Shown here: positions 1-64,000 of the stretch, piece after piece | Numbering within the stretch: position 1 is the stretch's first letter | Layout: each line of letters opens with the position of its first letter | Assembly (NCBI GenBank): GCA_041653535.1 | Contig: JBAZFH010000003.1 | Coordinates: 2,771 to 66,770 of the forward strand | Origin: Patescibacteria group bacterium | GTDB lineage: Bacteria > Patescibacteriota > Patescibacteriia > JACRDY01 | DNA length: 64,000 nucleotides | Reading direction: 5' to 3' | Program-made: the position numbers and the translations under genes | Notes under the pieces: generated by a model | The model's input: the letters and a program-made list of their open reading frames with translations, nothing else | The model's database searches: none | Told to the model about the DNA's origin: nothing

Positions 1-825
1 TGCGGTGACGATGTTTATTGTTTGCCGCAAGATAGTGAGATTGAAGTTAATATCAAATCAGCCACCCTTTCACCTAATCCGCCAACCGCTGCTTACGACG
101 GCAGTTACGACGGCGTAACCGATTTGGCGGCAAATTCTTTTAACGGCAACGGTTTGGAGGGGGGTGTTTGTGAAATAAAGTCTTGCGTTTTTGTCGCGCC
201 AAAAGTGAACGGTTGTGATTGCACTATCGGACCGGTAGAAGATAATTATTTTTGGTATTTTAAAACTAACAACAAAATCATTCTTGATCCTCCGTATATT
301 ACCAATATCGATCCGGGTATTTTGTTTAGTGACGTTGCCCCGGATAAAAGAGTGTCGGTTGTTTTTCAACGGTTGTTAATGGGTCGTAGTCTTAATTCTT
401 CCAATATTGCCATTGCGACAAATAATAAGGTGACTTTTAACGGTAGTATTTTAAACGAAAATCTGCCGTTTTGGGTTGGCTTTAGTAATTTAGACAACGC
501 TTCTGATTCTGACAGTGTTCCTGATAACCAGAGTCAGGTATTGATTGATCACGATGATTTTTTGGAAAGCAAAATCGGGGAAAGTCGTTATGATTACTCT
601 TTGCATCTTTCCGCTGGGATAAAAGATATTTATCAAAACTGTTATTATCCGGCCGGCGCCAGTACGGAAGTGAGTGGCGGTTGTAATTATCCTTATCAGT
701 CAGCCGATAAAAACACACCTTCTTGCTGTAACGACATTTTGTATAATACGGCTGACGGCGAAAGTGATGAGTGTCCCAAGCCTTTATGGATTGAATGGCC
801 GGCTTCAGCATCGGCAACGCCATAA
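1..825 (+). CDS. 3' portion of a large secreted cysteine-rich surface protein (gene starts upstream of the window)
   Basis: The frame is open from nt 1 (CGDDVYCLPQ...) with no upstream stop, so the track's 'start' at 22 is an artefact. The C-terminal region is rich in Cys/Gly/Asn/Asp, like the downstream giant protein. Stop at 823-825. Confidence 0.5.
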   Translation, partial: CGDDVYCLPQDSEIEVNIKSATLSPNPPTAAYDGSYDGVTDLAANSFNGNGLEGGVCEIKSCVFVAPKVNGCDCTIGPVEDNYFWYFKTNNKIILDPPYITNIDPGILFSDVAPDKRVSVVFQRLLMGRSLNSSNIAIATNNKVTFNGSILNENLPFWVGFSNLDNASDSDSVPDNQSQVLIDHDDFLESKIGESRYDYSLHLSAGIKDIYQNCYYPAGASTEVSGGCNYPYQSADKNTPSCCNDILYNTADGESDECPKPLWIEWPASASATP

Positions 826-851
826 TAGCTGGTAATATAATTTTAATAAAA

Positions 852-3800
852 ATGAAAAAGACAGAAAGGTATAAAAAGATAATATTTACCGCCAGCATCG
901 TTTTGGCGTTGCTAGTGAGTTTGTTTTGGATTAATTCGATCAATGCGGCTAACAGTAATGATTTTGGTTTGAACCAGGTAGGGCAGGTAGTCAATCTTCC
1001 GACAGCTGATATTCGAGTGACGGTAGCCAATATTATCCGTTATGCTTTAGGATTTTTGGGTATTATTGCCGTCGGTATTTGTTTATATGCCGGTTTTTTG
1101 TGGATGACGTCGGCCGGCGAAGCGGAAAAAATAGAAAAAGCAAAAAGAATTTTAATTGAAGGCGTAATCGGTTTGTTGATTATTGTTTTAGCTTTTGCCA
1201 TTGTCAGTTTTGTTGTTTCCAAACTTTTAGAAGCTACCGGTACAGGAACGGAACCGGATAAAACTTGTTCGACGGAAAATTCCGGCGAAGTCAATGGCTG
1301 CTGGGTTTGTCAATCGTCTTCTTGGACTTACGACAGCAGTATCGCTGGTTGCGGTCGGACTGATGATTTTTGGGTTACCGACATTAAACCAAGAGAAAAT
1401 GCCGTTGGACCAAAAGATACTGTCGTTAGAATTTATTTTAATAAACAAGTTAATTTTGATTCTATAGATTTGGACGATGGCGATATCACTATCTCTAAAA
1501 TCGGCGAAATTGATCCAACGACCAAGGAAGTGACCACTACTTATTCTTCGCCACTAGCGGTTGCCGGAACAATACAGTTTAAATCCGGTGATAAAACAGT
1601 GGTGGAATTTCGTCCTAACGATTTGTGTGACGCTGCTTGCAGTGAAACTTCTGATAAAAAATGTAAAAAATGTTTTAGCCCCTGGGGTTTATATCAGGTT
1701 AATGTCAGGCAGGGATCGATTCAAGATGCCATAAAGGGTAAGTCAAACCAATGCGGTGTGGTTATTGATCATTGCACGAGAAAATTCAAAATAAATGATG
1801 TGATGGATGAGGAGTCACCGAAGGTTAGTATTACTTCTCTGGAACCATCACAAGGCAGGTATGTGCCGGAAAATTATGCGGTCGAAGTCAGGATTTCTGC
1901 CAAGGATAATTACGAAATTTCCGATGTTCAACTTTATATAGACGACATGAATACGCCGGTAGCAACGTTAACTAGTGAACCGTATGTTTATACTTGGCAA
2001 ACTCCGGATGGTTTGGGGTTAAAACATACGTTATTGGCTAAAGCAAGTGATACCGACGATAATCCTGCCGGAGTTTCGGCGGAGCGAGAAGCGATTGTTC
2101 GCGCTTGGCATTGTTTTAATAATCAGAAAGACACTTTTTCTTCTTCGCCGGAAAAAAACGAGTTTGAAATTGATTGCGGCGGAACCGAATGCGGTGCTTG
2201 TGTTGGTGCCGATTGCGATGCGGCTGATAAGGATACTACCACTTGTAAAACTCCGACCAACGACGTTTGTTGGACTAATTATTGCGCGCCGGCTGATTGC
2301 AAATGCGAAGGTTGGCCGGAAATTCAGACAGTAGAGCCAGGTAGAGCGCCAAAAGGAAATTTTGTTACTATTAGAGGAAGGTTTTTTGGTAAGACGTCGG
2401 GACAGGTGGTGTTTTTGGGCGGGGCAGGAGAGGCTGATGATAAGATCGGTATTAAGCCGTCGCAGATTAACAACCAGTGCGATGACGAAAGTTGCTGGAC
2501 AGATACTCAGGTGATTGTAGTGTTGCCAGACGGCGCTGTCAGCGGTCCGATAAAAATTATTACCACTGAGAATAAAGAAGATGCTACTAATGATAATCAC
2601 GGTTCTCAGTTGCTTGATTTTGATGTTTGTACCACTAGCAACGGTAATTGTTATGATTATCCCGGAATTTGTAAATTGAACCCGGCGCAAGGAGCGGCGG
2701 ATGCTTTGTTTAAAATTTACGGAATCAACTTTGGTACTACTCAAGGTAGCGCTCTGGTAAAATTCGGTGGCAAATACAGCGCGGTGATTAATTCTTGGGC
2801 AGATACCGGCAAAGAAGCAGAAGCGCGCGTGCCTAATATTCAAAGCGGGCGTCCGACGGTTACTATCGAACGCGGCGATATAAAGAGCAATCCTTTTGAA
2901 TTTTTAGTAAAATCAAGTCCTTTAGCTAATCCGATTATTTCAGATGTGCAGCCAAAAAGCGGTGGTTTTGGTCAATATGTTACTATTACCGGTCAAAATT
3001 TTGGCAGAGCCGGTGTAGTAGAGTTTATAAATAAAAACGATACCAGTAAAAAATTTCCAGCTGATTTAAACTTCCCTCAGCAGTGTCAGGATAAAATTTG
3101 GAATAATAATCAAGTAATAGTAAAAGTGCCAGATACCGGCAGTGCATTACTTGGTGATTATTTTATCGTTATTAGTCGTTCTTCCGACAATGCTTCTTCG
3201 GCAGCAGCTGATTTTATCATTAATACCGATACACCCACTCCGGGAATTTGTTTGCTCAAACCAGATAACGGTCCGGAAGCAACCCCTGTTTATGTTTTCG
3301 GCGACAGCATGGGGTCACAGAACGGCAGTGTTAATTTTTGGCAAGCAACAGTGACCGCGCCGATTATTTCTTGGAGCGAAGTGGTAAAAGTTCAGGTGCC
3401 GAAAAATACTAAAACCGGTCCGGTGGTGTTAGTTAGTGCACAGGGTAAATCCAGTAATCCTTTGAATTTCTCCGTCGGTTCTTGCCGCGCGGATGATGAT
3501 TGTACTGGTAAGCCGACGGCTGGCGAGTGTGACCAAGATCAGGAACTCGGCGTTTCACCAAAGACCAATTGTTGGGTTTGTAATAAAAGTGTTGCCACGG
3601 GGAATTATTATTGGGAATGGAGCGATACATCCTGTGGCGTTATCGACCAGTGTTGTCCTTCAGGCGTTTGTCAAACCAAAGGTACTTGTGTGGGGATCGG
3701 CGTGCTTTCTTCTTACGCTTGGGCTTTTTCTACCGGAGAGATTCCCCGCTATCCGAAAGTAGTTGAAGAATGTAATCGCGATGAAACTTGTCCGGAGGGA

Positions 3801-6800
3801 GCAAATACCCCCAGCCCCAGTCCTTGGACTCCTCGATGGGATATTAATCGCGGTTTTGATCTAGCTTGTCCCAATTCGGTTATTACTGCTCGATTTAATA
3901 TGGATATGAACCCGGATGATCTCGAAGATGTTAATAATTATAATTTTGAAAAATGCGGATATCAGACCGACGTTAATGGCGACGGTAAAGACGATCATGA
4001 TCCGTGTGTTTGCAGTCCAACGGCAAACTGCGCTTGTATTAACGGCGGCAATACCAACTGTAATCAAAAAATTAATATTACGGCTGATAATTTAATTACT
4101 TTCAACGACGGTTTTATTGTTAATTTTGCCGGAGTTGGCTTGCAGCCGGACAGCTGGTATCGCATGGCTTTACGCAAGGGGGATGCTTTGCCGGGCACAA
4201 CCGGTTTTCATTCCGCCACCGCACAAGGAGGATATCAGTTATTGGCGGATTATATCTGGCAGTTTAAAACTCGCGTTGACAGCGCTAAATGTAAAATTGG
4301 CTGCCCGACAGTGGTGCCGGTTTCTTATACTGCTAATCGTTTGGCAAAGCTTTATTTAAACTGGGATAATCCTGCTTTCCCGCGTAATCCGGTCTATCAC
4401 ACTGCCCAGGCTTCGGCGGAAAATAATCCATGTAATTTGATTGATACTTATGACTATCAGTGGTCCTGGAAGGCTACTGAAGCGGACGGTGCGAATACCA
4501 ATAAAGCCGCTTTGTACCAGATACCAAGTAATGGCTGTAGCGATAGTCGCGATAATGACAATGACGGAAAAAAAGATTATAAAGCCGGCTGTACCGTTGA
4601 CAGCGTTGATTGTGATTATAAATGCGTTTCTTCCTATGATCGATCAGAAGAGGCGGGCGAGCAATTAGTTGCTTATTTTGGCAATCTGCGTCATGCCGAA
4701 GCAATCAAGCCTACTGGTGGAAACACTTATTCTTGCGATTGTGATATTGCTCCACAATGTTCGGATAGCCTAGAAAATGACGGTGATAATAAAGTTGATT
4801 ATCCGGCTGATACGGAATGCGATACGCCTGGTGATTATAGTGAATTACTTTCTGGGTTGCAGACTCGCTCCGACGTTATTGTTGTTGCGCAAAAAGGCGT
4901 AATCACAAATTCTTCGGAAGAATGTCAGCTTTATTGTAAGGGTTTATCTAATAATACCTGGTCTTGGTATAAAACCGGTGGTTATCAAATAGCCGGTGAT
5001 CCGGTTTTAATCAGAGCGCAGGAGCTGTCTTCCGGCAAAGAAGGAAGAGCTAATTTGTTTATTAATCTGGAAGACCCTAAGGTTATTGCTAAATGGCCGG
5101 ATTGTTCACAGGCTTGTGTGAATAGTCAGGTTGGTGCTGCTTTTAATGTACCGATGGCAGAAAATACCTTGGTTGATGCTAAAAATGTCATGCTTTTTTC
5201 TTGCGGTGCCGACCTGGAATGTAAGAAAGAAAATATGTCTTCGGTCCCGATTGAAAATATTGATCCGGATTTAAGTATCGATTATCGTTACAGTGAAAGC
5301 GTTGATGACGGTCTTTATAATTCCGAGCTGACTTTTTATCCTCGCAGCACTACCCCGGGTGATTATAACGGCGGAAAACTTTTGCCAAATACTTATTATC
5401 GCGTGATACTCGGCAGTCCCGATAACGATCCGATACAAAACATCGATGGATTAAAATTGATCGGTTTAAATTACGATAATTATGCCGCTGACAATGTTCC
5501 GGATAGTTATAGCTGGATATTTAGCACCAAAAATGACTATAATTTATGTTCAGTTGATCATGTATCGGTTACTCCTAACAAGGCTTTTTTAAGCGCTATA
5601 CCGGCGTATCAATCTTATTTTAGTCAGGCATTTGGTCGGTCTGACGACTGTAGTCCTTTTGGTCAAAAACTAAACAACAGTTTTTATAGTTGGAAATGGG
5701 AGTCGGAAAAACCGACAGTTGCCCAAACCATTGGTTATAGCGTTGGTTGCGGTAATGGTATTATTGACCGCGGCGAAAATTGTGATGACGGGGTTTATCC
5801 TCCGGTTTCCGGCGACGGTTGTTCAAATAAATGTTTACGAGAGGGTAGTAGCTATTCTGTTTTCGGCTTATGTGGTAACGGGGTGGTGGAAAGCTGGGAA
5901 CAATGCGATTACGGGGTAAAAATCGGTAATCCTGCTTGGACGGAAAATAATTGTAATTCAGCGACTTGTCTATTAAATACGACCAGCAGACCGGCGGGTT
6001 CTTGCCGCGATGGCGTAATTCAGTCTTGGGAAAGCTGCGATTACGGTCCATTGATCACCGATTATTATACCGATCAAGAAGATAACCATGTTTATAATAA
6101 TTACGAAGTAAATAGTTGTAATGCCAATACTTGTTTAAATACTGGCAATACAAATCAAGGTTTGGCGGTTTGTGGTAACGGCAGGCTAGAAGGCGGGGAG
6201 GCTTGTGATGTTGTTGATGAACCAAATAATAACAACACAGACGGTTGTGCTGACAATTGTGTCAGTTCCGGTTCTGTTGATGGACGGTCTTTGTGCGGTG
6301 ATGGTCAGGTAGGTACTGGAGAAGAATGTGAATTATGTTGGAATGATGATAAAAGCGTGTTTTCTGTTATTAGAAACGGTAGTTGTTCCGCTAATAGTCT
6401 TTATGGTCATGGTGATATCGATTCCGGCACTCCAAGCTTTGCTGGTAAGACTAAAGATCCGGCGTCGGCTGAAGCCGGATGTCAGCGTGCCGGAGCGGAT
6501 AAGGTTTCTTGTGTAATTTTAAATTCAAGCGGTGGATATAAATACGATAGAAATCGTATTGGCAATTGGTGGAAATCCTCTTGCCAAAACGGTATCGTCG
6601 ACCGCGGTGAAGAATGTGACCTTGGATCGATAGTGGAAAATTATTATGGCGGTCAGAATAATTATGAAGTCAATAATTGCAATCCGACAAATTGTTTATA
6701 TAACGGTAGTAGCGAAGCAACGCCGGATTTATTAAATCGCAAGGCTTATCAGCTAGCACAATCGGTTGGAGAGGGTCGGGCTAATATCACTGCCTTTACT

Positions 6801-9800
6801 GGCGGTGTTTGTACCGGCGATCCTAAATTTACTGCTTGCATTCAGACAAGCGATTGTCCTCTTAATTCCGTCGGTAATAAATACGAGTGTGATTTGTCTG
6901 GGACTAAAAAAGGATCCTCCGATCTGACGGTGGTTTGCGGTTGGACAGATGAAGCTTGTGCTCTAAATAACGCCGGATACGGCGCTGATGCCAGCGGTTG
7001 CTGTCGAACGCGACCGGTAGTTTATTCTTCTTATCCGCATGGAGATAATGTTTGTCGTAATACTTCTATTAGCGTTCTTTTTGACAGCAATCATCCGATG
7101 GATTTTACTACTTTTAATAGTAAAAATATTTCGGTTTCCGTTGATGGTTGTGCCGTGGCGGTAAATAGTGGCGCAAATAGGTGGTGGCATTATTTGGTGA
7201 ATACTTATCAGAGGGTGAAGGATTGGGTGATTGGTGTTTTTAGTCATCAAGCAAATGCTGCGGAAATAAATGAATGTACGGTAAATTATTCCGTGACTGG
7301 AATTGAATATGTCGATAATGGCGTGGGCAGCGATGGTTTGACCCATAGTAAGATGGTAATTAATCTCTCCTCTCCCTTGCCGCCAAATAAAACGATTAAG
7401 GTTAAATTTGCCTCAGCGGTTAAAGACAGTCTGGGTGTGTCCGTTTTGCGCGGAGCAAATGTTTACGAATGGACTTTTAATACCGGAGAGGAAATTTGTA
7501 GTTTAAATTATGTTCGTCTTAGTCCGACCAGCAAATCTTTTACTCAGACCGATGAAGTAGAAAATTTTGTTGCCTCGACATTTAATGCCAACGGACAGGA
7601 AATAGAAATGGTTCCGGGATTTTATTCTTGGAACTGGAGTTGGTCGTTGACACCGGAAATAAATAATACCAGTGCAACTTTAAGCGCGGGAGTAGCTACT
7701 TATTGTTCGGTTACCAATAAGGCTTGTAACCCTGAACACGGTAATGCTGATTGTGTCGACCCGAAATATCCTAGTCAGGTTTGCGGCGCGCCGTATAATT
7801 ATCCTTATGTTAGTCGGGTTACGTCTCAAAAAACTAACGGCGAAGGACAACTGATTGCCACCGCCACCATTACCTCGGATAGTATTATAGATGCCGGAAA
7901 AACTTTTGCCGCTCAGGCAGGAGTGGTGGTGTTTGTTTGTGAAAACCCATGGCCACAGGTTTGTAGCGCGACCATTGCTTCTGGTAATTTACTTGCTTGC
8001 GAAAAAGATGACGATTGTTATACCGAAGTCGGTCATCAATATGTCGGTCCGTGTAAATTCGATGCTGTTAGTAATTTTAGCGATTCGGATAATACCATAG
8101 TTTCGCAATTCAAAAACCCGGAAAATTATACCAATTTCCGTACTTATTATTGTCGTGACGCTGGGTCTGCTGGGTTTGATGACGATTTGCCAGCTTTAGT
8201 GTATCCGCCAATATTTACCCAAACTCCCGTTTTGCCTGCACAAAAAGGATTAATTCGCCACATTCTTTTGCCACGTGATAATTTTCGCCGTGGTGGAGAG
8301 ACCGGTGGATCAAATGATGCTTTGATTATGAGTGTTGAAGCTAACCCGCAGCATATTTCCGCCGCGCAGTGGTTCTCTGACAGGTTTGATGCCAGCGCTA
8401 CTGCGGCTAAAGCAGTGGGCGGTTATTCGGCGGTTAGCAAAGACAGTACATATTATATTAATGCCGCCAATTGGAGCCGTAGTACTAATACGATGTACAC
8501 CAATATTTATATTTTGTCCCAAAGCCAGAATTCTAATGTTAATACTAAAAATATTTTTCAGCAGTTGCTGAATAATATGAAATTTAATGTTAATGTAGAT
8601 GGTCAGGGTGTGGGTACTGATTTGTGCCGTGCTGGAACGGGGCTGGTAACTAAAAAACCTTTTGTTTGCAGCAATAACAAAAAAACCTCCTGTGTCGCTG
8701 ATACTGACTGTGGCGCGGACGGTAAGTGTGAAATTTTAGGTTGGTGTAATAACGACAACAGTAAATCGTGTTCGACCTTAGATGTTGGTAATACCGTTGA
8801 TAATGAATGCGGCGACGAGGCAGTGTTGCCAAAGGCTTTTTGCGATACCAACGCTTTCGCCGAGCCGATTTCTTGTTCCAAAGATTTCGATTGCTATCGT
8901 TGCAAGGATAATACCAATGTCGTTTGCGAACTAGATTCCGATTGTCCGAACGTCTATTCAGGCGCTTGTGCCAAAGACGTCAGTGGTAATGCCGCTTATT
9001 GTGACGCGCCTAGAGCGAAATTGATTCGTAATACGCAACGTTTGGCTGATTTGCATACCATGACCAGTATTTTGAATAATTACTATCAAAAAAATAACAA
9101 ATATCCAACACTTGATGCCGGTTCTTATGTTTCTGGAAGAAGCTATAGTACCTGGCCTTCTTGGCAGGCAACTCTGGGTAACGATCTTGGTAGTGGTTTG
9201 CCCGTTGACCCAATTGATCAGTTTAACGGCTGCTATGACGCTAATTATAACTTTAACCGTCAGACTTGTTGGGATAATAAGGCGTTACTGTTTTCTTGCC
9301 CGCAAAATTCTTATACTTATTTCTATTCCAGTAATAATGGCGGTAATGAGGGTAGGGTTTTGGTGCATCTGGAAAAACCAGAAAACGGTGATATTAATGT
9401 GTATGAATCAGACTACGAAGATCAAGATTATTTTGATGCTGTATCGGATAATTGTAAAAATTTTTCCGGTTATTCGATCAATGATTCCGATCAAGACGGT
9501 GTCCCGGATTTTGGCGATAATTGTCCTTATGAGAAAAACGGATATGTCGGAAGCGATTGTCCGACGAATGCGCCGCAGTGCTGTCCTTTTACCGACAAAA
9601 AGAAATGTTGCGCTTGGTATGGTACTGCCGACGAAGAAAAATATTGCGGTCAGGCAAATACTGATGGCGATAATTTAGGCAATTCTTGTGATTGGATTTG
9701 TCCGGTCGATGGGAATAACGATTCTGATAATGATTTTGTTTGCGGCGGACAAGACAATTGTTGGTCGGTGTATAATCCTTTGCAGGTAGACAGTGATGGT

Positions 9801-11345
9801 GATTGCCAGATGATCGGTAAGCCATATTTATTAAATCCGAAATGCGGCGATGCTTGCGATGTTGATTGTTGGGGGACCGACCCAGACGACTGCAAGACAA
9901 AATGCAATGCTTTGGCAAATACTTGGTGGACCGGCTTTGGCGGCACTGCTAATTGTTGTGGTGACGACACGACTGATAATAAAGATTATGGCTGTGTAGT
10001 ACAAAAGAGTTGCGGTAATGGCGTAATCGATCAGCGAAAAGACGGTGTCTGGGAGAAGTGTGATGACGGTGATACAAACACGGCTAATGTATGCAATAAT
10101 AGCTGTACTTGGAACTGTAAAGATAACAGCAGCCAAGCAACAATTACTTTTACTCCGGAAGAAAAATCATTGGTTACACTGCAACCAAACGCCACCATGG
10201 TAAATACCACGGTTAATATTCCGGTTTGTCGTACCGCAAATAAAATAACAATGAAAGTTTATCAAGATGCTGGCGCGGTTGGTGGTAGCTCGGTTGCCTT
10301 GGTGTTTGTATCCGATCTATCTGGTAGTATGAATGAAATATTAGAATCACCAAAAACTCGTTTAGACGTTCTCAAAGAATCTCTTAAGACAGCTATTAGC
10401 ACGTTGATTGATGAGGGCGCTGGTGTGGAAGTTGGGCTGGTTAGTTATGCTCTGACGTCCGGACCAGACACTCCTGGATTTTTACCGGTGCAAGAATCGC
10501 AAAATACTTTAAATGGCGTTATAGATAGTTATGTTGCTGGTGTCGGTGGTCTGCGGGGCAGCTCCACGTATCAGGATTTAGGGCTGCAGGAAGCTCAGAA
10601 AATGTTTAATGATTATCCCAAGGATTCTTCTGGCAAAGATTTTGACAAGAAGGTGGTTGTATTTATGACTGATGGCAATTTTAGCGGTAGTCACGATGCT
10701 ATGGCGGAAGCGACCGTATTAAAAAATCCAAACATCGGCGTAGATATGTTTACCGTGGCGTTGACAGCTGATTTGGGTCTTCGTGCCTATATGAATGGGC
10801 TCTCTTCCAGTAATTGCATCTGCGGGGATAATAATTGTAAGAATAAAGTCAGCGGTACTAGCGGTGGAGATGGCGTAGTAACTTGTAGAACCGCTAATGA
10901 TTTATTAGAGGAGTGTGATCTGACGCGAGACAGTATTTATTGTAAACAAGAAACAAATGAATTAAATTGGGTTAGTTCTGGTCGTAATAGGGCTTATAGC
11001 GCTACTACCGCCAGTCAGTTGCAGGGTTTATATGAAACGATTGCCGGTGCTATTTCCGATGAAACTGTCGCAGTTACTTTTAATGGCGGTCCGCAGCTGA
11101 CATTTAATAATTATCAGTATAATCCGGTGAATAATAAATACGAAGGTACTTTGGAAATAACACTAGATTCGACATATTGTTCATCGACCATGCCGACCGA
11201 GTCAAGCGATGAGTTTAAGGCTTATAATATTTCTTTCCAAACACCTATTGTCAAACCGGTGGTCTTTAGTGCCGGTAAACTACTTTTCTGTCCTTGGAAA
11301 AATGGTTATTATGGAGAGAGCGAAATAATAAAATCAACACTTTAA
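852..11345 (+). CDS. giant (~3,497 aa) multidomain cell-surface protein: signal peptide, TrbC/VirB2-type (T4SS-pilin-like) membrane hairpin, IPT/TIG-like repeats, Myxococcus-type Cys-rich repeats, TSP3-like Ca-binding repeats, C-terminal vWA domain
   Basis: The ATG at 852 (MKKTERYKKIIFTASIVLALLVSLFWINSINAANS, signal-peptide-like) lies inside track ORF 795..11345; the frame is uninterrupted for 10.5 kb. Motifs are read directly from the translation: GFLGIIAVGICLYAGFLWMTSAGEAEKIEKAKRILIEGVIGLLIIVLAFAIVSFVV; repeated P..G..VTIxGxNFG; at least 7 CGNG(V/I)(V/I)xxGExCDxG...C modules; DxDxDGxxDxxDNCP; DLSGSM...VVVFMTDG. Confidence 0.8.
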   Translation: MKKTERYKKIIFTASIVLALLVSLFWINSINAANSNDFGLNQVGQVVNLPTADIRVTVANIIRYALGFLGIIAVGICLYAGFLWMTSAGEAEKIEKAKRILIEGVIGLLIIVLAFAIVSFVVSKLLEATGTGTEPDKTCSTENSGEVNGCWVCQSSSWTYDSSIAGCGRTDDFWVTDIKPRENAVGPKDTVVRIYFNKQVNFDSIDLDDGDITISKIGEIDPTTKEVTTTYSSPLAVAGTIQFKSGDKTVVEFRPNDLCDAACSETSDKKCKKCFSPWGLYQVNVRQGSIQDAIKGKSNQCGVVIDHCTRKFKINDVMDEESPKVSITSLEPSQGRYVPENYAVEVRISAKDNYEISDVQLYIDDMNTPVATLTSEPYVYTWQTPDGLGLKHTLLAKASDTDDNPAGVSAEREAIVRAWHCFNNQKDTFSSSPEKNEFEIDCGGTECGACVGADCDAADKDTTTCKTPTNDVCWTNYCAPADCKCEGWPEIQTVEPGRAPKGNFVTIRGRFFGKTSGQVVFLGGAGEADDKIGIKPSQINNQCDDESCWTDTQVIVVLPDGAVSGPIKIITTENKEDATNDNHGSQLLDFDVCTTSNGNCYDYPGICKLNPAQGAADALFKIYGINFGTTQGSALVKFGGKYSAVINSWADTGKEAEARVPNIQSGRPTVTIERGDIKSNPFEFLVKSSPLANPIISDVQPKSGGFGQYVTITGQNFGRAGVVEFINKNDTSKKFPADLNFPQQCQDKIWNNNQVIVKVPDTGSALLGDYFIVISRSSDNASSAAADFIINTDTPTPGICLLKPDNGPEATPVYVFGDSMGSQNGSVNFWQATVTAPIISWSEVVKVQVPKNTKTGPVVLVSAQGKSSNPLNFSVGSCRADDDCTGKPTAGECDQDQELGVSPKTNCWVCNKSVATGNYYWEWSDTSCGVIDQCCPSGVCQTKGTCVGIGVLSSYAWAFSTGEIPRYPKVVEECNRDETCPEGANTPSPSPWTPRWDINRGFDLACPNSVITARFNMDMNPDDLEDVNNYNFEKCGYQTDVNGDGKDDHDPCVCSPTANCACINGGNTNCNQKINITADNLITFNDGFIVNFAGVGLQPDSWYRMALRKGDALPGTTGFHSATAQGGYQLLADYIWQFKTRVDSAKCKIGCPTVVPVSYTANRLAKLYLNWDNPAFPRNPVYHTAQASAENNPCNLIDTYDYQWSWKATEADGANTNKAALYQIPSNGCSDSRDNDNDGKKDYKAGCTVDSVDCDYKCVSSYDRSEEAGEQLVAYFGNLRHAEAIKPTGGNTYSCDCDIAPQCSDSLENDGDNKVDYPADTECDTPGDYSELLSGLQTRSDVIVVAQKGVITNSSEECQLYCKGLSNNTWSWYKTGGYQIAGDPVLIRAQELSSGKEGRANLFINLEDPKVIAKWPDCSQACVNSQVGAAFNVPMAENTLVDAKNVMLFSCGADLECKKENMSSVPIENIDPDLSIDYRYSESVDDGLYNSELTFYPRSTTPGDYNGGKLLPNTYYRVILGSPDNDPIQNIDGLKLIGLNYDNYAADNVPDSYSWIFSTKNDYNLCSVDHVSVTPNKAFLSAIPAYQSYFSQAFGRSDDCSPFGQKLNNSFYSWKWESEKPTVAQTIGYSVGCGNGIIDRGENCDDGVYPPVSGDGCSNKCLREGSSYSVFGLCGNGVVESWEQCDYGVKIGNPAWTENNCNSATCLLNTTSRPAGSCRDGVIQSWESCDYGPLITDYYTDQEDNHVYNNYEVNSCNANTCLNTGNTNQGLAVCGNGRLEGGEACDVVDEPNNNNTDGCADNCVSSGSVDGRSLCGDGQVGTGEECELCWNDDKSVFSVIRNGSCSANSLYGHGDIDSGTPSFAGKTKDPASAEAGCQRAGADKVSCVILNSSGGYKYDRNRIGNWWKSSCQNGIVDRGEECDLGSIVENYYGGQNNYEVNNCNPTNCLYNGSSEATPDLLNRKAYQLAQSVGEGRANITAFTGGVCTGDPKFTACIQTSDCPLNSVGNKYECDLSGTKKGSSDLTVVCGWTDEACALNNAGYGADASGCCRTRPVVYSSYPHGDNVCRNTSISVLFDSNHPMDFTTFNSKNISVSVDGCAVAVNSGANRWWHYLVNTYQRVKDWVIGVFSHQANAAEINECTVNYSVTGIEYVDNGVGSDGLTHSKMVINLSSPLPPNKTIKVKFASAVKDSLGVSVLRGANVYEWTFNTGEEICSLNYVRLSPTSKSFTQTDEVENFVASTFNANGQEIEMVPGFYSWNWSWSLTPEINNTSATLSAGVATYCSVTNKACNPEHGNADCVDPKYPSQVCGAPYNYPYVSRVTSQKTNGEGQLIATATITSDSIIDAGKTFAAQAGVVVFVCENPWPQVCSATIASGNLLACEKDDDCYTEVGHQYVGPCKFDAVSNFSDSDNTIVSQFKNPENYTNFRTYYCRDAGSAGFDDDLPALVYPPIFTQTPVLPAQKGLIRHILLPRDNFRRGGETGGSNDALIMSVEANPQHISAAQWFSDRFDASATAAKAVGGYSAVSKDSTYYINAANWSRSTNTMYTNIYILSQSQNSNVNTKNIFQQLLNNMKFNVNVDGQGVGTDLCRAGTGLVTKKPFVCSNNKKTSCVADTDCGADGKCEILGWCNNDNSKSCSTLDVGNTVDNECGDEAVLPKAFCDTNAFAEPISCSKDFDCYRCKDNTNVVCELDSDCPNVYSGACAKDVSGNAAYCDAPRAKLIRNTQRLADLHTMTSILNNYYQKNNKYPTLDAGSYVSGRSYSTWPSWQATLGNDLGSGLPVDPIDQFNGCYDANYNFNRQTCWDNKALLFSCPQNSYTYFYSSNNGGNEGRVLVHLEKPENGDINVYESDYEDQDYFDAVSDNCKNFSGYSINDSDQDGVPDFGDNCPYEKNGYVGSDCPTNAPQCCPFTDKKKCCAWYGTADEEKYCGQANTDGDNLGNSCDWICPVDGNNDSDNDFVCGGQDNCWSVYNPLQVDSDGDCQMIGKPYLLNPKCGDACDVDCWGTDPDDCKTKCNALANTWWTGFGGTANCCGDDTTDNKDYGCVVQKSCGNGVIDQRKDGVWEKCDDGDTNTANVCNNSCTWNCKDNSSQATITFTPEEKSLVTLQPNATMVNTTVNIPVCRTANKITMKVYQDAGAVGGSSVALVFVSDLSGSMNEILESPKTRLDVLKESLKTAISTLIDEGAGVEVGLVSYALTSGPDTPGFLPVQESQNTLNGVIDSYVAGVGGLRGSSTYQDLGLQEAQKMFNDYPKDSSGKDFDKKVVVFMTDGNFSGSHDAMAEATVLKNPNIGVDMFTVALTADLGLRAYMNGLSSSNCICGDNNCKNKVSGTSGGDGVVTCRTANDLLEECDLTRDSIYCKQETNELNWVSSGRNRAYSATTASQLQGLYETIAGAISDETVAVTFNGGPQLTFNNYQYNPVNNKYEGTLEITLDSTYCSSTMPTESSDEFKAYNISFQTPIVKPVVFSAGKLLFCPWKNGYYGESEIIKSTL
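1017..1230 (+). other. pilin-like double-TM hairpin segment of the giant protein (TrbC/VirB2 / T4SS-pilin-like family, as seen in CPR bacteria)
   Basis: The hairpin has two hydrophobic helices separated by MTSAGEAEKIEKAKRIL, with a GFLWMTS motif typical of this conjugative-pilin-like family. Confidence 0.55.
10290..10810 (+). other. von Willebrand factor A (vWA) domain with MIDAS motif in the C-terminal region of the giant protein
   Basis: VALVFVSDLSGSM (DxSxS MIDAS) followed by ...LVSYA... and ...KKVVVFMTDGNF (second metal-coordinating T/D), giving a Rossmann-like alternation. Confidence 0.6.
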
Positions 11346-11351
11346 GATTGT

Positions 11352-12104
11352 ATGATAAAAAATAAGAAAGTAATATTAATATCGTCAGTGTTGCTTTTAG
11401 CGGTATTGCTTTTTTTTGGCTGCGCTCAAAAAGATGAAAATGGAACCGATGGTGCGCAAGTGAGAGGTGTGCAAATTGAACTAAAGCCAATCAATATTCA
11501 AAACGGTAAAATAATAAGAGACAGCAGCTATTTTGCTAACAAACAGGCAAAATGCGATACTGTATCTGATAATAAAAAAGATAACTGCTTGCAGAAAGTT
11601 AAGTTAGAACAGGCAATAGTTTTGAACCAAGTTAATCAATGTGCTGATTTGGGGGACAAAAAAGATGTCTGTTATCGTGAGTTTGCTTTTAAACAAAACA
11701 ATATTGGTTTGTGTGAATCGATAAGTGATACCACGGGTAAAGATTATTGTAAAAATGCCGTGCTTAATATTTTAGCGGCAAAACAAAAAAAGGCTGATTT
11801 TTGTTTGCAGATATCCGACGAGCAAAAAAAGATTAGTTGTTTGAGTCAGTTGATTAATGAAAACACTAAAACTGCTTTTTGCCAAACCAAGATAATAGCC
11901 GACAACAACCTTGCGGAAACCTGTGTCAATTTCATTTACTATAAACAAGCCTGGGTGAAGAAAGATCGTAAATTATGTGATAAAATTACAGTAGCGTCAA
12001 AAAGAGACGAGTGTTATCAGCTTTTTGATGTTGAGTTGAAAATATCCGCACCTTCGACAACGACAACCACCGTTACAACCAAGAGTAATACCACGGTCAA
12101 ATAA
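11352..12104 (+). CDS. lipoprotein with six tandem C-x(9-12)-C repeat modules
   Basis: Signal peptide plus lipobox (LLFFGC) and a periodic pair-of-Cys pattern (CDTVSDNKKDNC, CADLGDKKDVC, CESISDTTGKDYC, CLQISDEQKKISC, CQTKIIADNNLAETC, CDKITVASKRDEC). The Thr-rich C-terminus resembles a linker. Confidence 0.6.
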   Translation: MIKNKKVILISSVLLLAVLLFFGCAQKDENGTDGAQVRGVQIELKPINIQNGKIIRDSSYFANKQAKCDTVSDNKKDNCLQKVKLEQAIVLNQVNQCADLGDKKDVCYREFAFKQNNIGLCESISDTTGKDYCKNAVLNILAAKQKKADFCLQISDEQKKISCLSQLINENTKTAFCQTKIIADNNLAETCVNFIYYKQAWVKKDRKLCDKITVASKRDECYQLFDVELKISAPSTTTTTVTTKSNTTVK

Positions 12105-12126
12105 AATAATTATTATACCTACTATT

Positions 12127-12819
12127 ATGTTCGACGATCTAAAAAATAATCAACAGCCAAATTCTAATCAGCCGGTCAAAGAGCCCGAAGACATTTTTTC
12201 GGGAGTAGACTCTTCGGTTAGTCCTCAGGTGAAACGACCGGTTAGTCCTATTATGTCAAATATGGAAGCAATGCCTGATCCGTCGGCTAATTCCATGATG
12301 CCATCAACGGAAATACCGATAGCACCTAATTTAAAAATGAAAAAAATTATTGTTATTTTGATCGTGGTTCTAGCTATTGTTTTTGTGGTTTTAGCCGGTT
12401 GGTTGGTATATGCCAAGTATTTTAGCGCTAATCAGTCGTCGCTTGGAGAAAATAACCTTAATAATGTTTTGCCGGAATTAAATTTGAATCAAGAGGACGC
12501 CAATTTGAACGAAGAAAACAAAAATATTAATCAAGGTACCGGTCTGATTGATCAAGTAAATCAATCACAAAACATCAGCCAACCAACAAAAGATTCTGAT
12601 TCCGATGGATTGACCGATCAAGAGGAGGTAACTTTAGGCACTGATTCTTTTCTCGCAGATTCCGATTTAGACGGTTTATTTGATAAAGAAGAGGTGTATA
12701 TTTATAAAACCGATCCTTTAAATTCTGATACTGATGGTGACGGATATAAAGACGGTCAGGAGGTAAAAGGTGGCTATGATCCTAACGGTCCGGGCAGACT
12801 GTTTAGTATACCGGAGTAA
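12127..12819 (+). CDS. single-pass membrane protein with extracellular DxDxDG calcium-binding (TSP3/dockerin-like) repeats
   Basis: Cytoplasmic N-terminus, a TM helix (KKIIVILIVVLAIVFVVLAGWLVY), an N/Q-rich low-complexity region, then DSDSDGLTDQEEV...DSDLDGLFDKEEV...DTDGDGYKDGQEV. Confidence 0.6.
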   Translation: MFDDLKNNQQPNSNQPVKEPEDIFSGVDSSVSPQVKRPVSPIMSNMEAMPDPSANSMMPSTEIPIAPNLKMKKIIVILIVVLAIVFVVLAGWLVYAKYFSANQSSLGENNLNNVLPELNLNQEDANLNEENKNINQGTGLIDQVNQSQNISQPTKDSDSDGLTDQEEVTLGTDSFLADSDLDGLFDKEEVYIYKTDPLNSDTDGDGYKDGQEVKGGYDPNGPGRLFSIPE

Positions 12820-12829
12820 TTATTAAATT

Positions 12830-13882
12830 ATGGCTATATTTGATTTTTTAAAGAAAAAAATAACTGGTGATGTTCTGAAGGTCGCGCAAAAAAAACAGCC
12901 GGAAGTAAAAATTAAATCAGAAGACATTCATGTAATGCCGGAAAAATTTTTTATTGCGTCAAAACAAGGAATGAGCAGTAAAACAAAGATAATTATTGCC
13001 ATCGCAGTGGTTGTTTTATTATTTGTTATTGGAGCTATATTTTTTAGTGTTGATTGGAGTGATACCGGCGGACAAAACGTTTTAATTAGCCCCAATATTA
13101 ATGTTTTAAACACGAACCAAGATATTATTAATGGCGAAGTTTTTAGCGGATTAACAGAACAAGTCAATTCCAATCTTAACATAAATGAGTTGAATAGTAA
13201 CATTAATATAAATGCGGAGCAGTCTCGGTCAAACGAAAACATTAATAATGCGCCGAGCGTTAGTAGTCAGTCTGGTAGTGCGGTGAATACTACTGATGAT
13301 TTTTTGCCGCCGATTGTTTTTATCGCCGGCAAAGACACTGATGCTGACAATTTAACTGATTTAGAGGAAGCTATGTATGGTACTAGTCCCAATAAGCCCG
13401 ATACTGATTTGGATAGTTATTTAGACGGTCAAGAAGTGGCTGGCGGTTATGATCCAATGTTAATTAATAAAAAGATTACCGATTCTTCGCAGATAAAAAA
13501 ATATTTTAGTCAGCGTTTTTCCTTTGCTATTTTATATCCCGCCAAATGGACTTATTCTATTTCCGGAGTACGCGAAGATAGAATAATATTTTCTTCTGCC
13601 GATAATGAAACAATTAATCTTTCGGTTATTGACGGGCAGACTTCGCTTGAAGAATGGTATCGACAGAATGTAGATAATAAGCAGGTTAATATTCCTTTGC
13701 GAGTTTTACCAAACGGTGATCAGGTAATTACCAGTTTGAACGGTTTAGCAATTTACACTAAAAAGTCTGGAATAAATATAATATATTCCCTAGTTTATCA
13801 GCCGAATTCAGAGAATGAAGTTAATTATAAAACTACTTTTGAAATGATGGCGGGCAGTATTATGCAAGAAATCGGAGGTTAG
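12830..13882 (+). CDS. paralogous single-pass membrane protein with DxDxD Ca-binding repeats and a C-terminal globular domain
   Basis: Same architecture as the preceding gene (TM IIIAIAVVVLLFVIGAIFF, N-rich linker, DTDADNLTDLEE...DTDLDSYLDGQEV) with an extra C-terminal ~170 aa. Confidence 0.6.
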   Translation: MAIFDFLKKKITGDVLKVAQKKQPEVKIKSEDIHVMPEKFFIASKQGMSSKTKIIIAIAVVVLLFVIGAIFFSVDWSDTGGQNVLISPNINVLNTNQDIINGEVFSGLTEQVNSNLNINELNSNININAEQSRSNENINNAPSVSSQSGSAVNTTDDFLPPIVFIAGKDTDADNLTDLEEAMYGTSPNKPDTDLDSYLDGQEVAGGYDPMLINKKITDSSQIKKYFSQRFSFAILYPAKWTYSISGVREDRIIFSSADNETINLSVIDGQTSLEEWYRQNVDNKQVNIPLRVLPNGDQVITSLNGLAIYTKKSGINIIYSLVYQPNSENEVNYKTTFEMMAGSIMQEIGG

Positions 13883-13883
13883 A

Positions 13884-14327
13884 ATGATTAACATTGATAT
13901 TAACAATAAAGTTGTCGGAGTCAAAATTGATAAAAGATTAGTGGAAAAAGTTGCTTCAGCGGTTAGTCGTTCTTTGGTTTTAAAGAAAGAACGTTGTGTC
14001 TCTTTGGTATTAGTTGGCGATGCGGTGATTCGTAAACTAAACAAAACCTATCGCAAAAAAGATAAAATTACAGACGTTTTAAGCTTTGAATATTTAGATA
14101 AAAATTTTGTTGGTTCAACTGAAGACTATTTGGGCGAGATATTTATTTGTTATCCCCAGATAAAGCGTCAAGCTGTAAAAAATGGAAACTCAATAAAAAA
14201 AGAGTTTGCCTTATTACTTATCCATGGATTAGTCCATCTATTTGGCTATGATCATGAAAAAAGCGTCAAAGATGAAAGATTTTTTGATAAACAACAAAAA
14301 ACTATTTTACAAAAAATTGGTTTGTAA
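13884..14327 (+). CDS. ybeY: rRNA maturation endoribonuclease YbeY
   Basis: The HGxxHLxGYDH metal-binding motif (LLLIHGLVHLFGYDHEKS) is present; size is 147 aa. Confidence 0.85.
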   Translation: MINIDINNKVVGVKIDKRLVEKVASAVSRSLVLKKERCVSLVLVGDAVIRKLNKTYRKKDKITDVLSFEYLDKNFVGSTEDYLGEIFICYPQIKRQAVKNGNSIKKEFALLLIHGLVHLFGYDHEKSVKDERFFDKQQKTILQKIGL

Positions 14328-14344
14328 ATTAAATTTATATTATT

Positions 14345-15598
14345 ATGAATCACGAAGAAATCATTGCGGGGCTCGATATAGGCTCGTCTGCTGTCAGAAT
14401 GGTGGTGGGTCAGCGATCTCCTGAACAAAAATTGAATATTATTGCTGCGGCTGAAGTGCCGGCAGAAGGCATCACCAAAGGTACGGTAGTCAGTATTGAG
14501 GAGGCGGTAAATAGTATTTCTCGTTGTTTGGAGAAAACCGAAAAAATCGCTGGTGTAAAAATAGAAAGTGCTTGGGTTGGTATTTCCGGAAGCCATATTT
14601 TGTGTCAGGAATCAAAAGGAGTAGTAGCGGTTTCTCGCAGTGATGGTGAAATAAGCGAAGATGATGTCGATAGAGCTATTGAGGCAGCGAGAACAGTGGC
14701 AACGCCGTCTAATTATGAAATACTACATGTTATTCCCAAAAGTTTTACCATTGACGGTCAAACTAATATTAAAGATCCGGTTGGAATGAGTGGAATTCGT
14801 TTGGAGGTTGATTCGCAGATTATTCAAGGATTGTCCCCGCAGATTAAAATATTAACCAAATGTGTTTATCGTACCGGTTTAGATATAGACGATTTAGTCT
14901 TATCTATTTTAGCTTCTTCAGAAGCAGTGTTAACTAATCGTCAAAAAGATTTAGGCGTTGTTTTGGTCAATATCGGCGCGGCAACCACCAGTATTATCGT
15001 CTTTGAAGAGGGGAATGTGCTTCATACCAGTATTTTACCGCGCGGATCAGAAGATATTACTAAGGATTTGGCTATTATGCTACGGGTTTCCATCGATACT
15101 GCGGAAAAAATAAAAATAGATTATGGTACTGCGCTTGCTAAAGATGTTACTAAAAAAGAAGAAATCAATTTAGCTGATTTTGATTCAACGCTTAATGAAG
15201 CCGATGCCATAGCTTCTCGCAAGTATGTTGCTGAAATTATTGAAGCAAGGGTGGAAGAAATTTTTGAAAAAATTGATGTTGAGTTAAAAAAGGTTGATCG
15301 TTCCGGCAGTTTACCGGCAGGTGTAGTTTTAATCGGCGGTGGAGCTAAGCTGCCGGGAATAGTGGATGTGGCAAAAAGAAAATTGAGATTACCGGCTTGT
15401 TTAGGCTTTGCTCAAAATTTGACTGCCGCTATTGATAAGGTCCAAGATCTGGGATTTTTAACCGCTGTTGGTTTGGTGGCATGGGGTGATCAATTGACAA
15501 AAGGACAAAAAAAAGGGTTTTCTTTTTCTCGTTTTGGTGGCAGTGTTTCTCAAGTTAGGGAGAAAATTCGTGGTTGGTTTAGGGATATAATGCCCTAG
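14345..15598 (+). CDS. ftsA: cell division protein FtsA
   Basis: Actin-like ATPase N-terminus IAGLDIGSSAVRMVVG and the overall FtsA pattern; it sits immediately upstream of ftsZ. Confidence 0.9.
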   Translation: MNHEEIIAGLDIGSSAVRMVVGQRSPEQKLNIIAAAEVPAEGITKGTVVSIEEAVNSISRCLEKTEKIAGVKIESAWVGISGSHILCQESKGVVAVSRSDGEISEDDVDRAIEAARTVATPSNYEILHVIPKSFTIDGQTNIKDPVGMSGIRLEVDSQIIQGLSPQIKILTKCVYRTGLDIDDLVLSILASSEAVLTNRQKDLGVVLVNIGAATTSIIVFEEGNVLHTSILPRGSEDITKDLAIMLRVSIDTAEKIKIDYGTALAKDVTKKEEINLADFDSTLNEADAIASRKYVAEIIEARVEEIFEKIDVELKKVDRSGSLPAGVVLIGGGAKLPGIVDVAKRKLRLPACLGFAQNLTAAIDKVQDLGFLTAVGLVAWGDQLTKGQKKGFSFSRFGGSVSQVREKIRGWFRDIMP

Positions 15599-15620
15599 GT
15601 TTTTTTCTTTTAGTTTTTTA

Positions 15621-15629
15621 TGATATAAT
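15621..15629 (+). promoter_or_regulatory. extended -10 promoter element (TGaTATAAT) in the ftsA-ftsZ spacer, candidate ftsZ-proximal promoter
   Basis: tgatataat lies 58 nt upstream of the ftsZ ATG inside the 88-nt intergenic gap. Confidence 0.35.
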
Positions 15630-15686
15630 ATTACTAGTTTTAAAGACTGTTGATAAATTGAGTAATAATAGTGTTCATGCAATTTT

Positions 15687-16853
15687 ATGGCTGAAGTCAA
15701 ACCAGATATTGAAACTTTCGCAAAGATTAAGGTGTTGGGCGTCGGAGGTTCTGGCGGTTCTGCACTTAATCGAATGATTGCCGCTAAAATCAAAGGAGTG
15801 GAGTTTATTGCCGTCAATACCGATGTGCAGGCTCTTTATTATTGTCAAGCACCGCATAAAATTCATGTTGGCAAATCAGTCACTCGTGGATTGGGGGCGG
15901 GCATGGATCCTGATTTAGGGAGGTCAGCAGCAGAAGAGAATCAAAACGATATTCGTGATGCCGTGCGCGATGCTGATATGGTGTTTATTACTTGCGGGCT
16001 TGGCGGAGGTACTGGTACTGGCGCAGCGCCGGTGATTGCTGAAATATGTCGCGACACCGGAGCGTTAACGGTTGCCGTAGTAACCAAACCTTTTGCTTTT
16101 GAAGGAGCGCAACGGCGGGCAATAGCAGAAAGAGGATTAGAAGAGCTGGCTGCCAGAGTTGATACCATCATTACCATTCCTAACGATCGACTTTTACAAA
16201 TTATTGATAAAAAAACTTTGCTGCTCGATGCTTTTAATATTGTTGACGATGTTTTACGTCAGGGTGTGCAGGGAATATCCGAGCTAATTACTGTTCCTGG
16301 TCTTATCAATGTTGACTTTGCTGACGTGAAGGCGATTATGAAAGATAGCGGTTCGGCTCTTATGGGTATTGGTCAGAGCAAAGGCGAAAATCGTGCTGTT
16401 GAAGCGGCTAAATCAGCTATTGCTTCGCCGCTACTCGAACTCTCTATAGAGGGTGCTAAAGGTATATTATTTACTATTGCCGGGTCAAGCAATCTTTCAA
16501 TGCATGAAGTTAGCGAAGCAGCGAAAATTATTACTAATTCAGCTGATCCTGACGCCAAGGTTATTTTTGGAGCTATTATCAACGAGGATTTGGGCGACGA
16601 TATTAAAATTACAGTTGTGGCTACTGGATTTGAAAAAAATAAGAAATCCAGCGAGTCTTTGACTCAAGTAAACAGCTATAAACCAAGTAAATTTGTGGCT
16701 CGCAAAAAAGAGGAGGAAGAATATGAAAAAGAAGATGAGGAAGATGGCGAAAAAACCAGATTATTTGGCAAAAAGACAATAGATGAGCCAAAATGGGAAG
16801 AAGACGAAGAGGGTGAGATACCAGCGTTTATTAGAAAAAAAATAAAAAAATAG
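15687..16853 (+). CDS. ftsZ: cell division GTPase FtsZ
   Basis: The tubulin signature GGGTGTG (TCGLGGGTGTGAAPVIAE) is present, with an acidic, K-rich C-terminal tail. Confidence 0.95.
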   Translation: MAEVKPDIETFAKIKVLGVGGSGGSALNRMIAAKIKGVEFIAVNTDVQALYYCQAPHKIHVGKSVTRGLGAGMDPDLGRSAAEENQNDIRDAVRDADMVFITCGLGGGTGTGAAPVIAEICRDTGALTVAVVTKPFAFEGAQRRAIAERGLEELAARVDTIITIPNDRLLQIIDKKTLLLDAFNIVDDVLRQGVQGISELITVPGLINVDFADVKAIMKDSGSALMGIGQSKGENRAVEAAKSAIASPLLELSIEGAKGILFTIAGSSNLSMHEVSEAAKIITNSADPDAKVIFGAIINEDLGDDIKITVVATGFEKNKKSSESLTQVNSYKPSKFVARKKEEEEYEKEDEEDGEKTRLFGKKTIDEPKWEEDEEGEIPAFIRKKIKK

Positions 16854-16860
16854 ATAATAA

Positions 16861-16889
16861 AAAGACCCGCTAATTAAGCGGGTCTTTTG
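16861..16889. terminator. rho-independent (bidirectional) terminator between ftsZ (+) and the convergent membrane-protein gene (-)
   Basis: aaagacccgcTAATTAAgcgggtcttttg: an 8-bp GC-rich stem, a 7-nt loop, then a T-run. Confidence 0.7.
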
Positions 16890-16901
16890 AAATTGTTACA
16901 A

Positions 16902-19154
16902 TTATCTTTTGAAGTAAAAGATATGAACATTGCCATTATCTATCTCTTGCCAGCTATCGGCTTGAGTCATTATTTCGGAAGTTATTTTGTCAAAATCATT
17001 CCAATATTTATTGATTACAAAATATCCTTGGTTAACCCCAACCGTATCCATTGCTTGAATCATTTTTTTTCTGGTTGGTTCGCCATAAACCATTTCCAGA
17101 TAAATTTTATAAAGTGGTCCGGAAGTAGGAATAGGATAGTAAAATATTTCTCCTTTTGTTGTTTTATAATATTTTTTGAAGCCAAAAATTTTTAAGACCG
17201 CAGCTGATGTTGACTGGTTGGCTAAGACAATATAATTTCCGGTAGTATTTTGTTCCATATAACTAACGGCGAGAATATCTGATCTAGAAGTTGAGTAAAA
17301 ATGGCTGATTTGGTAGGCGTCGCTGTGCGGATAAGACAAATAAAGATTGGCGGTGATTAATAGGGCAAATATGATGCCAAAAAATATTTTGACTAACATC
17401 TTTTGGCGTAAAATTTTATGAGTGAGTTCGTAGAATGAATAAAGCGCTAGTGGAAAAAGGAAATAAAAAGATAAATTGAAAAGTCGCAAAGCATAGTCGT
17501 TTTGTTCATAATTTATTACTGATTGCCAGTCGATAAATATCCTAAGTGAAAAATAATCTGCAAGCAAAAGTAGGAAGAATAACGGGTAAAGATAGTATTT
17601 ACTTTCTTTATTATCATCTTTTTTCTTATTGATCAGGTAGTAGCCGATTGCACCGAAGACGATAGTCAGCCATTTAACATTATCGCCGAAAAAATGGAAA
17701 TAGTCGTCAAGTAGACGAAACTTGTTATCAAAAGAAGGTGCAAGAACGGAGAAAGCATTTTTTATTTCAGTCCAATTAATCTTTTCCAGTGTCAAGTTGT
17801 TAATAATATGAGGTGAGGAAAAGTTTTGAATAAAAAAAGCTCCAGGTAGCGATATTAATGATGCTAAAATGATAAAAATTATAACAACTTTGCGCCAGTA
17901 GTTGTGTTGAAAACGATAGGTGGAAAAAAATAAGATAATAGAAAAAAAGAGAATGGGAATGCCTGTTAGGGGATGAATAGCTACTGTTACAAAAGATAAA
18001 AATAGTAGCAGATAACTAAAGCTGTGGTCGACATTTTTACTAATTAATAGCGAGCTACCGATAATAATAATCAAAGCAAAAAAATTAGCCAATCCTTGTG
18101 GTGTAGTGGCAATAAAATCTGCTAAAGGGAAAAGTAGAATTACTAATGGTAAGAAGTAATATATACTGCGTTGCCTTATTTCTTCATGGTCAGGATCAAT
18201 AACGGTTAGATTTTCTCCTGTGACTTTACGGTAGACCAGGTAGATAAATGTTGGAATAAATGCGGAAAAAAGTAATGGTAGTAAAAAAGCATCTACAACA
18301 GAGGTGGGCAGTTGCAGTAGGCGGGAAAGGTTTACTACAAGTGAATATTGACCAATGTAATAAACCGTCTTTGGCAAAATAATTCCGGTGACGCTGATAA
18401 CTTTCTCTGCCGCTTGATGAATAAAAGGATCAAAGCCGTAACCAATTTGATAAATAAATAAAGCCAATCCTACAGTTAAAAAGGCATGGGAGCGAACAAG
18501 CATTAGATTTAGCCCTCTTTGTTTTTTTGTTGTAGTTATTATAATCAGGACTAGGGTGCAAAGGAAGTAGCCAGCTAAAAATTTTAGCGGGAGTACTTGC
18601 CAGAGACTATTAATAGCCTGATCGGTGATGTTGAGATAAACGATTAACCAACAGTAAATCATCAGTCCGGTATAAGTGGTTAAGAGTAGGCAATAGACTG
18701 AAAATTTTTTTAATTCGGTTTTTCTTTCTAAAGAAAAACGCCAGAGAAACCCTTTAATTTTTAGAGAGTATTTTGCGGCTTCTCTTAGCCAGACAGCTAT
18801 TGCTGGGATCGGTAGTTTGTTGGTTTGTTGAGATATCGCTTTTTGGATGGCATTAATTATAAGAGGGATGATAAATAGAATAATGGCAGTTATTTGGTTT
18901 GTTAGTTTGTACGGGTAGTATGCTGCCGTTCCTAGTAGGGAAATAACTGCTAAAATCAGAAAAGAACCAACTAACAGTTGTATTGCTAGCTGTTCTCTTT
19001 TAAAAAACGCCTTGCCTAATAGATAACCGTTCCAGAATAAATAGGTGAAGCCAAAGATTATGCCAATCGTTAGAGATTTCCAGGTTAATATGTTAGCAAT
19101 GACGATTAACGAGATAAAAGTGGATGTGAAAAGCATAGTGTTTTTATTGTACAT
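16902..19154 (-). CDS. large polytopic membrane protein with C-terminal extracytoplasmic domain (YfhO/GT-C-like, putative lipid-linked glycosyl transferase)
   Basis: The protein has at least 14 predicted TM helices and a ~170-aa hydrophilic C-terminal domain. The track's start at 19208 is a TTG that would overlap the divergent gene, so I place the start at an internal ATG (MYNKNTMLF...); the exact start is uncertain. Confidence 0.5.
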   Translation of the reverse strand: MYNKNTMLFTSTFISLIVIANILTWKSLTIGIIFGFTYLFWNGYLLGKAFFKREQLAIQLLVGSFLILAVISLLGTAAYYPYKLTNQITAIILFIIPLIINAIQKAISQQTNKLPIPAIAVWLREAAKYSLKIKGFLWRFSLERKTELKKFSVYCLLLTTYTGLMIYCWLIVYLNITDQAINSLWQVLPLKFLAGYFLCTLVLIIITTTKKQRGLNLMLVRSHAFLTVGLALFIYQIGYGFDPFIHQAAEKVISVTGIILPKTVYYIGQYSLVVNLSRLLQLPTSVVDAFLLPLLFSAFIPTFIYLVYRKVTGENLTVIDPDHEEIRQRSIYYFLPLVILLFPLADFIATTPQGLANFFALIIIIGSSLLISKNVDHSFSYLLLFLSFVTVAIHPLTGIPILFFSIILFFSTYRFQHNYWRKVVIIFIILASLISLPGAFFIQNFSSPHIINNLTLEKINWTEIKNAFSVLAPSFDNKFRLLDDYFHFFGDNVKWLTIVFGAIGYYLINKKKDDNKESKYYLYPLFFLLLLADYFSLRIFIDWQSVINYEQNDYALRLFNLSFYFLFPLALYSFYELTHKILRQKMLVKIFFGIIFALLITANLYLSYPHSDAYQISHFYSTSRSDILAVSYMEQNTTGNYIVLANQSTSAAVLKIFGFKKYYKTTKGEIFYYPIPTSGPLYKIYLEMVYGEPTRKKMIQAMDTVGVNQGYFVINKYWNDFDKITSEIMTQADSWQEIDNGNVHIFYFKR

Positions 19155-19184
19155 TTTTTGGCTTAATTTTGCTATAATTATAGC

Positions 19185-20828
19185 ATGAAAAAAATCCACA
19201 GTCACCAAATAATTTTGCTAATTTTGGGCATATTTTTTTTGCTGGTGTATAGCTGTGTTTCATTTTTTACGCCGGAGCGTTTTAATTCGCCCGATGAAGC
19301 GGCTAATTTTTACTGGTCAGAGAGAGTCGCCTTCGGCAATCGTTTGGCAAGTTTGGTTTTAGAGAATAGGGAGACCGGTAATGCAGTGCATTTACGTAGC
19401 GACAATGTTAATAATACAGGAGAGGTTGTTCCCGGTGGTTTTTTGGGTTTGCCGCTAGTTTATGGTTTTTTGGGCAAAGTATTCACACCAACGGCAATAA
19501 AATTTTTTACTTCAATATTTGCCGTAGCAGCCGTTTGGTGTTTTTATGGTTTAGTGAAAAAAATATTTAGCAGTAGTCGTGTCGCGATAATTTCCAGCAT
19601 TTTACTATTTGTAAATCCGGTTTGGTGGTATTACGCTAGCCGAGGGTTATTGCCGAACGTTTTGTTTGTTAGTTTATTATTGATTAGTGCTTGGTTGGTT
19701 TTTTGTTGCAGTAAAAATATTTATTGGCGTTACGTTTTGGGCGGATTATTCTTTGGATTGGCGCTGGCTGCTAGAACGGCCGAAATTTTTTGGTTGGCAA
19801 CAATTATCTTGGCACTTGCTGTCGTTTATCGTAAGCAGATAAATGGGCTAGCTATGATTTTATTTTTAGTTTTTACCGCCGCGCCGCTTTTGGTAGTTTT
19901 GTTTATTAATAAAGATATCTATGGCGGGTATTTTGTTACCGGGTATTCCTCTCTTGCTGCTCCCGTGGACACTACTGCTTTTATTACCGGAAACAGTATT
20001 AGTGTTTTACCATTTGGTTTTCATCCACGAACCGCTCTGATCAATTGGTGGAACTATCAAGTGCAAATGCTCTGGTGGTATTTTATTCCCATGATAGTTG
20101 GTTTGGTTTTTTCGGTACGTGATTTAGTCCGTCAGTATGATGTTAAAAAATGGTTTTATCTGATTATTTTTGTTGTTCTAAGCGATTGGTTGACTGTTTA
20201 TTATGGCAGCTGGGCAATAAAAGACAATATTTCCGGGCATTATACTATTGGTACTTCTTATTTGCGTTACTGGTTACCGATTGTTGTTTTTGCCGTGCCG
20301 TTTGTTGCTTATGCTATCAATTATTTACTAGATTGGTTAAAACAAAAGTGGTCGAAAATTTTAGTCGGGATATTATTTTTTGGAATCATAGTTTCTTTGT
20401 CAGCTCAACTTGTTTTAACTTCAGAAGAAGGCCTGATATCGGTAGTGCAAAATATTAATCAGTATCAGAAAACAAATTTGGCAGCGCAGCAGCAATTTTC
20501 GTCCAGAGACAAGGTTTTAATTGTCAGCGATCGCAGCGACAAGGTTTTTTGGCCGGAGTTTAAAGTAGTGAAATTTATGGGCGATTTTGGTGTTTTCGAG
20601 CGTCTTAGCAGCGTCGTTAGTTCTAATGACGTTTATTACTATTCGCACAACAACTTAACGGCAGAAAATCTGCAGTATTTAAATGATAATATTAAGCAAT
20701 TGGGCTTAGTGCTCGAAAGGCAAGGGACGCTAAATGGTGGGGATGAGCTGTATAAGCTGAAAGTTTCCGCCCAAGGCGGATCCCTGCCTACTGGACAGGC
20801 AGGCGCCTCTGGCGGAATAAAGTTATAA
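19185..20828 (+). CDS. GT-C family membrane glycosyltransferase (ArnT/PMT-like, lipid-phosphate-sugar dependent)
   Basis: Multi-TM protein; the first extracytoplasmic loop carries the conserved DE motif (FNSPDEAANFYW) typical of the GT39/GT83 families. TATAAT sits 6-7 nt upstream of the ATG. Confidence 0.6.
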   Translation: MKKIHSHQIILLILGIFFLLVYSCVSFFTPERFNSPDEAANFYWSERVAFGNRLASLVLENRETGNAVHLRSDNVNNTGEVVPGGFLGLPLVYGFLGKVFTPTAIKFFTSIFAVAAVWCFYGLVKKIFSSSRVAIISSILLFVNPVWWYYASRGLLPNVLFVSLLLISAWLVFCCSKNIYWRYVLGGLFFGLALAARTAEIFWLATIILALAVVYRKQINGLAMILFLVFTAAPLLVVLFINKDIYGGYFVTGYSSLAAPVDTTAFITGNSISVLPFGFHPRTALINWWNYQVQMLWWYFIPMIVGLVFSVRDLVRQYDVKKWFYLIIFVVLSDWLTVYYGSWAIKDNISGHYTIGTSYLRYWLPIVVFAVPFVAYAINYLLDWLKQKWSKILVGILFFGIIVSLSAQLVLTSEEGLISVVQNINQYQKTNLAAQQQFSSRDKVLIVSDRSDKVFWPEFKVVKFMGDFGVFERLSSVVSSNDVYYYSHNNLTAENLQYLNDNIKQLGLVLERQGTLNGGDELYKLKVSAQGGSLPTGQAGASGGIKL

Positions 20829-20844
20829 AATTAAAAGCCATATT

Positions 20845-21429
20845 ATGCCACGTTGGTACAAAGTGTTTAAAATTATATTGATACTGGTTCCGGTCATATT
20901 TTTTATTTTTTTGGTTTGCCAGGATTTGGTGGTAAGCGGCAGGCTTGAAGCTGCTTATAATTTTTCAGAGCCATCTCCTTTTGTTATGCCATTAGCGCCA
21001 AAGGCGAGAATAAGCGAGGTTAAAAAAGAGTCTAGCGACTACTATCAAACTATGTTTGACGATCCGATTTATTTTGATGTTAGGCTGCCACGCAAATTTT
21101 CCACAATCACTTTTTGGGCTAAGTTTCGACCGACAGCCGGACAAACTGTTCGTCTGGCTGCTTTTAACAACAAAGACCAGTGGAATTTTGAAGCCAAAGA
21201 TTTTTTTCAAGTAGAAGACCTGGGCGACGGTTGGTATTTGGGTAGCGTTGATTTCGACATGTCGGCTAAGAGGTTTGCCTTTCAAAAATATCAGTTTATG
21301 GTTTCTTTACCAGGGATAAGAGGGAGCGGTCGAACGGTTGATATCAGCGAGATAAAAATGCTATCCCAAAGGGAGCCGATGACATTGGGTATCTTTTGGC
21401 AAAAATTAAAAGCAAAGATTTTTAACTAA
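20845..21429 (+). CDS. membrane-anchored hypothetical protein (N-terminal TM, extracytoplasmic domain)
   Basis: ORF of 194 aa beginning with the hydrophobic anchor IILILVPVIFFIFLV; there is no recognisable catalytic motif. Confidence 0.45.
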   Translation: MPRWYKVFKIILILVPVIFFIFLVCQDLVVSGRLEAAYNFSEPSPFVMPLAPKARISEVKKESSDYYQTMFDDPIYFDVRLPRKFSTITFWAKFRPTAGQTVRLAAFNNKDQWNFEAKDFFQVEDLGDGWYLGSVDFDMSAKRFAFQKYQFMVSLPGIRGSGRTVDISEIKMLSQREPMTLGIFWQKLKAKIFN

Positions 21430-21434
21430 GGGAT

Positions 21435-21617
21435 ATGAAAGTGACGTTTTTAAAAATTTTGTATGACGTCTTCTCTGTCAGCGCCGTGTCTTGGGCTGTT
21501 TGTGTCGTCAGTGAAACAATTAAACCGGGTTTTGTGACTAATTATTTAGACATGAATATTTTTTTGCTTTGGACGGTAATTATTGGTATTATTTATACGT
21601 TGATGAATAAAAATTGA
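21435..21617 (+). CDS. small two-TM membrane protein (hypothetical)
   Basis: 60-aa ORF with two hydrophobic segments, tightly packed between its neighbours. Confidence 0.3.
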   Translation: MKVTFLKILYDVFSVSAVSWAVCVVSETIKPGFVTNYLDMNIFLLWTVIIGIIYTLMNKN

Positions 21618-21618
21618 T

Positions 21619-21966
21619 ATGAAAATAGCTATTTGCGGCAGCATGGTTTTTGCGACTAAAATGATGGAGGTAAGAGATTTTTTAACTACAGCGGGACAAG
21701 AAGTGGTCTTGCCGGCTAACGTTGATAAGTATGCCAACAACGAAATGACAGTGGAAAACAAATGGGAAAAACTAGAACTGGACGTGATTAAAAGATATTA
21801 TAATGAGATTAGACAAGCAGATGCGATTTTAGTGGTTAATGAAAGTAAAAATGGAACCGAAAATTATGTTGGTGGAAACAGTTTAATTGAAATGGCGTTC
21901 GCCCATGTTTTGGATAAAAAAAATTTTTTTACTCAATTCGATTCCTATTGGGATGAGTTATGCTGA
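21619..21966 (+). CDS. hypothetical protein (possible nucleoside 2-deoxyribosyltransferase-like Rossmann fold)
   Basis: MKIAICGSM...AILVVNES...GGNSLIEMAFA matches this fold only weakly. Confidence 0.4.
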   Translation: MKIAICGSMVFATKMMEVRDFLTTAGQEVVLPANVDKYANNEMTVENKWEKLELDVIKRYYNEIRQADAILVVNESKNGTENYVGGNSLIEMAFAHVLDKKNFFTQFDSYWDELC

Positions 21967-22020
21967 CGAGATAGAAGCGATGAAGCCCGTTATTTTAAAC
22001 GGCGATCTAACAAAAATAGT

Positions 22021-22060
22021 CTAGTCGCTAGCTGCTAGCCACTAGTTCCTAGTTACTAAT
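22021..22060 (+). repeat. 7-bp periodic CTAG direct-repeat array (CTAGnnn x5 + CTAAtca) immediately upstream of the rmlC start
   Basis: The sequence is ctagtcg ctagctg ctagcca ctagttc ctagtta ctaatca; CTAG tetramers are otherwise sparse in the window. Confidence 0.6.
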
Positions 22061-22064
22061 CAAT

Positions 22065-22514
22065 ATGATTGACGGAGTAGTAATAAAAAAAATAACTCGC
22101 TATAATGATAATAGAGGATGGCTTGGTGAGATTTATCGTTCTGATGAATTTGATTTCAAACCAGCTATGTCCTATATCTCTGTGACCAATCCCGGTGTTG
22201 TTCGTGGTCCACACGAACACCGAGCCCAAGCAGATCTTTTCGTCTTTGTTGGACCGGGGTCGTTTCGTTTGCACTTATGGGATAATAGAAAAGATAGCCA
22301 AACCTATGGCGAAAAGTATGAAGAGGAGTTTGGCGAAAATAATCCAGCGGCAGTGATAGTTCCGGCTGGTGTAGTACATGGTTATAAGTGTTCATCTGCA
22401 ATTGCTGGTTGGGTGATAAATATGCCAGATAAATTATATAAAGGTGAAGGTAAAAAGGAAGATATAGACGAAATTCGTTGGGAACAAGATGTTAATTCTC
22501 CTTTTAAAATTTAA
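22065..22514 (+). CDS. rmlC: dTDP-4-dehydrorhamnose 3,5-epimerase-like cupin (RmlC family, short form)
   Basis: NDNRGWLGEIYR matches the RmlC N-terminal (D)ERG(F)F(xE) signature. VVRGPHEHR corresponds to RGLH(F/Q), and IVPAGVVHGY corresponds to iPxGfAHGF. Confidence 0.7.
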   Translation: MIDGVVIKKITRYNDNRGWLGEIYRSDEFDFKPAMSYISVTNPGVVRGPHEHRAQADLFVFVGPGSFRLHLWDNRKDSQTYGEKYEEEFGENNPAAVIVPAGVVHGYKCSSAIAGWVINMPDKLYKGEGKKEDIDEIRWEQDVNSPFKI

Positions 22515-22529
22515 TATAGCTAATACTAT

Positions 22530-23105
22530 ATGGAACTCTTCAAACCAAAACTTCAGCCGCATGACAAGATAATGAAATATACGGTCTTGCTTTTGATTCC
22601 AAAATTTTTGCGTCCGAACCATTTTACTTATTTACGTTTTGTTTTTACGCCGCTTGTTATTTATTTTATTTTAGTTTCTGACTATCGGGCAGCTTTAGTT
22701 TCTTTTTTGTTGGTTGCTTTTACCGATGCGATCGATGGATCACTGGCTAGAACCAGGGATCAAATCACTGAGAGAGGAACGGTTTTAGATCCGATAGCGG
22801 ACAAAATATTAATCAGTTCAACAATTTTTGTTTTAATGCTTAAACATATAAATGTTTTTATTTCTCTAGCAATTATAATCCTGGAATCATTGTTTTTGGT
22901 TGGCTGGTATCTTCGTCATAAGTACGGCAAAAAAGAAAAAGTAAATGTTTGGGGCAAAATAAAGATGATTTTGCAGGTGGCGGGAGTGGCGATTTTACTT
23001 TTGGGATTATGCACGGGAAATCCGATGATGTTTTACTATTCTCAGACTACTTTGATTTTTGCTATTATTTTTGCCTTAATCAGTTTATTTAGTTACGGCA
23101 TATAG
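22530..23105 (+). CDS. CDP-alcohol phosphatidyltransferase family protein
   Basis: The family signature Dx2DGx2ARx8Gx3Dx3D is present (DAIDGSLARTRDQITERGTVLDPIADK) in a multi-TM protein. Confidence 0.8.
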   Translation: MELFKPKLQPHDKIMKYTVLLLIPKFLRPNHFTYLRFVFTPLVIYFILVSDYRAALVSFLLVAFTDAIDGSLARTRDQITERGTVLDPIADKILISSTIFVLMLKHINVFISLAIIILESLFLVGWYLRHKYGKKEKVNVWGKIKMILQVAGVAILLLGLCTGNPMMFYYSQTTLIFAIIFALISLFSYGI

Positions 23106-23109
23106 CTTT

Positions 23110-24171
23110 ATGGCTAGAATTTTGTACTCAGTCCAAGGTGTTGGCATGGGGCATGCGATGCGTAGTTTGGTGGTAATAGAGCATCTGTGTTCCGAAGGGC
23201 ATGAAGTAATTATCACCGCCAACCACAAAGCTTATGATTTTTTCAAAACTCGCTATCCGCGAGTTTATGAGTTAAAAGGATTTGATTTTGTTTTGGATAA
23301 AAACGGAATGATGCTTTGGATACCAACATTTTTGCGATGGGTGGAAAAAATGCCGGTTTATTTTTTGCAGAATACCAGGAGGTTACGAAAAATCATCAAT
23401 GAGTTTAAGCCGCAAATAGTAGTCACCGACTTCGAACCTTTTGCGCACTATATTGCTAATATTTATCGCTTGCCGCTTGTTAGTATAGACAACCAACAGC
23501 GGATAATTTTTTGCCCACTCAAATTATCAAAAGGCTATCGTGACGAAATTTTTCGTGCCAAAGCTGCGATTAAATCTTTTATCGTGAAAGCCGATTATTA
23601 TATTATTTTGGATTTTGCCGGTTGCAAGTTAAAAAAAGAAAAAAATAATGTTTTTTTGACACCACCGATTTTACGCAAAGAGATAGTACGCGCCCAGCCG
23701 ACCGATGGGAATAAAATTTTGGTTTACATGTGGGAGCGTTACGCCGATCGGGCGATACAGGTATTAAATAAAATACCAGAGCACAATTTTATTTTATATG
23801 GTTTAAATCGTGAAGGCAAAGAGGGGAATGTGGAACTGCGTTTATTTTCTACGGAAAATATGGTAAAAGACTTGGCGGCTTGTCACGCGATAATTGGCAA
23901 CGCTGGCTTTACTTTGGTTAGCGAAGCGATGTTTTTACAAAAACCGTTTCTGGTTGTGCCGATGGCTGGTCAGTTTGAGCAGATAGTTAATGCCCTGGAG
24001 ATTAAAGAAAAAAACTACGGTCTGACTGTTGATGAGCTGACGGTCGAAAACGTTAGAGAATTTTTGTCACGGCTACCGGAGTTTAAAAAATCATTACAAG
24101 GTAAAGATTTTTGTGGTAACGAAAAAGTTTTTACAATCTTAGACAAAATAATAAAAGATAATAGTAGATAA
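23110..24171 (+). CDS. GT-B glycosyltransferase (GT28 / MurG- or MGDG-synthase-like)
   Basis: The N-terminal G-loop (ILYSVQGVGMGHAMRS) and a C-terminal GNAGF...E region are typical of GT28-type enzymes. Confidence 0.6.
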   Translation: MARILYSVQGVGMGHAMRSLVVIEHLCSEGHEVIITANHKAYDFFKTRYPRVYELKGFDFVLDKNGMMLWIPTFLRWVEKMPVYFLQNTRRLRKIINEFKPQIVVTDFEPFAHYIANIYRLPLVSIDNQQRIIFCPLKLSKGYRDEIFRAKAAIKSFIVKADYYIILDFAGCKLKKEKNNVFLTPPILRKEIVRAQPTDGNKILVYMWERYADRAIQVLNKIPEHNFILYGLNREGKEGNVELRLFSTENMVKDLAACHAIIGNAGFTLVSEAMFLQKPFLVVPMAGQFEQIVNALEIKEKNYGLTVDELTVENVREFLSRLPEFKKSLQGKDFCGNEKVFTILDKIIKDNSR

Positions 24172-24172
24172 T

Positions 24173-25183
24173 ATGAAACTATTTATTACCGGCGGCGCTG
24201 GGTTTATCGGCTCCAATTTTATTCTCTATTGGGCTAAGAAATACCCCAAAGACAAGATCGTTAATTTTGATAAATTAACTTATGCCGGCAATTTGGAAAA
24301 CCTAAAAACGGTTGAAAAAAATAAAAATTATAAATTTATCAAAGGCGACATCACTGACCCGGTGGCGGTAAACAAGGCTATGGCCGGCGCTGATATCGTA
24401 GTGCATTTTGCTGCCGAAACTCACGTTGACCGATCAATACTTGGTCCAGCAGTTTTTGTTACGACCAATGTTATCGGTACTCAAGTGTTACTCGATGCCG
24501 CTCTCAAACACAAAATAAAAAGATTTCACCATGTTTCTACCGATGAAGTGTTTGGTGCGCTAAAGCTTGGCAGTAAAGAAAAGTTTAGTGAAAAAACGCC
24601 TTACAACCCGCATAGTCCTTATTCTGCGGCTAAGGCTGCGTCAGATCATCTGGTTCGCGCTTACGCCGATACTTTTGGTTTGCCGATTACTATTTCCAAT
24701 TGTGCCAATAATTACGGCCCCTATATGTTTCCGGAAAAGCTGATTTCTCTAGCCATTACTAATTTAATGGAAGGAAAACCGGTGCCGGTTTACGGTGATG
24801 GTAAATATGTTCGTGACTGGCTATATGTCGAAGATCATTGTCGGGCGATTGATTTGATTTTGAAAAAAGGCAAAGTAGGGCAAACTTATTGTATTGGCGG
24901 TATGACCCAAGACGTGAATAATTTGGAACTAATAAAAAAATTATTAAAGATTTTGGGTAAAGACGAAAGCAGTATTGTTTTTGTCAAAGACCGTCCTGGT
25001 CACGATCGTCGCTATGCTATTGATTGGTCAAAAGCTAAAAAGGAGTTAGGCTACAAACCACGGTATGATTTTAATACTTGCCTGAAGAAAACTGTTGACT
25101 GGTATGTAAAAAACGAAAAATGGTGGCGGCGAGTTAAATCAGGCGAGTATCAGAAGTATTATAAAAAGCAGTATGGAAAGTAG
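24173..25183 (+). CDS. rmlB: dTDP-glucose 4,6-dehydratase
   Basis: The NAD-binding motif TGGAGFIGSNF, the catalytic YSAAKAASD (YxxxK) and an extended short-chain dehydrogenase fold are present; size is 336 aa. Confidence 0.9.
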   Translation: MKLFITGGAGFIGSNFILYWAKKYPKDKIVNFDKLTYAGNLENLKTVEKNKNYKFIKGDITDPVAVNKAMAGADIVVHFAAETHVDRSILGPAVFVTTNVIGTQVLLDAALKHKIKRFHHVSTDEVFGALKLGSKEKFSEKTPYNPHSPYSAAKAASDHLVRAYADTFGLPITISNCANNYGPYMFPEKLISLAITNLMEGKPVPVYGDGKYVRDWLYVEDHCRAIDLILKKGKVGQTYCIGGMTQDVNNLELIKKLLKILGKDESSIVFVKDRPGHDRRYAIDWSKAKKELGYKPRYDFNTCLKKTVDWYVKNEKWWRRVKSGEYQKYYKKQYGK

Positions 25184-25189
25184 TTTGTT

Positions 25190-26050
25190 ATGAAAATATT
25201 AGTCATCCACAATTCGGTCGCTGGCAAAAAAAGAAAAGTCGTGCGCACTGCCCGACGGATTTTGCAAAATTTTGATTATGATTGGGTGGAGACGAATAAA
25301 AATGGGGACTATCTGGAAAAAATTGACGGCAAAATTTACAATCGAGTAGTTGTTTTTGGCGGTGACGGCACGGTGCACCAAACGGTAAACTGGATTTTGA
25401 AAAATAACTACGATTTGGTTTTGGGCGTGGTGCCGGTGGGTAGCGCCAATCTACTCGCTAAAAGTTTTAAAATTCCAAGTAACGTCGGACTAGCTCTTGA
25501 TCTAGCCTTAACCGGGGAGACAGAAACGATTGATGTCGGGCTGATAAATAAAGAAAAGTATTTTATAATTGCCGCCGGTCTGGGGTATGACGCTTGGGTA
25601 ATAAAAAATACCAAGCGTGCCTGGAAAAGATTATTTGGTTTTTTTGCCTATACTATTTCCGCTTGGCATGGTTTGTTTCATTTACGGGAAACTAATTTTT
25701 CGTTTACTATCGACGGTCAGCGCGTACAACATCATGCTAAAACTGTTTTTATTATGAACTTTGGCAAGTTTCTTGGTTTTGAACTTGGTCCGGATATCTC
25801 TTACAACGATGGTTGTTTTTCATTAGCCGTAGTGCGACCGGTTAAGCCAATAGATTACGTTCGAATGCTTGGGCGGCTAATCGGCAGAAAATTTAATTGG
25901 GAAAAACGGTTGGATTATTATAAATTTAAAAGATTGCAAATAAATTATGATAAAAATATTTTGTTGCAGGTTGACGGTGAGGGTTGGCAAGCGGGAAGTC
26001 CGATTGAGATTGAAGTGGCGAAGCAGAAATTGAAAGTGGTAACGAGATAA
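25190..26050 (+). CDS. diacylglycerol-kinase-catalytic-domain lipid kinase (DagK/YegS-like)
   Basis: The GGDGT motif is present (VVVFGGDGTVHQTVN) with a downstream conserved G-rich region. Confidence 0.75.
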   Translation: MKILVIHNSVAGKKRKVVRTARRILQNFDYDWVETNKNGDYLEKIDGKIYNRVVVFGGDGTVHQTVNWILKNNYDLVLGVVPVGSANLLAKSFKIPSNVGLALDLALTGETETIDVGLINKEKYFIIAAGLGYDAWVIKNTKRAWKRLFGFFAYTISAWHGLFHLRETNFSFTIDGQRVQHHAKTVFIMNFGKFLGFELGPDISYNDGCFSLAVVRPVKPIDYVRMLGRLIGRKFNWEKRLDYYKFKRLQINYDKNILLQVDGEGWQAGSPIEIEVAKQKLKVVTR

Positions 26051-26114
26051 TGCTAGTGTGCCAATAGTATATAGAAAAAAAACGATTAATTTAATTTATT
26101 TAAAAATAGCATCT

Positions 26115-26834
26115 ATGAAAGGTATTATTCTTGCTGGCGGCAAGGCAACTCGGTTACGCCCGTTAACCAAGGTGACTTCCAAGCAGCTTTTGCCGATTTA
26201 TAATAAACCGATGATTTATTATCCGTTGGAAACACTGCTCCGAGCGGGAATTAAGGATATTTTGATCATTATTTCCCCAGACAATGCCGGGCAATTTTTG
26301 CATTTGCTTGGTTCGGGCAAAGAGTTTGGTGAGGACGTGAGATTTAGTTACGAGATACAAGAAGAGCCACGGGGACTTGCCGACGCGTTTATTATCGGTG
26401 AAAAGTTTATTGGCGATGATAATGTTACTATGATACTTGGCGATAATATTTTTGAAGACGATCTAGCCAAAGATATTGCCAGTTTTGAATCCGGTGGCCG
26501 GATTTTTTGCAAAAAAGTTAATGATCCAGAACGGTTTGGTGTGGCGGTTTTTAGTCAAGATAATCAGGTTATGAAAATTGTGGAAAAACCAAAAGAATGG
26601 ATTTCTGATTATGCTATTGTTGGTGCTTATGTTTATGACAACCGAGTTATAGAGTTTGCTAAAAACGTTAAACCATCAGCGCGTGGTGAAATTGAGATTA
26701 CCGATTTGCATAATGCTTATTTGGATTTAGGTGAGCTCGATGTTCGATTTATTGAAGGCGGATATTTTGACGCCGGTACTTTTGATTCGCTTTTGGCTGC
26801 TGGAAATTTTATGGCACAAAAAGCAAAAGATTAA
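26115..26834 (+). CDS. rmlA: glucose-1-phosphate thymidylyltransferase
   Basis: MKGIILAGGKATRLRPLT...SKQLLPIYNKPMIYYPL matches the GxGxR nucleotidyltransferase signature; the start is placed at MKGII. Confidence 0.9.
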   Translation: MKGIILAGGKATRLRPLTKVTSKQLLPIYNKPMIYYPLETLLRAGIKDILIIISPDNAGQFLHLLGSGKEFGEDVRFSYEIQEEPRGLADAFIIGEKFIGDDNVTMILGDNIFEDDLAKDIASFESGGRIFCKKVNDPERFGVAVFSQDNQVMKIVEKPKEWISDYAIVGAYVYDNRVIEFAKNVKPSARGEIEITDLHNAYLDLGELDVRFIEGGYFDAGTFDSLLAAGNFMAQKAKD

Positions 26835-26891
26835 TCGGATAAAAAAAGAGCCGGAAAAAATATTCGGTTCTTTTTAATTTGAATTTGTTAT

Positions 26892-28259
26892 TTATTCTTG
26901 GATGGTTATTTCGAATATGCCTTCTTTGCTATCAAGTTTTCCGTTATAAAATATTTTATTTCCTTTTGGTGTAACCAGAAAATTCTTGATTTTTTCACCG
27001 TTAGCAATGTCTATAGAGTTTCTTTTGTCGCGGGCGTCCAGCTCGATAATTTTTACAGCATTATCAGTAGTAGTAATAATATAATCAGTATTTGGTATAA
27101 ATGAGGTTTGATTAATAATCTGACCATAGCGGTCAACCAACTGATTGGTGTTTTTTTCGTAATCATATATCCAGATTTCAAAATCGTTGTTATATAAGAG
27201 GGTTTTTTGGTTTGTTGACCAGGAAAAATTTTTTGCTTCTCCAAAAAGTAATATTTGATTAAAATTATTATTAATCAGATAAAATTTTTGTTTTTCCCTA
27301 TCAATAAGGGATATGGTTCCGTTTTGATTTTGACGGAAATCGAAATCCGCCATGGAGTCTAACTTTAAAAGCTTAGTCGGATTGGTCTGGCTTATTCCTT
27401 GATCCAGGCTGATTTTTTCCAGCCAATTTCCTTGTTCTGACCGGTGAGCGTAGTAAATTTCATTATTTAAATATAAAAAATCTTTGCCGTAATAATTTTC
27501 AATATCTGGTTTCTTGGTATAGAGAAGGCGACTTTCTTTTGTTAAAGTGTTTATCTGATAAAGATTGTTGCCAGAGCTGGCGTAAAGCAGATAGTCGACT
27601 TGGTCAGACCATTTTAGATGGTCGATCTTTTTGTTGATGATTCCGCCTGGCAATAGTTTTTTATCAGGGTTATCAAAGTTGTAAATAATAAAATTTTTTT
27701 CTACGTCTTGAGCAATAAATTGAGTAGAGCTAATAGACCATGATGATAGTTGTAATATTTTTGTTTTTTCTTCAAGAGGAGTGTTTTGCAAATTGTTAAT
27801 ATTAAAAGCAAATAAGTTGTTATCAGTGATATAAGCAAATTTTTTATTATCTGGTGATGGTAGTAACTGACTGGTTGGTTCTTCAAAAATGTTTACAGCC
27901 TTTTCTTTTTTAAAAAGCACCACTTTGTTGATAAAAGTGTTGACACTGCTAAAAACTTCTATTTCTTTCTCCCATGAATAATAACCGTCGGCACTAATAG
28001 CTATTTTATATTTTCCGGGAAGAAGATTCATGATACGCAGCGTGTTGTCTGAACGCGACTCTGTTCGCAGTTCGTTGTTAAGATAAATTTTAGCAGTCGT
28101 TGGAGATGGTTGGACGGAAATCGAGCCAACTTTTTGGATGTCATTTTTTTTGAAATTATAACGATATCCCGCCGTGTAAAAGATCAAAATCGGGGCGACG
28201 ATAAGAAAGACCGCGACAAAAATGATGGCAATAAATCTCCTGGTTCTTAAAGATAGCAT
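26892..28259 (-). CDS. membrane-anchored PEGA-domain protein with beta-propeller-like C-terminal region (hypothetical)
   Basis: N-terminal TM helix, then a PEGA-like block (AKIYLNNELRT...LPGKYKIAISADGYY), then long W/Y/N-rich repeats. Confidence 0.5.
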   Translation of the reverse strand: MLSLRTRRFIAIIFVAVFLIVAPILIFYTAGYRYNFKKNDIQKVGSISVQPSPTTAKIYLNNELRTESRSDNTLRIMNLLPGKYKIAISADGYYSWEKEIEVFSSVNTFINKVVLFKKEKAVNIFEEPTSQLLPSPDNKKFAYITDNNLFAFNINNLQNTPLEEKTKILQLSSWSISSTQFIAQDVEKNFIIYNFDNPDKKLLPGGIINKKIDHLKWSDQVDYLLYASSGNNLYQINTLTKESRLLYTKKPDIENYYGKDFLYLNNEIYYAHRSEQGNWLEKISLDQGISQTNPTKLLKLDSMADFDFRQNQNGTISLIDREKQKFYLINNNFNQILLFGEAKNFSWSTNQKTLLYNNDFEIWIYDYEKNTNQLVDRYGQIINQTSFIPNTDYIITTTDNAVKIIELDARDKRNSIDIANGEKIKNFLVTPKGNKIFYNGKLDSKEGIFEITIQE

Positions 28260-28409
28260 AAGCAGTGTTTTTTGTGATTTTATTATAGTTTATTTTCTTA
28301 GTAGTGGCAATTTTATCAATAAGTGTTTAAAATTAAGCCATAAATAATGCCATTTGCCTCAGAGGGCGAGAGTGGGGTATAATCTATACAAGAATTAGCT
28401 TCTTTTTTT

Positions 28410-29678
28410 ATGCCAAAATTTATTATCAGTGGTGGCGCAAAAATAGGCGGAGAAATTAAGGTCGGCGGCGCTAAAAACGCGGCTTTAAAAATTTTTCCCG
28501 CCGCTATTTTATTTAAAGAAAAAATTAGAATTACCAACGTTCCCGATATTGAAGATGTGCACCGTTGCGAAGAGCTGCTTAAAGATATTGGTGCACTGGT
28601 AAACAATTTAGGCAATGGCGTTTATGAGGTAGATGCAAGTAATATAAACAAAACAGATTTAAACCCAGAAATAGTAAAAAAGTTTCGTTCTTCCATAATG
28701 TTTGTCGGTCCGCTACTGGCGCGTGCCGGGCAGGCTCGCTTTCCTCATCCCGGTGGTTGTGTAATTGGTGCCGGCGGTCGACCCATCGATTTATTTTTAG
28801 ATGGTTTTTCTAAAATGGGAGTTGAACTAAAGACTGAAGATAAATTTTATCATTTATTTGCAAAAAATATTTTTGGTACGCAATATTTTTTCTCTAAAGT
28901 TACTGTTACCGGTACTGAGAGCATAATGATGACCGCTGTACTAGCAAAGGGCACGACGGTGTTAAAAAATTGTGCTCTAGAGCCGGAGATAACAGCACTT
29001 GCCGATTTTTTGAATAGTTGTGGCGCTAAAATATCCGGCGCTGGTACACCGACTATTACTATCGAGGGGGTAGACGGTTTGCGCGGGGGAGAATATAGGG
29101 TTATACCAGACAGGATCGAAACCGGCACCTTCGCTATTATGGCTGCGGTTTTAAATAATAAATTAAAAATCACTGATTGCAATCCGGAACACGTAGGAGC
29201 GTTGTGGCCGCTGTTTGATAAGATCGGGGTAAATTATGAGTTAGGTCATGATTATGTTGTTGTTCATTCTACTAAGGGTCCGCTCAAAGCTTGTAGTATG
29301 CAAACTCATGAATATCCAGGGTTTGCTACCGACCTGCAATCACCATATGTTGTTTTAGCTACTCAATGTCAGGGGCTAAGTTTGATTCATGAAACTATTT
29401 ATGATCGTCGGTTACTTTTTACCGATATGTTAACGCAAATGGGTGCAAATATTATTATGTGCGATCCGCATCGGGTGGTTGTTAGTGGTCCGACTAAACT
29501 TTACGCGAAAAAACTGGTTAGTCCCGATTTGCGTGCCGGTATTACTATGGTTATTGCTGGTATGATTGCCGAAGGGACTACGGAGATAGACAATATTTAT
29601 CAAATCGAACGTGGTTACGAGAAGATTGTTGAAAGGTTGATTCGTATCGGCGTTAATATTAAAAAAACAGAGGAATAA
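28410..29678 (+). CDS. murA: UDP-N-acetylglucosamine 1-carboxyvinyltransferase
   Basis: IISGGAKIGGEIKVGGAKNAALKI at the N-terminus, the catalytic-loop region ...GGCVIGAGGRPIDL, and the two-domain EPT fold; size is 422 aa. Confidence 0.95.
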   Translation: MPKFIISGGAKIGGEIKVGGAKNAALKIFPAAILFKEKIRITNVPDIEDVHRCEELLKDIGALVNNLGNGVYEVDASNINKTDLNPEIVKKFRSSIMFVGPLLARAGQARFPHPGGCVIGAGGRPIDLFLDGFSKMGVELKTEDKFYHLFAKNIFGTQYFFSKVTVTGTESIMMTAVLAKGTTVLKNCALEPEITALADFLNSCGAKISGAGTPTITIEGVDGLRGGEYRVIPDRIETGTFAIMAAVLNNKLKITDCNPEHVGALWPLFDKIGVNYELGHDYVVVHSTKGPLKACSMQTHEYPGFATDLQSPYVVLATQCQGLSLIHETIYDRRLLFTDMLTQMGANIIMCDPHRVVVSGPTKLYAKKLVSPDLRAGITMVIAGMIAEGTTEIDNIYQIERGYEKIVERLIRIGVNIKKTEE

Positions 29679-29686
29679 ATATTATT

Positions 29687-30910
29687 ATGAAAAATATTTT
29701 TCAGAAATATTTTGTTGTTTATATAGTGGTAATTTTGGTTTGTTTAAGTTTTATCGGCGGATTAACCGTTGGAAGAATAGAAAAAGGTTCGGAGCAAGGA
29801 AGGGTAAACAATTTTTTGCAAGATAATAAAGACAATTCTTATTTAGTGAAAAATGTTAATTTTCAGATTTTAGACGAAATTTGGAAGACGATAAAAAGTG
29901 ATTATCTTTATAAAGACAAGGTGTTAGACACGCAGATGTTTTATGGCGCTTTGCGCGGAGTAGTGGATTCCTTGGGTGATCAGCATTCGATGTTTTTTGA
30001 TCCCAAAGAAGTAAAAGAGTTTGAAGATGAAATGCGGGGAACGTTTGAGGGTATCGGCGCGGAGCTGGGAATAAAAAATAATCAGGTAGTTATAGTTTCT
30101 CCGTTAGCCGATTCACCGGCAAATAAGGCTGGTCTAAAATCGGGAGATAAAATAATGGCGGTTGACGGAAAAATGACAGCGTCGCTTGCTTTAGATGAGG
30201 TGGTAAGCATGATTCGTGGACCGAAAGGCACGAAAGTAAGTTTGTTGATTATCCGCGAAGGCTGGGATAGTCCTAAGGAAATAGAAATTATCAGAGATGA
30301 AATTCGTATTGACAGTGTTCGTTGGAGTATAAAAGAAGGTAATATTGTTTATATAGAAATGTACAGTTTTAATGATGATACGACAAAATTATTTAATAAA
30401 GCAATTAACGAAATATTACTCAAAAATCCTAAAGGAATAATTTTGGATTTGCGTAATAATCCCGGTGGGTATTTTGACGGTGCTGTTAGTGTGGCAAGCG
30501 AGTGGATTGACGAAGGTAATGTGGTTGCCAAAGAATCGTTTGATGGTACAAAACAAAACGAATATCGAGCAGAAGGTAAGAGTCGGTTAAAAGGCTACCC
30601 CACAGTAGTATTGATTAACGGAGGTTCTGCTTCCGGCGCGGAAATAGTAGCCGGGGCATTACAGGATTATAAAATAGCCACCCTGGTTGGAGAAAAGAGT
30701 TTTGGTAAGGGGTCGGTTCAGGAATTCAAAAATATTTCTGACGGTTCGGCGATTAAATTGACTATCGCCAAATGGCTCACCCCCAATAATCGGGATATCG
30801 ATAAAGAGGGTATTATTCCTGATATTGAGGTTGTGCCGACGGAAGAAGATTATAAAAATAATATAGATTCACAATTGCAAAAAGCCATCGAAATTATTAA
30901 AAGTAAATGA
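29687..30910 (+). CDS. ctpA: carboxyl-terminal processing protease (S41 family, PDZ-containing)
   Basis: N-terminal TM helix, a PDZ segment, the S41 Ser motif GGSASGAEIVAGALQD and the Lys motif KSFGKGSVQ. Confidence 0.9.
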   Translation: MKNIFQKYFVVYIVVILVCLSFIGGLTVGRIEKGSEQGRVNNFLQDNKDNSYLVKNVNFQILDEIWKTIKSDYLYKDKVLDTQMFYGALRGVVDSLGDQHSMFFDPKEVKEFEDEMRGTFEGIGAELGIKNNQVVIVSPLADSPANKAGLKSGDKIMAVDGKMTASLALDEVVSMIRGPKGTKVSLLIIREGWDSPKEIEIIRDEIRIDSVRWSIKEGNIVYIEMYSFNDDTTKLFNKAINEILLKNPKGIILDLRNNPGGYFDGAVSVASEWIDEGNVVAKESFDGTKQNEYRAEGKSRLKGYPTVVLINGGSASGAEIVAGALQDYKIATLVGEKSFGKGSVQEFKNISDGSAIKLTIAKWLTPNNRDIDKEGIIPDIEVVPTEEDYKNNIDSQLQKAIEIIKSK

Positions 30911-30934
30911 TTTTAATAAATAATTCAAAATTTT

Positions 30935-31195
30935 ATGGCCGCTGAAAAAGCTATCGGTAAAATAACCCATTATTTTCCCCATATCAACGTCGCGGTTGTT
31001 AAAATCGATGACGGCGAGCTAAAGATCGGTGATAAAATTCGTATCAAGGGAGAGAAAACTGATTTTGAGCAGGCGGTAGAATCAATACAGGTGGAACACA
31101 AGCCAGTAGACGTCGTCCAGGTTGGTGAAGATGCCGGATTAAAGGTAGAAGGGGTTGCTAAAGAAGGTGATGTAGTTTATTTAATAGAAGAATGA
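30935..31195 (+). CDS. small conserved hypothetical protein (beta-barrel-like, acidic)
   Basis: 86-aa ORF; it lies in a tightly packed operon with rplI. Confidence 0.45.
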   Translation: MAAEKAIGKITHYFPHINVAVVKIDDGELKIGDKIRIKGEKTDFEQAVESIQVEHKPVDVVQVGEDAGLKVEGVAKEGDVVYLIEE

Positions 31196-31204
31196 TTTAT
31201 TTAA

Positions 31205-31660
31205 ATGAAAGTTATTTTGACCAAACAGATTAATGGTTTGGGCGGTATTGGAGAAATCAAAGAGGTAGCTGACGGTTATGCTCGAAATTTTTTATTAAAT
31301 CGTTCTCTGGCCATAGTCGCTACACCGCAAGCAATTAATGAATGGCAGGAAAAAGTAAAAAAACAAGAAGAACAAAAGAGGATAGCCGGCAAAAACGCTT
31401 CAGCTATTGCTAAGAAATTAAGCGGTCTAGTCTTGGAATTAAAAGTAAAGACCAATGACGAGAAAAAACTTTTTGGTTCGATTCATAAAAATCAGATAAT
31501 CATCGCTTTGGCGGAGAAAGAATATTTTTTGAATGCTAAAGACTTGATTTTACCGGATCATATAAAAACCGTTGGTGATTATTTCGTTGGCTATAATTTA
31601 AAAGACGGCGGCAGCGGTAAATTTAAACTGCGCGTCATTAGTGATACAGGTAATAAGTAA
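31205..31660 (+). CDS. rplI: 50S ribosomal protein L9
   Basis: [31 protein letters not shown] matches the L9 N-domain signature. Confidence 0.9.
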
Positions 31661-31670
31661 TTTAAATATT

Positions 31671-33290
31671 ATGCAAAAATTTATTTTCGTAGTTGGCGGT
31701 GTGATGTCCGGGGTAGGCAAAGGTATTTCCGTTGCCTCGATTGCTAAGATTTTACAAGGTAAAGGTTTTCGCACGACAGCGATCAAGATTGATCCTTATG
31801 TTAATGTTGACGCTGGCACAATGAATCCGATAGAGCACGGTGAAGTATTTGTAACTGATGATGGTGATGAGACCGATCAAGACATCGGCAACTATGAACG
31901 ATTTTTAAATCAAGACATTCTGCGTATCAATTATATGACCACTGGGCGTGTTTATCAGTCAGTGATCGCCCGAGAAAGAAATTTGGAGTATGACGGTCGT
32001 TGTGTTCAGGTAGTGCCGCATATCCCAATAGAAGTAATTGACCGTATAAAAAAAGCCGCAGCCAAAGCTAAAGCCGATTTTACCATTATTGAGATTGGTG
32101 GTACGGTCGGTGAGTATGAAAACATTTTGTTTTTAGAAGCGGTTCGCATGATGAAACTAAAAAATCCCAAGGATATCGCCATAGTTTTGGTAAGCTATTT
32201 ACCGATTCCCGGCAAGTTGGGCGAGATGAAAACCAAGCCAACACAGCATGCTTCGCGCGCGCTCAACTCGGTTGGTCTGCAAGCCGATTTTATTTTAGCT
32301 CGAGCTTCAGTATCGGTTGATAAGCCTCGTCGAGAAAAGTTGGCAGTATTTTGTGGTGTGCCAGCTACCAATATTATTTCGGCTCCCGACGTTGACTCTA
32401 TATACGAAGTGCCGCTTAATTTTGAAAAAGAAGGTTTCGGTAATCAAATTCTTAAGCATTTTGGTATTAAAGCGCGTCAACGTGATCTAAAGGATTGGCA
32501 AAAAATGGTCAATCAAGTTAAAGCTGCTAAAAAAGAAGTTAATATTGGAATCGTTGGTAAGTATTTTAGCACCGGAAATTTTGTTTTGGCTGATTCTTAT
32601 ATTTCAGTTATTGAAGCAATTAAACACGCTTGTCGGGTAAACAACTGTAAGCCAAAATTGCAATGGCTGAGTACTAAGGACATTGAAGATCGTGGACCGC
32701 AAGAAGTTCTAGCCGGTTTAGACGGCGTGATAGTTCCTCAGGGCTGGGGTAAGCGCGGTGCCGAAGGAAAGATCGCCACTATTCGATATTGTCGCGAAAA
32801 AAAGGTGCCATATTTTGGTTTATGCTATGGCATGCAAATGGCGGTGATTGAATTTTCTCGCAACGTTTGCGGTTTTAAAGACGCCAATTCGGAAGAAGTT
32901 AATCCTAAGACCGAGCATCCGGTAATTCATATTATGCCGGAGCAACAAGAGTATCTCAAAAAACGGCAGTATGGCGGCACGATTCGTCTTGGTGCCTGGC
33001 CGTGCAAGCTAAAAAAAGACAGTCATATTGCCAAGGCTTATGCTAATAAATTATCTATTTCTGAACGTCATCGCCATCGTTACGAGTTTAATAATAAATT
33101 CCGTCAAATATTAGAAAAAAAAGGATTGATCGTTTGTGGTACCTCACCGGACGGAAAATTAGTTGAAGCCGTGGAAATTGCCGATCATCCATTTTTTATT
33201 GGCACTCAGTTTCATCCTGAGTATAAATCACGACCGTTGGCCCCGCATCCATTGTTTGTTGAATTTGTTAGGGTTTGTTCAAAAAAATAG
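31671..33290 (+). CDS. pyrG: CTP synthase
   Basis: KFIFVVGGVMSGVGKGI is the synthetase P-loop and GLCYGMQ is the glutaminase Cys motif; the start is placed at MQKFIF. Confidence 0.95.
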   Translation: MQKFIFVVGGVMSGVGKGISVASIAKILQGKGFRTTAIKIDPYVNVDAGTMNPIEHGEVFVTDDGDETDQDIGNYERFLNQDILRINYMTTGRVYQSVIARERNLEYDGRCVQVVPHIPIEVIDRIKKAAAKAKADFTIIEIGGTVGEYENILFLEAVRMMKLKNPKDIAIVLVSYLPIPGKLGEMKTKPTQHASRALNSVGLQADFILARASVSVDKPRREKLAVFCGVPATNIISAPDVDSIYEVPLNFEKEGFGNQILKHFGIKARQRDLKDWQKMVNQVKAAKKEVNIGIVGKYFSTGNFVLADSYISVIEAIKHACRVNNCKPKLQWLSTKDIEDRGPQEVLAGLDGVIVPQGWGKRGAEGKIATIRYCREKKVPYFGLCYGMQMAVIEFSRNVCGFKDANSEEVNPKTEHPVIHIMPEQQEYLKKRQYGGTIRLGAWPCKLKKDSHIAKAYANKLSISERHRHRYEFNNKFRQILEKKGLIVCGTSPDGKLVEAVEIADHPFFIGTQFHPEYKSRPLAPHPLFVEFVRVCSKK

Positions 33291-33323
33291 CTAAGTAAGA
33301 GATAAAAGCTGAGAGTAAGAATT

Positions 33324-33908
33324 ATGAATCAAAGCTTATTGCTGGAATTAAAACAAAGCGCAGAAAAGACTCTCGCTAAAAATAAAAGATTTCATGACTT
33401 TGCTCATGCGATGGAGGTTTTAAATAATGTTGTTGCTATTATTAAAAATGAGGGCGGTGATAAAGACATTCTTTACGCCGCCGCTTTGTTTCATGACGCT
33501 TCAAATTTTCAGGAAAAAGGGATGGAGGGCGTCGATGGGGCTAAGATAGCTCGAAAAGCATTAATTAAGATTAAGGTATTTCCTCGAAAGAAAATAAAAG
33601 GAGTAAGTGACTTAATTATAAGTCTAGATAGGCAGGCGATGAGTTTGGAAGAAACTATTTTGAGTGACGCTGACGAGCTTGCTAGTTTTAGTAGATTATC
33701 CGTTGCTCGTGGTTTTATGATTTATGGCTCGCGGGGTGTGACGGTAAAATCGGCAGTCGAAGATTTTTTACGATATATTGATAAACGTTATTACAGCTTT
33801 AAACGAAAGAAATCGCATACCAAAACCGCTAGAAAGTTAGCTGAGGTTAGATATCCAGAAATAAAAAAATTTTTGCAATCTTTATATTTATGTACCCGAT
33901 CAAAGTAA
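33324..33908 (+). CDS. HD-domain phosphohydrolase
   Basis: The H...HD...D pattern is present (FHDFAHAMEV ... LFHDAS ... DAD). Confidence 0.65.
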   Translation: MNQSLLLELKQSAEKTLAKNKRFHDFAHAMEVLNNVVAIIKNEGGDKDILYAAALFHDASNFQEKGMEGVDGAKIARKALIKIKVFPRKKIKGVSDLIISLDRQAMSLEETILSDADELASFSRLSVARGFMIYGSRGVTVKSAVEDFLRYIDKRYYSFKRKKSHTKTARKLAEVRYPEIKKFLQSLYLCTRSK

Positions 33909-34582
33909 AATTTAAAAATCAACTAGTGGGTTTGCAATATCGCGATGACGCCGACCAAAGCGTAATTAACGAAATCTATAAATATCAAGAATATCGTTGC
34001 GCGGAAGAGGCGATTATAACCGCCGTTGATTCAGTCGTTGATGTTGGAGCTCACGGCGGTTATTTTAGTTTTTATGCTCGTATTTTAAATCCGAAGGTAA
34101 AAATTTATGCGTTAGAACCGGAGCGGGAAAATATTAAGTTTTTTGCTCGTCAGATGAAGGATGGCGGTTGGAAAAATATTACTTTAATCGAGGCGGCTCT
34201 GGCGGAAAAAACCGGCAAACGTGAGTTAGTCAGAGCAACGGATAGTCATAATCATCGGCTGGCTTTGCCGGGAGAAAAAGTTGATGGCAAGATAAATATA
34301 GTACAAGTTTATTCTTTTGCGGATTTTTGTGTTTCTTATAAAATAGATAAAATTTTTTTAATGAAGATTGATATTGAAGGAGGGGAGCACGAGTTGCTTG
34401 CTTCATTAAAAGATGACGATTGGAAAAAGATCGAAGCCCTGGTTATTGAATACCATAATAAACGCAAAGATGATTTTTTGCGGCTAGAAAATATTATCCG
34501 TCAGCGCGGTTATGGCGTGCAGGTGTTTCCTTCGCGTTTTGACAAGAGTATGGGTATAATATTTGCTAGACGAAAAAAATAA
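33890..34582 (+). CDS. FkbM-family SAM-dependent methyltransferase
   Basis: VVDVGAHGGYFSFYA (a G-rich SAM motif); the FkbM-like length and pattern overlap the HD gene by 19 nt. Confidence 0.6.
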   Translation: MYPIKVKFKNQLVGLQYRDDADQSVINEIYKYQEYRCAEEAIITAVDSVVDVGAHGGYFSFYARILNPKVKIYALEPERENIKFFARQMKDGGWKNITLIEAALAEKTGKRELVRATDSHNHRLALPGEKVDGKINIVQVYSFADFCVSYKIDKIFLMKIDIEGGEHELLASLKDDDWKKIEALVIEYHNKRKDDFLRLENIIRQRGYGVQVFPSRFDKSMGIIFARRKK

Positions 34583-34583
34583 A

Positions 34584-34606
34584 AACCCCCTGACAGGGGA
34601 TTTTTT
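34584..34606. terminator. rho-independent bidirectional terminator between the methyltransferase gene (+) and rpmA (-)
   Basis: aaaaacccccTGACAggggatttttt: GC stem flanked by A-run and T-run. Confidence 0.65.
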
Positions 34607-34628
34607 AAAAAAATAAGAATTTTTTAAA

Positions 34629-34913
34629 TTATTTTTTTTCCGGATCAACAGTGACAAAATTTCTCATTTTAAGTTTGCCGTCGTAGCTGCGAGTCTTGCG
34701 ACTGTAAAATCTGACGATTCCAGTTATTTTGGCAAATAAAGTGTCATCGCCGCCTTTATTGACATTAGCTCCAGCGCGGAATTTTGAGCCGCGTTGACGT
34801 ACTAAAATAGAACCAATCTTAGCTTTTTGTCCGGCATATAGTTTAACGCCCAGTCTTTTTGCTACCGAATCTCGACCAAGCGATGTAGAGCCACCAGCTT
34901 TTTTATGCGACAT
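34629..34913 (-). CDS. rpmA: 50S ribosomal protein L27
   Basis: [29 protein letters not shown] is the L27 signature; there is no adjacent rplU in the window. Confidence 0.95.
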
Positions 34914-34998
34914 ATATTTTTTAGTAACTGGCAGTAGTCATCTGTCAGTAGTTTGGTATTAATATTAAGTGGCTGTATTTTAACTTATTATTTTTTGC

Positions 34999-35027
34999 TT
35001 GTCAAGGTTCTATGTACCGAGTATAAT
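34999..35027 (+). promoter_or_regulatory. near-consensus sigma70 promoter (TTGTCA-17 nt-TATAAT) driving an essentially leaderless mRNA for the downstream lipoprotein gene
   Basis: ttgtca at 34999-35004, a 17-nt spacer, tataat at 35022-35027, and the ATG at 35037 (about 3 nt after the predicted +1). Confidence 0.6.
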
Positions 35028-35036
35028 AAAGGTGTT

Positions 35037-35840
35037 ATGAAAAGATTAATTTGTTTGTTTTTTTGCTTATTTTTGCTGGTTTTGACCGGTTGCGACTCAG
35101 AACGAAGTGTTAATATTTCCGATTTTAACAACAATACCGCAGTAAAGGTTGATGAGCAGCCCAGACCAGTTTTAACAGAGATAAAAGACAGCGTAAAAGA
35201 GGCAGTGGATGACGGTATTGAAATGGTGGAGGAAAAAGTAGCCGATTTTAATACTGATGAAAAAGAAATTGGACTGCCGGAGATATTTGACCAGAAGATG
35301 GCTTTTTCTCGCCAAGCTCCTTTTGGCAATTGGGACACGGTTCATGAAGAAGCTTGCGAAGAAGCATCTTTGATTATGGTTAATAATTTTTTTCAGAAAA
35401 AACCACTGGACGAAAAAATAATGGATCAAGAAATAAATAAATTATTACCTTGGGAAAAAGAACGTTTTGGTTTCGTCGAGTCAACCACTATTGAAGAAAC
35501 GGCTATTATGGCGAGAGAGTATTTCGGTTTAAAAACAGAAGTAGTGGTCGATGTTACGGTTGATCGGATAAAAAAAGAGTTAATCGCTGGCAGATTAATC
35601 GTCTTGCCATTAGCTGGTCAAGAGTTGCATAACCCCAACTATACCGGTGCCGGACCGCTTTATCATATGTTGGTGGTTAGGGGTTATGATCGCGATCAGT
35701 TTATTACTAACGATCCAGGAACGCGAAAAGGAGGGGGTTATAAATATAAGTACGATGTTTTGCTGAACGCTGTGCATGATTGGAACGGTGGAGACGTACT
35801 TAATGGCAAAAAAGCAATGCTTCTCATTCAGTTTGAATAG
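35037..35840 (+). CDS. lipoprotein with papain-like / C39-like cysteine peptidase domain (putative)
   Basis: Lipobox LVLTGC; a Cys region (...NWDTVHEEACEEASLIM) and His region (PLYHMLVVRGYDRDQFITNDPG) are reminiscent of the Peptidase_C39_2 family. Confidence 0.5.
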   Translation: MKRLICLFFCLFLLVLTGCDSERSVNISDFNNNTAVKVDEQPRPVLTEIKDSVKEAVDDGIEMVEEKVADFNTDEKEIGLPEIFDQKMAFSRQAPFGNWDTVHEEACEEASLIMVNNFFQKKPLDEKIMDQEINKLLPWEKERFGFVESTTIEETAIMAREYFGLKTEVVVDVTVDRIKKELIAGRLIVLPLAGQELHNPNYTGAGPLYHMLVVRGYDRDQFITNDPGTRKGGGYKYKYDVLLNAVHDWNGGDVLNGKKAMLLIQFE

Positions 35841-35882
35841 CGTTATGATCAAAATATAAAATTTAATAAATAATTTAAAATT

Positions 35883-36107
35883 ATGAAAGACCTTTTGTCG
35901 GGATTTAAAACAGTCCTTTTAGAGATGATTTGGTTTTTTATCTTGCAGGGAATTTTCTTTTTTGCCTTTGCAATTTTCACATTATTTTATCCGTTTGCTC
36001 TGGTAATAGTAGTGGCTTTTTTTCTGGTTTGTATGGCGGTACTTTATATTTATTTTGGCTGCAAGATTTGGTTGATCAGACATAAAATAAACAAATTTCT
36101 CAAATAG
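35883..36107 (+). CDS. small two-TM membrane protein (hypothetical)
   Basis: 74-aa ORF with two long hydrophobic segments. Confidence 0.3.
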   Translation: MKDLLSGFKTVLLEMIWFFILQGIFFFAFAIFTLFYPFALVIVVAFFLVCMAVLYIYFGCKIWLIRHKINKFLK

Positions 36108-36120
36108 TTATTATAACGCT

Positions 36121-36177
36121 TGACAGGTTTTTATCATCTGCTAGTATATAAATACCTACCAATTAAGTAGGTATTTA
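36121..36177 (+). promoter_or_regulatory. promoter (-35 TTGACA) plus 10-bp perfect inverted repeat (AAATACCTAC-n7-GTAGGTATTT), candidate Rrf2/IscR autoregulatory operator
   Basis: ttgaca at 36121-36126; the palindrome at 36151-36177 lies between the promoter and the rrf2 ATG (36193). Confidence 0.5.
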
Positions 36178-36192
36178 TCTTTTGTCAAAAAT

Positions 36193-36585
36193 ATGAAATT
36201 TTCTTTGGCTAGTAGCTATGGCTTACGGACGATGATTCGTTTGGCAAGAAATTACGGTAAGGGGAGTATTTCCTTGTCTTTTATCGCTAGAGAAGAAAAA
36301 ATTTCTCTTGGTTATCTGGAGCGTTTAGCAGTTAGGCTGAAAAGCAGAGGACTGATTTCAAGCGTCAAAGGTGTTAATGGCGGTTATGCCTTGAGCATGG
36401 ATCCGCGACGAATTTCTGTAAAAAAAATTTTGGAAGCGATAGAGGGGAGTCTTTCACCTTTTTATTGCGCTAGTGAAAATAACGTCTGTAAAACTAGTGA
36501 CTGCTCGGCAAGAATAGTTTGGCAGAGACTAAATAGGGAAATCGATAAGACTTTAAATAAAATAAAGCTGCAAGACTTAATATAG
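36193..36585 (+). CDS. iscR: Rrf2-family transcriptional regulator (IscR-like, Fe-S cluster-binding)
   Basis: A winged helix-turn-helix (ISLGYLERLAVRLKSRGLISSVKGVNGGYALS) and three C-terminal Cys (CASENNVC...C); it is first in the isc-like operon. Confidence 0.8.
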   Translation: MKFSLASSYGLRTMIRLARNYGKGSISLSFIAREEKISLGYLERLAVRLKSRGLISSVKGVNGGYALSMDPRRISVKKILEAIEGSLSPFYCASENNVCKTSDCSARIVWQRLNREIDKTLNKIKLQDLI

Positions 36586-36626
36586 GGTCTGATCCAAAAT
36601 TATGGGTCTAACCACTAACCACTAAT

Positions 36627-37010
36627 ATGTTATATAATAAAACAATCATTGATCACTTTACTCATCCGCGCAATCAAGGAAAAATAAAAAATGCTGACGG
36701 TGTCGGCGAGGCAGGAAATCCTATTTGCGGCGATATCATGAAAATTTATCTCAAGGTAAAAAAACAAGGAAGTAAAGAAATTATTTCCAATATTAAATTT
36801 CAAACACTTGGTTGTGCAACGGCGATTGCCAATTCTTCGGTTTTAACCGAGATAGTAAAGGGGAGAGACGTAAAAGACGCCTTAAAAGTTACTAACAAAG
36901 ATTTGATAAAAAAACTTGGTGGCGACGTGCCAAGGGCTAAAATTCATTGTTCTTTTTTAGCTAAAGAAGCCCTGGAGGCAGCGGTTAAGGATTATCAAAG
37001 TAAAAAATAA
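36627..37010 (+). CDS. iscU: Fe-S cluster assembly scaffold IscU/NifU-like
   Basis: HPRNQG...GNPICGD...GCATAIANSS...CSFLA matches the three conserved Cys scaffold motifs. Confidence 0.9.
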   Translation: MLYNKTIIDHFTHPRNQGKIKNADGVGEAGNPICGDIMKIYLKVKKQGSKEIISNIKFQTLGCATAIANSSVLTEIVKGRDVKDALKVTNKDLIKKLGGDVPRAKIHCSFLAKEALEAAVKDYQSKK

Positions 37011-37014
37011 TTAT

Positions 37015-37305
37015 ATGATTAAAAACAAGGTTGCGAAAAAGGTTAGAACTAAAACCGGGTCAAAATTGCCGACAAGTGATTTTAAAAAATACGTTCAAGC
37101 TGCCTTAGCTGTTGCGCGACCTAGTTTACAAGCCCATGGCGGTAATATTAAGCTAGTTTCTGTAGATGAAAAAAAAGGTTTGGTTAAGGTGAAGTTGCAA
37201 GGGATGTGCGTTGGTTGTTCTATGGCGCAAGTAACACTTCAGCAAGGTATTGAAAATTTTTTGAAAGAAAAAGTAAAAGGGGTAAAAAAAGTAGAAGGGG
37301 TTTAA
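37015..37305 (+). CDS. NifU C-terminal-domain (Nfu-type) Fe-S cluster carrier
   Basis: HGGNIKLVSVDEKKGLVKVKLQGMCVGCSMA carries the CxxC Nfu motif. Confidence 0.8.
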   Translation: MIKNKVAKKVRTKTGSKLPTSDFKKYVQAALAVARPSLQAHGGNIKLVSVDEKKGLVKVKLQGMCVGCSMAQVTLQQGIENFLKEKVKGVKKVEGV

Positions 37306-37333
37306 ATTATTTTAAGGTTTGTAGCTATTATTT

Positions 37334-38521
37334 ATGGTGCAAAAAAATAAAATATATTTTGATCATGCAGCAACTACACCAATCGATCCCGAGGTATTAA
37401 GGGCGATGTTGCCGTATATGAAGGAAAATTTTGGTAATGCTTCGTCGCTTCATACTTTTGGTCAAGATGCGGTGAATGGTGTTGATCGTTCGCGTGATGC
37501 GTTAGCGCTGTTTTTTGGTTCTTCCGCGCAAGAAGTGATTTTTACTTCTGGCGCAAGCGAAGCTGATAATCTTGCTATTATTGGCATTATTAAAGCAAGT
37601 AAATTAGAAAAACCCCATATTATCACTTCCAATATTGAGCATCCGGCTGTTTTGGAAGTGTGTAAAAATCTGGAAAAAGAGGGTAAGGCTGAAATTTCTT
37701 ATGCTAAGGTAGATAAAAAAGGATTGGTTTCGGTCGAAGCGATAAAAAAATTGTTCAAAGATAATACCGTTTTAGTAACGGTTATGTATGTTAATAATGA
37801 AATTGGTACAATCCAGCCAATTCGCGATATCGGAAAGATGATAGAAAAGGAAAATGAAAAAAGAAAAAATAACAAGATTTATTTTCATACTGACGCCGTG
37901 CAAGGAGCGAATTATTTAACATGCAATGCGGATTATTTGCATGTTGACATGATTTCTTTGTCTGGGCATAAAATTTATGGTCCGAAGGGAATAGGCGCTT
38001 TGTATGTTCGCCGTGGTACGCCAATAAAAGCTTTTCAGTATGGCGGTCATCAAGAGTACGGTTTGCGACCAGGCACACTCAATGTTCCGGCCATTGTTGG
38101 TTTTGGCAAGGCAGTAGAACTTCTTGGCGATAAAAAGCATAAAAAAGATAACGAAAAAATAAAAAAACTACGTGATACCCTTTGGCATAAAATAGAGGAA
38201 AAAAAACTTAATGCCGTGCTAAATGGAGACGAAGAACAACGCGTACCCAGCAATTTGAATGTTAGTTTTAAAAACATTGAAGGCGAAAGCGCTCTTTTAA
38301 TGCTTGACATGGAAGGTTTTGCGGTGTCAACTGGATCGGCTTGTGCTTCGGGGTCATTGTTAGCCTCCCACGTTTTGTTGGCCTTGGATCTTTCTCACTT
38401 GGATGCACATGGTAGTCTGCGTATTACCCTAGGTAAATATAATACAGAAAAAGATATTGATGATTTTGTCAAAGTTATTCCAAAAATAGTAAGTAAACTG
38501 CGGAAGATAGCTTCTCAATAA
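37334..38521 (+). CDS. iscS: cysteine desulfurase (IscS/NifS class)
   Basis: The PLP-lysine region SLSGHKIYGPKGIGALYVRRG and the catalytic Cys loop STGSACASG are present. Confidence 0.9.
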   Translation: MVQKNKIYFDHAATTPIDPEVLRAMLPYMKENFGNASSLHTFGQDAVNGVDRSRDALALFFGSSAQEVIFTSGASEADNLAIIGIIKASKLEKPHIITSNIEHPAVLEVCKNLEKEGKAEISYAKVDKKGLVSVEAIKKLFKDNTVLVTVMYVNNEIGTIQPIRDIGKMIEKENEKRKNNKIYFHTDAVQGANYLTCNADYLHVDMISLSGHKIYGPKGIGALYVRRGTPIKAFQYGGHQEYGLRPGTLNVPAIVGFGKAVELLGDKKHKKDNEKIKKLRDTLWHKIEEKKLNAVLNGDEEQRVPSNLNVSFKNIEGESALLMLDMEGFAVSTGSACASGSLLASHVLLALDLSHLDAHGSLRITLGKYNTEKDIDDFVKVIPKIVSKLRKIASQ

Positions 38522-38579
38522 ATTTGGTAAAAACCGTTAATTATGTTAAAATGTCTTTGTAAGGTATAAATGGGTATTT

Positions 38580-38969
38580 ATGATTTCCCAGCTATTTATT
38601 TTTTGGTCAAATCTCAAGACCCAACTAAGAGTTATTTATTTACAGGATAAGATAGCAATTTTCCTGTTTTTATTTTCTTTGATTTTAAATCTCGCGCTTT
38701 ATATTATTTTTATTGTATTTGTCGATTCCGGGACGGATCAGATTATTCTACACTATAATATTTATTTTGGCATCGACTTACTCGGAAGTTGGTACAATCT
38801 TTATATTATGCCGGCGGTAGGAAGCTTTTTGCTGCTAACCAATTTTTGCCTCTTATTTTTTGTTTATAAGCGCGAACAGATACTTGGATATTTCTTGGGC
38901 GCGGTATCAATTTTGGTCGAGCTGCTGCTTTTAATCGGTGGCAGTCTTTTATTATGGCTTAATTTTTAA
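38580..38969 (+). CDS. hypothetical multi-TM membrane protein
   Basis: 129-aa ORF with 3-4 hydrophobic helices, upstream of mraY. Confidence 0.4.
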   Translation: MISQLFIFWSNLKTQLRVIYLQDKIAIFLFLFSLILNLALYIIFIVFVDSGTDQIILHYNIYFGIDLLGSWYNLYIMPAVGSFLLLTNFCLLFFVYKREQILGYFLGAVSILVELLLLIGGSLLLWLNF

Positions 38970-38977
38970 ACTATTTT

Positions 38978-40051
38978 ATGCAATATTTACCGGTGATAAA
39001 AATTGTTGTTCTGACCACTGCCGCTTTTGTTTTTTCTATGCTATGGACGCCGTTACTAACTCATTTTTTGTATAAATATAAATGTTGGAAAAAAACCGTT
39101 CGGACTGTCGCGCCGGACGGTAGCGCTACGCCTATTTTTAGTCAGTTGCATAAAGACAAAGAAACTAATGTTCCGCGAATGGGTGGATTACTCGTTTGGG
39201 TAACAACTTTAATTTTTTCTTTTGTTTTCATGATTTTTTGTCCGATCTTTTCTACTTGTTCCTGGTTTACTAATTTAAATTTTTTAAATAGGGCGGAAAC
39301 ATGGTTGCCGCTTTTTACTTTAATTAGCGCTTCTTTGATCGGACTGCTGGACGACATTTTGGTGGTTAAGGGTTTCGGTGAAAAAGGAAAAGGTGGCGGT
39401 ATTCGGTTTCGCCATCGGCTGTTACTGGTAGCTATTATTGGATTCGTAGGCGCCTGGTGGTTTTATTACAAACTGGGTTGGGACGTTTTACATATTCCTT
39501 TTGACGGGTCGCTGGTACTGGGTTGGACGTTTATTCCATTTTTTGTGGCGGTGATGCTGGCAATGTTTAGTACCAGTGTTACTGACGGTCTCGATGGTTT
39601 GGCTGGGGGATTGTTTGCTACGATGTTTGTGGCCTTTGGCGCGATCGCCTTTGCTTCTGGTAAATTTAACCTGGCAGCGTTTTGCGGGGTAATTGCCGGG
39701 ACGTTATTGGCTTTTCTTTGGTTTAATATTCCGCCGGCGCGGTTTTATCTAGGCGAAACCGGCATTTTAGGTCTTACGACCACTTTAGCTGTCGTTGCCT
39801 TTTTGACTAATTCAGTCTTACTTCTTCCTGTTATTGCGTTCGTTCCCTTACTTGAGTCGGTTTCTGTTATTATTCAATTATTCTCAAAAAGATTGCGCGG
39901 TGGGAAAAAAGTTTTTTTCTCTACGCCGATTCATCATCATTTTCAAGCGATTGGTTGGCCGGAATATAAGGTAGTGATGCGTTTTTGGCTGATCGGAGGG
40001 GTGACGGCGGTAGTAGGAGTAGTATTGTTTTTGATAGATAAGACGTTTTAA
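38978..40051 (+). CDS. mraY: phospho-N-acetylmuramoyl-pentapeptide transferase
   Basis: Polytopic; PRMGGLLVW... and DDxxD-like (GLLDDILVVKG) motifs are present, within mraY-murD-ftsW-murG synteny. Confidence 0.85.
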   Translation: MQYLPVIKIVVLTTAAFVFSMLWTPLLTHFLYKYKCWKKTVRTVAPDGSATPIFSQLHKDKETNVPRMGGLLVWVTTLIFSFVFMIFCPIFSTCSWFTNLNFLNRAETWLPLFTLISASLIGLLDDILVVKGFGEKGKGGGIRFRHRLLLVAIIGFVGAWWFYYKLGWDVLHIPFDGSLVLGWTFIPFFVAVMLAMFSTSVTDGLDGLAGGLFATMFVAFGAIAFASGKFNLAAFCGVIAGTLLAFLWFNIPPARFYLGETGILGLTTTLAVVAFLTNSVLLLPVIAFVPLLESVSVIIQLFSKRLRGGKKVFFSTPIHHHFQAIGWPEYKVVMRFWLIGGVTAVVGVVLFLIDKTF

Positions 40052-40115
40052 AAATAAAAGAAATTATAAATTGGAAATTAAATGTTCTGGATAATTTTCA
40101 TTTTTCAATTTTTTT

Positions 40116-41495
40116 ATGAATCTAAAAAATAAAAAAGTATTAGTCATGGGACTCGGGTTGCACGGCGGAGGAGTGGGGGTTGCTAGATGGTTGGTTAAAT
40201 CCGGAGCTAAAGTTACTATTACCGACCTTAAAAACAAGGAACAGCTTAAATCTTCGATCGCTAAGCTTAAAGGATTACCCGTCAAATATGTTCTAGGTCG
40301 GCATAACAAAAATGATTTTATCAAAACAGATTTGATTGTCAAAAATCCTGGAGTTCCTGACGATTCAGAATTTCTTAAAATAGCTGCCAGAAATAAAGTG
40401 CCGGTTGATACCGACATTGCTTTGTTTGTCAAAAATTGCCCAGCGCCAATCATTGGTATTACCGGCACTAAGGGTAAAACCACTACCACCACCTTGGTTG
40501 GTGAAATTTTTAAAGCAGCAGGTCGTGCGCCAGTGGTGGCAGGAAATATCCGTGTTTCGCCGCTTGATTTTTTATCCAAGATAAAAAAAGACGGTTCGGT
40601 GATTCTAGAGCTGTCATCTTGGCAGCTAGAGGGTTTGGATGCTTGTGGTTTTAGTCCCCATGTTAGTTTGATAACTAATATCACTCCTGACCATCTGAAT
40701 CGTTACCAGTCTTTTGATCATTATGTCGCTGCAAAAGCTATAATTTTTCGTTATCAAAAATCAGATGACGTTTGTATTTTAAATCGAGATAACGCGCCGA
40801 CTAAAAAATTTGGCGCTATCGTGCCAGGCAAAAGGTTGTGGTTTTCCCTTAAATATTTTAAGGAAGAAAATGGTAGTTATCAAAAAAACGGTTGGATTTG
40901 GTTTCGTCATAATGGTAGGGAACAAAGAATTTTACCAATTAAAGAAATTGTTTTACCGGGAAACCACAATTTTTCCAATGTTTTAGCGGCGGTAGCATTG
41001 GCATCGATTTGCGGTATTAAACCTGGTGTTATCCGTTTGGTGGTTAAAAAATTTAAAGGCATTCCCTATCGATTGGAATTAATACGTGAATTACGTGGAG
41101 TGAAATATTACAACGATACGGCGGCGACGGCGCCAGATGGAGCAATTAACGCCTTACGCACTTTAGGCAAAGGAAAAAATATTGTTTTGATTGCCGGTGG
41201 TGCCGATAAAAAACTTTTTTTTAAAGATTTTGCTGCGGCGATAAAAAAGCACGTTAAAGCCACGATTTTGTTTAAAGGGAGCGCCACGCCAAAAATAAAA
41301 AGAGAATTACTAAAGGTTAATTATTGGGCAGTGACGGAAGTGGATAGTATGGTGGCGGCGCTTACCGCGGCAAACAAATTAGCTAAAAAGGGGGATATAG
41401 TTTTGCTTTCCCCCGGCTGTGCCAGTTTTGGTTTATTTATTAATGAATTTGACCGTGGCGATCAATTTACGGCGCAGGTAAAAAAAATAAAATGA
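40116..41495 (+). CDS. murD: UDP-N-acetylmuramoylalanine--D-glutamate ligase
   Basis: VLVMGLGLHGGGVGVARWL (Rossmann) and GITGTKGKTTTT (Mur ligase P-loop). Confidence 0.9.
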   Translation: MNLKNKKVLVMGLGLHGGGVGVARWLVKSGAKVTITDLKNKEQLKSSIAKLKGLPVKYVLGRHNKNDFIKTDLIVKNPGVPDDSEFLKIAARNKVPVDTDIALFVKNCPAPIIGITGTKGKTTTTTLVGEIFKAAGRAPVVAGNIRVSPLDFLSKIKKDGSVILELSSWQLEGLDACGFSPHVSLITNITPDHLNRYQSFDHYVAAKAIIFRYQKSDDVCILNRDNAPTKKFGAIVPGKRLWFSLKYFKEENGSYQKNGWIWFRHNGREQRILPIKEIVLPGNHNFSNVLAAVALASICGIKPGVIRLVVKKFKGIPYRLELIRELRGVKYYNDTAATAPDGAINALRTLGKGKNIVLIAGGADKKLFFKDFAAAIKKHVKATILFKGSATPKIKRELLKVNYWAVTEVDSMVAALTAANKLAKKGDIVLLSPGCASFGLFINEFDRGDQFTAQVKKIK

Positions 41496-42598
41496 AATCT
41501 CTCGGACGCCAGCCAGACTATTTTCTTATCGGTGTTATTGCCATTTTGCTTTTATTTGGTTTAACTATCCTATCTTCAGCCGGCGCGCCTATTTCTTATC
41601 AGAAATTTGGCGATCCGTATTATCTGGTGAAACATCAAATATTGGTTGGCTTATTGCCTGGAATTTTTTTCTTTTTTTTCTTTTTACGCCTTGACTATGA
41701 TAAATTAAAAAAAATTGCTTTTCCCTTGCTGGTTGGCTCAATTATTCTTTTATCCGTAGTTTTTATTCCAGGATTACGTTCGGAATACGGTACGGCGCGA
41801 AGCTGGATAAATATATTTGGTTTTTCCCTCCAGCCGGCGGAAATAGTAAAGTTGTCTTTTTTGATTTATTTGGCTGCCTGGCTTGATAGTCGTAGCGAGC
41901 GAAAGGTACAAGACCTGAAAAGCGGATTTATTCCTTTTGTCTTGGTTCTAGGCATTATCTCGATATTGATGCTTTTACAACCAGATGTAGGTACGTTGTC
42001 GATTATTATTTTGTCTGCTTTGGTGGTTTATTTTGTCGGCGGGGGTAGCTGGCGACATATGATAATTATCGCAGTCGCTGGACTGGCTGGTTTATTAGCG
42101 TTAATAAAAATAGCCCCTTATCGTATGGCTCGTTTTACCGCTTTTTTGCATCCAGAAAAAGATCCGCAAGGGCAAGCTTATCATATTTGGCAGTCACTTA
42201 TTGCCATTGGCTCCGGCGGTTTTTGGGGTGTCGGGCTGGGGCACTCGCGACAAAAATTTTCTTATTTACCCGAGGTAACCGGTGATTCTATTTTTGCCGT
42301 GATTAGCGAGGAGTTTGGTTTTATCTTTACAATAATCTTTATCTTTTTACTTTTAGTTTTTGCTTATCGCGGAATACGGTTAGCCAAGTCCGCTCCCGAT
42401 CGTTTTGCCAGATTGTTAACCATTGGTATTATTTCCTGGCTAGTACTACAGTCTTTTGTGAATATTGCCTCCATGCTTTCGTTGATGCCGATGACTGGTG
42501 TCCCACTGCCTTTTGTCAGCTATGGTGGAACGGCGTTGATGACTTCACTTGCAGCAATAGGGATATTGGCAAATATTTCAAAGTTTAGTAAGATGTAA
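41492..42598 (+). CDS. ftsW: SEDS-family peptidoglycan polymerase FtsW
   Basis: A 10-TM FtsW/RodA pattern (...IGSGGFWGVGLGHSRQKFSYLPE...) between murD and murG. Confidence 0.85.
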   Translation: MKSLGRQPDYFLIGVIAILLLFGLTILSSAGAPISYQKFGDPYYLVKHQILVGLLPGIFFFFFFLRLDYDKLKKIAFPLLVGSIILLSVVFIPGLRSEYGTARSWINIFGFSLQPAEIVKLSFLIYLAAWLDSRSERKVQDLKSGFIPFVLVLGIISILMLLQPDVGTLSIIILSALVVYFVGGGSWRHMIIIAVAGLAGLLALIKIAPYRMARFTAFLHPEKDPQGQAYHIWQSLIAIGSGGFWGVGLGHSRQKFSYLPEVTGDSIFAVISEEFGFIFTIIFIFLLLVFAYRGIRLAKSAPDRFARLLTIGIISWLVLQSFVNIASMLSLMPMTGVPLPFVSYGGTALMTSLAAIGILANISKFSKM

Positions 42599-42602
42599 TC
42601 CT

Positions 42603-43661
42603 ATGAAGATATTACTGACCGGTGGCGGGACTATGGGATCGGTTACGCCGCTGCTAGCAATAGTGGAAAATATGCGTGTTAAATATCCGGAGACGGAGTT
42701 TTTTTGGATTGGGACTGTAGATGGTCCGGAAAAGATGGTAGTGGATTCTTACAATATTTCCTTTGCGGCGATAAACAGCGGTAAGCTACGTCGATATTTT
42801 TCCTGGCAAAATTTTGTTGACCCGTTTAGAATACTTGCCGGTTATTTTCAGAGCCGCAAGATTATCAAGCAGTGGCAGCCAGATATTATTTTGTCAGCCG
42901 GTTCTTTTGTCTCTGTGCCTGTGGTCTATGCTAGCGGAAAAATTCCAGTGTTGATCCATCAGCAGGATATTGTTCCGGGATTAGCTAATAAGTTAATGGC
43001 AAAAAGAGCTGAGAAAATTACTGTAACCTTTTCTGAATCAGCGGTAATATATTCTAAAAATAAAACAGAAGTGGTTGGAAATCCGGTGCGACAAAGTCTG
43101 ATGTCTGGCAGTGTAGAAGCGGCGACAGAAATTTTTAGCCTTGAAGGTGGTTTACCGACTTTGTTGGTAGTCGGTGGCGGTACGGGCTCTTTGGTGTTAA
43201 ACGAAGCGGTGGTTGGCGCTGTACCGCAACTCACTACATTTTGCCAAGTGATTCATATTACTGGTGATGGTCGCGCTGTAGGGGGAGAAGTGGCGACGCC
43301 ACGATATCATCATTATGATTTTTTAGTTGATGAAATGAAAGACGCGTTAGCAGTTGCTGATGTAGTCATTTCTCGAGCAGGACTTGGTTTTTTGACTGAA
43401 CTGGCGGTTTTAGGAAAAGCAACAATATTAGTGCCGATGGCTGATAGTCATCAGGAGACTAATGCCAGTTATTTTGCTAAAAAAAACGCGGCGGTGATAT
43501 TGCCTCAGGGGCAGCTTGGTCCGGAAAGCATCGTCTCTTTTGTAAAATCTTTATTGGATAATCAATCAGATTTAGCCAACCTGCAACGTAATATCCGGTC
43601 ATTAGTAAAACCAGATGCTGCCAGCCGGTTAGTCGAGATAATTTTACAGTTGACAGCTTAG
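42603..43661 (+). CDS. murG: undecaprenyldiphospho-muramoylpentapeptide beta-N-acetylglucosaminyltransferase
   Basis: MKILLTGGGTMGSVTPLLAI at the N-terminus and the C-terminal GGGTGS...ISRAG..T..E pattern. Confidence 0.9.
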   Translation: MKILLTGGGTMGSVTPLLAIVENMRVKYPETEFFWIGTVDGPEKMVVDSYNISFAAINSGKLRRYFSWQNFVDPFRILAGYFQSRKIIKQWQPDIILSAGSFVSVPVVYASGKIPVLIHQQDIVPGLANKLMAKRAEKITVTFSESAVIYSKNKTEVVGNPVRQSLMSGSVEAATEIFSLEGGLPTLLVVGGGTGSLVLNEAVVGAVPQLTTFCQVIHITGDGRAVGGEVATPRYHHYDFLVDEMKDALAVADVVISRAGLGFLTELAVLGKATILVPMADSHQETNASYFAKKNAAVILPQGQLGPESIVSFVKSLLDNQSDLANLQRNIRSLVKPDAASRLVEIILQLTA

Positions 43662-43763
43662 TGGTAAAAATGTAGAATAACGCCGTGTTATTAAGTTGAG
43701 ACGATTAGTTGTTTTTTAGGCGTTATGTGGCTAAAAGCTGTGTAGTTTTTTCTAAAAGTTTTT

Positions 43764-43794
43764 AATTACTAATTATTAATTAATAATTAGTAAT
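43764..43794. promoter_or_regulatory. AT-rich 30-bp perfect palindrome containing the 20-mer TAATTACTAATTATTAATTA shared with the tRNA-Gln upstream region (candidate tRNA promoter/UP element)
   Basis: attactaattattaat|taataattagtaat is a perfect inverted repeat with no spacer; it ends 9 nt before the tRNA-like sequence at 43803. Confidence 0.4.
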
Positions 43795-43802
43795 CGTTGT
43801 TT

Positions 43803-43860
43803 GGGTGCTTAGCTCAGTGGTAGAGCGGGCCGATTTATCGGCCGCGTCGAGAGTCTCCGC
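43803..43860 (+). pseudogene. degenerate tRNA copy (5' 25 nt identical to tRNA-Lys; 6-nt 'anticodon' loop; T-arm destroyed; no 3' acceptor strand)
   Basis: gggtgcttagctcagtggtagagcg is identical to the 5' part of the tRNA at 44153. The compensated stem ggccg/cggcc carries the loop atttat, gcgtcgagag is shared, and what follows does not fold as a T-arm. Confidence 0.6.
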
Positions 43861-43878
43861 CTCGGCTTTCGCCGTAGG
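43844..43878 (+). repeat. copy A of a ~34-nt direct repeat (gcgtYgagaRtYtccgYctMggcttt(c)gccgta) flanking the GIY-YIG/tRNA-Lys unit
   Basis: About 82% identical to copy B, with one indel; it begins with the variable-loop/T-stem sequence of tRNA-Lys. Confidence 0.5.
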
Positions 43879-43900
43879 CGAAATAGGCGATTTTCTAGGT

Positions 43901-44143
43901 ATGTATTTTATTTATATATTGAAAAGTTTGAAAGATTATGGTTATTATGTCGGTAGCACGGCAAATTTGGAAGAAAGACTTAAAAGACATAATCAAGGTC
44001 GTTCAGCGGCTACTAAAAGCAGGAGACCGTGGGAGTTGGTTTATTCTAAAAGGTTTAAAAGTAAAAACGAGGCAATAAAATTAGAGTATTATATCAAGAA
44101 GCAAAAAAGCAGTAAGTTTATAAAAGAGTTTATTAAAAAATAA
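43901..44143 (+). CDS. small GIY-YIG nuclease-domain protein (COG2827/URI-type)
   Basis: MYFIYILKS..DYGYYVGSTANLEERLKRHNQG...RPWELVY...NEAIKLEYYIKK is the canonical GIY-(x10)-YVG...R...H..G...E core. The track ORF's 5' extension (43805) is read across the tRNA-like sequence and is rejected. Confidence 0.7.
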   Translation: MYFIYILKSLKDYGYYVGSTANLEERLKRHNQGRSAATKSRRPWELVYSKRFKSKNEAIKLEYYIKKQKSSKFIKEFIKK

Positions 44144-44152
44144 TATTGTCGT

Positions 44153-44224
44153 GGGTGCTTAGCTCAGTGGTAGAGCGCCAGCCTTTTAAGCTGGGCGTCG
44201 AGAGTTCGATCCTCTCAGCACCCA
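44153..44224 (+). tRNA. tRNA-Lys (anticodon UUU)
   Basis: Cloverleaf: gggtgct/agcaccc acceptor; gctc-agtggta-gagc D-arm; ccagc-CTTTTAA-gctgg anticodon arm; gagag-ttcgatc-ctctc T-arm; discriminator A. CCA is not encoded. Confidence 0.9.
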
Positions 44225-44279
44225 TTTTTTATTTGTTTAAATCTAAGTTAAGGCAGTGGGGCGGATGGATTTTTCGGTA

Positions 44280-44313
44280 GCGTTGAGAATTTCCGTCTAG
44301 GCTTTGCCGTAAC
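44280..44313 (+). repeat. copy B of the ~34-nt direct repeat, 56 nt downstream of tRNA-Lys
   Basis: Alignment with copy A was done by eye; it is preceded by ggtag, as in the tRNA D-loop. Confidence 0.5.
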
Positions 44314-44339
44314 TGGGTAGCCAAAGTACCCGGTTTTTT
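44313..44339 (+). terminator. hairpin + T-run terminator after the tRNA-Lys locus, directly followed by the TATAAT box (44342-44347) of the ATPase gene
   Basis: ctgggtaGCCAAAGtacccgg followed by tttttt, then tataat 10 nt before the ATG at 44358 (leaderless-type arrangement). Confidence 0.5.
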
Positions 44340-44357
44340 GTTATAATACAAATAATT

Positions 44358-47012
44358 ATGAGCGAAAAACCATGGCACTCTTTGTCGATTTCAGAGGTAT
44401 TTCGGGTGTTAAAAACCTCAGACGTGGGTTTGTCGGAAAAAGAAGTCAACAAGCGGATTTTTAAATTTGGTAAAAACACACTGCCGGAAGAAAAAAAGAC
44501 CACGGCTTTTACTATAATTTTTAACCAAGTGAAAAGTCCGCTGGTTTTTATTTTATTTCTGGCAAGTATTGTTTCTGCTGCTTTAGGGCACTGGTTAGAC
44601 GCTCTGGTAATTTTAGCCGTGGTTATTTTTAACAGCATTATTGGATTTTTTCAGGAGTACAAAGCAAGCCAGGCTATAGCACAGTTGAAAAAAATAGTCA
44701 GCTATCAAGCGCTGGTTATCCGTGGTGGAGCTAAAATAATGATTGATGCTAGCTCGATTGTACCTGGAGATATTGTAGTTTTAGAGCCTGGCATGAAGGT
44801 GCCGGCTGATTGTCGTTTGATAAAAATAAACGATCTCCAAATGGTGGAGGCGGCTTTGACGGGAGAATCGGAACCAGCCGATAAAAAATTGAGAATTTTA
44901 TCTATTCAAACAGTGATTTCCGATCGAGATAATATGGTTTTTATGGGAACGGTAGTAGCTCGGGGCAAAGGTCTGGCGGTTGTTTGTGCTACGGGAGGCG
45001 CTACCGAGATCGGTAAAATTGCCGAAATGGTGAAAGAAACAGAAGAGGAACAAACACCATTACAGGAAAGTATAAATCGTTTGGCGATTTTTCTTTCTTG
45101 GCTCGCGGTTACTGTTTGCGTTATTCTATTTATTGCCGGAGTTTTAGCCGGCAGAGATAAGCTAGAGATGTTTTTGGTCAGCGTGGCGATAGCGGTAGCC
45201 GCTATTCCGGAAGGATTAGCGATAGCATTGACGGTTATTTTGGTTATTGGAATGAAAAAGATTTTGAAACAAAAATCATTGGTAAGAAAACTGATAGCGG
45301 CAGAGACTCTCGGCGGAACGACGGTGATTTGTAGCGACAAAACTGGTACCTTGACCGAAGGGAAAATGGAGGTGGCAAAGTTAATATTGCCGGGTCATGA
45401 AATTTTTTTAGAAAAAAAGAAAATTGAGATTAGTGATAAATCAACCTTGGCTTTCAAAATTGCGGTTTTATGCAACGACAGTTTCATCCAGAAAAACGGT
45501 AAAGAAGAGTTGTTGGTGGGTGATTCAACAGAGCAGGCATTATTACGGGCCGGAATTAAAGTAGGCATTAATCCGGAAAAACTGCAGTCTGGTTTTTCTC
45601 GTTTGGACGAGGTGCCCTTTTCTTCCGAAAGTATGTTTATGGCAACTCTTAACAAAGGTTTTTTAGCTGATCAGATGACGCTATTAGTTAAAGGAGCGCC
45701 AGAAGTCGTATTGTCGCGTTGTACCAATATTTTGGTTGATTCGCAAATAAAATCGATTAATTCTCAAGATAGTCTGGTGTGGAAGAAAAGAATCGCCCAA
45801 CTTACCGCTCGTGGCTATAGGACTTTGGCGGTGGCTTATAAAGAAGTGGCTAAAGACGGTAAGGTTAAAATAAAAGACAGAGTAAAAGATTTGGTTTTTG
45901 TTGGCATTTTTATTTTGCGCGATCCGTTACGCGCCGATGCCAGGGAAACTATCGAAATTTGTCGTCGTGCGGGTATTAGGCCGATACTTATTACCGGTGA
46001 TCATCGTTTAACCGCTGTTAGGATCGCTCAAGATGTCGGGATTGAAGCAAATGATAAGACAGCGCTAGAGGGTATTGATCTGGATAAAATGGACGAAAAG
46101 TCTCTGATTAAAGTAGTTAGTCGAATCAATGTTTATGCGAGAGTTGAGCCGCGGCACAAGATTAGAATTGTCGAAGCGTTACGCGACAGAGGCGAAGTGG
46201 TGGCAATGACTGGCGATGGCGTTAATGATGCGCCGGCGATTAAAGCAGCCGATATCGGTATTGCTCTTGGATCCGGTACTGACGTTGCCAAGGAAACGGC
46301 GGATTTGATTTTACTTGATGATAATTTTCGTACCATTGTTGATGCTGTCCGTGGCGGACGAGTGATACTTGATAATTTGCGTAAAGTTTTAGTTTATCTT
46401 TTGTCTAGTACGGTAACAGAAATGTTTTTGATCGGCGCTTCGATAGTTTTTGGTTTACCCTTACCGTTGATTGCGATCCAGATTTTGTGGGTCAATATCG
46501 TCGAAGACGCTTTTCCTGTTTTTGCTCTGACTACCGATCCTGAAGAAAAAGGTATTATGTCTGAGCGCCCACGCGGTCGCGACAAGTCTTTGGTTGATAG
46601 AAAGATGAAATCAATTATTATCTCAATGTCGGTTTTAAACAACCTTTTTTTATTTTCAATATTTTATTTTTTCTTACATTTTAGGGTTTATAGTTTGGAC
46701 GAAATAAGGACAGTGGTGTTTGTTGGTTTGGCTAGCGGTTCGTTATTTTACGTTTTTGCTTGTCGTTCTTTACGTTATCCGATTTGGAAGTATAACCCTT
46801 TTGCCAACGGCTATGTCAACCTTTCGGTGGTTGTTGGTTTTTGTTTGATGGCTTTAGCGGTTTATTGGTCTCCGTTACAATTGGTTTTAAAAACCGTACC
46901 GCTTCATTTTGAGTTATGGCTGATTTTGCTTGCTTTCGGCGTTTTAGCTTTGCTTTGTATAGAGATGGTAAAATATTTTTTCATTTCAAAAAATAATGGT
47001 AAAAAAATATGA
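44358..47012 (+). CDS. P-type cation-transporting ATPase (P2/Ca2+- or Mg2+-type)
   Basis: DKTGTLT (phosphorylation site), TGES, MTGDGVNDAPAIK and GDGVND hinge are present; 10 TM helices, 884 aa. Confidence 0.95.
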   Translation: MSEKPWHSLSISEVFRVLKTSDVGLSEKEVNKRIFKFGKNTLPEEKKTTAFTIIFNQVKSPLVFILFLASIVSAALGHWLDALVILAVVIFNSIIGFFQEYKASQAIAQLKKIVSYQALVIRGGAKIMIDASSIVPGDIVVLEPGMKVPADCRLIKINDLQMVEAALTGESEPADKKLRILSIQTVISDRDNMVFMGTVVARGKGLAVVCATGGATEIGKIAEMVKETEEEQTPLQESINRLAIFLSWLAVTVCVILFIAGVLAGRDKLEMFLVSVAIAVAAIPEGLAIALTVILVIGMKKILKQKSLVRKLIAAETLGGTTVICSDKTGTLTEGKMEVAKLILPGHEIFLEKKKIEISDKSTLAFKIAVLCNDSFIQKNGKEELLVGDSTEQALLRAGIKVGINPEKLQSGFSRLDEVPFSSESMFMATLNKGFLADQMTLLVKGAPEVVLSRCTNILVDSQIKSINSQDSLVWKKRIAQLTARGYRTLAVAYKEVAKDGKVKIKDRVKDLVFVGIFILRDPLRADARETIEICRRAGIRPILITGDHRLTAVRIAQDVGIEANDKTALEGIDLDKMDEKSLIKVVSRINVYARVEPRHKIRIVEALRDRGEVVAMTGDGVNDAPAIKAADIGIALGSGTDVAKETADLILLDDNFRTIVDAVRGGRVILDNLRKVLVYLLSSTVTEMFLIGASIVFGLPLPLIAIQILWVNIVEDAFPVFALTTDPEEKGIMSERPRGRDKSLVDRKMKSIIISMSVLNNLFLFSIFYFFLHFRVYSLDEIRTVVFVGLASGSLFYVFACRSLRYPIWKYNPFANGYVNLSVVVGFCLMALAVYWSPLQLVLKTVPLHFELWLILLAFGVLALLCIEMVKYFFISKNNGKKI

Positions 47013-47656
47013 CAAATGAAAGGTTGATTAGAAATATCGAACTGGCTTCGGATGAGTCGGTGCAGATGATTGTTCGCCGGTATTTATTGATTTATTGGTG
47101 GCAAATATTGTTAGTCATAATTTTTCTTTTGCTGCCATTTTTTTTGCTCTATCCTTTGTTGCAATGGGATACGTGGGGACCGGTGATTTTTTCCTTGCTT
47201 TTGGCTTTTAGTTTGTATTATCTGTGTCGATTTTATGTTAAATGGTATTTTGGTTGTTTAGTGGTGACAAGTCAACGCTTGATTGATTTTGATCAGCGAG
47301 GAATGTTTGATCGAACCGTATCTCCAGCACCGCTTGATCTTATCGAAGACCTTGGTTACCAACGGCGTGGTTTTTTTCAGTCAATATTAAAATATGGAAC
47401 GGTTCATTATTCCTTGCCCCAAGGACAGGCAAGGATTATTATTTTCGGTATAAAAAACCCGCAAAATATTTGTCAAAAAATAGAATTATTGATAACTGAT
47501 GCAAGAAATCATCGGTTGTCTCGTGCTTTAAATGTGGATCAGCGCTCTATTGGCGAAGACGACGCGGTTTTGGGGCGCAAAAAAGACGGTCTGGAACAGG
47601 AGAATTTTAAAAAGACAATTAATGAAATACGGAGCCTAGACGATGACCAGATTTAA
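47009..47656 (+). CDS. hypothetical membrane protein (two N-terminal TM helices, cytoplasmic C-domain; possibly bacterial PH-like)
   Basis: 215-aa ORF overlapping the ATPase stop by 4 nt; no catalytic motif is recognised. Confidence 0.45.
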   Translation: MTNERLIRNIELASDESVQMIVRRYLLIYWWQILLVIIFLLLPFFLLYPLLQWDTWGPVIFSLLLAFSLYYLCRFYVKWYFGCLVVTSQRLIDFDQRGMFDRTVSPAPLDLIEDLGYQRRGFFQSILKYGTVHYSLPQGQARIIIFGIKNPQNICQKIELLITDARNHRLSRALNVDQRSIGEDDAVLGRKKDGLEQENFKKTINEIRSLDDDQI

Positions 47657-47733
47657 TTTTTTTGGCTTAGAAACGTTATATTGATAAAGCCTTATAAGGT
47701 AGTTAACCATTTTTTGTTTTTTTGCTATAATAA

Positions 47734-48126
47734 ATGGGTATGAAAAATTGGTCACGCCGCATACTGACATCAAAATGGTTTTTGGTCGTTTGTTTATTAT
47801 TTTTAATATTTTTATCATATTCCTTTATTAGAGAGTTTTCTCGTCGTTATTATCTTCAAAAACAGGTAAATGCTCTAGAGGAACAAGTAAATAAAATCGA
47901 AAAAGAAAATCAGGAATTTTCTCAGTTAATAGAATATTTTGACACACAAAACTTTACCGAAGAAGAGGCAAGGGTAAAAATGGGACTAAAAAAACCGGGA
48001 GAAGAGGTTGTGGTCATAAATCAATCAGGTAAAAACGAAGTTAATAATCAAGAACAAGACGGTTTTGCCGGTCTTTCCAATCCGTCAAAATGGTGGTATT
48101 ATTTTTTTAAACAAAACAAGTCTTAA
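47734..48126 (+). CDS. ftsB: septum formation initiator family protein (FtsB/DivIC-like)
   Basis: N-terminal TM helix, a coiled coil (LQKQVNALEEQVNKIEKENQEF) and the conserved EEEARVKMGLKKPGEEVVVI C-terminal motif. Confidence 0.65.
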   Translation: MGMKNWSRRILTSKWFLVVCLLFLIFLSYSFIREFSRRYYLQKQVNALEEQVNKIEKENQEFSQLIEYFDTQNFTEEEARVKMGLKKPGEEVVVINQSGKNEVNNQEQDGFAGLSNPSKWWYYFFKQNKS

Positions 48127-48153
48127 ATCAAATAATAATAAATAAACAATAGT

Positions 48154-49206
48154 ATGATCAAAAAGAAAAATGTCCTTAAAAAAGAGGATATGAAGTCGAT
48201 AAAATCCGCAGAAACAAAAGATGAGGAGATGACTAGTCCCGAGGTTGTCGGCAGCGACAATGATTTTTCGTTTCGTGGGTTATTTCGTAAGAAATTTATT
48301 ATCGGTTTGGTTATTGGTTTAGTGGTGGCTTTGGCGATTGTTGTGGCGGCAGCGTCTTTTATGTTCTATGGCAATCCGGGAAAATATTTGGTTTTAGAAA
48401 AAATTGCCGCAGCGTTTCATTTTCCTATGGCTAAGGCTAATGGACAATATATCGCTTATTCTGATTTTTATAATGAGTATAAGATTTTAAATCACTATTA
48501 CAATCAACAAGTGAAGCTTGGAGCTATTTCCGCCAATCAAGTGCCACCAGATAGTCAAAATCGTAAAGATCTTGAAGAGCAGTTAATAAGTAAAACATTA
48601 ATAGAACAACTAGCTCGTAAATATAAAATAGTTGTTACTGATATAGAAATCGAGCAGAGTTGGACAAAAGATGTATTACCTTACTTTGATAATGATGAGA
48701 AGAAGGCAGAAGAAAAAATCAAAGAAGATTATAATATGTCTGTCAGCGAGTTTAAGGAAAAAATGATCAGAGAAAATTTGCTTTATAATAAGGTTGATGA
48801 AATAGCGGAGATGGATCCCGATGTTCAGGAATTTACCCGTGTTCGAGCCGAGGGTGTTTTGAAAGAGGTTAAAGATGGTAAGCAGGATTTTGCTGCTTTA
48901 GTCAAACAGTACAGCGACGACACCGGCACTAAGGCAAACGGTGGTGATTTGGACTGGTTCGGTAAGGGTCAGATGGTTTCCGGTTTTGAAGAAGCCGCGT
49001 TTAAATTGCAGCCAGGTGAAATTAGCGATTTAGTAAAAACCATTTACGGATACCATATTATTAAGGTGGCTGAAAAAAAAGGTTCTGCTGAAGGCGGTGA
49101 TGAACAAATAAAAGCCAGTCATATTTTGATTAAGCCAAGTCTGGCGACATATCTTCAGGAGGTTAAGGATTCAGATAGTATTAAGCGATATATTGATTTC
49201 AAATAA
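48154..49206 (+). CDS. membrane-anchored parvulin-type peptidyl-prolyl isomerase (PrsA/SurA-like)
   Basis: TM anchor, then the PpiC domain (DDTGTKANGGDLDWFGKGQMVSGFEEAAFKL...GYHIIKV) and ASHILIKP. Confidence 0.85.
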   Translation: MIKKKNVLKKEDMKSIKSAETKDEEMTSPEVVGSDNDFSFRGLFRKKFIIGLVIGLVVALAIVVAAASFMFYGNPGKYLVLEKIAAAFHFPMAKANGQYIAYSDFYNEYKILNHYYNQQVKLGAISANQVPPDSQNRKDLEEQLISKTLIEQLARKYKIVVTDIEIEQSWTKDVLPYFDNDEKKAEEKIKEDYNMSVSEFKEKMIRENLLYNKVDEIAEMDPDVQEFTRVRAEGVLKEVKDGKQDFAALVKQYSDDTGTKANGGDLDWFGKGQMVSGFEEAAFKLQPGEISDLVKTIYGYHIIKVAEKKGSAEGGDEQIKASHILIKPSLATYLQEVKDSDSIKRYIDFK

Positions 49207-49262
49207 AAATTGTTAATACTAAAAAAGCCGCCTCATTCTATCGAGACGGCTTTCACTGGTTT

Positions 49263-49321
49263 TGGAGTCACCTATTGGGTTTGAACCCACGACTTGCAGT
49301 TTATCCGTCTGCCAAAGCCTC
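49263..49321 (-). pseudogene. 59-nt tRNA 3' remnant (anticodon-arm-like hairpin, T-arm, acceptor 3' strand, discriminator and encoded CCA) abutting tRNA-Thr; no 5' acceptor/D-arm
   Basis: The minus-strand sequence is gaggctttggcagacggataaactgcaagtcGTGGGttcaaacCCAATaggtgacTCCA. Its T-loop TTCAAAC is canonical, but the anticodon-region loop is non-canonical (G at position 33 or a 9-nt loop). Confidence 0.5.
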
Positions 49322-49394
49322 AGCCCACGGCCGGAGTTGAACCGGCAACCTACGGTTTACGATACCGTTGCTCTGCCAATTGAGCTACATGGGC
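49322..49394 (-). tRNA. tRNA-Thr (anticodon CGU)
   Basis: Minus-strand cloverleaf: gcccatg/cgtgggc acceptor (one G-U); gctc..gagc D-arm; acggt-ATCGTAA-accgt anticodon arm; gccgg-ttcaact-ccggc T-arm. Confidence 0.85.
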
Positions 49395-49467
49395 TTAGGT
49401 TATGGCGGTCGGGCGATACTGTTACTTTGTCAATCGAATTAAGGTGACCGGCAAAAATAGTGAATTA

Positions 49468-49542
49468 TGGAGCGGGAGACGGGGATCGAACCCGCGACCT
49501 TCTGCTTGGGAAGCAGACATTCTACCACTGAACTACTCCCGC
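49468..49542 (-). tRNA. tRNA-Gly (anticodon CCC), CCA encoded
   Basis: Minus strand: gcgggag/ctcccgc acceptor; gttc-agtggta-gaat D-arm; tctgc-TTCCCAA-gcaga anticodon arm; gcggg-ttcgatc-cccgt T-arm; discriminator T followed by CCA. Confidence 0.85.
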
Positions 49543-49593
49543 GAACAATAGATTGCACCCGTGAAATAGGTGCCTAAATTATATAGATTTAAG

Positions 49594-50385
49594 ATGAAAA
49601 AATCAATATCACTTATATTATTAATGATTGTTTTGCTTTGCGGTTTTCCGGGGAAAATATATAGCCAGGACGCATCGGTCGATGTTAGCGAAGACGGAAT
49701 AAGTATCTATTCATCTATAATTGATCCGATCTTAAAGAAAAGACAACACGTCGTCGCTTTGCCTGACGATGGGTTTTATCTAGAAATTAGCAACAGTGCT
49801 TTTAAAAAATCCACCGAGATTGTGATAAAAAAGCGAAAAGAAATTTTGTATCAGTTGCCGGAAAATTTTGTAGCACTAAGCGATTTTTGGGAGTATGATA
49901 TAGTTGGAAAGAATGAATATGACAAAAAGACAGCTATTTTATTTCGTCTTGATAGTGCCAAAAGTGACTATTTGAAAAAAATTATATTTTGGAACGGAAA
50001 AAGCTGGCAGGAATTGCCGAGTAAGATCGTAGATATAGAATCGGGAAAGGTGGAGGCAAAGGCGTATTTACCTTTCCTTCGTTTTTTGGTCGTAGCCGAC
50101 ATGACAAAAATATCTCAGGGACAAGCGAGTTGGTATCGTTATAAAAGTTGTTTATGCGCGGCTTCACCTGATTATCCTAAAGGAAGTATTTTGCGGGTAA
50201 CTAATATTGAAAATAGTAAATCGGTGGAAGTAAAAGTAAACGATTTTGGTCCGGACAGATCCGTGCATCCAGACAGGGTGATCGATCTTGATCTGGTGGC
50301 TTTTGGGAAAATAGCAAAAAAAGGAGCTGGGCTGGTTAGCGTTTTGGTTGAACCGATAAAGGTTAATACAAAAAATAAATTATGA
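49594..50385 (+). CDS. rlpA: secreted RlpA-like double-psi beta-barrel (lytic transglycosylase-like) protein
   Basis: Signal peptide (MKKSISLILLMIVLLCGF) and a C-terminal DPBB (GQASWYRYKS...RVTNIENSKSVEVKVNDFGPD...VIDLDLVAFGKI). Its stop overlaps the ftsE start. Confidence 0.65.
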   Translation: MKKSISLILLMIVLLCGFPGKIYSQDASVDVSEDGISIYSSIIDPILKKRQHVVALPDDGFYLEISNSAFKKSTEIVIKKRKEILYQLPENFVALSDFWEYDIVGKNEYDKKTAILFRLDSAKSDYLKKIIFWNGKSWQELPSKIVDIESGKVEAKAYLPFLRFLVVADMTKISQGQASWYRYKSCLCAASPDYPKGSILRVTNIENSKSVEVKVNDFGPDRSVHPDRVIDLDLVAFGKIAKKGAGLVSVLVEPIKVNTKNKL

Positions 50386-51062
50386 TCAAGTTTAAAAATA
50401 TTAGCAAAAGTTATCCGGGTAACATATTGGCGGTAAAAAACATCAACCTTCATATTAAGCCGAAAGAGTTTGTTTCTATCGTTGGTCAGAGTGGCACCGG
50501 TAAAACAACTTTAGTTCGTTTGCTGATAGCCGAAGAAACACCTGATCGAGGAGAGATAACGGTTGGTGGCTGGAACATCACTGATATTAAGCGCAGTGAA
50601 GTGCCGTTTTTGCGCCGGCAGATCGGAGTGGTTTTTCAAGACTACAAACTTTTGCCGCAAAAAACCGCTTATGAAAATGTCGCTTTTGCGCTAGAGGTTT
50701 GCGGTACTCCAACTAAACGTATTCATACGGTTGTTCCGCAAGTGTTGCGGATAGTGGGATTGGAAGGAAAGGGCGGTCGTTATCCGAAACAATTATCCGG
50801 CGGTGAAGCGCAACGCGTGGCGATCGCTCGAGCGTTGGTGCATCGGCCGAAGATTTTAGTTGCTGACGAACCGACGGGCAACCTCGATACGATTAATACT
50901 AGGGAAATTGCCGATTTACTTTTAAAAATTAATGAATTTGGTACTACTGTTTTGTTGGTTACTCACGACAGGGAAGTGGTTAACTATGTTAAACGCAGGG
51001 TGATAACCATGGAAAACGGGGAAGTGATTGGCGACCAACATAGCGGTAAATACGTATTATAA
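50382..51062 (+). CDS. ftsE: cell division ABC transporter ATP-binding protein FtsE
   Basis: Walker A GQSGTGKTT, ABC signature LSGGEAQRVAIARAL and Walker B ILVADEPTGNLD; size is 226 aa. Confidence 0.9.
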   Translation: MIKFKNISKSYPGNILAVKNINLHIKPKEFVSIVGQSGTGKTTLVRLLIAEETPDRGEITVGGWNITDIKRSEVPFLRRQIGVVFQDYKLLPQKTAYENVAFALEVCGTPTKRIHTVVPQVLRIVGLEGKGGRYPKQLSGGEAQRVAIARALVHRPKILVADEPTGNLDTINTREIADLLLKINEFGTTVLLVTHDREVVNYVKRRVITMENGEVIGDQHSGKYVL

Positions 51063-51070
51063 ATTTTTTT

Positions 51071-51982
51071 ATGTCTTTTATCTATCGCATCATCAAATTT
51101 GCCGTTCAGGATTTTTACCGCAATATTTGGCTGTCAGTAGTTACTATCAGTATTTTGATTTTGACCCTGCTTTCCATTAATGTTTTAGTGGTTTTTAACA
51201 ATCTGGCTAACACCGCTGCGGCAATTATCGAAAGCAAGGTTGATGTCAGTATTTATTTTAAACCAAACACTTCCATTGATGACATAAACAAGGTGAAAAG
51301 CTATATCATGGATTTGTCGGAGGTGGACAGTGTAGAATTTGTTTCCCAAGACGATGCCTTGGCGAGATTTAAAGAAACTCACAAAGACAATTCAACCATT
51401 TTAGAGGCGATTGACGAACTGGGAGATAATCCTTTGGGGGCTACGCTTAAGATCAGGGCTAACAAAATAGAAAATTATCCCGTGATTCTAAGCGCTCTTG
51501 ATAAGCCGGAGTTTAACCAGTCTATTACCAGTAAAAACTACGAAGATCGGCAGGAAATGATCAGTAAAATTTCTTATTGGACTAAAACCGGAGAAAAAGT
51601 GGCGTTTATATTTATATTGATTTTTGTTTTGATTTCGGCGTTGATTGTTTTTAACACAGTCAGGGTGGCGATTTATACTCATCGAGAGGAAATCGGTATC
51701 GAAAAACTGGTCGGAGCGACCAACTGGTTTGTTCGTTTGCCGTTTATTTTGGAGAGTGTTATTTTTAGTTTTGTCAGTTGCGTGATTACTATTGTTATTA
51801 TTTATCCGTTGCTCGGTTTTATTCAGCCGCATTTAGCGCAGTTTTTTTCTTCCAGTAGTTTTGATATTATCGGTTATTTTAATAACAATTTTATTGTTAT
51901 TTTCGGCGCTGAGTTTTTGGCGATTTGCATGTTGAACACCGCAGCCAGTCTAATGGCGGTAGGAAAGTATTTAAGAGTGTAA
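51071..51982 (+). CDS. ftsX: cell division permease-like protein FtsX
   Basis: One TM helix, a periplasmic domain and three TM helices, with the conserved FtsX C-terminal core (REEIGIEKLVGATNWFVRLPF). Confidence 0.9.
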   Translation: MSFIYRIIKFAVQDFYRNIWLSVVTISILILTLLSINVLVVFNNLANTAAAIIESKVDVSIYFKPNTSIDDINKVKSYIMDLSEVDSVEFVSQDDALARFKETHKDNSTILEAIDELGDNPLGATLKIRANKIENYPVILSALDKPEFNQSITSKNYEDRQEMISKISYWTKTGEKVAFIFILIFVLISALIVFNTVRVAIYTHREEIGIEKLVGATNWFVRLPFILESVIFSFVSCVITIVIIYPLLGFIQPHLAQFFSSSSFDIIGYFNNNFIVIFGAEFLAICMLNTAASLMAVGKYLRV

Positions 51983-52020
51983 TCGTTATCTCTTGACTTT
52001 AGGTTCTAATCCGTATAAAA

Positions 52021-52040
52021 TAATTACTAATTATTAATTA
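52021..52040. promoter_or_regulatory. second copy of AT-rich 20-mer TAATTACTAATTATTAATTA, 78 nt upstream of tRNA-Gln; preceded by TTGACT (51996) ... TATAAA
   Basis: Exact 20/20 match to 43764-43783. Confidence 0.4.
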
Positions 52041-52117
52041 GTAATTATTAATTAATGCGTTGCAGGCGGGCAAACTGTAAGGTACTATTGTTGATTTGTA
52101 ATTAATAATTGTTTCGT

Positions 52118-52192
52118 TGGGGAGTCGCCAAGCGGTAAGGCACCGCCCTTTGGAGGCGGCATTCGAAGGTTCGAATCCTTCCTCCCCAGCCA
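52118..52192 (+). tRNA. tRNA-Gln (anticodon UUG), CCA encoded
   Basis: U1:A72 acceptor (tggggag/ctcccca), a 3-bp D-stem as in bacterial tRNA-Gln, ccgcc-CTTTGGA-ggcgg anticodon arm, gaagg-ttcgaat-ccttc T-arm, and G73 followed by CCA. Confidence 0.85.
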
Positions 52193-52255
52193 TAAATTAT
52201 AATTTTAGTTGTAAATAATGATTTTTGATGTTAAACTCTATAGAGACAGTGAAAC

Positions 52256-52972
52256 TTGGTAGGGAATTTAAATTTAGATATGAATTACGTTAGCGTCATA
52301 AATAATGTTAAGAATAGTATAGCTTTTATTGCTACCCTTGATGCCAATAACAAACCAATGGGTACGGGTAGCGGTTTTATTTTTTCAAAGAAGGGAATAT
52401 TAGTCACATGCAACCATGTTATAAAGGGATCAAATACTATATTTATAAAATTTGATGGAGGCGAATTTATTCCTGCTAAGGTTGTGATAAAGGATGAAGA
52501 GCACGACTTAGCTTTGTTGAAGTTTGAAGGAACAACTGAACCATTACTACCTTCTAATATAACTAAGGTCGAAGAGGGGTTGGAGGTTTTATTTGCAGGT
52601 TACCCTCTGAGCTTGCAGAATTTAACTACACATCAAGGTATAATTTCGGCAATAACAAAAGATCTGTCGGGAATAACGACCTATTTAATAGACGGTACTG
52701 TAAATTCTGGTAACAGTGGTTGTCCATTATTGGATATCGACGGTGGGGTGTTGGGTATTGTTAACGCAAAAAGGAGGGAACAGTCTGATCTACTGTCGAA
52801 AGTCGAAGATATGAGAGTCGGTGCCGTTTCGCTTCATGGCATAGATCTTGTTAAGATTTATGGGGCGATAATAAATAATTTACAACTAGGAATCGGATAT
52901 GCTATACCGGTAAAATATATTCCTGAGCATAAAGAGATTGTTGAACCTGTTAATTCTAAAAACGATAAATAA
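52256..52972 (+). CDS. trypsin-like (S1/HtrA-core) serine protease without PDZ domain
   Basis: Catalytic triad context: His (GILVTCNHVI), Asp (DLALLKF) and Ser (GNSGCPL). There is no obvious signal peptide; the start may be at MNYVS (52280). Confidence 0.7.
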   Translation: MVGNLNLDMNYVSVINNVKNSIAFIATLDANNKPMGTGSGFIFSKKGILVTCNHVIKGSNTIFIKFDGGEFIPAKVVIKDEEHDLALLKFEGTTEPLLPSNITKVEEGLEVLFAGYPLSLQNLTTHQGIISAITKDLSGITTYLIDGTVNSGNSGCPLLDIDGGVLGIVNAKRREQSDLLSKVEDMRVGAVSLHGIDLVKIYGAIINNLQLGIGYAIPVKYIPEHKEIVEPVNSKNDK

Positions 52973-52981
52973 TTTAAATTT

Positions 52982-53278
52982 ATGTATATATTTAGATCGG
53001 ATGGTAATTATGTAGGCTTTATTTACAACAATAATGTTTTTTCCCGTGACGGGGTTTATTTGGGGTGGGTGGAAAATAATTTAGTGTGGGACTATCAAGG
53101 GAATTTTAAAGGACAGATATTTAAAATAAACGGCAATGATTATATATTAAAAAACTCCTTCTCTATACCACCAATTCCAAGGATCCCCAAAGTTTCTCCC
53201 GTACCGCCCGTTCCTCCGGTGCCCCCAGTTAATATTTTACCCATATCGTTACCTATAGGGTTAGTTGATTCTTTCTAA
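52982..53278 (+). CDS. small hypothetical protein with internal G-Y/W-N beta-repeat and proline-rich (PPVPPVPP) C-terminal tail
   Basis: A repeated GxYxGxIxNNxVxxxDGxYLGWVENNxVWDYxGNFxGQI pattern, then IPPIPRIPKVSPVPPVPPVPP. Confidence 0.45.
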   Translation: MYIFRSDGNYVGFIYNNNVFSRDGVYLGWVENNLVWDYQGNFKGQIFKINGNDYILKNSFSIPPIPRIPKVSPVPPVPPVPPVNILPISLPIGLVDSF

Positions 53279-53359
53279 TCTATAGTTTTATAAAAATATC
53301 GCCAACCTGGCGATTTTTTGTTATAATAGTTATATTCTAAGAAATAAGATTTTTATTAT

Positions 53360-53869
53360 ATGAGAAAGTTTTTTGCCGTGTTTGGTGCGGTTTTTGTAAG
53401 TTTTTTGGTCGGGGCGAAGGCTTTGGCTGTCTGCCCTGTTTGTACCGTGACTGTTGGCGTTGGTATTGAGCTTTCGCGTTGGTGCGGAGTGGACGATAGT
53501 ATTATAGGACTGTGGGTTGGAGGATTGATCGTATCAATGATTTTTTGGACTATTGGTTGGCTGAATAGAAAAAATATTCGTTTTATCGGCAAAAAAATAA
53601 TCACGGTATTGTTTTATTATCTTATTATTGTTATCCCTCTCTACTACAAAGGTGTTTTTGACAAGCCGTGCAGCGATCTTTGGGGACTAAATAAAATGGT
53701 GGTTGGCATTACTCTTGGTAGTATTTTATTTTTTTCCGGAGTAATGCTTTATGAATATTTAAAGAAAAGAAACGGCGGCAAGGCTTATTTTCCTTTTCAG
53801 AAGGTAGTGATGCCGATTTTGCCGTTAATTATTTTGAGTGTGGTATTTTATTTTATAATTTCTAGATAA
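53360..53869 (+). CDS. hypothetical 4-5 TM membrane protein with CPVC motif
   Basis: 169-aa ORF; it is hydrophobic, with a CPVCTVTVG segment near the N-terminus. Confidence 0.45.
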   Translation: MRKFFAVFGAVFVSFLVGAKALAVCPVCTVTVGVGIELSRWCGVDDSIIGLWVGGLIVSMIFWTIGWLNRKNIRFIGKKIITVLFYYLIIVIPLYYKGVFDKPCSDLWGLNKMVVGITLGSILFFSGVMLYEYLKKRNGGKAYFPFQKVVMPILPLIILSVVFYFIISR

Positions 53870-53873
53870 AAAT

Positions 53874-54419
53874 ATGATTGAGGGTCAAGAAAACAGTTTG
53901 GTAAAAAATCTGAACGAGTTAATCGAAAAAGTCGATACTATGAAAAAGAAAGACAAACTTGATTTGTCCTCGGATCAAGATTTGTCGATAGCGATTATGA
54001 ATTTGGTTAGTATTGAAGAGCATTTCTTTTTTACCGGCGCTAAATTGGGCAAGCCGGAGTATTTTGACTTGCTGCAAGAGGTCAGGCAGATGAGAGGTGA
54101 TTTGCTGCGCAAGATTGTCAAAAATCCCGAAGGCGAACAGTGGTGTATTTCCAAACATTTGCTCGCCGCTTCGATGCGTTTGATGGAAGTCGGTACTAAA
54201 CAGCACAAGATGGGTAATAAAGACGAAGCGCTGGAATTGTTTCAAAAAGCTTACGATTTGTATTCTCTTTTTTGGGGGATTAACATGAACGTGGTTAAGA
54301 CTGATGATTTACAGAAAATTGACGGCGAAGCTCTGGATAAGCACGATAAAGAACGTAAAGGTTTTATGGGTAAACTCGGCGAACTGGTAAAAAAAGCGAT
54401 CGATTGTTGTATCGAGTAG
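53874..54419 (+). CDS. hypothetical cytoplasmic protein
   Basis: 181-aa ORF starting 4 nt after the preceding gene; no motif is recognised. Confidence 0.45.
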   Translation: MIEGQENSLVKNLNELIEKVDTMKKKDKLDLSSDQDLSIAIMNLVSIEEHFFFTGAKLGKPEYFDLLQEVRQMRGDLLRKIVKNPEGEQWCISKHLLAASMRLMEVGTKQHKMGNKDEALELFQKAYDLYSLFWGINMNVVKTDDLQKIDGEALDKHDKERKGFMGKLGELVKKAIDCCIE

Positions 54420-54427
54420 TAATATCT

Positions 54428-54622
54428 ATGGTCGATGGAACTAATAGAAAAATTATAAAACCAGGAATAAAAGTTTTGATAGTACTTAAAGAAGATCAGC
54501 CAACGGGGAAATTGACTCTTGGCGTGGTTAAAGACATTTTAACTAGTAAAACCATTCATCCTCGAGGCATTAAAGTTCGTCTGACTAACGGTTTAGTGGG
54601 TAGGGTGCAGGAAATATTATAA
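54428..54622 (+). CDS. YwbE-family small conserved protein (DUF2196-like)
   Basis: GIKVLIVLKEDQPTGKLTLGVVKDILTSKTIHPRGIKVRLTNGLVGRV matches the conserved YwbE core; the start is placed at MVDG. Confidence 0.55.
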   Translation: MVDGTNRKIIKPGIKVLIVLKEDQPTGKLTLGVVKDILTSKTIHPRGIKVRLTNGLVGRVQEIL

Positions 54623-54626
54623 ACAT

Positions 54627-54884
54627 ATGGCGGTATTATTTAAAATTTGCGGCGTTATTGGTTTAGTAGGAATTATCATCGGTGTTTTGGTGAAAAATGA
54701 AAAAAGACAAGACTGGTTTTTTGTTTTTGGCGGAGCCTTTTTACTTGCTTATAGCGGTTATTTGCGTGATGTTATATTTATTGTTTTGCAGATTGTATTT
54801 ATTTTAGTGGCGCTGGCTGAGCTGGTAAAACTCAGCCGTCATCGTGGTATTTGGAAAAGAGTAAAAGACAAAGTAAGGAGCTGA
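54627..54884 (+). CDS. small two-TM membrane protein (hypothetical)
   Basis: 85-aa ORF with two hydrophobic helices. Confidence 0.35.
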   Translation: MAVLFKICGVIGLVGIIIGVLVKNEKRQDWFFVFGGAFLLAYSGYLRDVIFIVLQIVFILVALAELVKLSRHRGIWKRVKDKVRS

Positions 54885-54911
54885 GCTTTTTTGTTTTATA
54901 ACTTATAGTGT

Positions 54912-56276
54912 ATGAAGATATCTTTTTATGGTGCTTGCGGCGAGGTAACCGGCTCTTGCTATTTAGTGCAAACTGAGCAGAGCCGTTTTTTAGTTGATTG
55001 CGGGATGTTTCAAGGGGGTAAGTTTGCAGAAGACAAAAATTTTGAACCATTCGGCTTTGATCCCAAAAGCATTGATTTTGTCGTTTTGACGCATGTTCAT
55101 ATGGATCATATTGGTCGTCTGCCCCGGCTTTATAAAGAAGGTTTTCGCGGTAAGATTTATAGCACAGAGCCAACGGCTGATTTTGCCAGGATCATGCTGT
55201 TAGACTCGGCTAGGGTGATTTTTGAAGAAGCGCTTGCCAATAACGCCCTGCCTCTTTATTTAGATAAATATGTTAATGAGTTAATGAAGCAATTTGTCGC
55301 ATTGTCGTATCGTAAACAAGAAAATATTTCCGCGGATATTAAAATAACAATGCGTGATGCCGGTCATATTTTAGGATCGGCGATTGTTGAAATAGTTGTC
55401 GCTGATAAAGCTGGCGATAAAAAAATTGTTTTCTCTGGAGATTTGGGCAATCCGCCGGCGCCTTTAGTGGAAGATACGGAATTCATCTCTGGTGCTGATT
55501 ATGTGGTTATGGAGTCGACTTATGGCGGTATTATTCATGAACCGGCAGAAATGCGTATAAAAATGCTTCATAATGCGGTTGTTGAGTCTGTGGGTAAGGG
55601 TGGAGTGCTGATGATTCCCGCTTTTGCCCTGGAACGGACGCAGGAAGTCTTGTATGAAATGAATTATTTAGTGGAAAATAAAAAAGTTCCCCCAGTGTCT
55701 ATGTTTGTTGATAGTCCATTAGCTATTTCCGCGACGGATATCTATAAAAAATATGTCGCGATGTATGATAAAGAGTCGCGAGCGTTAATTGAGGCGGGGG
55801 ATGATTTATTTAATTTTCGCGGTCTGGTTTATACAAAAACCAGAGAGGAGTCAAAGAAAATCAACCAGATATTAGCGCCAAAAATAATATTGGCCGGCAG
55901 CGGCATGTGTACCGGTGGGCGAATAGTTTATCATTTGCAGCGCTATCTGGGAAGTCCGCAAAATCATCTTTTGATTATAGGCTATCAAGTAGAAGGGTCG
56001 CTGGGTCGCAAACTTTTAGATGGAGCTAAGGTGGTGGAAATAGGTACGGAAAAAATAGAAGTTAAGGCAAAAGTGTCGGCAATTGGTGCTTATTCTTCTC
56101 ATGCCGATCAGCCAAAATTATTACACTGGGTGAAAATGATGAGCGCGCCAAAACCCAAAAAGGTATTTGTTGTTCATGGCGAGGAAAAACGCAGATCAAT
56201 GCTTGTCGACGGGTTGAGGCAGAAACTGGGAATCGACGCGGTAATGCCAAGATACGGAGAGAGTTTTGATTTATAA
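54912..56276 (+). CDS. metallo-beta-lactamase fold beta-CASP RNA-processing nuclease (CPSF/RNase J-like)
   Basis: The MBL motif HVHMDHIGRLP is preceded by ISFYGACGEVTGSCYLV, and downstream D/H motifs match the beta-CASP family; size is 454 aa. Confidence 0.8.
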   Translation: MKISFYGACGEVTGSCYLVQTEQSRFLVDCGMFQGGKFAEDKNFEPFGFDPKSIDFVVLTHVHMDHIGRLPRLYKEGFRGKIYSTEPTADFARIMLLDSARVIFEEALANNALPLYLDKYVNELMKQFVALSYRKQENISADIKITMRDAGHILGSAIVEIVVADKAGDKKIVFSGDLGNPPAPLVEDTEFISGADYVVMESTYGGIIHEPAEMRIKMLHNAVVESVGKGGVLMIPAFALERTQEVLYEMNYLVENKKVPPVSMFVDSPLAISATDIYKKYVAMYDKESRALIEAGDDLFNFRGLVYTKTREESKKINQILAPKIILAGSGMCTGGRIVYHLQRYLGSPQNHLLIIGYQVEGSLGRKLLDGAKVVEIGTEKIEVKAKVSAIGAYSSHADQPKLLHWVKMMSAPKPKKVFVVHGEEKRRSMLVDGLRQKLGIDAVMPRYGESFDL

Positions 56277-56282
56277 TTTTTT

Positions 56283-57464
56283 ATGCGTCAAGCTTTTATC
56301 ATTCACTATAACGAGATTGCCCTCAAGGGCGGCAATCGTGATTATTTTGAAAAAAAATTAATTACTAATATCAAAAGGTCTTTAACCGAGGTCGGGGATG
56401 TTAAAATCAAAAAACTTTACGGTCGGATTTTGGTACTTTTTGGCGGTGAAATAAACGGAGAAGTTATTGCTCGAAAGTTATCTCAAATTTTTGGCATTGC
56501 CAATTACGGGTCAGTATTTATTTCCGATGTTAGTCTTAAACTGGGTAAAGACGTTATTGAGCCGTTAGCCAAAGAAATTATAATTTTAATCAAAGACAAG
56601 CAGTTTGAAAATTTTGCCGTAACGGTCAAACGAGGAGATAAAAAATTTCCTTTGCACTCGCCACAAGTCGAAAAAGAAATCGGCGGATATATTTATGAAC
56701 AAATGCAAAGAGAAAAAAGGGTTAAGCTTAAAAATCCCGAGTTAGAAATTTTTATTGAGATTGTTGAAAAAGATATTTTTATTTATTTTGATAAAATTTC
56801 CGGTGCTGGCGGATTGCCGGCTGGATCAAGCGGCAGAGGGCTGTGTTTGATATCTTCCGGGTTTGATTCTCCGGTCGCCGCTTACAAAATGGCTAGGCGC
56901 GGAGTGATTGTAGATTTTTTGCACTTTCACAGCTATCCCCATACCAGTCGCGCTTCTTTGGATAATGTTAAACGTATCGTCGAAGTTTTAAATAGTTATC
57001 AATATGACGGTCGGTTGTTTACCTCTGCTTTCGGTGATTTTCAGAAAAAAGTAGTGATGTCTGCGCCGGCTAAACTACGGGTAGTACTTTATCGTCGGAT
57101 GATGTTGCGAGTGGCGCAAGAACTTGCTCGTAAGCTAAAAATAAAAATATTAATTACCGGTGATAGTGTTGGTCAGGTGGCATCTCAGACGATAGATAAT
57201 ATTACGGCTGTTTCTGCTGCGGTTGATATGCCGATATTGCGACCACTCTGCGGAGACGATAAGCAAGATATCGTTAATTTGGCAGTCAAGATAGGCACTC
57301 ATGATATTTCCGCTCAGCCGTATGATGACTGCTGTTCGATGTTTGTACCGCCAAATCCCGAGACTCACGCGCGAATAGCAGAAGTTGAGGCGGCGGAAAA
57401 AGGGCTGGAGATAGAGAAATTAACAAAAGATATTGTCGATAATATCAAAGAAGAAAAAATATAA
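56283..57464 (+). CDS. thiI: tRNA 4-thiouridine(8) synthase ThiI
   Basis: N-terminal ferredoxin-like/THUMP region and the PP-loop SGGxDS (LISSGFDSPVAAY); size is 393 aa. Confidence 0.9.
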   Translation: MRQAFIIHYNEIALKGGNRDYFEKKLITNIKRSLTEVGDVKIKKLYGRILVLFGGEINGEVIARKLSQIFGIANYGSVFISDVSLKLGKDVIEPLAKEIIILIKDKQFENFAVTVKRGDKKFPLHSPQVEKEIGGYIYEQMQREKRVKLKNPELEIFIEIVEKDIFIYFDKISGAGGLPAGSSGRGLCLISSGFDSPVAAYKMARRGVIVDFLHFHSYPHTSRASLDNVKRIVEVLNSYQYDGRLFTSAFGDFQKKVVMSAPAKLRVVLYRRMMLRVAQELARKLKIKILITGDSVGQVASQTIDNITAVSAAVDMPILRPLCGDDKQDIVNLAVKIGTHDISAQPYDDCCSMFVPPNPETHARIAEVEAAEKGLEIEKLTKDIVDNIKEEKI

Positions 57465-57471
57465 AAATAAA

Positions 57472-57499
57472 AAAGGTAACGACGGCACGTTACCTTTTT
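57472..57499 (+). terminator. rho-independent terminator after thiI
   Basis: aaggtaacgACGGCAcgttacctttttg: a 9-bp stem followed by a T-run. Confidence 0.75.
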
Positions 57500-57504
57500 G
57501 ATGT

Positions 57505-58191
57505 TTAGGCGGTGATTTTTTTGACGATGGTCGATCCTTCCTTAAGCGGAGTAAAATACAGAGCAATGTTCCAGCGACGGCAGTTTTCTGCTAGAGCATC
57601 AAATTGAACAGCGTCATGATGTCTGTCGTTGGTCCAAATACGGGTTTGCAAATCTTTATCCCATGCTTTTTCCACCAATCCAACTGCTGTTTTACTAAAT
57701 TTTGGCGTCAATGAAGTCCTGATTATCAAAAATAAAGCATTGGCATTAGCCAAGATTTTGAATTTAGGAAGTATCGGGGCGTCTTTGTCTAGCAGTTGGA
57801 TGATGTCTTGCGGGCTAAAAGGCTTGAAGTCCATATGGGTGTGAATATTTCCGATTGATTGACGTTTGTGGTTGTTCGCCTGTATTATTATTTCTTCAAT
57901 TACAGTTAGTCCCGACAGACTATCTTGATACCACGAAAGGGAAACTTCTCTTTCCGATCCCAGGGTGTCTTGATTGTCAATTAGTATTTTTCGTTGCAAA
58001 AAATTTCCACCGATATGTATTACCCTGCCTCTTTCGCGGTGGTCTGTTTTTTGTTGTCGCCAGGACATTTCTTGGGCAATTTGACCAATCAGACCAAGGT
58101 TGATTTGTCCGGGCAGCGTTTCAACGTTTTTGGGAATCTTTTTACCCCTTAGGTCTTTTAAAAATTTAATGAACTGTTCATATGACCACAT
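57505..58191 (-). CDS. hypothetical protein with JAMM-like HxHx6SxxD motif (possible JAB/MPN-type metallopeptidase); perfect SD
   Basis: The track ORF begins at a TTG inside the gyrB terminator hairpin, so I place the start at the ATG (MWSYEQF...), which is preceded by AAGGAGG and a 5-nt spacer. The motif GNIHTHMDFKPFSPQD sits ~70 aa after ERGRVIHIGG. Confidence 0.5.
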   Translation of the reverse strand: MWSYEQFIKFLKDLRGKKIPKNVETLPGQINLGLIGQIAQEMSWRQQKTDHRERGRVIHIGGNFLQRKILIDNQDTLGSEREVSLSWYQDSLSGLTVIEEIIIQANNHKRQSIGNIHTHMDFKPFSPQDIIQLLDKDAPILPKFKILANANALFLIIRTSLTPKFSKTAVGLVEKAWDKDLQTRIWTNDRHHDAVQFDALAENCRRWNIALYFTPLKEGSTIVKKITA

Positions 58192-58235
58192 TACGTCCTC
58201 CTTGTAATGTTTTTGTTGATTTTTAAAGTTATCAA

Positions 58236-58271
58236 AAAAGACCGATTTGGTCAAATCGTCGGTCTTTTTTT
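58236..58271 (-). terminator. rho-independent terminator downstream of gyrB (minus strand)
   Basis: aagaccgatttgGTCAaatcg(tc)ggtctttttt: a long imperfect hairpin with T-runs on both strands. Confidence 0.65.
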
Positions 58272-58294
58272 AGATAGGCAGATTTTTAATATTT

Positions 58295-60418
<2,124 letters not shown>

Positions 60419-60727
60419 TTATTAAAAATTACGTTATTATTTTAGCATAATTTTATCCTTTTTTCCACTTTTTATGGTGTTTTAATTTATCTAAATTTAG
60501 ACGAAAAAACAGTGTGGATAAGATGGTATTAATAGTTGGTTAAACAATAGTCGTTTGCAGTGATTCAATTCAAGTGACAGACGGGGGTAAACAAACATTT
60601 TAACAAGTTAAGCACTTTACGGGAATAAAGTTTTATACTATATTTTAGTATTACCCATGTTGGGTAAACCCGGGCCTCGGGGAGGGGCAAAATTTCGGGC
60701 AACGAGCCTGAAAAAGGAGGAATGATT

Positions 60728-61672
60728 ATGGGTTCTTTAAAAAGAGTTAAAAGTTTTGATGATCTTACACACAAGCAATGGATTGCCTTGGGTACTAAGA
60801 TGGGTGGAGTGCAAAAAGTGATTGCCGTTCTTCAAGGTGATAAAAATGTTATTCTTGAAGATATTTGTGTGCTCGTGGATAAGAACGGTCGTTGCATTCC
60901 CCAGCGGGGAGTAGTAACCGCGAACGTCTGCGATCCGAGCGCTGATTATCGCTTTGAAGGTTTGACTGGCTATGTGAATTACGCAACTATTATTCTGATG
61001 TGGGAAGCGCTTTTTGAGCAGAAGGCTGGGATGACTCCGGTCGAGTTTGAACAACGCATTGAGGCAATCAAGCAGCGGGTTGCGACCTGGTCAATGGCGA
61101 GCAAACCGCAGATCGCGAATTTATTTGCCGGTCCGCACTTTCCAATAATTTTGCCGCAGTTGCCGGCTGGTGACCACGGCATTATCATCAGAAACCACAT
61201 TTTACCGGTAGTGGAGCGCGCGTATTTAATGGCGTTCCACAACGGAGAATTTACCAGTAACCGGCATGAAGACCTCGCGGAAAACACGAAGATCGTGGAC
61301 GAACGGCACGCGAAACTGGTCGCCGATTTGGAGCAAGGCCCGATCCCGGGCATCATGTGCTATCCGCTTCAGGGCTTCGATATTATTGCCCAGCAGCAGA
61401 TGGCAGCTTTAATGCCGGATTTTATTTCGTTGGCAGGCGCCATTGAGCCGGGTGTGACCCTGGCTCTGTATCCAAAGCTTCTGGCTGGAGCTAAAACGCC
61501 CAACCAGGATTGCTCCGCGATTAGATGGCAGCCTGGTTTATTAGATCCTTCAACGCTCTTATACATCAGTCGTAGCTATCCCGATGGTGACGATGAATGC
61601 TCTTTTGATGGTCCATACAATCTTAATGATGTTTATGGTCACCATTCAGGTGGGTTCTTCGTCCGTGGATAG
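60728..61672 (+). CDS. hypothetical protein encoded by a GC-rich (about 50-55% by eye) gene with consensus Shine-Dalgarno; probable horizontally acquired cassette
   Basis: AAGGAGG at 60714-60720 lies 7 nt before the ATG at 60728. Codon usage is GC-rich (gcg/ccg/cgc) unlike its neighbours, and spurious antisense ORFs appear, as expected for GC-rich DNA. No motif is recognised. Confidence 0.6.
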   Translation: MGSLKRVKSFDDLTHKQWIALGTKMGGVQKVIAVLQGDKNVILEDICVLVDKNGRCIPQRGVVTANVCDPSADYRFEGLTGYVNYATIILMWEALFEQKAGMTPVEFEQRIEAIKQRVATWSMASKPQIANLFAGPHFPIILPQLPAGDHGIIIRNHILPVVERAYLMAFHNGEFTSNRHEDLAENTKIVDERHAKLVADLEQGPIPGIMCYPLQGFDIIAQQQMAALMPDFISLAGAIEPGVTLALYPKLLAGAKTPNQDCSAIRWQPGLLDPSTLLYISRSYPDGDDECSFDGPYNLNDVYGHHSGGFFVRG

Positions 61673-61733
61673 TATTGGTTTTTGACTTTACGTTCGCCTG
61701 CTTGGTGAACGGTCGCCACAAAAACGGTAATTC

Positions 61734-61763
61734 GGGGGCGTATTCGTACGCTCCCTTTTCTTT
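61734..61763 (+). terminator. strong GC-rich rho-independent terminator after the GC-rich gene
   Basis: gggggcgtaTTCgtacgctccc followed by ttttctttta. Confidence 0.7.
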
Positions 61764-61872
61764 TATAAAAAATTAATACACTTAAAATCGCCAGCAGATA
61801 AATTATAAGCGAATCAACCGCAATTTTAGCTTTAATAAATTTTATGTTATAATTTAGGTATTAATCTATTTT

Positions 61873-62769
61873 ATGAATATATCCAACCAGCAGATTAATG
61901 ATTTTACGGAAAAAGAGCTGAAAATAAGCTATTGGTATGTCGCTCATCAGGCGCAAATGTTGGCGATTGTTAAAATCCTCCTCATTGCTTTATGCGTTAT
62001 TTTTTGGGGTTATGTTTTTTATGGAACGATTAATTATTTTTTTATAGATCAAGTCAGGTTTGATCGGGCAATGTCGCAGCTGACTGCCGGTTACGGTACG
62101 GCGCGACTGCAGGATTTTTGGCGTCCCGTCCAACTAGAGTTGTCCGATATTAAAGTAATGTCGTCCGGCGCTAATCGTTATGATTTTCTTGTTTTTGCTT
62201 TTAACGCCAATAAAAATTGGGCGGTAGCATCAATAAAATATTATTTTACTTACAACGGACAGCAAGAGGCGGGGATAGAGCCGAAAATTTACGAAGCCTT
62301 TATTTTGCCCGGGCAGGAAAAATATTTATTTGATTTTGGAGTTGAGTTTTCCGCTCGTCCTACTAATGTTGGTTTTGAAGTAGTGAGTATTGGTTGGAAA
62401 CATATTTCCAATTTTGAACAGTTAGCTGCCGAAAAATCGTTGTTTACGGTAAGTGATATACAATTTGTTGAGCCGAGCAATACTGACTCCGGGATTAACA
62501 TATCAAAGACAAAATTTAAGGTACGCAATGACTCGGTTTTTAATTATTGGGAAATGGGTTTTTATATTTTACTTTATCGGGGCAGCGATTTGGCGGCGAT
62601 AAATTATGTTGTTTTGCCGGGTTTGGCGTCTGGCGAAAGTCGGGAGGCGGAAACCTTGTGGTATCAAAATTTATCCACTCCGTCGAAGACAGAGGTGATT
62701 CCAGATGTTGATATTTTAAATGAAAAAGTTTTTCGTCAAATAGAGGGCGGATCCGGCGAGAAAAAATAA
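61873..62769 (+). CDS. membrane-anchored hypothetical protein (N-terminal TM hairpin, extracytoplasmic domain)
   Basis: 298-aa ORF with a hydrophobic segment MLAIVKILLIALCVIFWGYVFYG, immediately upstream of the rodA-like gene. Confidence 0.45.
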   Translation: MNISNQQINDFTEKELKISYWYVAHQAQMLAIVKILLIALCVIFWGYVFYGTINYFFIDQVRFDRAMSQLTAGYGTARLQDFWRPVQLELSDIKVMSSGANRYDFLVFAFNANKNWAVASIKYYFTYNGQQEAGIEPKIYEAFILPGQEKYLFDFGVEFSARPTNVGFEVVSIGWKHISNFEQLAAEKSLFTVSDIQFVEPSNTDSGINISKTKFKVRNDSVFNYWEMGFYILLYRGSDLAAINYVVLPGLASGESREAETLWYQNLSTPSKTEVIPDVDILNEKVFRQIEGGSGEKK

Positions 62770-62772
62770 AAT

Positions 62773-63864
62773 ATGATTAATTTTTTTTCCAGACCCCGAG
62801 GTTTTGATTGGGTGCTTGCATTAAGCACTTTTTTGCTAATTTGTTTTGGCTTGGTGGCTATATACGGCGTAACTCTGGCGGGTGAAACGCCAAATTGGGA
62901 TTTACTGACTAAACAGCTCGTGGCTTTTGGATTAGGTTTGATTTTATTTTTCATTTTTTCCAGTATTGATTATCAGATCTTGAAGAGCTATGCCCGATAT
63001 TTTTATGTTTTTGGGCTGATATTAATGGCTGCCGTATTGCTTTTTGGTTCCACGATCCGCGGTACTAAAGGTTGGTTCTCTTTCGGAGTTTTAAATTTTC
63101 AGCCGGTGGAGCTGGTAAAAATAGCTGTAATTGTCATACTGGCTTATTATTTTTCTCACCGACCGCGACCGTTAAATCAATTTAAGTATTTTTTTGTCAG
63201 TGGTTTGATTGTTTTGGTACCATTTGTTCTGACTATGTTGCAGCCAGACTTTGGTTCGGCTTTAATTTTATTTTTTATTTGGTTAGGATTGATTTTTTTG
63301 ATCGGTCCGCGCAAATATCAATGGCTTATTTTTATTATCGGCGGGCTGTTAACATTTGTCGTTTTGTGGGATTTTGTTTTTTTAGATTATCAAAAAGACC
63401 GCCTGACTACTTTTCTCAATCCGGCGGCAGATCCTTTGGGGTCGGGCTACAACGTTACCCAGTCGATGATCGCCATCGGTTCCGGTGGTTGGACTGGTAT
63501 GGGAATTTCTTTTGGTTCTCAGTCGCAGCTGAAATTTTTGCCTGAGGCGCAAACCGATTTTGTCTTTGCGGTTATTGCCGAAGAACTGGGTTTACTAGGC
63601 GTGATATTTTTACTCACGATATTTTTATTTTTGTTTTATCGTTTGGGTCAGATCGCTAAAAAATGCCGTGACGATTTTGCTTTGTTTTTAATTTTGGGAA
63701 TCATGGTTTTACTTTTTATTCAAATGATCATGAATATTGGAATGAACCTGGGTATCGCGCCGGTTACCGGCGTTACGCTACCTTTGGTTAGCTACGGCGG
63801 CAGTTCTTTGATTTTTACTTTAATGTTGTTAGGGATAGCAGAAAGCGTGAAAATAAGAAGTTAG
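62773..63864 (+). CDS. rodA: SEDS-family peptidoglycan polymerase (RodA-like; second FtsW/RodA paralogue in window)
   Basis: A 10-TM SEDS pattern (...IGSGGWTGMGISFGSQSQLKFLPE...) outside the mur/fts cluster. Confidence 0.8.
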   Translation: MINFFSRPRGFDWVLALSTFLLICFGLVAIYGVTLAGETPNWDLLTKQLVAFGLGLILFFIFSSIDYQILKSYARYFYVFGLILMAAVLLFGSTIRGTKGWFSFGVLNFQPVELVKIAVIVILAYYFSHRPRPLNQFKYFFVSGLIVLVPFVLTMLQPDFGSALILFFIWLGLIFLIGPRKYQWLIFIIGGLLTFVVLWDFVFLDYQKDRLTTFLNPAADPLGSGYNVTQSMIAIGSGGWTGMGISFGSQSQLKFLPEAQTDFVFAVIAEELGLLGVIFLLTIFLFLFYRLGQIAKKCRDDFALFLILGIMVLLFIQMIMNIGMNLGIAPVTGVTLPLVSYGGSSLIFTLMLLGIAESVKIRS

Positions 63865-64000
63865 GATAAGATGCTGAGGCTAAAAATAACAATTTAAAAA
63901 TTTTGGTTTGACTGTAAGGAACTAAAATGATATAATTAAAGTATAGAAAATAATTTATTTAGAGATATGTTACCAAATAATTCACATCGTCGGTTGCCGC

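Follow-up and report, generated by a model that had tools for sequence, protein, structure and literature searches.

Patescibacteria account for a large part of bacterial diversity, and their usual way of life is attachment to other cells. The locus analysed here raises the question of what one of them encodes in an open reading frame (ORF) of 10.5 kb that begins with a pilin-like hairpin: is it one gene, to which proteins is its product related, and what might that product do at the cell surface? A T4SS with VirB2-like pilins is essential in the one Patescibacteria species tested; in a recent survey of the phylum, no adhesin belonging to a T4SS turned up (PMC12102498, PMC12857230, PMC10633639). 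The ORF, called the giant below, lies in a window of 64,000 nucleotides, which is the whole stretch of DNA analysed; its features are collected in Table 1.

The frame given for the locus in the ORF listing runs from 795 to 11345 on the forward strand (3,516 aa) without a stop. The start at 852 (MKKTERYKK...) is preferable to that at 795, because the upstream gene stops at 825, the same protein at NCBI (MFA5358872.1, Patescibacteria group bacterium, named 'Ig-like domain-containing protein') has 3,497 aa, and homologues align from their own residues ~3–13. It is very improbable that the giant is an artefact or a pseudogene, that is, separate genes run together by misassembly or a frameshift error, or an ORF in decay. 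The frame is intact over its whole length, the same protein, residue for residue, is encoded in an independent Logan assembly of SRR18595300, and intact ORFs of 3,276, 3,552 and 3,370 aa from other samples align collinearly with it at 34–37% identity. Neither tandem nor dispersed DNA repeats were found at positions 1–14,000 of the window, which makes repeat collapse unlikely, and assembly collapse was rejected on this ground. The one observation that speaks for an artefact comes from locus L089, where a pilin of 153 aa stands apart from a 1,523-aa ectodomain ORF, so that databases do show the two parts separated. The second ORF of L089 has no signal peptide and begins partway through a Cys-rich module, indicating a frameshifted fused gene and not two genes. 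Censuses of 'small pilins' take in such N-terminal fragments of giants, P0004 at L089 being an example. The claim of the earlier note that a single ORF spans the 10.5 kb is therefore upheld, and the giant is a genuine protein of 3,497 residues at the surface of an uncultured Patescibacteria (CPR) bacterium.

Table 1. Features of the giant ORF and its neighbours (positions in the window; aa, residues of the giant)
Feature	Position	Strand	Basis or remark
Upstream partner, 3' part (274 codons)	1..825	+	full gene at L001:4902-7070
Giant ORF, 3,497 aa	852..11345	+	single frame without internal stop
Sec-type signal peptide, aa 1-31	852..944	+	hydrophobicity; AF2 helix 4-33
VirB2-like pilin module, aa 32-135	945..1256	+	PF18895; AF2
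Big_5-like Ig domain with conserved Cys, aa ~173-323	1368..1820	+	conserved columns, alignment A3
Big_7 bacterial Ig domain, aa 323-393	1818..2030	+	42.5 bits vs cut-off 24.1
IPT/TIG repeats, aa ~500-870	2349..3461	+	PF01833 54.7 bits, three stretches
Cys-rich acidic repeats (TIGR02232/DUF4215 type), aa ~1633-1990	5748..6821	+	profiles, motif positions
Big_5 Ig-like domain, aa 2130-2211	7239..7484	+	32.3 bits vs cut-off 23.6
Conserved module, aa 2335-2875	7854..9476	+	
TSP3-like calcium-binding repeats, aa ~2877-2990	9480..9821	+	PF02412, weak
vWA domain, aa 3150-3315	10299..10796	+	VWA_2, VWA, MIDAS motif
C-terminal region, aa 3316-3497	10797..11342	+	part of lineage-variable distal end
Small Cys-rich predicted lipoprotein	11352..12104	+	translation; lipobox-like LFFGC
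Single-TM protein, extracellular bacterial TSP3 repeats	12127..12819	+	TSP3_bac 58.5 bits
Second single-TM protein, TSP3-like DTDADNLTD motifs	12830..13882	+	translation

The N-terminus of the giant carries a signal peptide with a predicted cleavage site, read from the sequence, at INA↓AN, followed by two hydrophobic helices and a short basic loop, as is characteristic of the T4SS_pilin family. A hydrophobicity scan placed the segments at aa 7–34 (signal peptide), 56–89 and 96–130, and AF2 modelled the last two as helices 54–86 (TM1) and 91–129 (TM2) with pLDDT >90, joined by the loop SAGEAEKIEKAKR. The conserved motifs are D.R, LGFLG, YAGFLWMT and IGLLII, and the hairpin consensus is nearly equal in giants and short pilins. 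PF18895 (T4SS_pilin) matches aa 57–121; with a gathering score of 26.6 bits, the match passes for aa 1–143 (31.5 bits) and for the first 500 aa (27.9 bits), and falls short for the whole protein (25.8 bits). NF045849 scored 32.9 bits on the hairpin, under its cut-off of 40. The N-terminus also matched 71 Patescibacterial relatives end to end, with E down to 4e-38, nearly all of which contain PF18895, and a profile built from them gave the giant 140 bits. The earlier note had described the hairpin as T4SS-pilin-like and had named the lack of a significant HMM match as the outcome that would overturn this; both the PF18895 match of the N-terminal pieces and the score against the relatives' profile bear the description out. 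The giant departs from the family in size: T4SS_pilin proteins stand alone at ~110–170 aa, and here the module sits at the extreme N-terminus of 3,497 residues.

A more distant relationship, to TrbC/VirB2, is suggested by profile comparison at the level of the family. PF04956 (TrbC/VirB2) gave the giant itself 13.2 bits (E 0.11), short of its 27.9-bit cut-off, and matched 17 of 53 close relatives at E<0.01 (best 2.6e-6). When alignment A1 was compared by hhalign with four Agrobacterium-type VirB2 sequences, the match had a probability of 51% (E 1.5e-4); the two helices aligned in register, and the identity was 33% across 55 columns. A Foldseek search of the hairpin against PDB returned nothing at E<0.001, the matches being generic helical ones, and helical hairpins do not discriminate in such a search. 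Sequence searches of PDB with the hairpin, the hairpin profile, the remaining 3,364 aa and a profile of the mid module gave no match, nor did tblastn of the hairpin against plasmids.

The remainder of the giant, ~3,370 aa, is predicted to be extracytoplasmic. The protein has 167 Cys (4.8%), nearly all of them in this ectodomain. For the first Ig-like domain, a precomputed 'Big_5 (faint)' match exists on the giant and its relatives with no position given, and Pfam found no significant Big_5 match at aa ~173–323 of the giant itself. TIGR02232 scored 46.5 bits over three stretches and DUF4215 26.3 bits, and an extra copy of the Cys-rich repeat lies at aa 3054. The earlier count of at least seven such repeats was reproduced, with five CG[ND]G motifs found by regular expression and CRDG and CQNG found by eye. 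The conserved module at aa 2335–2875 contains a PsbP/LpqN-like alpha/beta domain (~2467–2574) and then a Cys-rich linker, and aa ~2715–2870 resemble the head of a type IV pilin or pseudopilin; Foldseek found nothing below E 0.03 for the mid module, and no function could be assigned to aa 870–1600 and 2220–2870. The vWA domain exceeded the cut-offs of both VWA_2 (33.3 bits against 27) and VWA (28.1 against 23.8), and its MIDAS DxSxS motif is DLSGS at aa 3155–3159, the downstream MIDAS Thr and Asp being judged by eye. Most of the module list in the earlier note was thereby confirmed, with the exception of TSP3, which is weak: PF02412 reached 18 bits, under its cut-off of 25, and one canonical motif, DSDQDGVPDFGDNCP, is present. 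The architecture of the giant is a signal peptide, a two-helix hairpin and a Cys-rich remainder with Ig-like and likely calcium-binding repeats.

This architecture recurs widely. The family search returned 5,216 cluster representatives at E≤1e-10, and among the best 148 of these, from which lengths were counted, 103 reach a length of 1,000 aa or more and 52 one of 3,000 aa or more. The pilin module is N-terminal (residues ~6–131) in all ~102–103 long representatives among these 148. The suggestion that the single polypeptide is unusual is thus not borne out, the family being large and recurrent; that it is poorly characterised is correct, as no paper on pilin-hairpin/giant-ectodomain fusions or on the two-gene cassette described below was found in the literature searched. 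When GTDB genomes were scanned for exact patterns, the full-length giant gave no close relative, and the 80 GTDB loci used here came from a scan with alignment A3.

Coverage along the protein is uneven. Dozens of the best representatives cover aa 1–2900, and the distal end is rarely held in common, with aa 3000–3497 covered by 0–4 and aa 3100–3497 by 0–2 of them. The first ~2,900 aa are kept across lineages, and the C-terminal module is exchanged between them: it is a vWA domain in the giant, and LamG-type (Laminin_G_3) or unmatched sequence in other lineages. Since few relatives have the vWA tip, any statement about a ligand applies to this lineage only. A constant N-terminal stretch of this length with a variable C-terminus is also what a polymorphic-toxin-like delivery protein would have, namely a constant stalk with an exchangeable C-terminal effector, and the chance that the giant is one is close to negligible. 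Its C-terminus is a vWA binding domain and no toxin, in other lineages the tail is either LamG-type (Laminin_G_3) or without an assigned fold, the genes downstream encode conserved TSP3 membrane proteins and not variable immunity proteins, and a PHROGs search gave no match. Membership among CdiA/Rhs-like polymorphic toxins was accordingly rejected, on the vWA C-terminus and the conserved TSP3 genes.

The gene directly upstream encodes a smaller protein of the same kind. Its full-length product (722 aa) has a signal peptide, a T4SS_pilin hairpin (PF18895, 32.8 bits) and a Big_5 Ig-like ectodomain (34.6 bits), both matches being above their cut-offs. A medium fusion of this type (~660 aa, pilin plus Big_5) stands directly upstream of the large pilin fusion in 66 of the 80 GTDB loci, and the giant is the larger member of a two-gene cassette kept across many CPR lineages. 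The hairpins of the medium and giant proteins share a median identity of 61% within a genome and 47–49% between genomes, from which we infer that they co-evolve; gene conversion between the adjacent paralogues could be another source of the high identity within genomes.

The cassette belongs to a conserved core-genome block adjoining ybeY-ftsA-ftsZ in many Patescibacteria, in the order S26 peptidase, HisRS, YqeY, medium fusion, giant fusion, TSP3 membrane proteins, YbeY, FtsA and FtsZ. The predicted lipoprotein gene, 6 nt after the giant, is the first of the conserved downstream set, and its product has no Pfam match. Syntenic equivalents of the first TSP3 gene are present in L003, L004, L006, L007 and L008, and tblastn found equivalents of the second in 18 of the 80 GTDB loci. 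A phage or mobile-element origin was rejected, since the surrounding genes are housekeeping ones whose order is conserved.

A core-genome site beside division genes, and not in a T4SS cluster, fits a general role in the envelope as well as it fits adhesion. The giant could then be a structural envelope protein, such as a wall-spanning or S-layer-like scaffold possibly positioned relative to the division site, its hairpin being no more than an inherited membrane anchor with no part in host contact or in a T4SS; we regard this as quite unlikely. The strong synteny with ybeY-ftsA-ftsZ, the intergenic gaps of 1–26 nt from the partner gene through ftsA, the retention of the first ~2,900 aa across lineages and the absence of T4SS genes nearby all agree with an envelope function. 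A conserved gene order, however, need not signify shared function where genomes are small and seldom rearranged; a lineage-variable distal module is typical of ligand-recognition ends and not of scaffolds, and vWA/MIDAS, TIG and LamG are all binding modules.

The hairpin also suggests a second kind of role, in which the giant would be a true modular VirB2-type pilin whose hairpin is drawn out of the membrane by the Patescibacterial T4SS and put into a conjugative-type pilus, at its tip, at its base or at low stoichiometry, the ectodomain acting as the pilus adhesin and standing in for VirB5 or PrgB. We consider this doubtful. No virB4 or virB6 was found among the Pfam-scanned ORFs of the window, where the other ORFs are housekeeping genes by eye, and no T4SS gene in the 7 kb upstream, in locus L001 or within ~10 kb, or up to the contig end where that is nearer, of L003, L004, L006, L007, L008 and L089, so that the virB4/virB6 neighbourhood that marks a T4SS cluster is missing from the window and the seven loci examined. 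A true small-pilin array of the same subfamily likewise has no VirB4 nearby, and this too counts against a pilus. An appendage of 3,370 aa on each subunit would moreover be incompatible with helical packing, save at very low stoichiometry, and the fold search could not separate the hairpin from other helical hairpins.

What favours a pilus is the hairpin itself, which retains residues conserved in small pilins, and its family-level link to VirB2/TrbC. In the F- and T-pilus structures the N- and C-termini of the pilin both face outward from the filament, and a C-terminal extension is therefore geometrically possible. [quoted passage not shown] It is rather unlikely that both members of the cassette, medium and giant, function as VirB2-type pilins that co-assemble with each other and with small pilins in or on a T4SS filament. 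If they did, no earlier subunit of a conjugative-type pilus would be known to carry a giant adhesin of its own, and the essential T4SS of Patescibacteria would have the adhesin that it otherwise lacks, the exchangeable C-terminal module setting host range.

The reading that we prefer, with a probability of roughly 0.55, is that the giant is a Sec-exported surface adhesin held by a VirB2-type hairpin in the cytoplasmic membrane and ending in a variable tip. In the predicted topology, cleavage of the signal peptide would leave the N-terminus outside, followed by TM1, the short basic cytoplasmic loop, TM2 and an outside C-terminus. The Ig-like and disulfide-rich modules would form a long stalk across the wall and present the variable distal module, here a metal-dependent vWA/MIDAS domain whose ligand would sit on a host cell or another surface. 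The hairpin probably mediates specific oligomerisation, with the partner protein and perhaps with small pilins, and is not a generic anchor, because it keeps small-pilin residues and appears to co-evolve with the hairpin of its neighbour. Giant CPR membrane proteins are generally read as host-attachment factors (PMC8080830), and the epibiotic growth of a Saccharibacterium requires adhesins and a T4SS with VirB2-like pilins (PMC10633639). A cassette of pilin-hairpin/multi-thousand-residue binding proteins in hundreds of species provides candidates for the contact apparatus.

Among known systems, PrgB-type adhesins of Gram-positive conjugative T4SSs are a possible functional analogue of the giant as surface adhesins of a monoderm T4SS; the two have no homology, and the giant lacks an LPXTG wall anchor (its C-terminus is ...IIKSTL); the anchoring principle differs. 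The giants of Vampirococcus lugosii (1,392–4,163 aa; PMC8080830) are likewise very large predicted surface proteins with adhesion-type domains from an episymbiotic lineage, but they belong to Absconditabacteria and have other domain sets, and no pilin-type anchor is reported for them. With Streptococcus sanguinis PilB (PMC8179133) the likeness is one of design, a pilin with a grafted vWA module in a monoderm. PilB-like type IV pilins form an unrelated superfamily, whose members have a class III signal peptide and a single helix at the N-terminus, whereas the N-terminus of the giant, as read from the sequence, lacks the class III signal (G↓F/M...E) and has a Sec-type signal and a two-helix hairpin instead; its grafted part is also more than 20 times larger than in modular type IV pilins. 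VirB2/TrbC of the Agrobacterium T-pilus and RP4 share the hairpin architecture, yet the giant is only remotely related to them, has a longer loop and comes from a monoderm, and nothing here points to cyclisation, a pilus or a linked T4SS. Patescibacterial small pilins are ~110–170 aa long, often in arrays and often near virB4 (PMC12102498). Unlike them, the giant has a 3,370-aa C-terminal ectodomain, and its gene occupies another site, in the core genome, beside a single paralogous partner and away from T4SS genes. It nonetheless shares its signal peptide, hairpin and motifs with the Patescibacterial VirB2-like pilins (PF18895; arrays of Southlakia epibionticum ML1 and TM7x), and it is 40–50% identical to members of true small-pilin arrays, which like the giant are from Patescibacteria.

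On the + strand of the window, a single ORF runs from 795 or 852 to 11345. The gene upstream ends at 825, the NCBI record of the exact product (MFA5358872.1, 'MAG: Ig-like domain-containing protein [Patescibacteria group bacterium]', from a 132.5-kb contig) is 3,497 aa long, and alignments to this giant protein begin at the homologues' own first residues; the start is therefore placed at ATG 852, as the earlier note had assumed. No tandem or dispersed DNA repeats were found in window 1-14,000, indicating that the protein-level repeats have diverged and that repeat collapse is unlikely. An identical product is encoded in the Logan assembly of run SRR18595300, and two homologues, each from another sample, are intact and collinear with it: P0073 (3,276 aa; 34% identity over 1,735 aligned positions) and P0076 (3,552 aa; 37% over 1,826). 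The available data contain neither internal stops nor a division into several genes, in agreement with the earlier reading of one uninterrupted ORF, and an assembly artefact or pseudogene is very improbable. The G+C content of the ORF (0.41-0.45, window 1-10000) exceeds that of the remaining window (mostly 0.35-0.40), probably owing to amino-acid composition (Gly, Asp, Cys, Ala).

Hydrophobicity analysis identified three hydrophobic segments at the N-terminus of the giant protein. The T4SS_pilin family PF18895, whose gathering score is 26.6 bits, matched aa 57-121 and reached 25.8 bits on the whole protein, 27.9 bits on aa 1-500 and 31.5 bits on aa 1-143; NF045849, the NCBIfam Mycoplasma ICE pilin-like family, stayed under its 40-bit cut-off with 32.9 bits. 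The first 160 aa retrieved 71 relatives, nearly all annotated with PF18895, at up to 53% identity (E 4e-38). A profile built from these relatives matched the giant protein end to end with 140 bits and nothing else in the window, and AlphaFold2 with the same alignment predicted, at pLDDT >90, two helices (54-86 and 91-129) packed as a hairpin. The pilin-type anchor that had been proposed is supported, and by sequence and architecture the giant protein qualifies as a PF18895 member.

The link to VirB2/TrbC is remote. PF04956 was matched by 17 of 53 relatives (best 2.6e-6), the giant protein alone reaching only 13 bits. Profile-profile comparison with four genuine VirB2 genes from Ti-type plasmids gave 51% probability (E 1.5e-4); the alignment (55 columns, 33% identity) stays in register through the mature N-terminus and both helices, TM1 and TM2. 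PDB sequence searches with the hairpin returned no matches, and in the fold search a helical hairpin was not discriminating. Membership in VirB2/TrbC proper is plausible but not proven.

A cleaved signal peptide followed by a hairpin implies an N-out, C-out topology, so the remaining ~3,370 aa are predicted to be extracytoplasmic; the cysteine content (4.8%) and the modules fit this location. The adhesion-type ectodomain described previously is supported. Among the modules named by the earlier note, TIG, Cys-rich and vWA stood, and TSP3 remained sub-threshold. Its seven Cys-rich repeats were recovered by motif, five as CG[ND]G by regular expression and two (CRDG, CQNG) by eye. The sequence motif KLIRNTQRLADLHTMTSILNNYYQKNNKYPTL in the giant protein agrees with a result of the module analysis. 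Pfam leaves about 40% of the protein unassigned.

Features of the giant protein and the evidence for each
Feature	Position (aa)	Basis
Predicted signal peptide	7-34, end INA|AN	hydrophobicity
Helix pair, short K/R-containing loop between	56-89 and 96-130	hydrophobicity
Big_5-like domain with conserved Cys	~173-323	alignment A3 (N-terminal ~330 aa of the giant protein and relatives); no significant Pfam match there
Big_7	323-393	above cut-off
TIG, three stretches	~500-870	above cut-off
Cys-rich TIGR02232/DUF4215 repeats	1633-1990 and one at 3054	HMM: three stretches
Big_5	2130-2211	above cut-off
TSP3	2877-2894	sub-threshold, 18 bits vs 25
vWA, DLSGS at 3155	3150-3315	above cut-off

With aa 1-330 as the query, an exhaustive HMMER search through 1.84 billion cluster representatives yielded 25,517 proteins at E<=1e-3, of which 5,216 also pass E<=1e-10. 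Among the best 148 of the 25,517, 103 reach or exceed 1,000 aa, 90 reach 2,000 and 52 reach 3,000 (longest 6,217 aa), and a single pilin module lies at residues ~6-131 in 102 of 102 long relatives. The architecture had been called unusual; these numbers demonstrate that it is common. Dozens of the best 148 are collinear with the giant protein over aa 1-2900, whereas aa 3000-3497 are common to only 0-4. The C-terminal tail carries vWA in P0154, a LamG-like stretch (by eye) in P0166 and Laminin_G_3 (precomputed matches) in P0089 and P0115, and the remaining tails compared showed no match to that of the giant protein. The family thus combines a conserved stalk with an exchangeable distal end. Four proteins of 427-606 aa (P0075, P0127, P0204, P0177) each contain four to seven tandem pilin-module matches, forming 'poly-pilin' polypeptides, a further architecture within the family.

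The giant gene belongs to a conserved cassette of two genes. Its partner, which encodes 722 aa, is cut by the window start and present there only with its 3' end, the ORF at 1-825 (+); the complete gene lies at L001:4902-7070 on the Logan contig encoding the identical giant protein. In the partner protein, a signal peptide is followed by a T4SS_pilin hairpin (32.8 bits) and then by a Big_5 ectodomain (34.6 bits). The recurring order is S26 signal peptidase, HisRS, (S21), YqeY, medium pilin fusion and giant pilin fusion, followed by two or three small TM/TSP3_bac proteins, YbeY, FtsA and FtsZ; the downstream part occupies 11352-16853 in the window, and the block is also present in L001, L003, L004, L006, L007 and L008. 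RP4 TraF, the enzyme that matures TrbC, is also of the S26 type. The same order occurs on contigs from other samples and lineages, including Magasanikbacteria and Buchananbacteria, with giants of 3,276-6,028 aa.

Scanning GTDB species representatives with the alignment of the N-terminal 330 aa gave at least 575 matching stretches, those listed including Buchanan-, Uhr-, Falkow-, Magasanik-, Komeili- and Veblenbacteria, Parcubacteria and Paceibacter. In 66 of 80 kept loci, the medium gene (459-1,098 aa, median 663) directly precedes the large gene (median at least 2,675 aa, 24 being cut by the locus end). HisRS, S26 or YqeY lies upstream of the cassette in 57 of 60 kept loci with enough flank, and YbeY, FtsA or FtsZ downstream in 8 of 10. 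Intergenic gaps from the partner gene to ftsA in the window are only 1-26 nt. A purely structural role in the envelope, tied to this division-gene neighbourhood, is distinctly unlikely. Across 67 genome pairs (66 from the GTDB loci L009-L088 and the window pair), medium and giant hairpins of the same genome share a median identity of 61%, compared with 47-49% for orthologous hairpins between genomes, indicating either gene conversion (concerted evolution) or co-adaptation.

Several further observations concern these loci. A 250-aa predicted lipoprotein at window 11352-12104 (+) contains a repeated Cys-containing motif (C..xxD...K..C); it had no Pfam match and a tblastn equivalent in only 1 of 80 related loci. 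The ORFs at 16902-19208 (-; 768 aa) and 19185-20828 (+; 547 aa) also had no Pfam match; in L003, a 723-aa protein without match and a PMT_2-type glycosyltransferase are encoded at the positions syntenic to them. Nearly all window genes besides gyrB (58295-60406, -) are on the + strand, and GC skew drops locally at 58-62 kb. Many GTDB records with this Patescibacteria-type locus, L010, L011, L016, L018 and L019 among them, bear the title 'uncultured Gammaproteobacteria bacterium'; L016 and L008 are one contig, with CPR-type synteny, and these titles look like placeholder mislabels.

The giant protein could be a modular VirB2 pilin truly built into a T4SS pilus. Of 1,948 assemblies reported to encode VirB2-like pilins, 1,135 have them near virB4, and arrays of 2-11 pilin genes are on record; in Southlakia epibionticum a pilin array and the T4SS are essential, and no PrgB-type adhesin was detected (PMC12102498, PMC10633639, PMC12857230). 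We found no VirB4-like or other T4SS genes among the scanned window ORFs (by eye, the others are dcw, rml, isc and further housekeeping genes), and no T4SS genes in the 7 kb upstream of the window or within ~10 kb (or to the contig end) of six related loci. A genuine array of five small pilins of the same subfamily has no VirB4 within 10 kb. The T4SS connection therefore rests on family-level homology and published work, and incorporation into a pilus is rather unlikely.

P0004 (153 aa), among the closest 'free' pilins, occupies the same syntenic position as the cassette (L089:6477-11548), and 38 nt after it lies a 1,523-aa ORF that lacks a signal peptide and starts inside a Cys-rich module. 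P0004 was therefore rejected as a free small pilin and assigned to the N-terminal part of a fused gene broken by a frameshift. Some small-pilin matches are thus fragments of giants, and counts of small VirB2-like pilins may include them. L038, in which a pilin ORF of 120 aa immediately precedes the giant gene, may be a similar case.

We favour the following mechanism, at a probability of roughly 55%. The giant protein would be exported by Sec to the cell surface and anchored by its hairpin. Its Ig-like and disulfide-rich modules, some of them probably calcium-binding, would form a long stalk presenting a binding module that varies by lineage, in this case a vWA domain of the MIDAS type. Cooperation with the upstream paralogue, by contact between their hairpins, is probable, and the giant protein likely contacts a host cell or another surface. 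The earlier interpretation is partly supported, the host-attachment organelle being a candidate function. That it instead delivers a toxin is hardly credible.

The literature searched, including the three papers cited on VirB2-like pilins, contained no description of pilin hairpins fused to giant ectodomains or of the two-gene cassette; as far as we found, such fusions are widespread in sequence databases yet undescribed. The giant protein combines two known kinds, VirB2-like pilins and giant CPR surface proteins. Its closest design analogue is PilB, a modular type IV pilin of Streptococcus sanguinis in which a vWA module is grafted onto a pilin, although the pilin superfamily of PilB is unrelated to that of the giant protein (PMC8179133).

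Follow-up and report, generated by a model that had tools for sequence, protein, structure and literature searches.

The DNA analysed here, a 64,000-nucleotide stretch from a Patescibacteria group bacterium and hereafter the window, carries two large membrane protein genes transcribed divergently, M750 on the minus strand and GTC547 on the plus strand. GTC547 is followed on its own strand by six genes, separated by gaps of 1–15 nt, for a cupin, a CDP-alcohol phosphatidyltransferase (CDP-OH), a GT-B glycosyltransferase, RmlB, a lipid kinase (DagK) and RmlA (Table 1). Every open reading frame of a first-pass annotation recurs at its original coordinates, and ORFs together with HMM matches bear out both the divergent pair and the six-gene run described there. 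Four further genes lie between GTC547 and the cupin gene, two of which (unk194 and mini60) are conserved parts of the unit. The edges of the unit are marked by a promoter-like region between the divergent genes and by terminator-like hairpins; a promoter-like site on the minus strand (19205–19177) matches at 10 of 12 positions and includes the TG. Beyond the last hairpin, the gene for a PEGA/beta-propeller protein is a conserved neighbour of RmlA, identically placed in 16 loci, and the involvement of its product in the pathway is uncertain. Around the locus the window holds housekeeping cell-division and cell-wall genes (ftsA/Z, murA, mraY, murD, ftsW, murG) and, upstream at 795–11345, a gene whose 3,516-aa surface-protein product carries pilin-like and Ig-like domains.

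Table 1. Genes and putative signals of the locus, in window coordinates.
Feature	Position	Strand	Basis or remarks
Terminator-like hairpin	16860–16888		between the convergent FtsZ and M750 genes; 12-pair stem with 6 GC pairs, then a T run
M750, polytopic membrane protein with C-terminal alpha/beta domain	16902–19154	−	Patescibacteria-only family, no Pfam model; probable divergent GT-C fold
Putative divergent control region, 30 nt	19155–19184		palindrome GCTATAATTATAGC at 19171–19184, reading TATAAT on either strand; direct sequence reading
GTC547, ArnT/PMT_2-like GT-C glycosyltransferase (547 aa), P36-D37-E38 loop motif	19185–20828	+	fold match, motif, PMT_2 matches in the family
unk194, 194-aa single-pass membrane protein with extracytoplasmic domain	20845–21429	+	no Pfam match
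mini60, 60-aa two-helix membrane protein, motif KPGFVTNYLDMN	21435–21617	+	ORF search
unk115, small soluble protein	21619–21966	+	no Pfam match
RmlC-family cupin variant, 149 aa	22065–22514	+	HxH motif present; Lys73 equivalent missing; C-terminus truncated
PgsA-like CDP-alcohol phosphatidyltransferase, locus-dedicated subfamily	22530–23105	+	PF01066, 99 bits
GT-B glycosyltransferase, MJ1255/VC2487 family	23110–24171	+	TIGR00661, 211 bits (cut-off 196); PF13528, 292 bits
RmlB, dTDP-glucose 4,6-dehydratase	24173–25183	+	TIGR01181, 467 bits (cut-off 365)
Soluble lipid kinase, YegS/DgkB family	25190–26050	+	TIGR00147, 124 bits (cut-off 119); predicted substrate class
RmlA-type sugar-1-phosphate nucleotidyltransferase, short	26058–26834	+	PF00483, 197 bits
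Terminator-like hairpin at the end of the plus-strand unit	26843–26875		13-pair stem right after the RmlA stop codon
PEGA/beta-propeller protein, membrane-anchored, convergent	26892–28259	−	PEGA domain, 21 bits, at the cut-off

The modelled fold and sequence motifs of GTC547 make its assignment as a GT-C glycosyltransferase a firm one. The best 28 Foldseek matches to its AF2 model (pLDDT 93.5) consist entirely of GT-C-type membrane proteins; ArnT (5ezm, 4.9e-6) ranks first, and Stt3, ALG9/12, PglB, AftA, Pmt4, DPY19 and PimE are among the others. The loop motif SPDEAANFYW, already read in this protein during first-pass annotation, occupies residues 35–44 just past helix 1; across 88 homologues no substitution occurs at P36 or D37, and conservation at E38 and N41 is at least 90%. 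PMT_2 (PF13231) matches 58 of the 88 family members at E ≤ 0.01 (best 1.2e-13), a few relatives match STT3 models, and the window's own copy returns no PMT_2 match even at E ≤ 10. The fold matches, the P-D-E loop and the PMT_2 matches of the family are consistent with the ArnT/PMT-like label that the protein had been given.

M750 had been labelled YfhO/GT-C-like, and the two halves of that label fare differently. The YfhO model (PF09586) finds no match in M750 at E ≤ 10 and none among 62 family members at E ≤ 0.1; nor does any other Pfam or NCBIfam model, those for GT-C enzymes included, match the protein or these 62 members. The GT-C half probably stands. Compared by hhalign, the M750 and GTC547 families align over 333 columns with 90% probability (E 1.6e-6), against 0.09% for another membrane family used as a negative control. 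The top three Foldseek matches to the AF2 model of M750 (pLDDT 92.7) are STT3 structures, weak at E 6e-3 to 6e-2 and a TM of ~0.4, with EmbA/B lower down. Together, these alignments and fold matches suggest that M750 is probably a divergent GT-C-fold transferase. GYGFDPFIHQ, a stretch immediately ahead of the segment aligning to loop 1 of the GTC547 family, holds two invariant residues, D242 and H246, the first of which is our guess for the catalytic acid; a WWDxG-type motif is absent among the invariant residues. The ORF spans 16902–19208 at most with a likely start at ATG 19154 or 19136, and an identical NCBI-called protein (P0121) has 744 aa. The family comprises 1,660 representatives at 50% identity and has at least 532 matches in GTDB species genomes.

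An HMM census of 88 related Patescibacteria loci, individually numbered L001, L085 and so on, recovers M750 in 85, GTC547 in 69, unk194 in 35, mini60 in 33, CDP-OH in 26, the cupin in 21, RmlD in 20 and RmlA in 18. The divergent M750/GTC547 pair is found in 65–69 of these loci. Immediately or closely 3′ of GTC547 lies unk194, and mini60, which was missing from the first-pass annotation, mostly follows right behind it (jackhmmer); unk115 has homologues near the cupin in 4 loci, a weakly conserved position. As read from gene order, these comparisons show GTC547 and M750 to be a conserved pair with unk194 and mini60 as small membrane partners. The closest relative, L085, repeats the cupin/CDP-OH/GT-B/RmlB/DagK/RmlA order of the window and adds an LCP gene, RmlD and three extra genes; L086 is similar. 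The cupin–CDP-OH–(GT-B)–RmlB order persists in the window, L085, L086 and L002 despite M750 identities of only 42–51% in those relatives where M750 is seen. In other relatives M750 is flanked by a short GT2, DUF2304, GT4s and a further GT2 (29–31 of 88 loci), GT-C genes reach up to ~9 tandem copies in L001/L086, an LCP gene is linked in L001, L002 and L085, and one relative matches AftA_N. Family profiles detect no polyprenyl-phosphate GT2, DUF2304, GT4 or recognisable flippase in the window. This comparative evidence identifies the region as a copy of a super-locus with wide conservation among Patescibacteria; the pair and the six-gene order of L085 answer the earlier doubt whether the cluster is conserved as a unit.

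Within the deoxy-sugar genes, RmlA falls below the equivalog TIGR01207 (285 bits, cut-off ~360); its true start is probably ATG 26115, giving 239 aa, a short form common to relatives. RmlA and RmlB are intact and 83% (over 239 aa) and 82% identical to their L085 counterparts, and thus still under constraint. Set against RmlC and FdtA/WxcM, the alternatives raised earlier for the cupin, the protein gives a mixed answer. The RmlC-family model PF00908 scores higher (56 bits) than PF05523 (31 bits, cut-off 23, residues 5–79 only), and S. tokodaii RmlC (2b9u, E 9e-9) is the closest match of known structure, with an FdtA-domain protein (7n67) at E 0.011. The RmlC equivalog TIGR01221 is not reached (44 bits, cut-off 156), and the HxH motif is FdtA-like. 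The catalytic residues of RmlC are His63, Lys73, Tyr133 and Asp170, and the HxH of FdtA is its catalytic pair. In the cupin, the histidine equivalent (H50) and the tyrosine of LYK are present, the lysine position is aspartate (AQAD, against AQAK in 6c46), and the chain ends ~35 residues early, so that the Asp170 region is missing. RGPHEH and AQAD are kept throughout the cupin family.

The first-pass annotation had reported no RmlD in the window and had built its view of the chemistry upon that absence. A six-frame search of all 64 kb with a profile built on the RmlDs of related loci (14 sequences) agrees that none is present, the best match being RmlB itself at a weak 29 bits, and the recovered flanks (~6 kb upstream and 3.5 kb downstream) contain none either, so that no rmlD lies just outside the window over these ~10 kb. 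The chemical reading does not follow, since relatives keep RmlD and the window has lost it. RmlD is adjacent to RmlA in 16 of 18 RmlA-bearing related loci, and L085 and L086 read DagK-unk233-RmlD-RmlA where the window reads DagK-RmlA. With 16 of 18 loci and the otherwise identical order of L085 pointing the same way, the absence of RmlD is a lineage-specific deletion and no part of the design; judged from gene order, the window copy derives from a complete cluster of the rhamnose type by deletion of unk233 and RmlD. Since the atypical cupin co-occurs with RmlD in relatives, it is compatible with a normal rhamnose route.

The CDP-OH enzyme retains an intact D66xxD69G70xxA73R74...G83xxxD87xxxD91 motif, the named residues of which are invariant in 15 sequences, and among solved structures S. 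aureus PgsA (7drj, E 3.6e-10) is its nearest match; it scores below the PgsA equivalog TIGR00560 (86 bits, cut-off 109). In S. aureus PgsA the glycerol-3-phosphate head group is bound by K83, R110, R118, K137, Y181 and T138 (PMC8640168). This pocket is kept in part: K83, K137 and Y181 have their counterparts in K92, K145 and Y189, the R110 position is taken by L118 or the invariant E119 and that of T138 by M146, and R118 is aligned to a gap, with R129 close by. The CDP-OH gene abuts M750 in ~20 of 24 loci, representing about 20 divergent lineages, and all three close metagenomic relatives of the enzyme sit in an M750/GT-C context, in which distant PgsA-like genes do not occur. Genomic context therefore shows a dedicated PgsA-like subfamily genetically tied to the GT-C pair, and because the subfamily directly adjoins M750 in so many lineages the lipid link is real. 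The interleaving of lipid enzymes with rml genes, described as atypical at first pass, is in this respect a genuine linkage, seen also in the gene order of L085.

The GT-B enzyme, annotated earlier as GT28-like, belongs instead to the MJ1255/VC2487 family by its TIGR00661 and PF13528 scores. An assignment as MurG is rejected (equivalog 32 bits against 250), MurG itself being encoded at 42603–43661, and sequence searches found no solved relative. The nearest solved structure to the lipid kinase is S. aureus DgkB (2qv7, E 4.8e-23). The kinase gene is identically placed in L085, L086 and L003, and the GT-B occupies its six-gene position only in the window and L085; found in 4 and 2 of the 88 loci, respectively, they are clade-specific additions rather than core genes.

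The GT-C pair and the conserved linkage of sugar and lipid genes sustain the original description of an envelope glycoconjugate locus. In our preferred reading, which gene content and fold predictions make reasonably probable, the locus builds or decorates a rhamnose-type envelope glycopolymer that is probably lipid-anchored. By family assignment, the RmlA-type enzyme and a bona fide RmlB can produce dTDP-4-keto-6-deoxyglucose, from which the RmlC-like cupin, with RmlD in relatives, would make a 6-deoxyhexose of the rhamnose type. Diacylglycerol, probably obtained by scavenging or recycling, would be processed by the DgkB-like kinase and the PgsA-like enzyme to a phospholipid that acts as membrane anchor or acceptor. 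On the cytoplasmic face, the MJ1255-type GT-B would attach the first sugar. Once the product is flipped, both GT-C-fold enzymes would lengthen the glycan or transfer it on the outer side of the membrane, drawing on sugars linked to lipid phosphate. In the window organism, the sugar would be completed by a reductase encoded elsewhere in the genome, or the end product would differ.

The genes could also be packed together by a compact genome without sharing any chemistry: PG synthesis and diacylglycerol recycling would be housekeeping, the rml genes would feed cytoplasmic glycosyltransferases encoded elsewhere, and the GT-C enzymes would have unrelated targets. PgsA and DgkB are indeed what the two lipid enzymes match best, and the PgsA-like one might be no more than the cell's PG synthase; the abundance of division and wall genes in the window and the rarity of GT-B and DagK in the census point the same way. 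We nevertheless consider mere juxtaposition unlikely. CDP-OH stands directly beside M750 in ~20 lineages whose surroundings otherwise differ, the M750 context is confined to close members of its subfamily, the enzyme misses the PgsA cut-off and lacks the R110 and T138 of its S. aureus counterpart, and the cupin–CDP-OH–(GT-B)–RmlB order outlasts extensive divergence of M750.

A second alternative accepts a lipid-linked pathway and takes the lack of RmlD in the window and its flanks at face value, so that synthesis stops short of dTDP-L-rhamnose at a 4-keto-6-deoxy, epimerised or other deoxyhexose that is loaded onto lipid and used by the GT-C enzymes. The constraint on RmlA and RmlB and the departures of the cupin from RmlC are consistent with such a product, as is L037, a second locus with RmlA and RmlB that lacks RmlD and the cupin and has a methyltransferase-like gene instead. 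Although a 4-keto or alternative deoxyhexose product is possible in this organism, as an account of the locus this appears quite improbable: the same atypical cupin accompanies RmlD in relatives, where RmlD nearly always adjoins RmlA, and the reductase may be encoded in the rest of the genome, the larger part of which is beyond the window. Free 4-keto sugars are, moreover, rarely end products. The GT-C enzymes might alternatively glycosylate proteins, with M750 in the role of an STT3/PglB-like oligosaccharyltransferase or GTC547 in that of a PMT-like O-transferase; pilins or nearby-encoded giant surface proteins would be the targets. That STT3 structures head the fold matches of M750, that relatives of GTC547 match PMT_2 and, in a few cases, STT3 models, and that a pilin-like, Ig-like giant is encoded upstream would suit this proposal. 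The invariant residues of M750 without a WWDxG-type motif, and linkage to LCP, CDP-OH and lipid kinase genes that points rather to polymers or lipids, make it highly improbable, and no homologue of the giant protein was seen as a neighbour among 82 loci compared.

With a rhamnose-type, probably lipid-anchored glycopolymer as the preferred product, the locus provides a lead on what tiny symbiotic Patescibacteria put on their surface, and its parts can be set against several known systems. Three-component systems for extracytoplasmic glycosylation bring a GT2 synthase and a GT-C enzyme together with a flippase or small membrane protein, as in M. tuberculosis PpgS (Rv3631)/Rv3632/Rv3779 and Firmicute CsbB/GtcA/YfhO; in the PpgS paradigm a polyprenyl-P-sugar synthase works with a GT-C enzyme (PMC3485146). 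Like these, the locus has a GT-C enzyme with an acidic first-loop motif beside sugar-nucleotide genes, and many related loci carry a short GT2 and DUF2304 on the other side of M750. In contrast, the window contains neither GT2 nor recognisable flippase and has a fixed divergent pair of different GT-C-type proteins with unk194 and mini60, and M750 is matched by neither YfhO nor other Pfam GT-C models. Relative to a canonical rmlABCD operon for dTDP-L-rhamnose, RmlB passes its equivalog, RmlA and RmlC have counterparts in an RmlA-type enzyme and an RmlC-family cupin, and RmlD occurs in the same block of relatives; the differences are the missing RmlD, the short RmlA (239 aa) under its equivalog cut-off, a 149-aa cupin with aspartate for the RmlC lysine and an FdtA-like HxH, and the interleaved lipid genes.

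The mycobacterial PI/PIM/LM/LAM pathway begins with a pgsA1 (PIP synthase)–pimA operon and continues with GT-C mannosyl- and arabinosyltransferases. Here too a CDP-alcohol phosphatidyltransferase adjoins a cytoplasmic GT-B, with several GT-C paralogues in L001/L086, and in mycobacteria the lipid-anchored glycan is built by GT-C enzymes using polyprenyl-P sugars (PMC3485146). Unlike that pathway, the CDP-OH enzyme is closest to PgsA rather than PIP synthase (27 bits), the sugar is supplied as dTDP-6-deoxyhexose in place of GDP-mannose, and the hosts are Patescibacteria, probably lipid scavengers. The Firmicute glycolipid/LTA lipid cycle, with DgkB, CdsA, PgsA and the GT28-type UgtP/YpfP, differs in that neither LtaS nor CdsA was found in the window, the GT-B is of the MJ1255/VC2487 and not the UgtP family, and R110 and T138 of S. 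aureus PgsA are absent; yet the lipid enzymes are nearest to S. aureus DgkB and PgsA, with a MurG/GT28-related GT-B between their genes. By analogy, the pathway follows a logic like that of PIM/LM/LAM synthesis in mycobacteria, or of glycolipid/LTA synthesis with its GT-C decoration in Firmicutes.

The minus-strand member of the divergent pair, the ~750-aa membrane protein M750, belongs to a sharply delimited family of about 1,400-1,660 clusters at 50% identity (1.84 billion proteins searched), with at least 532 matches in GTDB species genomes. The family is confined to the Patescibacteria phylum, and no Pfam or NCBIfam model covers its members. Assignment to YfhO, PMT, STT3 or any other Pfam GT-C family was rejected, as none of 62 members matches any of these models at E ≤ 0.1; the YfhO label of the first-pass annotation, whose model neither M750 nor these relatives match, is withdrawn. 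The AlphaFold model of M750 is confident (pLDDT 92.7), and its top three matches in the PDB are STT3 subunits, with EmbA and EmbB lower, all at weak scores (E 6e-3, TM ~0.4). Profile-profile comparison with the family of the plus-strand 547-aa partner, GTC547, gave 90% probability (E 1.6e-6, 333 columns), compared with 0.09% for a control against another polytopic family. On these fold and profile matches, M750 is probably a divergent GT-C-fold enzyme, and the GT-C part of its original description is retained.

Placement of GTC547 itself within the GT-C superfamily rests on several concordant lines of sequence and model comparison. The protein has no direct Pfam match, and sequence searches of the PDB with its profile and that of M750 returned nothing meaningful; PMT_2 (PF13231) matches 58 of 88 homologues, and Alg9-like or STT3 models pick up a few. 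The best 28 PDB matches to its confident AlphaFold model (pLDDT 93.5) are all GT-C-type membrane proteins, including ArnT (4.9e-6), yeast Stt3, ALG12/ALG9, PglB, AftA, Pmt4, DPY19 and PimE. The SPDEAANFYW motif singled out earlier is real, with P36 and D37 invariant and E38 nearly so, at a site just after helix 1. One relative, covered by loci L001 and L086, carries ~9 tandem GT-C paralogues of ~550 aa, seven before and two after the cupin, CDP-OH and RmlB genes, a striking expansion over the one copy in the window.

Open reading frames were found at exactly the positions first annotated, and curated HMMs bore out the six-gene run. The M750 gene terminates at 16902. Its longest possible reading frame opens with TTG 19208, yet ATG 19154 or 19136 is the more likely start because the NCBI protein has 744 aa. 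Identical proteins are carried on a 132,543-bp NCBI contig, where the M750 copy is WC310_03615. A 30-nt spacer runs up to the plus-strand ATG at 19185, and the plus-strand TATAAT box lies just 6 nt from this ATG, suggesting a leaderless GT-C transcript. Four genes that separate the cupin from the GT-C gene had been left undescribed; two of them, unk194 and mini60 (named by length), recur in related loci. The window has a GC content of 36-45% and a strongly positive GC skew throughout, and also encodes ftsA/ftsZ, murA, an mraY-like gene, murD, ftsW, murG, ribosomal protein L9, pyrG, SUF/Isc-type genes and a 3,516-aa surface protein. Close homologues of the genes studied all come from Patescibacteria (CPR) metagenome-assembled genomes, mostly Falkowbacteria-like.

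Features of the locus, its surroundings and related loci (window coordinates unless a related locus is named)
Feature	Position	Strand	Remark
3,516-aa ORF	795-11345	+	giant; faint pilin-like, Big and VWA domain matches; probably a surface or adhesion protein; preceded on a Logan contig by a 722-aa protein with a T4SS_pilin domain
Second hairpin	16860-16888		3' of the M750 gene
M750	16902-19154	-	
Palindrome GCTATAATTATAGC	19171-19184	both	perfect; inside the spacer; TATAAT box on each strand
GTC547	19185-20828	+	
unk194	20845-21429	+	194-aa single-pass protein; recurs across related loci
mini60	21435-21617	+	60-aa two-helix membrane protein; motif KPGFVTNYLDMN
Six-gene run	22065-26834	+	cupin, CDP-OH, GT-B, RmlB, DagK, RmlA
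13-pair hairpin	26843-26875		closes the plus-strand unit, which extends to 26834
FtsW/RodA (SEDS) gene	41492-42598		one of two in 64 kb; mur cluster
MurG	42603-43661		distinct from the GT-B of the six-gene run
GIY-YIG ORF	43805-44143	+	small nuclease-domain ORF directly upstream of tRNA-Lys; may be the remnant of a mobile element
tRNA-Lys	44152-44225		
FtsW/RodA (SEDS) gene	62773-63864		the other of two; near the window end
LCP (LytR-CpsA-Psr) gene	L084 88-1563		~6 kb upstream of the window start
unk233 copies	L085 14732-15433; L086 17390-18091; L011 3301-3993		
FdtA-type cupin/NUDIX variant	L005 5091-5519 and 6548-7081		example
RmlA and RmlB with neither RmlD nor cupin	L037 1409-5455		methyltransferase-like gene 3751-4425 in place
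GT-C paralogues	L001 10001-21629; L086 1-15497		one relative

To define the conserved set, we labelled genes by family profiles in 80 genome loci that surround M750 homologues, in several contigs bearing GT-C or cupin homologues and in three metagenome loci that proved informative. Among these 88 loci, M750 occurs in 85, GTC547 in 69, GT4 in 48, unk194 in 35, mini60 in 33 (mostly directly 3' of the unk194 gene and often overlapping it), a short GT2 in 31, DUF2304 in 29, the PgsA-like CDP-alcohol phosphatidyltransferase CDP-OH in 26, a long GT2 in 23, the cupin and HIT in 21 each, RmlD in 20, RmlA in 18, the lipid kinase DagK in 4 and the GT-B in 2. The locus is conserved as a unit, with its divergent pair present in 65-69 of the 88 loci. 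In the common architecture, one arm, RmlA-RmlD-(unk233)-RmlB-HIT-(cupin)-mini60-unk194-GTC547, is transcribed away from M750, which lies on the opposite strand, and past M750 come GT4, GT4, GT2, DUF2304, a short GT2 and an SDR epimerase. The short GT2, small membrane protein and GT-C of these relatives follow PpgS/Rv3632/Rv3779, the paradigm for polyprenyl-phosphate sugar donors (PMC3485146); no CdsA, LtaS, GT2 or flippase was found in the window. The LCP gene directly adjoins M750 in L001, L002 and L085; in the window genome the two are some 20 kb apart, with the giant ORF and ftsA/ftsZ among the genes between them, which indicates rearrangement on the LCP side of the locus. Many TPA assemblies with a Patescibacteria-type locus (L006, L013, L016 and L024 among them) are titled 'uncultured Gammaproteobacteria bacterium' and are probably mislabelled.

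The absence of rmlD from the window, reported from the first, was upheld by tblastn and by a profile built from 14 RmlD sequences. Nor was the gene found immediately outside, in Logan contig flanks of ~6 kb upstream and 3.5 kb downstream, which contain LCP, HisRS, HIT, L25 and PrmC and no SDR. In the closest relative, L085, whose M750 is 51% identical, LCP is followed by M750 on the opposite strand and then, divergently, by GT-C, GT-C, unk194, mini60, cupin, CDP-OH, GT-B, RmlB, unk196, DagK, unk233, RmlD, EEP and RmlA, with PEGA on the opposite strand and MurA at the end; the related locus L086 has DagK, unk233, RmlD and RmlA. The window and L085 are collinear (RmlA 83%, RmlB 82%, DagK and CDP-OH 69%, cupin 67% identical), but RmlA of the window comes directly after DagK, so that, judged by gene order, the window copy derives from a complete rhamnose-type cluster by a clean deletion. 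Missing together with RmlD is unk233, a soluble protein of ~233 aa with no Pfam match that always lies immediately upstream of RmlD. The retained enzymes look intact and conserved; either a reductase is encoded elsewhere in the genome or the pathway ends in another sugar.

RmlB scores well above its equivalog cut-off (TIGR01181, 467 versus 365 bits), and the RmlA-type nucleotidyltransferase, which is short, is assigned at family level only (285 versus 361 bits). The cupin is an RmlC-family protein (PF00908, 56 bits) whose closest solved relatives are RmlCs, first that of S. tokodaii (2b9u, E 9e-9), yet it falls below the RmlC equivalog cut-off (44 versus 156 bits). It retains the catalytic His position and the 'LYK' tyrosine, has Asp in place of the conserved RmlC Lys ('AQAD' versus 'AQAK') and ends ~35 residues short. 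It also carries an FdtA-like H-x-H ('RGPHEH') and passes the FdtA Pfam threshold over its N-terminal half only. These atypical features are kept across a 150-aa family (64-71% identical in >100 clusters) and are found together with RmlD in relatives; most simply, the cupin would act as an epimerase in a rhamnose-type pathway. L005, L007, L008, L010 and L013 keep RmlD, but the place of the 150-aa cupin is taken by a NUDIX gene together with an FdtA-type cupin of full length (95 bits), which suggests a different deoxysugar in those lineages.

CDP-OH matches PF01066 (99 bits) with a complete catalytic motif. Among solved structures S. aureus PgsA is nearest to it, although its score lies under the PgsA equivalog cut-off. 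Among the residues with which SaPgsA holds the glycerol-3-phosphate head group (K83, K137, Y181, R110, R118 and T138; PMC8640168), K83, K137 and Y181 are retained, R110 falls opposite L118 or the invariant E119, R118 lies in a gap and T138 is Met. The lipid kinase, of YegS/DgkB type, exceeds its cut-off (TIGR00147, 124 versus 119) and is closest to S. aureus DgkB. The transferase described as GT28-like is a GT-B glycosyltransferase of the MJ1255/VC2487 family (TIGR00661, 211 bits versus 196) and separate from the true MurG. Kinase and GT-B are additions specific to the clade of the window, L085, L086 and L003. A role for CDP-OH as substitute for the GT2/DUF2304 donor synthase was rejected, since the two show no anticorrelation among 40 fully covered loci (both in 4, CDP-OH only in 3, GT2/DUF2304 only in 17, neither in 16).

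Family assignments establish a predicted supply of dTDP-4-keto-6-deoxyglucose, a phospholipid head-group enzyme dedicated to the locus and a pair of GT-C-type enzymes accompanied by small membrane partners. From this supply the cupin, acting with RmlD where relatives have it, would produce a rhamnose-type sugar. The 4-keto-6-deoxy sugar donor first proposed from the lack of rmlD in the window is improbable, given that RmlD adjoins RmlA in 16 of the 18 RmlA-bearing loci; the envelope glycoconjugate locus stands, and the missing RmlD no longer defines its chemistry. Mere juxtaposition with housekeeping PG synthesis is unlikely: in ~20 of 24 loci CDP-OH heads the genes that diverge from M750, and its close metagenomic relatives lie in M750/GT-C context in three of three cases, more distant PgsA-like genes lying outside it. 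This CDP-OH subfamily is genetically tied to M750. The metagenome scan was seeded on the CDP-OH alignment, whose motif proved too generic, returning mostly ordinary PgsA-like genes from other phyla and only L087-L089 as informative loci. That the locus serves protein glycosylation seems very unlikely.

Envelope glycan assembly, as a general statement of mechanism, is reasonably likely, and its lipid-anchored version specifically is offered tentatively. In the lipid-anchored version, the kinase and the PgsA-like enzyme would use diacylglycerol, either scavenged or recycled, to make the phospholipid that serves as anchor, the GT-B would prime this anchor at the cytoplasmic face, and the GT-C enzymes would elongate or transfer the glycan at the outer face; in some relatives the LCP protein beside M750 may link the polymer to peptidoglycan. 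More speculatively, and with little expectation that it holds, CDP-OH beside M750 may make, rather than PG phosphate, a head group linked to a glycerophospholipid (a phosphatidyl-sugar, phosphatidyl-polyol or other anchor), and M750 would use this lipid as donor or obligatory acceptor. Extracytoplasmic glycosylation would then proceed on scavenged diacylglycerol lipids, replacing or supplementing polyprenyl carriers, as an adaptation to a lipid-auxotrophic symbiotic lifestyle.

To our knowledge, the surface cover and host attachment of Patescibacteria are largely unknown. The literature searched contained no description of a Patescibacteria GT-C/CDP-OH/rml locus and no paper on characterised MJ1255/VC2487 enzymes; a Saccharibacteria rhamnose paper concerns host rhamnose rather than such a locus. 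Polysaccharide/glycoconjugate loci are of a general kind already known, and what stands out here is the phylum-wide unannotated GT-C-like family, itself new, the fixed GT-C pair with two small partners and the recurrent PgsA-like link. M750, GTC547, unk194, mini60, CDP-OH and rml thus define a conserved, testable envelope glycan assembly set, and the recurrent genetic association of a phospholipid head-group enzyme with extracytoplasmic glycosyltransferases bears on how lipid-scavenging symbionts assemble anchored polymers. Experiments look feasible, since M750 homologues occur in Saccharimonadales/Saccharibacteria, a lineage that includes cultivated, genetically tractable members. The proposed mechanism is most closely analogous to the synthesis of PIM/LM/LAM in mycobacteria and to the glycolipid/LTA cycle of Firmicutes with its GT-C decoration.

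Follow-up and report, generated by a model that had tools for sequence, protein, structure and literature searches.

The T4 protein SegB is a GIY-YIG homing endonuclease with a conserved motif of the tRNA T-stem-loop within its recognition site; its gene sits in the T4 tRNA gene cluster, and its spread, by intronless homing, co-converts the flanking tRNA sequence (PMC2330249). We describe a locus of a Patescibacteria group bacterium, found in a stretch of 64,000 nucleotides (the ‘window’, to which all coordinates refer), that resembles this arrangement in that a GIY-YIG gene is placed among tRNA genes; in two related loci (L009 and L011) a shared tract shows the matching co-conversion signature. 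The differences are also substantial: Seg proteins have two domains, including a DNA-binding region for a long asymmetric site, whereas the protein of the cassettes described here is a catalytic domain of 80–100 aa only; Seg genes occur in T4-like phages, whereas the cassettes are chromosomal, in many bacterial phyla; and only the cassettes lie within a tRNA gene that is duplicated in part, carry a conserved hairpin in place of a tRNA arm, and form tandem arrays.

By both sequence and fold, the closest described proteins are those of the Slx1/UPF0213 group (YhbQ, YazA, BH0048 and EF2693; COG2827), which match ours in size and catalytic residues. Slx1 is a structure-specific nuclease (its substrates are flaps, junctions and stem-loops) that requires a partner, Slx4; we know of no function that has been assigned to the bacterial UPF0213 members. 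By analogy, this structure specificity suggests a way in which a domain devoid of a DNA-binding module might act upon structures of a tRNA gene or hairpin. Our literature search found no described link of Slx1/UPF0213 proteins to tRNA genes, pseudo-tRNAs or hairpins.

Other systems share parts of the architecture. Integrase-borne islands and prophages in tRNA genes have an intact tRNA at attL and a partial tRNA at attR (PMC9897764): as in the cassettes, foreign DNA is bracketed by an intact tRNA and a direct repeat of part of it, with breakpoints at the anticodon or T arm and regeneration of the tRNA. The cassettes differ from such islands in having no integrase, a size of only 0.3–0.4 kb, duplicates of both the 5' and the 3' kind, a hairpin at the junction, and arrays. 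In tRNA anticodon loops, group I introns that carry homing endonuclease genes also tie a nuclease gene to the anticodon region, but the cassette has no ribozyme, and its functional tRNA is a separate, uninterrupted copy. Finally, REP/RAYT and IS200/IS605 elements likewise combine a short, conserved, GC-rich hairpin with one small nuclease gene and multiply locally; their enzymes are of the HUH type rather than GIY-YIG, and the cassette hairpins lie within tRNA copies, with none dispersed in the 64-kb window. The window locus belongs to a widespread family of cassettes nested in tRNA genes, of which it is one copy. This family is apparently undescribed in bacteria so far: we found no account of tRNA-linked minimal GIY-YIG cassettes in the literature, Rfam, NCBIfam, PADLOC or PHROGs.

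The tRNA-Lys locus of the window

The window locus runs, in order, from a tRNA-type promoter region through a partial tRNA copy (U), the nuclease ORF, an intact tRNA-Lys(UUU) and a second partial copy (D) to a terminator:

43650..43678, + strand: candidate sigma-70-like promoter, TTGACA-17-TAGAAT (11/12; overlaps the murG stop codon; consensus scan only)
43765..43794, no strand assigned: AT-rich palindrome, perfect, with arms of 15+15 nt (inverted-repeat search), ending 8 nt before the pseudo-tRNA
43803..43827, + strand: 5' part of U, equal to tRNA-Lys positions 1–25 (acceptor 5' strand and D arm); 100% identical to 44153–44177
43828..43843, + strand: signature hairpin GGCCGA-TTTA-TCGGCC, perfect 6-bp stem, in place of the anticodon arm
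43844..43854, + strand: U, variable loop and T-stem 5' strand of tRNA-Lys (GCGTCGAGAGT); identical to 44195–44205
43855..43900, + strand: non-tRNA tail and nuclease gene leader, with a second GC-rich stem-loop (MFE fold; U-versus-D alignment)
43901..44143, + strand: stand-alone GIY-YIG nuclease gene of Slx1/UPF0213 type, 80 aa plus stop (Pfam PF01541)
44153..44225 (start at 44152 or 44153), + strand: intact tRNA-Lys(UUU) (ARAGORN; Rfam RF00005, 71.7 bits)
44253..44311, + strand: D, a second and decayed copy of pseudo-tRNA U (local alignment with 43814–43876)
44311..44340, + strand: intrinsic terminator, 9-bp stem and T run; the sole terminator-like site in 43600–44450

Much of this anatomy had been anticipated in a preliminary description of the sequence, which correctly recognized a small GIY-YIG gene followed by an intact tRNA-Lys, an exact upstream repeat of the first 25 nt of that tRNA, and a further shared segment beyond an odd stem. 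In a blastn-short search of the 64-kb window, the first repeat extends to 26 nt when the preceding T is counted (43802–43827 and 44152–44177; E 9e-10). The likeness of U to a tRNA stops at 43854; as had also been noted, the T arm and the 3' acceptor strand are gone. U is not a tRNA: ARAGORN makes no call, and Rfam (RF00005 included) gives no match even at E ≤ 10. The odd stem is indeed paired, although it is best read as a 6-bp stem closed by a TTTA tetraloop and not as an anticodon stem of 5 bp with a 6-nt loop.

A second repeat, downstream of the tRNA, had been placed at 44280–44313 (~34 nt); it is present, but longer, spanning 44253–44311 (~60 nt). Its alignment with 43814–43876 covers 62 columns at ~77% identity, with a score of 44 that was reached by 0 of 2000 shuffles; it starts within the D loop and continues through a degenerate hairpin and the variable loop into the non-tRNA tail. 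Alignment of tRNA-Lys with this downstream region is not significant; D aligns to U instead. D duplicates the upstream pseudo-tRNA and not the tRNA, and would be an older, decayed copy.

The tRNA-Lys starts 9 nt past the nuclease stop codon, and a scan found no terminator-like site between the candidate promoter and 44311. The sequence is consistent with a single transcription unit that would begin at the candidate promoter, close at the candidate terminator and include U, the nuclease gene and the tRNA; given this order of elements, the nuclease is probably expressed by way of the transcription of an essential tRNA. The AT-rich palindrome was rightly placed ahead of the degenerate copy. Because a related palindrome (93–94% similar, at 52019–52056) precedes tRNA-Gln, we regard it as a host feature upstream of tRNAs, probably a tRNA-upstream or promoter element that lies outside the cassette.

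The nuclease (NCBI MFA5358910.1, Patescibacteria group bacterium) scores 71 bits against Pfam GIY-YIG PF01541 (cut-off 22.6; E 1e-19) and keeps the catalytic Tyr/Tyr/Arg/His/Glu set; in an alignment of 30 homologues, Y5, Y16, G18, R26, H30 and E62 are invariant. Profile matches in the PDB include 1zg2 (6.5e-15) and SLX1 (2e-8), and an AF2 model (pLDDT 94.3) has as its top Foldseek matches the UPF0213 structure 1zg2 and Slx1 (7cq2/6seh). According to both Pfam and the AF2 model, the 80 residues comprise the catalytic GIY-YIG domain only, with no additional or DNA-binding domain. No specific family was returned by NCBIfam, PADLOC or PHROGs, and Pfam and NCBIfam show GIY-YIG only, with no HUH (TnpA/RAYT) nuclease. 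It speaks against homing that a domain of 80 aa offers no evident way of recognizing a sequence.

Related loci and their hairpins

Related loci were retrieved by protein-motif searches that are blind to tRNAs; the genome scan used the motif KKQKS[KS]KF from an 8-sequence alignment, so that the sample is biased to this motif and not to tRNA context. At every one of 20 distinct loci encoding relatives of the 80-aa protein, the small GIY-YIG gene is accompanied by partial tRNA copies. An intact tRNA on the same strand lies ≤260 nt from the GIY ORF in 18/20 loci (≤60 nt in 16/20); the two exceptions are L015, at a contig edge, and L135, with a degenerate tRNA-Asp only. The tRNA partners are of five types (Lys, Asp, Val, Asn and Ala), and the hosts belong to at least seven phyla, under the labels Patescibacteria, Bacteroidota, Ignavibacteria, Chlorobiota, Nitrospirota, Cloacimonetes, Desulfobacterales and a Gammaproteobacteria bin. 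Exact partial copies measure 13–43 nt for GIY-partnered tRNAs, versus mostly ≤10 nt for control tRNAs >300 nt away. Units in the related loci are 0.3–0.4 kb long.

Two layouts recur. In layout A, 7–16 nt separate the GIY stop from the tRNA start; in layout B, the GIY start codon immediately follows the tRNA terminator. Relatives with layout B carry 3' tRNA repeats whose identity blocks begin at the anticodon or T loop, and their hairpin is flanked by a tRNA-identical segment on one side only. These observations bear on two arrangements that we considered and rejected. One is a split tRNA-like RNA, with U and D as halves that pair in the transcript: D has no 3' acceptor strand, and the pseudo-tRNAs of layout B have no acceptor pairing. 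The other is insertion of the GIY gene plus tRNA into a hairpin-bearing tRNA with a long target duplication: layout-B loci with a single unit have no upstream copy.

The window's own order of pseudo-tRNA, GIY-YIG gene, tRNA-Lys and pseudo-tRNA is also found in two diverged Patescibacteria, L002 and L004 (L002/L003 and L004/L005 are the same strains, at 100% identity), and L002 additionally shares the murG...ATPase neighbourhood. Since these relatives carry the same layout, the cassette is not the one-off scar that the preliminary description had proposed; an identical arrangement in relatives, which had been named beforehand as counting against a selfish element, is found as to layout in both and as to neighbourhood in L002. 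Amino acid identity between the window and L002 is 63–65% for the GIY protein, 43% for MurG and 45% for the ATPase. This synteny, together with the better conservation of the GIY protein, fits long vertical retention, possibly with a host function, and as such weighs against homing. A metagenome scan based on MurG gave 44 loci (best match 51% identity), none with tRNA-Lys or GIY after murG.

Another key observation to emerge from these loci concerns the hairpin. A class of hairpins of the form NCCG(A/C)-N3-8-(T/G)CGGN is present in 18/20 related loci, where it replaces the anticodon arm or the T arm of the partial tRNA copies. The stems covary (TCCCGA/TCGGGA, CTCCGA/TCGGAG, GGCCGA/TCGGCC, TTCCGA/TCGGAA, TCCCGC/GCGGGA), while the loops are free. 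We counted 38 such hairpins in 12.7 kb of cassette sequence, whereas 120.6 kb outside had 11, so that they are enriched 33-fold in the cassettes; within the 64-kb window, the one at 43828–43843 is the sole non-genic CCGA-N3-7-TCGG. The position of the hairpin varies among loci, and the number ranges from 0 to 4 per locus. On these sequence grounds the hairpin is best read as an element conserved across phyla, and not as the decay of an anticodon stem. The 16-nt palindrome alone is not diagnostic, because unrelated repeat families contain it too; a scan of viral sequences for GAGTCCCGANNNNTCGGGA gave 57 loci, of which none had a GIY gene or a tRNA.

Turnover and probable exchange of cassettes

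The most instructive comparison is between two Cytophagales genomes, L009 and L011. From the 5' end of tRNA-Val to the 3' end of the pseudo-tRNA, they show 6 differences in 435 nt (98.6% identity), whereas the flanks are 81–88% identical per 100 nt (~85%); the GIY dS is 0.051, as against 0.51–1.14 for flanking genes. This tract of near-identity is limited to the cassette and bounded by tRNA sequence. At the level of the family, therefore, horizontal spread with co-conversion of flanking sequence is seen, in this single genome pair.

Copy number also changes: orthologous Chryseobacterium loci have 1, 4 and ~5 units, and tandem arrays, decayed copies and solo remnants occur among the related loci. 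L007 contains an in-frame stop, L124 a truncated unit, and in L013 a naive tRNA-Asn adjoins the occupied tRNA-Asn; L138 shows pseudo-tRNAs of the hairpin-only kind. Clades of the GIY protein mostly track the tRNA partner, and several switches of partner occur. At orthologous loci, cassettes have persisted in four lineages, including Chryseobacterium, Cytophagales and a lon-tRNA-Asp group, and the GIY dN/dS is ~0.27, i.e., below 1. We found no empty-site allele for the window locus, and no clean one for any other locus. A tblastn search of phages and plasmids returned only a 41% match in a Staphylococcus phage and B. subtilis yazA, and a viral scan with the protein alignment gave one distant partial match at a contig edge; as the family is essentially absent from phage and plasmid collections, no transfer vehicle is evident.

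Homing and its rivals

We consider it probable that the locus is a selfish, homing-type cassette, in which a stand-alone Slx1/UPF0213-like nuclease is nested in a duplicated tRNA gene. The unit comprises a GIY-YIG gene for 80–100 aa, a hairpin-bearing partial duplicate of the host tRNA, and the adjacent intact tRNA on the same strand. With tRNA sequence on both of its sides, the cassette would have portable homology arms provided by the tRNA gene; homologous repair or recombination could then copy it into the same tRNA gene of another genome, with one functional tRNA always regenerated. The nuclease probably initiates this process by cutting tRNA-gene DNA, either in a structure-specific manner, as for Slx1, or at the conserved arms, as for T4 SegB. 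The hairpin-substituted spare would be a disabled tRNA copy, possibly an uncleavable one. It counts against this reading that the intact adjacent tRNA keeps its normal arms, so that an arm-targeting nuclease would threaten the tRNA of its own host as well. The preliminary description had already favoured a selfish, homing-endonuclease-like origin, and that reading is now the best supported, by way of the family and not of this locus alone.

An unlikely but weightier alternative, close to the tRNA-linked maintenance nuclease that the preliminary description had also raised, is that the module benefits its host: the nuclease would be an anciently fixed partner of tRNA genes, serving in repair or copy maintenance or acting on the tRNA, and the hairpin fragments would act at the RNA level in the processing, stability or attenuation of a shared transcript. 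In Firmicutes, UPF0213 relatives lie next to a tRNA methyltransferase or are fused to one, which would suit such a partnership, as would the tight coupling of GIY gene and tRNA in both layouts, the persistence at orthologous loci, and the deeply diverged L002, where layout and neighbourhood are retained and the GIY protein is more conserved than flanking housekeeping genes; the ORFs are mostly intact, the catalytic residues do not vary, and dN/dS is low. Against this, the pseudo-tRNAs are poor tRNA mimics, because acceptor-stem pairing is missing (L013, L123) and D has no 3' acceptor; Rfam holds no family that matches the pseudo-tRNAs or the hairpin. Moreover, the arrays, the truncated and stop-containing copies, the solo remnants and the partner switches resemble selfish turnover, and the low dS confined to the cassette in L009 versus L011 implies horizontal exchange. 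Far less credible, in our view, is that pseudo-tRNA and hairpin form a targeting device, whether at the RNA level or through an extruded DNA structure: the hairpin would bind the nuclease, and tRNA-identical flanks would pick the cognate tRNA gene. A pseudo-tRNA transcript serving in this way as a guide, with the hairpin as its protein handle, is a version to which we give equally little credence. It would account for a protein with no DNA-binding domain, for a stem core conserved across phyla with free loops, and for hairpin-adjacent tRNA-derived segments that match the resident tRNA of each genome at 100% identity, though the tRNAs differ (in the window, U keeps 25/25 identity while the U and D tails have diverged by ~23%). 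Yet recent duplication or gene conversion explains this identity equally well, the hairpin is variable in position and number, layout B offers tRNA identity on one side only, and 80 aa is very small for a guided role; to our knowledge, an RNA-guided GIY-YIG enzyme is without precedent. If true, this would be the smallest known guide- or structure-directed nuclease system, retargetable by exchange of its flanks.

It is at least as improbable that the locus is the attL/attR remnant of integrase-mediated integration and excision, with an unrelated GIY-YIG gene left behind, or a plain tandem duplication and decay of tRNA-Lys. Integration into tRNA genes is the usual origin of partial tRNAs, with crossover at the anticodon or T loop (PMC9897764), and the identity blocks of layout B begin at exactly those positions. 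But there is no integrase in or near any unit, the window's GIY-YIG gene being the sole ORF between the repeats, so the tRNA-targeted integration raised earlier for this locus is not borne out; the units are also only 0.3–0.4 kb long, and the window duplicates the 5' end of the tRNA (positions 1–25) rather than its 3' end. Chance decay is excluded because 20 loci, with tRNAs of five types, share the same set of gene, hairpin and fragment. Nor is there a group I ribozyme: no Intron_gpI or other ribozyme match was obtained at E ≤ 10, and the window tRNA-Lys is uninterrupted.

Should the homing-type reading be right, thousands of genes annotated as ‘GIY-YIG nuclease family protein’ would be engines of unrecognized tRNA-gene parasites or partners across phyla, including the reduced genomes of Patescibacteria; the bacterial UPF0213/YhbQ family would gain its first functional context, and a nuclease with no DNA-binding domain would be seen tied to one kind of target. 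The system is directly testable, since an array is present in Chryseobacterium koreense CCUG 49689, which can be cultivated. The reading would also explain one recurrent way in which annotations come to contain partial tRNA genes, spurious extensions of ORFs and odd calls of tRNAs. The longer database ORFs for the window gene (108 and 112 aa) are spurious, as they read through U. The family comprises 6475 cluster representatives (50% identity) at E ≤ 1e-10; among the best 148 of these, 88 have at least 20 aa outside the GIY core, and exact tRNA-derived 5-mers occur in 29 of the 88, versus 3.8% of control segments. Seven representatives carry two GIY domains in a single ORF.

Anatomy of the tRNA-Lys locus

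The locus combines an intact tRNA-Lys gene, a small stand-alone GIY-YIG nuclease gene (GIY) and two partial copies, an upstream pseudo-tRNA (U) and a downstream one (D).

Features of the tRNA-Lys locus (promoter and terminator calls are matches to consensus alone)
43650-43678: sigma-70-like site TTGACA-17-TAGAAT at the end of murG, a strong consensus match
43765-43794: AT-rich palindrome
43803-43827: start of U, exact repeat of the first 25 nt of tRNA-Lys (26 nt counting the preceding T; E 9e-10 within the window)
43828-43843: hairpin of U, GGCCGA-TTTA-TCGGCC
43844-43854 and 44195-44205: copies of GCGTCGAGAGT
43901-44143: GIY, 80 aa, Pfam E 1e-19 (NCBI MFA5358910.1, from a Patescibacteria group MAG)
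44153-44225: intact tRNA-Lys(UUU), called by ARAGORN and Rfam
44253-44311: D, aligned to 43814-43876
44311-44335: terminator-like site 3' of D, the sole one at the locus in a consensus scan

Every feature listed in the preliminary description is present, and two needed correction. As described, U opens with an exact tRNA-Lys repeat, shares GCGTCGAGAGT with the intact gene, is followed by a GIY-YIG ORF and is itself degenerate: ARAGORN makes no tRNA call there, nor does Rfam even at E<=10. In place of an anticodon stem with a 6-nt loop, U carries a perfect 6-bp stem closed by a tetraloop, and the second copy, put at about 34 nt, is actually about 60 nt long. The score of the U-D alignment was reached in 0 of 2000 shuffles. 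D covers U from its D loop through its non-tRNA tail; on this alignment it is a decayed copy of U, not of tRNA-Lys, and most plausibly is what is left of an earlier unit. The 25/25 identity of U to tRNA-Lys, set beside tails of U and D that are ~23% diverged, points to recent formation of U or to ongoing gene conversion. The tRNA-Lys starts 9 nt past the nuclease stop codon and, with a promoter-like site before U and a lone terminator-like site after D, the stretch from U through D, nuclease gene and tRNA-Lys included, looks like a single candidate transcription unit.

Recurrence of the cassette and its hairpin

We collected homologues of the nuclease by protein similarity alone and then inspected their contigs for tRNA context. 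The layout that had been read as an element scar is indeed seen in the window, and it is also present in L002, within the same murG...ATPase neighbourhood, and in L004, a Parcubacteria genome.

Related loci from the database scans, with lineage and tRNA context (taxon labels of MAG contigs are possibly unreliable)
L002, L004: Patescibacteria; U / GIY / tRNA-Lys / D, same as window
L008: Nitrospiria; tRNA-Ala
L007: Ignavibacteria; tRNA-Asp
L117: Cloacimonetes; tRNA-Asp, 2 GIY genes, 4 hairpin pseudo-tRNAs
L009, L011: Cytophagales; tRNA-Val
L010, L012, L013: Chryseobacterium; tRNA-Asn, tandem arrays of 385-nt units
L014: Patescibacteria; tRNA-Val
L015: Chlorobiota; Lys-like pseudo-tRNA
L121, L123, L124, L129, L135, L137, L138: several metagenomic lineages; tRNA-Asp or tRNA-Val

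In this modest sample, whose genome-scan part was tied to one peptide motif, an intact same-strand tRNA lies <=260 nt from the GIY ORF in 18 of 20 distinct loci (<=60 nt in 16); of the two exceptions, one lies at a contig edge and the other has a degenerate tRNA only. Partial tRNA copies occur in all 20. Exact partial copies near GIY-partnered tRNAs measure 13-43 nt, against mostly <=10 nt for other tRNAs of the same sequences. Two layouts recur. In layout A, the window type, a pseudo-tRNA 5' part is followed by GIY and the intact tRNA, often then by a 3'-type pseudo-tRNA; in layout B the intact tRNA is followed by a terminator, GIY and a pseudo-tRNA that matches the tRNA exactly over its 3' part. 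The layout-B ORF continues at its 3' end into the pseudo D arm, which yields C-terminal tails like ...LVRTS and ...LAQLVRVP. In both, the pseudo-tRNA portion distal to the nuclease gene is a perfect tRNA copy and the gene-proximal portion is degenerate.

The pseudo-tRNAs have an arm (the anticodon arm, sometimes the T arm, once the D loop) swapped for a hairpin NCCG(A/C)-N3-8-(T/G)CGGN. Under a fixed search rule this hairpin occurs 38 times in 12.7 kb of cassette sequence and 11 times in 120.6 kb outside, a 33-fold enrichment. The rule asked for five perfect pairs only, so the sixth pair, present in nearly all hairpins, was not imposed by the search. The CCG core is constant and the loops are free; outer and closing pairs vary in a compensatory manner (TCCCGA/TCGGGA, CTCCGA/TCGGAG, GGCCGA/TCGGCC, TTCCGA/TCGGAA, GCCCCGA/TCGGGGC, TCCCGC/GCGGGA), a pattern compatible with a folded hairpin and also with a symmetric duplex site. 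The window holds no further non-genic copy, and no Rfam family covers the pseudo-tRNAs. By itself the palindrome is not diagnostic of the cassette, as a scan of viral contigs turned it up within unrelated repeat families that have neither a GIY gene nor a tRNA close by.

One repeat, GTCATTGCGAG-TCCCGAnnnnTCGGGA-CGAAGCAATC, recurs in viral contigs L061, L067, L071, L075, L080, L081, L083, L085, L097, L103, L104, L113 and L114; it has the same 16-nt palindrome within a longer imperfect hairpin, and no GIY gene or tRNA lies near it in these contigs. At L137:313-383, ARAGORN calls a hairpin-substituted pseudo-tRNA-Val 'tRNA-Cys(ACA)', so such fragments can contaminate tRNA gene sets.

The nuclease family, turnover and transfer

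Residues Y5, Y16, G18, R26, H30 and E62 are kept in 30 homologues. Profile searches retrieve the UPF0213 proteins BH0048 (6.5e-15) and EF2693, followed by SLX1 nuclease domains (2e-8) and, further down, the I-TevI catalytic domain; the confident AlphaFold model (pLDDT 94.3) matches the same set (UPF0213, SLX1). Within the GIY-YIG nucleases the protein belongs to the Slx1/UPF0213 branch; its 80 aa contain no DNA-binding domain, and NCBIfam, PADLOC and PHROGs hold no specific family for it. At E<=1e-10 the family numbers 6475 cluster representatives (50% identity). Among the top 148, 88 have at least 20 aa outside the GIY core, and exact tRNA-derived 5-mers, sought from three-frame translations of 36 tRNAs only, occur in 29 of these 88 versus 3.8% of control segments. 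In seven representatives a single ORF encodes two GIY domains. These observations argue that tRNA adjacency and arrays are general in the family.

Many family database ORFs carry N- or C-terminal extensions that are translated tRNA or pseudo-tRNA (…LAQLVEH…, …GSNP…, …GREFESR…), and others join two tandem units (protein entries P0001, P0053, P0054, P0061, P0064, P0073, P0090, P0094, P0108 and others, extended or fused); these are systematic gene-calling artefacts around cassettes. The longer database ORFs for the window GIY (108 and 112 aa) are likewise artefacts, reading through U.

Evidence of transfer comes from one genome pair, the Cytophagales MAGs L009 and L011. Their GIY genes differ at dS 0.051 (3 synonymous differences in 61 sites), their flanking genes at dS 0.51-1.14. 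The 435-nt tract that opens with the first base of tRNA-Val and closes with the final base of the pseudo-tRNA 3' end shows only 6 differences, and identity drops at once beyond that final base; the flanks are 81-88% identical per 100 nt. This cassette-limited near-identity indicates exchange far more recent than the divergence of the genomes, in a tract bounded by tRNA on both sides.

Turnover shows in other ways too. The orthologous Chryseobacterium locus has 1, 4 and about 5 units, and in L013 a naive tRNA-Asn adjoins the occupied one; L124 holds a truncated unit. The GIY-YIG frame at L007:2501-2734 has an in-frame TAA at 2684 beyond which the match resumes (…KKQKSKKFIEDL), which points to a copy in decay or else to a sequencing error. 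In L138:1040-1445, 5' of the intact tRNA-Asp, lie a solo hairpin pseudo-tRNA-Val 3' part with no nuclease gene and three tandem 94-nt repeats (27-nt leader, tRNA-Asp 1-26, hairpin CCCGCA/TGCGGG, variable loop); fragments that carry the hairpin can thus multiply without the gene. GIY clades mostly follow the tRNA partner, with several switches. Cassettes also endure: between the window and the syntenic L002, MurG is 43%, the ATPase 45% and GIY 63-65% identical, and a lon-tRNA-Asp-GIY arrangement is common to L121, L129 and L138. Phage and plasmid collections contain next to no members of the GIY family, and no empty-site allele was found among the loci.

Proposed mechanism, alternatives and window side features

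The locus most likely represents a selfish cassette that resides within a duplicated tRNA gene. Its repeated tRNA segments would give it homology arms that travel with it: when the same tRNA gene, highly conserved, of another genome serves as partner in recombination or break repair, the nuclease, the hairpin and the spare fragment would be copied, always leaving one working tRNA. The tRNA promoter would drive the nuclease, in layout B by read-through of the terminator abutting the start codon. The nuclease probably makes the initiating cut. Slx1-type domains are structure-specific. T4 SegB, a GIY-YIG homing enzyme, recognises a conserved T-stem-loop motif of tRNA genes (PMC2330249). The hairpin stands exactly where the tRNA would have the arms used by an enzyme of this kind. 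On this view it may label the spare copy as disabled and non-cleavable, or be the enzyme's own binding or cutting structure; the resident intact tRNA would presumably escape cutting.

Long persistence of the cassettes and purifying selection would also suit a domesticated, host-useful tRNA-linked nuclease whose fragments have RNA-level roles; we consider this rather unlikely, bearing in mind the arrays, the decay, the poor tRNA mimicry of the fragments and the L009/L011 tract. Guidance of the enzyme by the hairpin pseudo-tRNA, as RNA or as a structure, would account for the perfect tRNA identity of the fragments and for the missing DNA-binding domain, but is without precedent and seems very improbable. 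Marginally less probable still are integrase scars or plain duplication: a recombinase is absent, the duplicate is the tRNA 5' part, and the layout recurs. Integrase islands and the cassette both regenerate the tRNA, but the latter lacks an integrase. Its inferred mode is closest to the intronless homing of Seg-type endonucleases, although the nuclease does not have their defining two-domain architecture. We found no description of tRNA-nested minimal GIY-YIG/hairpin cassettes in the literature or family libraries searched, and rate this one as a free-standing homing-type nuclease cassette in a form not found described; should the hairpin turn out to direct targeting, the cassette might go beyond a variant of that type.

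The AT-rich palindrome in front of U, previously called promoter-like, is present and is probably a host tRNA-upstream element, as one 93-94% similar lies at 52019-52056, upstream of tRNA-Gln; this suggests that the 5' part of U occupies the place of the original tRNA-Lys 5' end. A second such repeat precedes tRNA-Gln (52118-52192) at 52099-52117. The motif AATAAT..GT(T)TCGT, 7-9 nt 5' of tRNA-Gln, intact tRNA-Lys and U, is common to all three and could represent a tRNA promoter or -10 element specific to this lineage.

49262-49318, minus strand: partial tRNA-like 3' fragment directly after tRNA-Thr (49321-49395), with D-arm-like TTGGCAGAC, T-arm-like GTGGGTTCAAACCCA and end GGTGACTCCA
795-11345, plus strand: one 3516-aa ORF, a giant protein

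The fragment, uncalled by ARAGORN and Rfam and with neither GIY gene nor CCGA hairpin, could be left over from a further tRNA-gene insertion or duplication.
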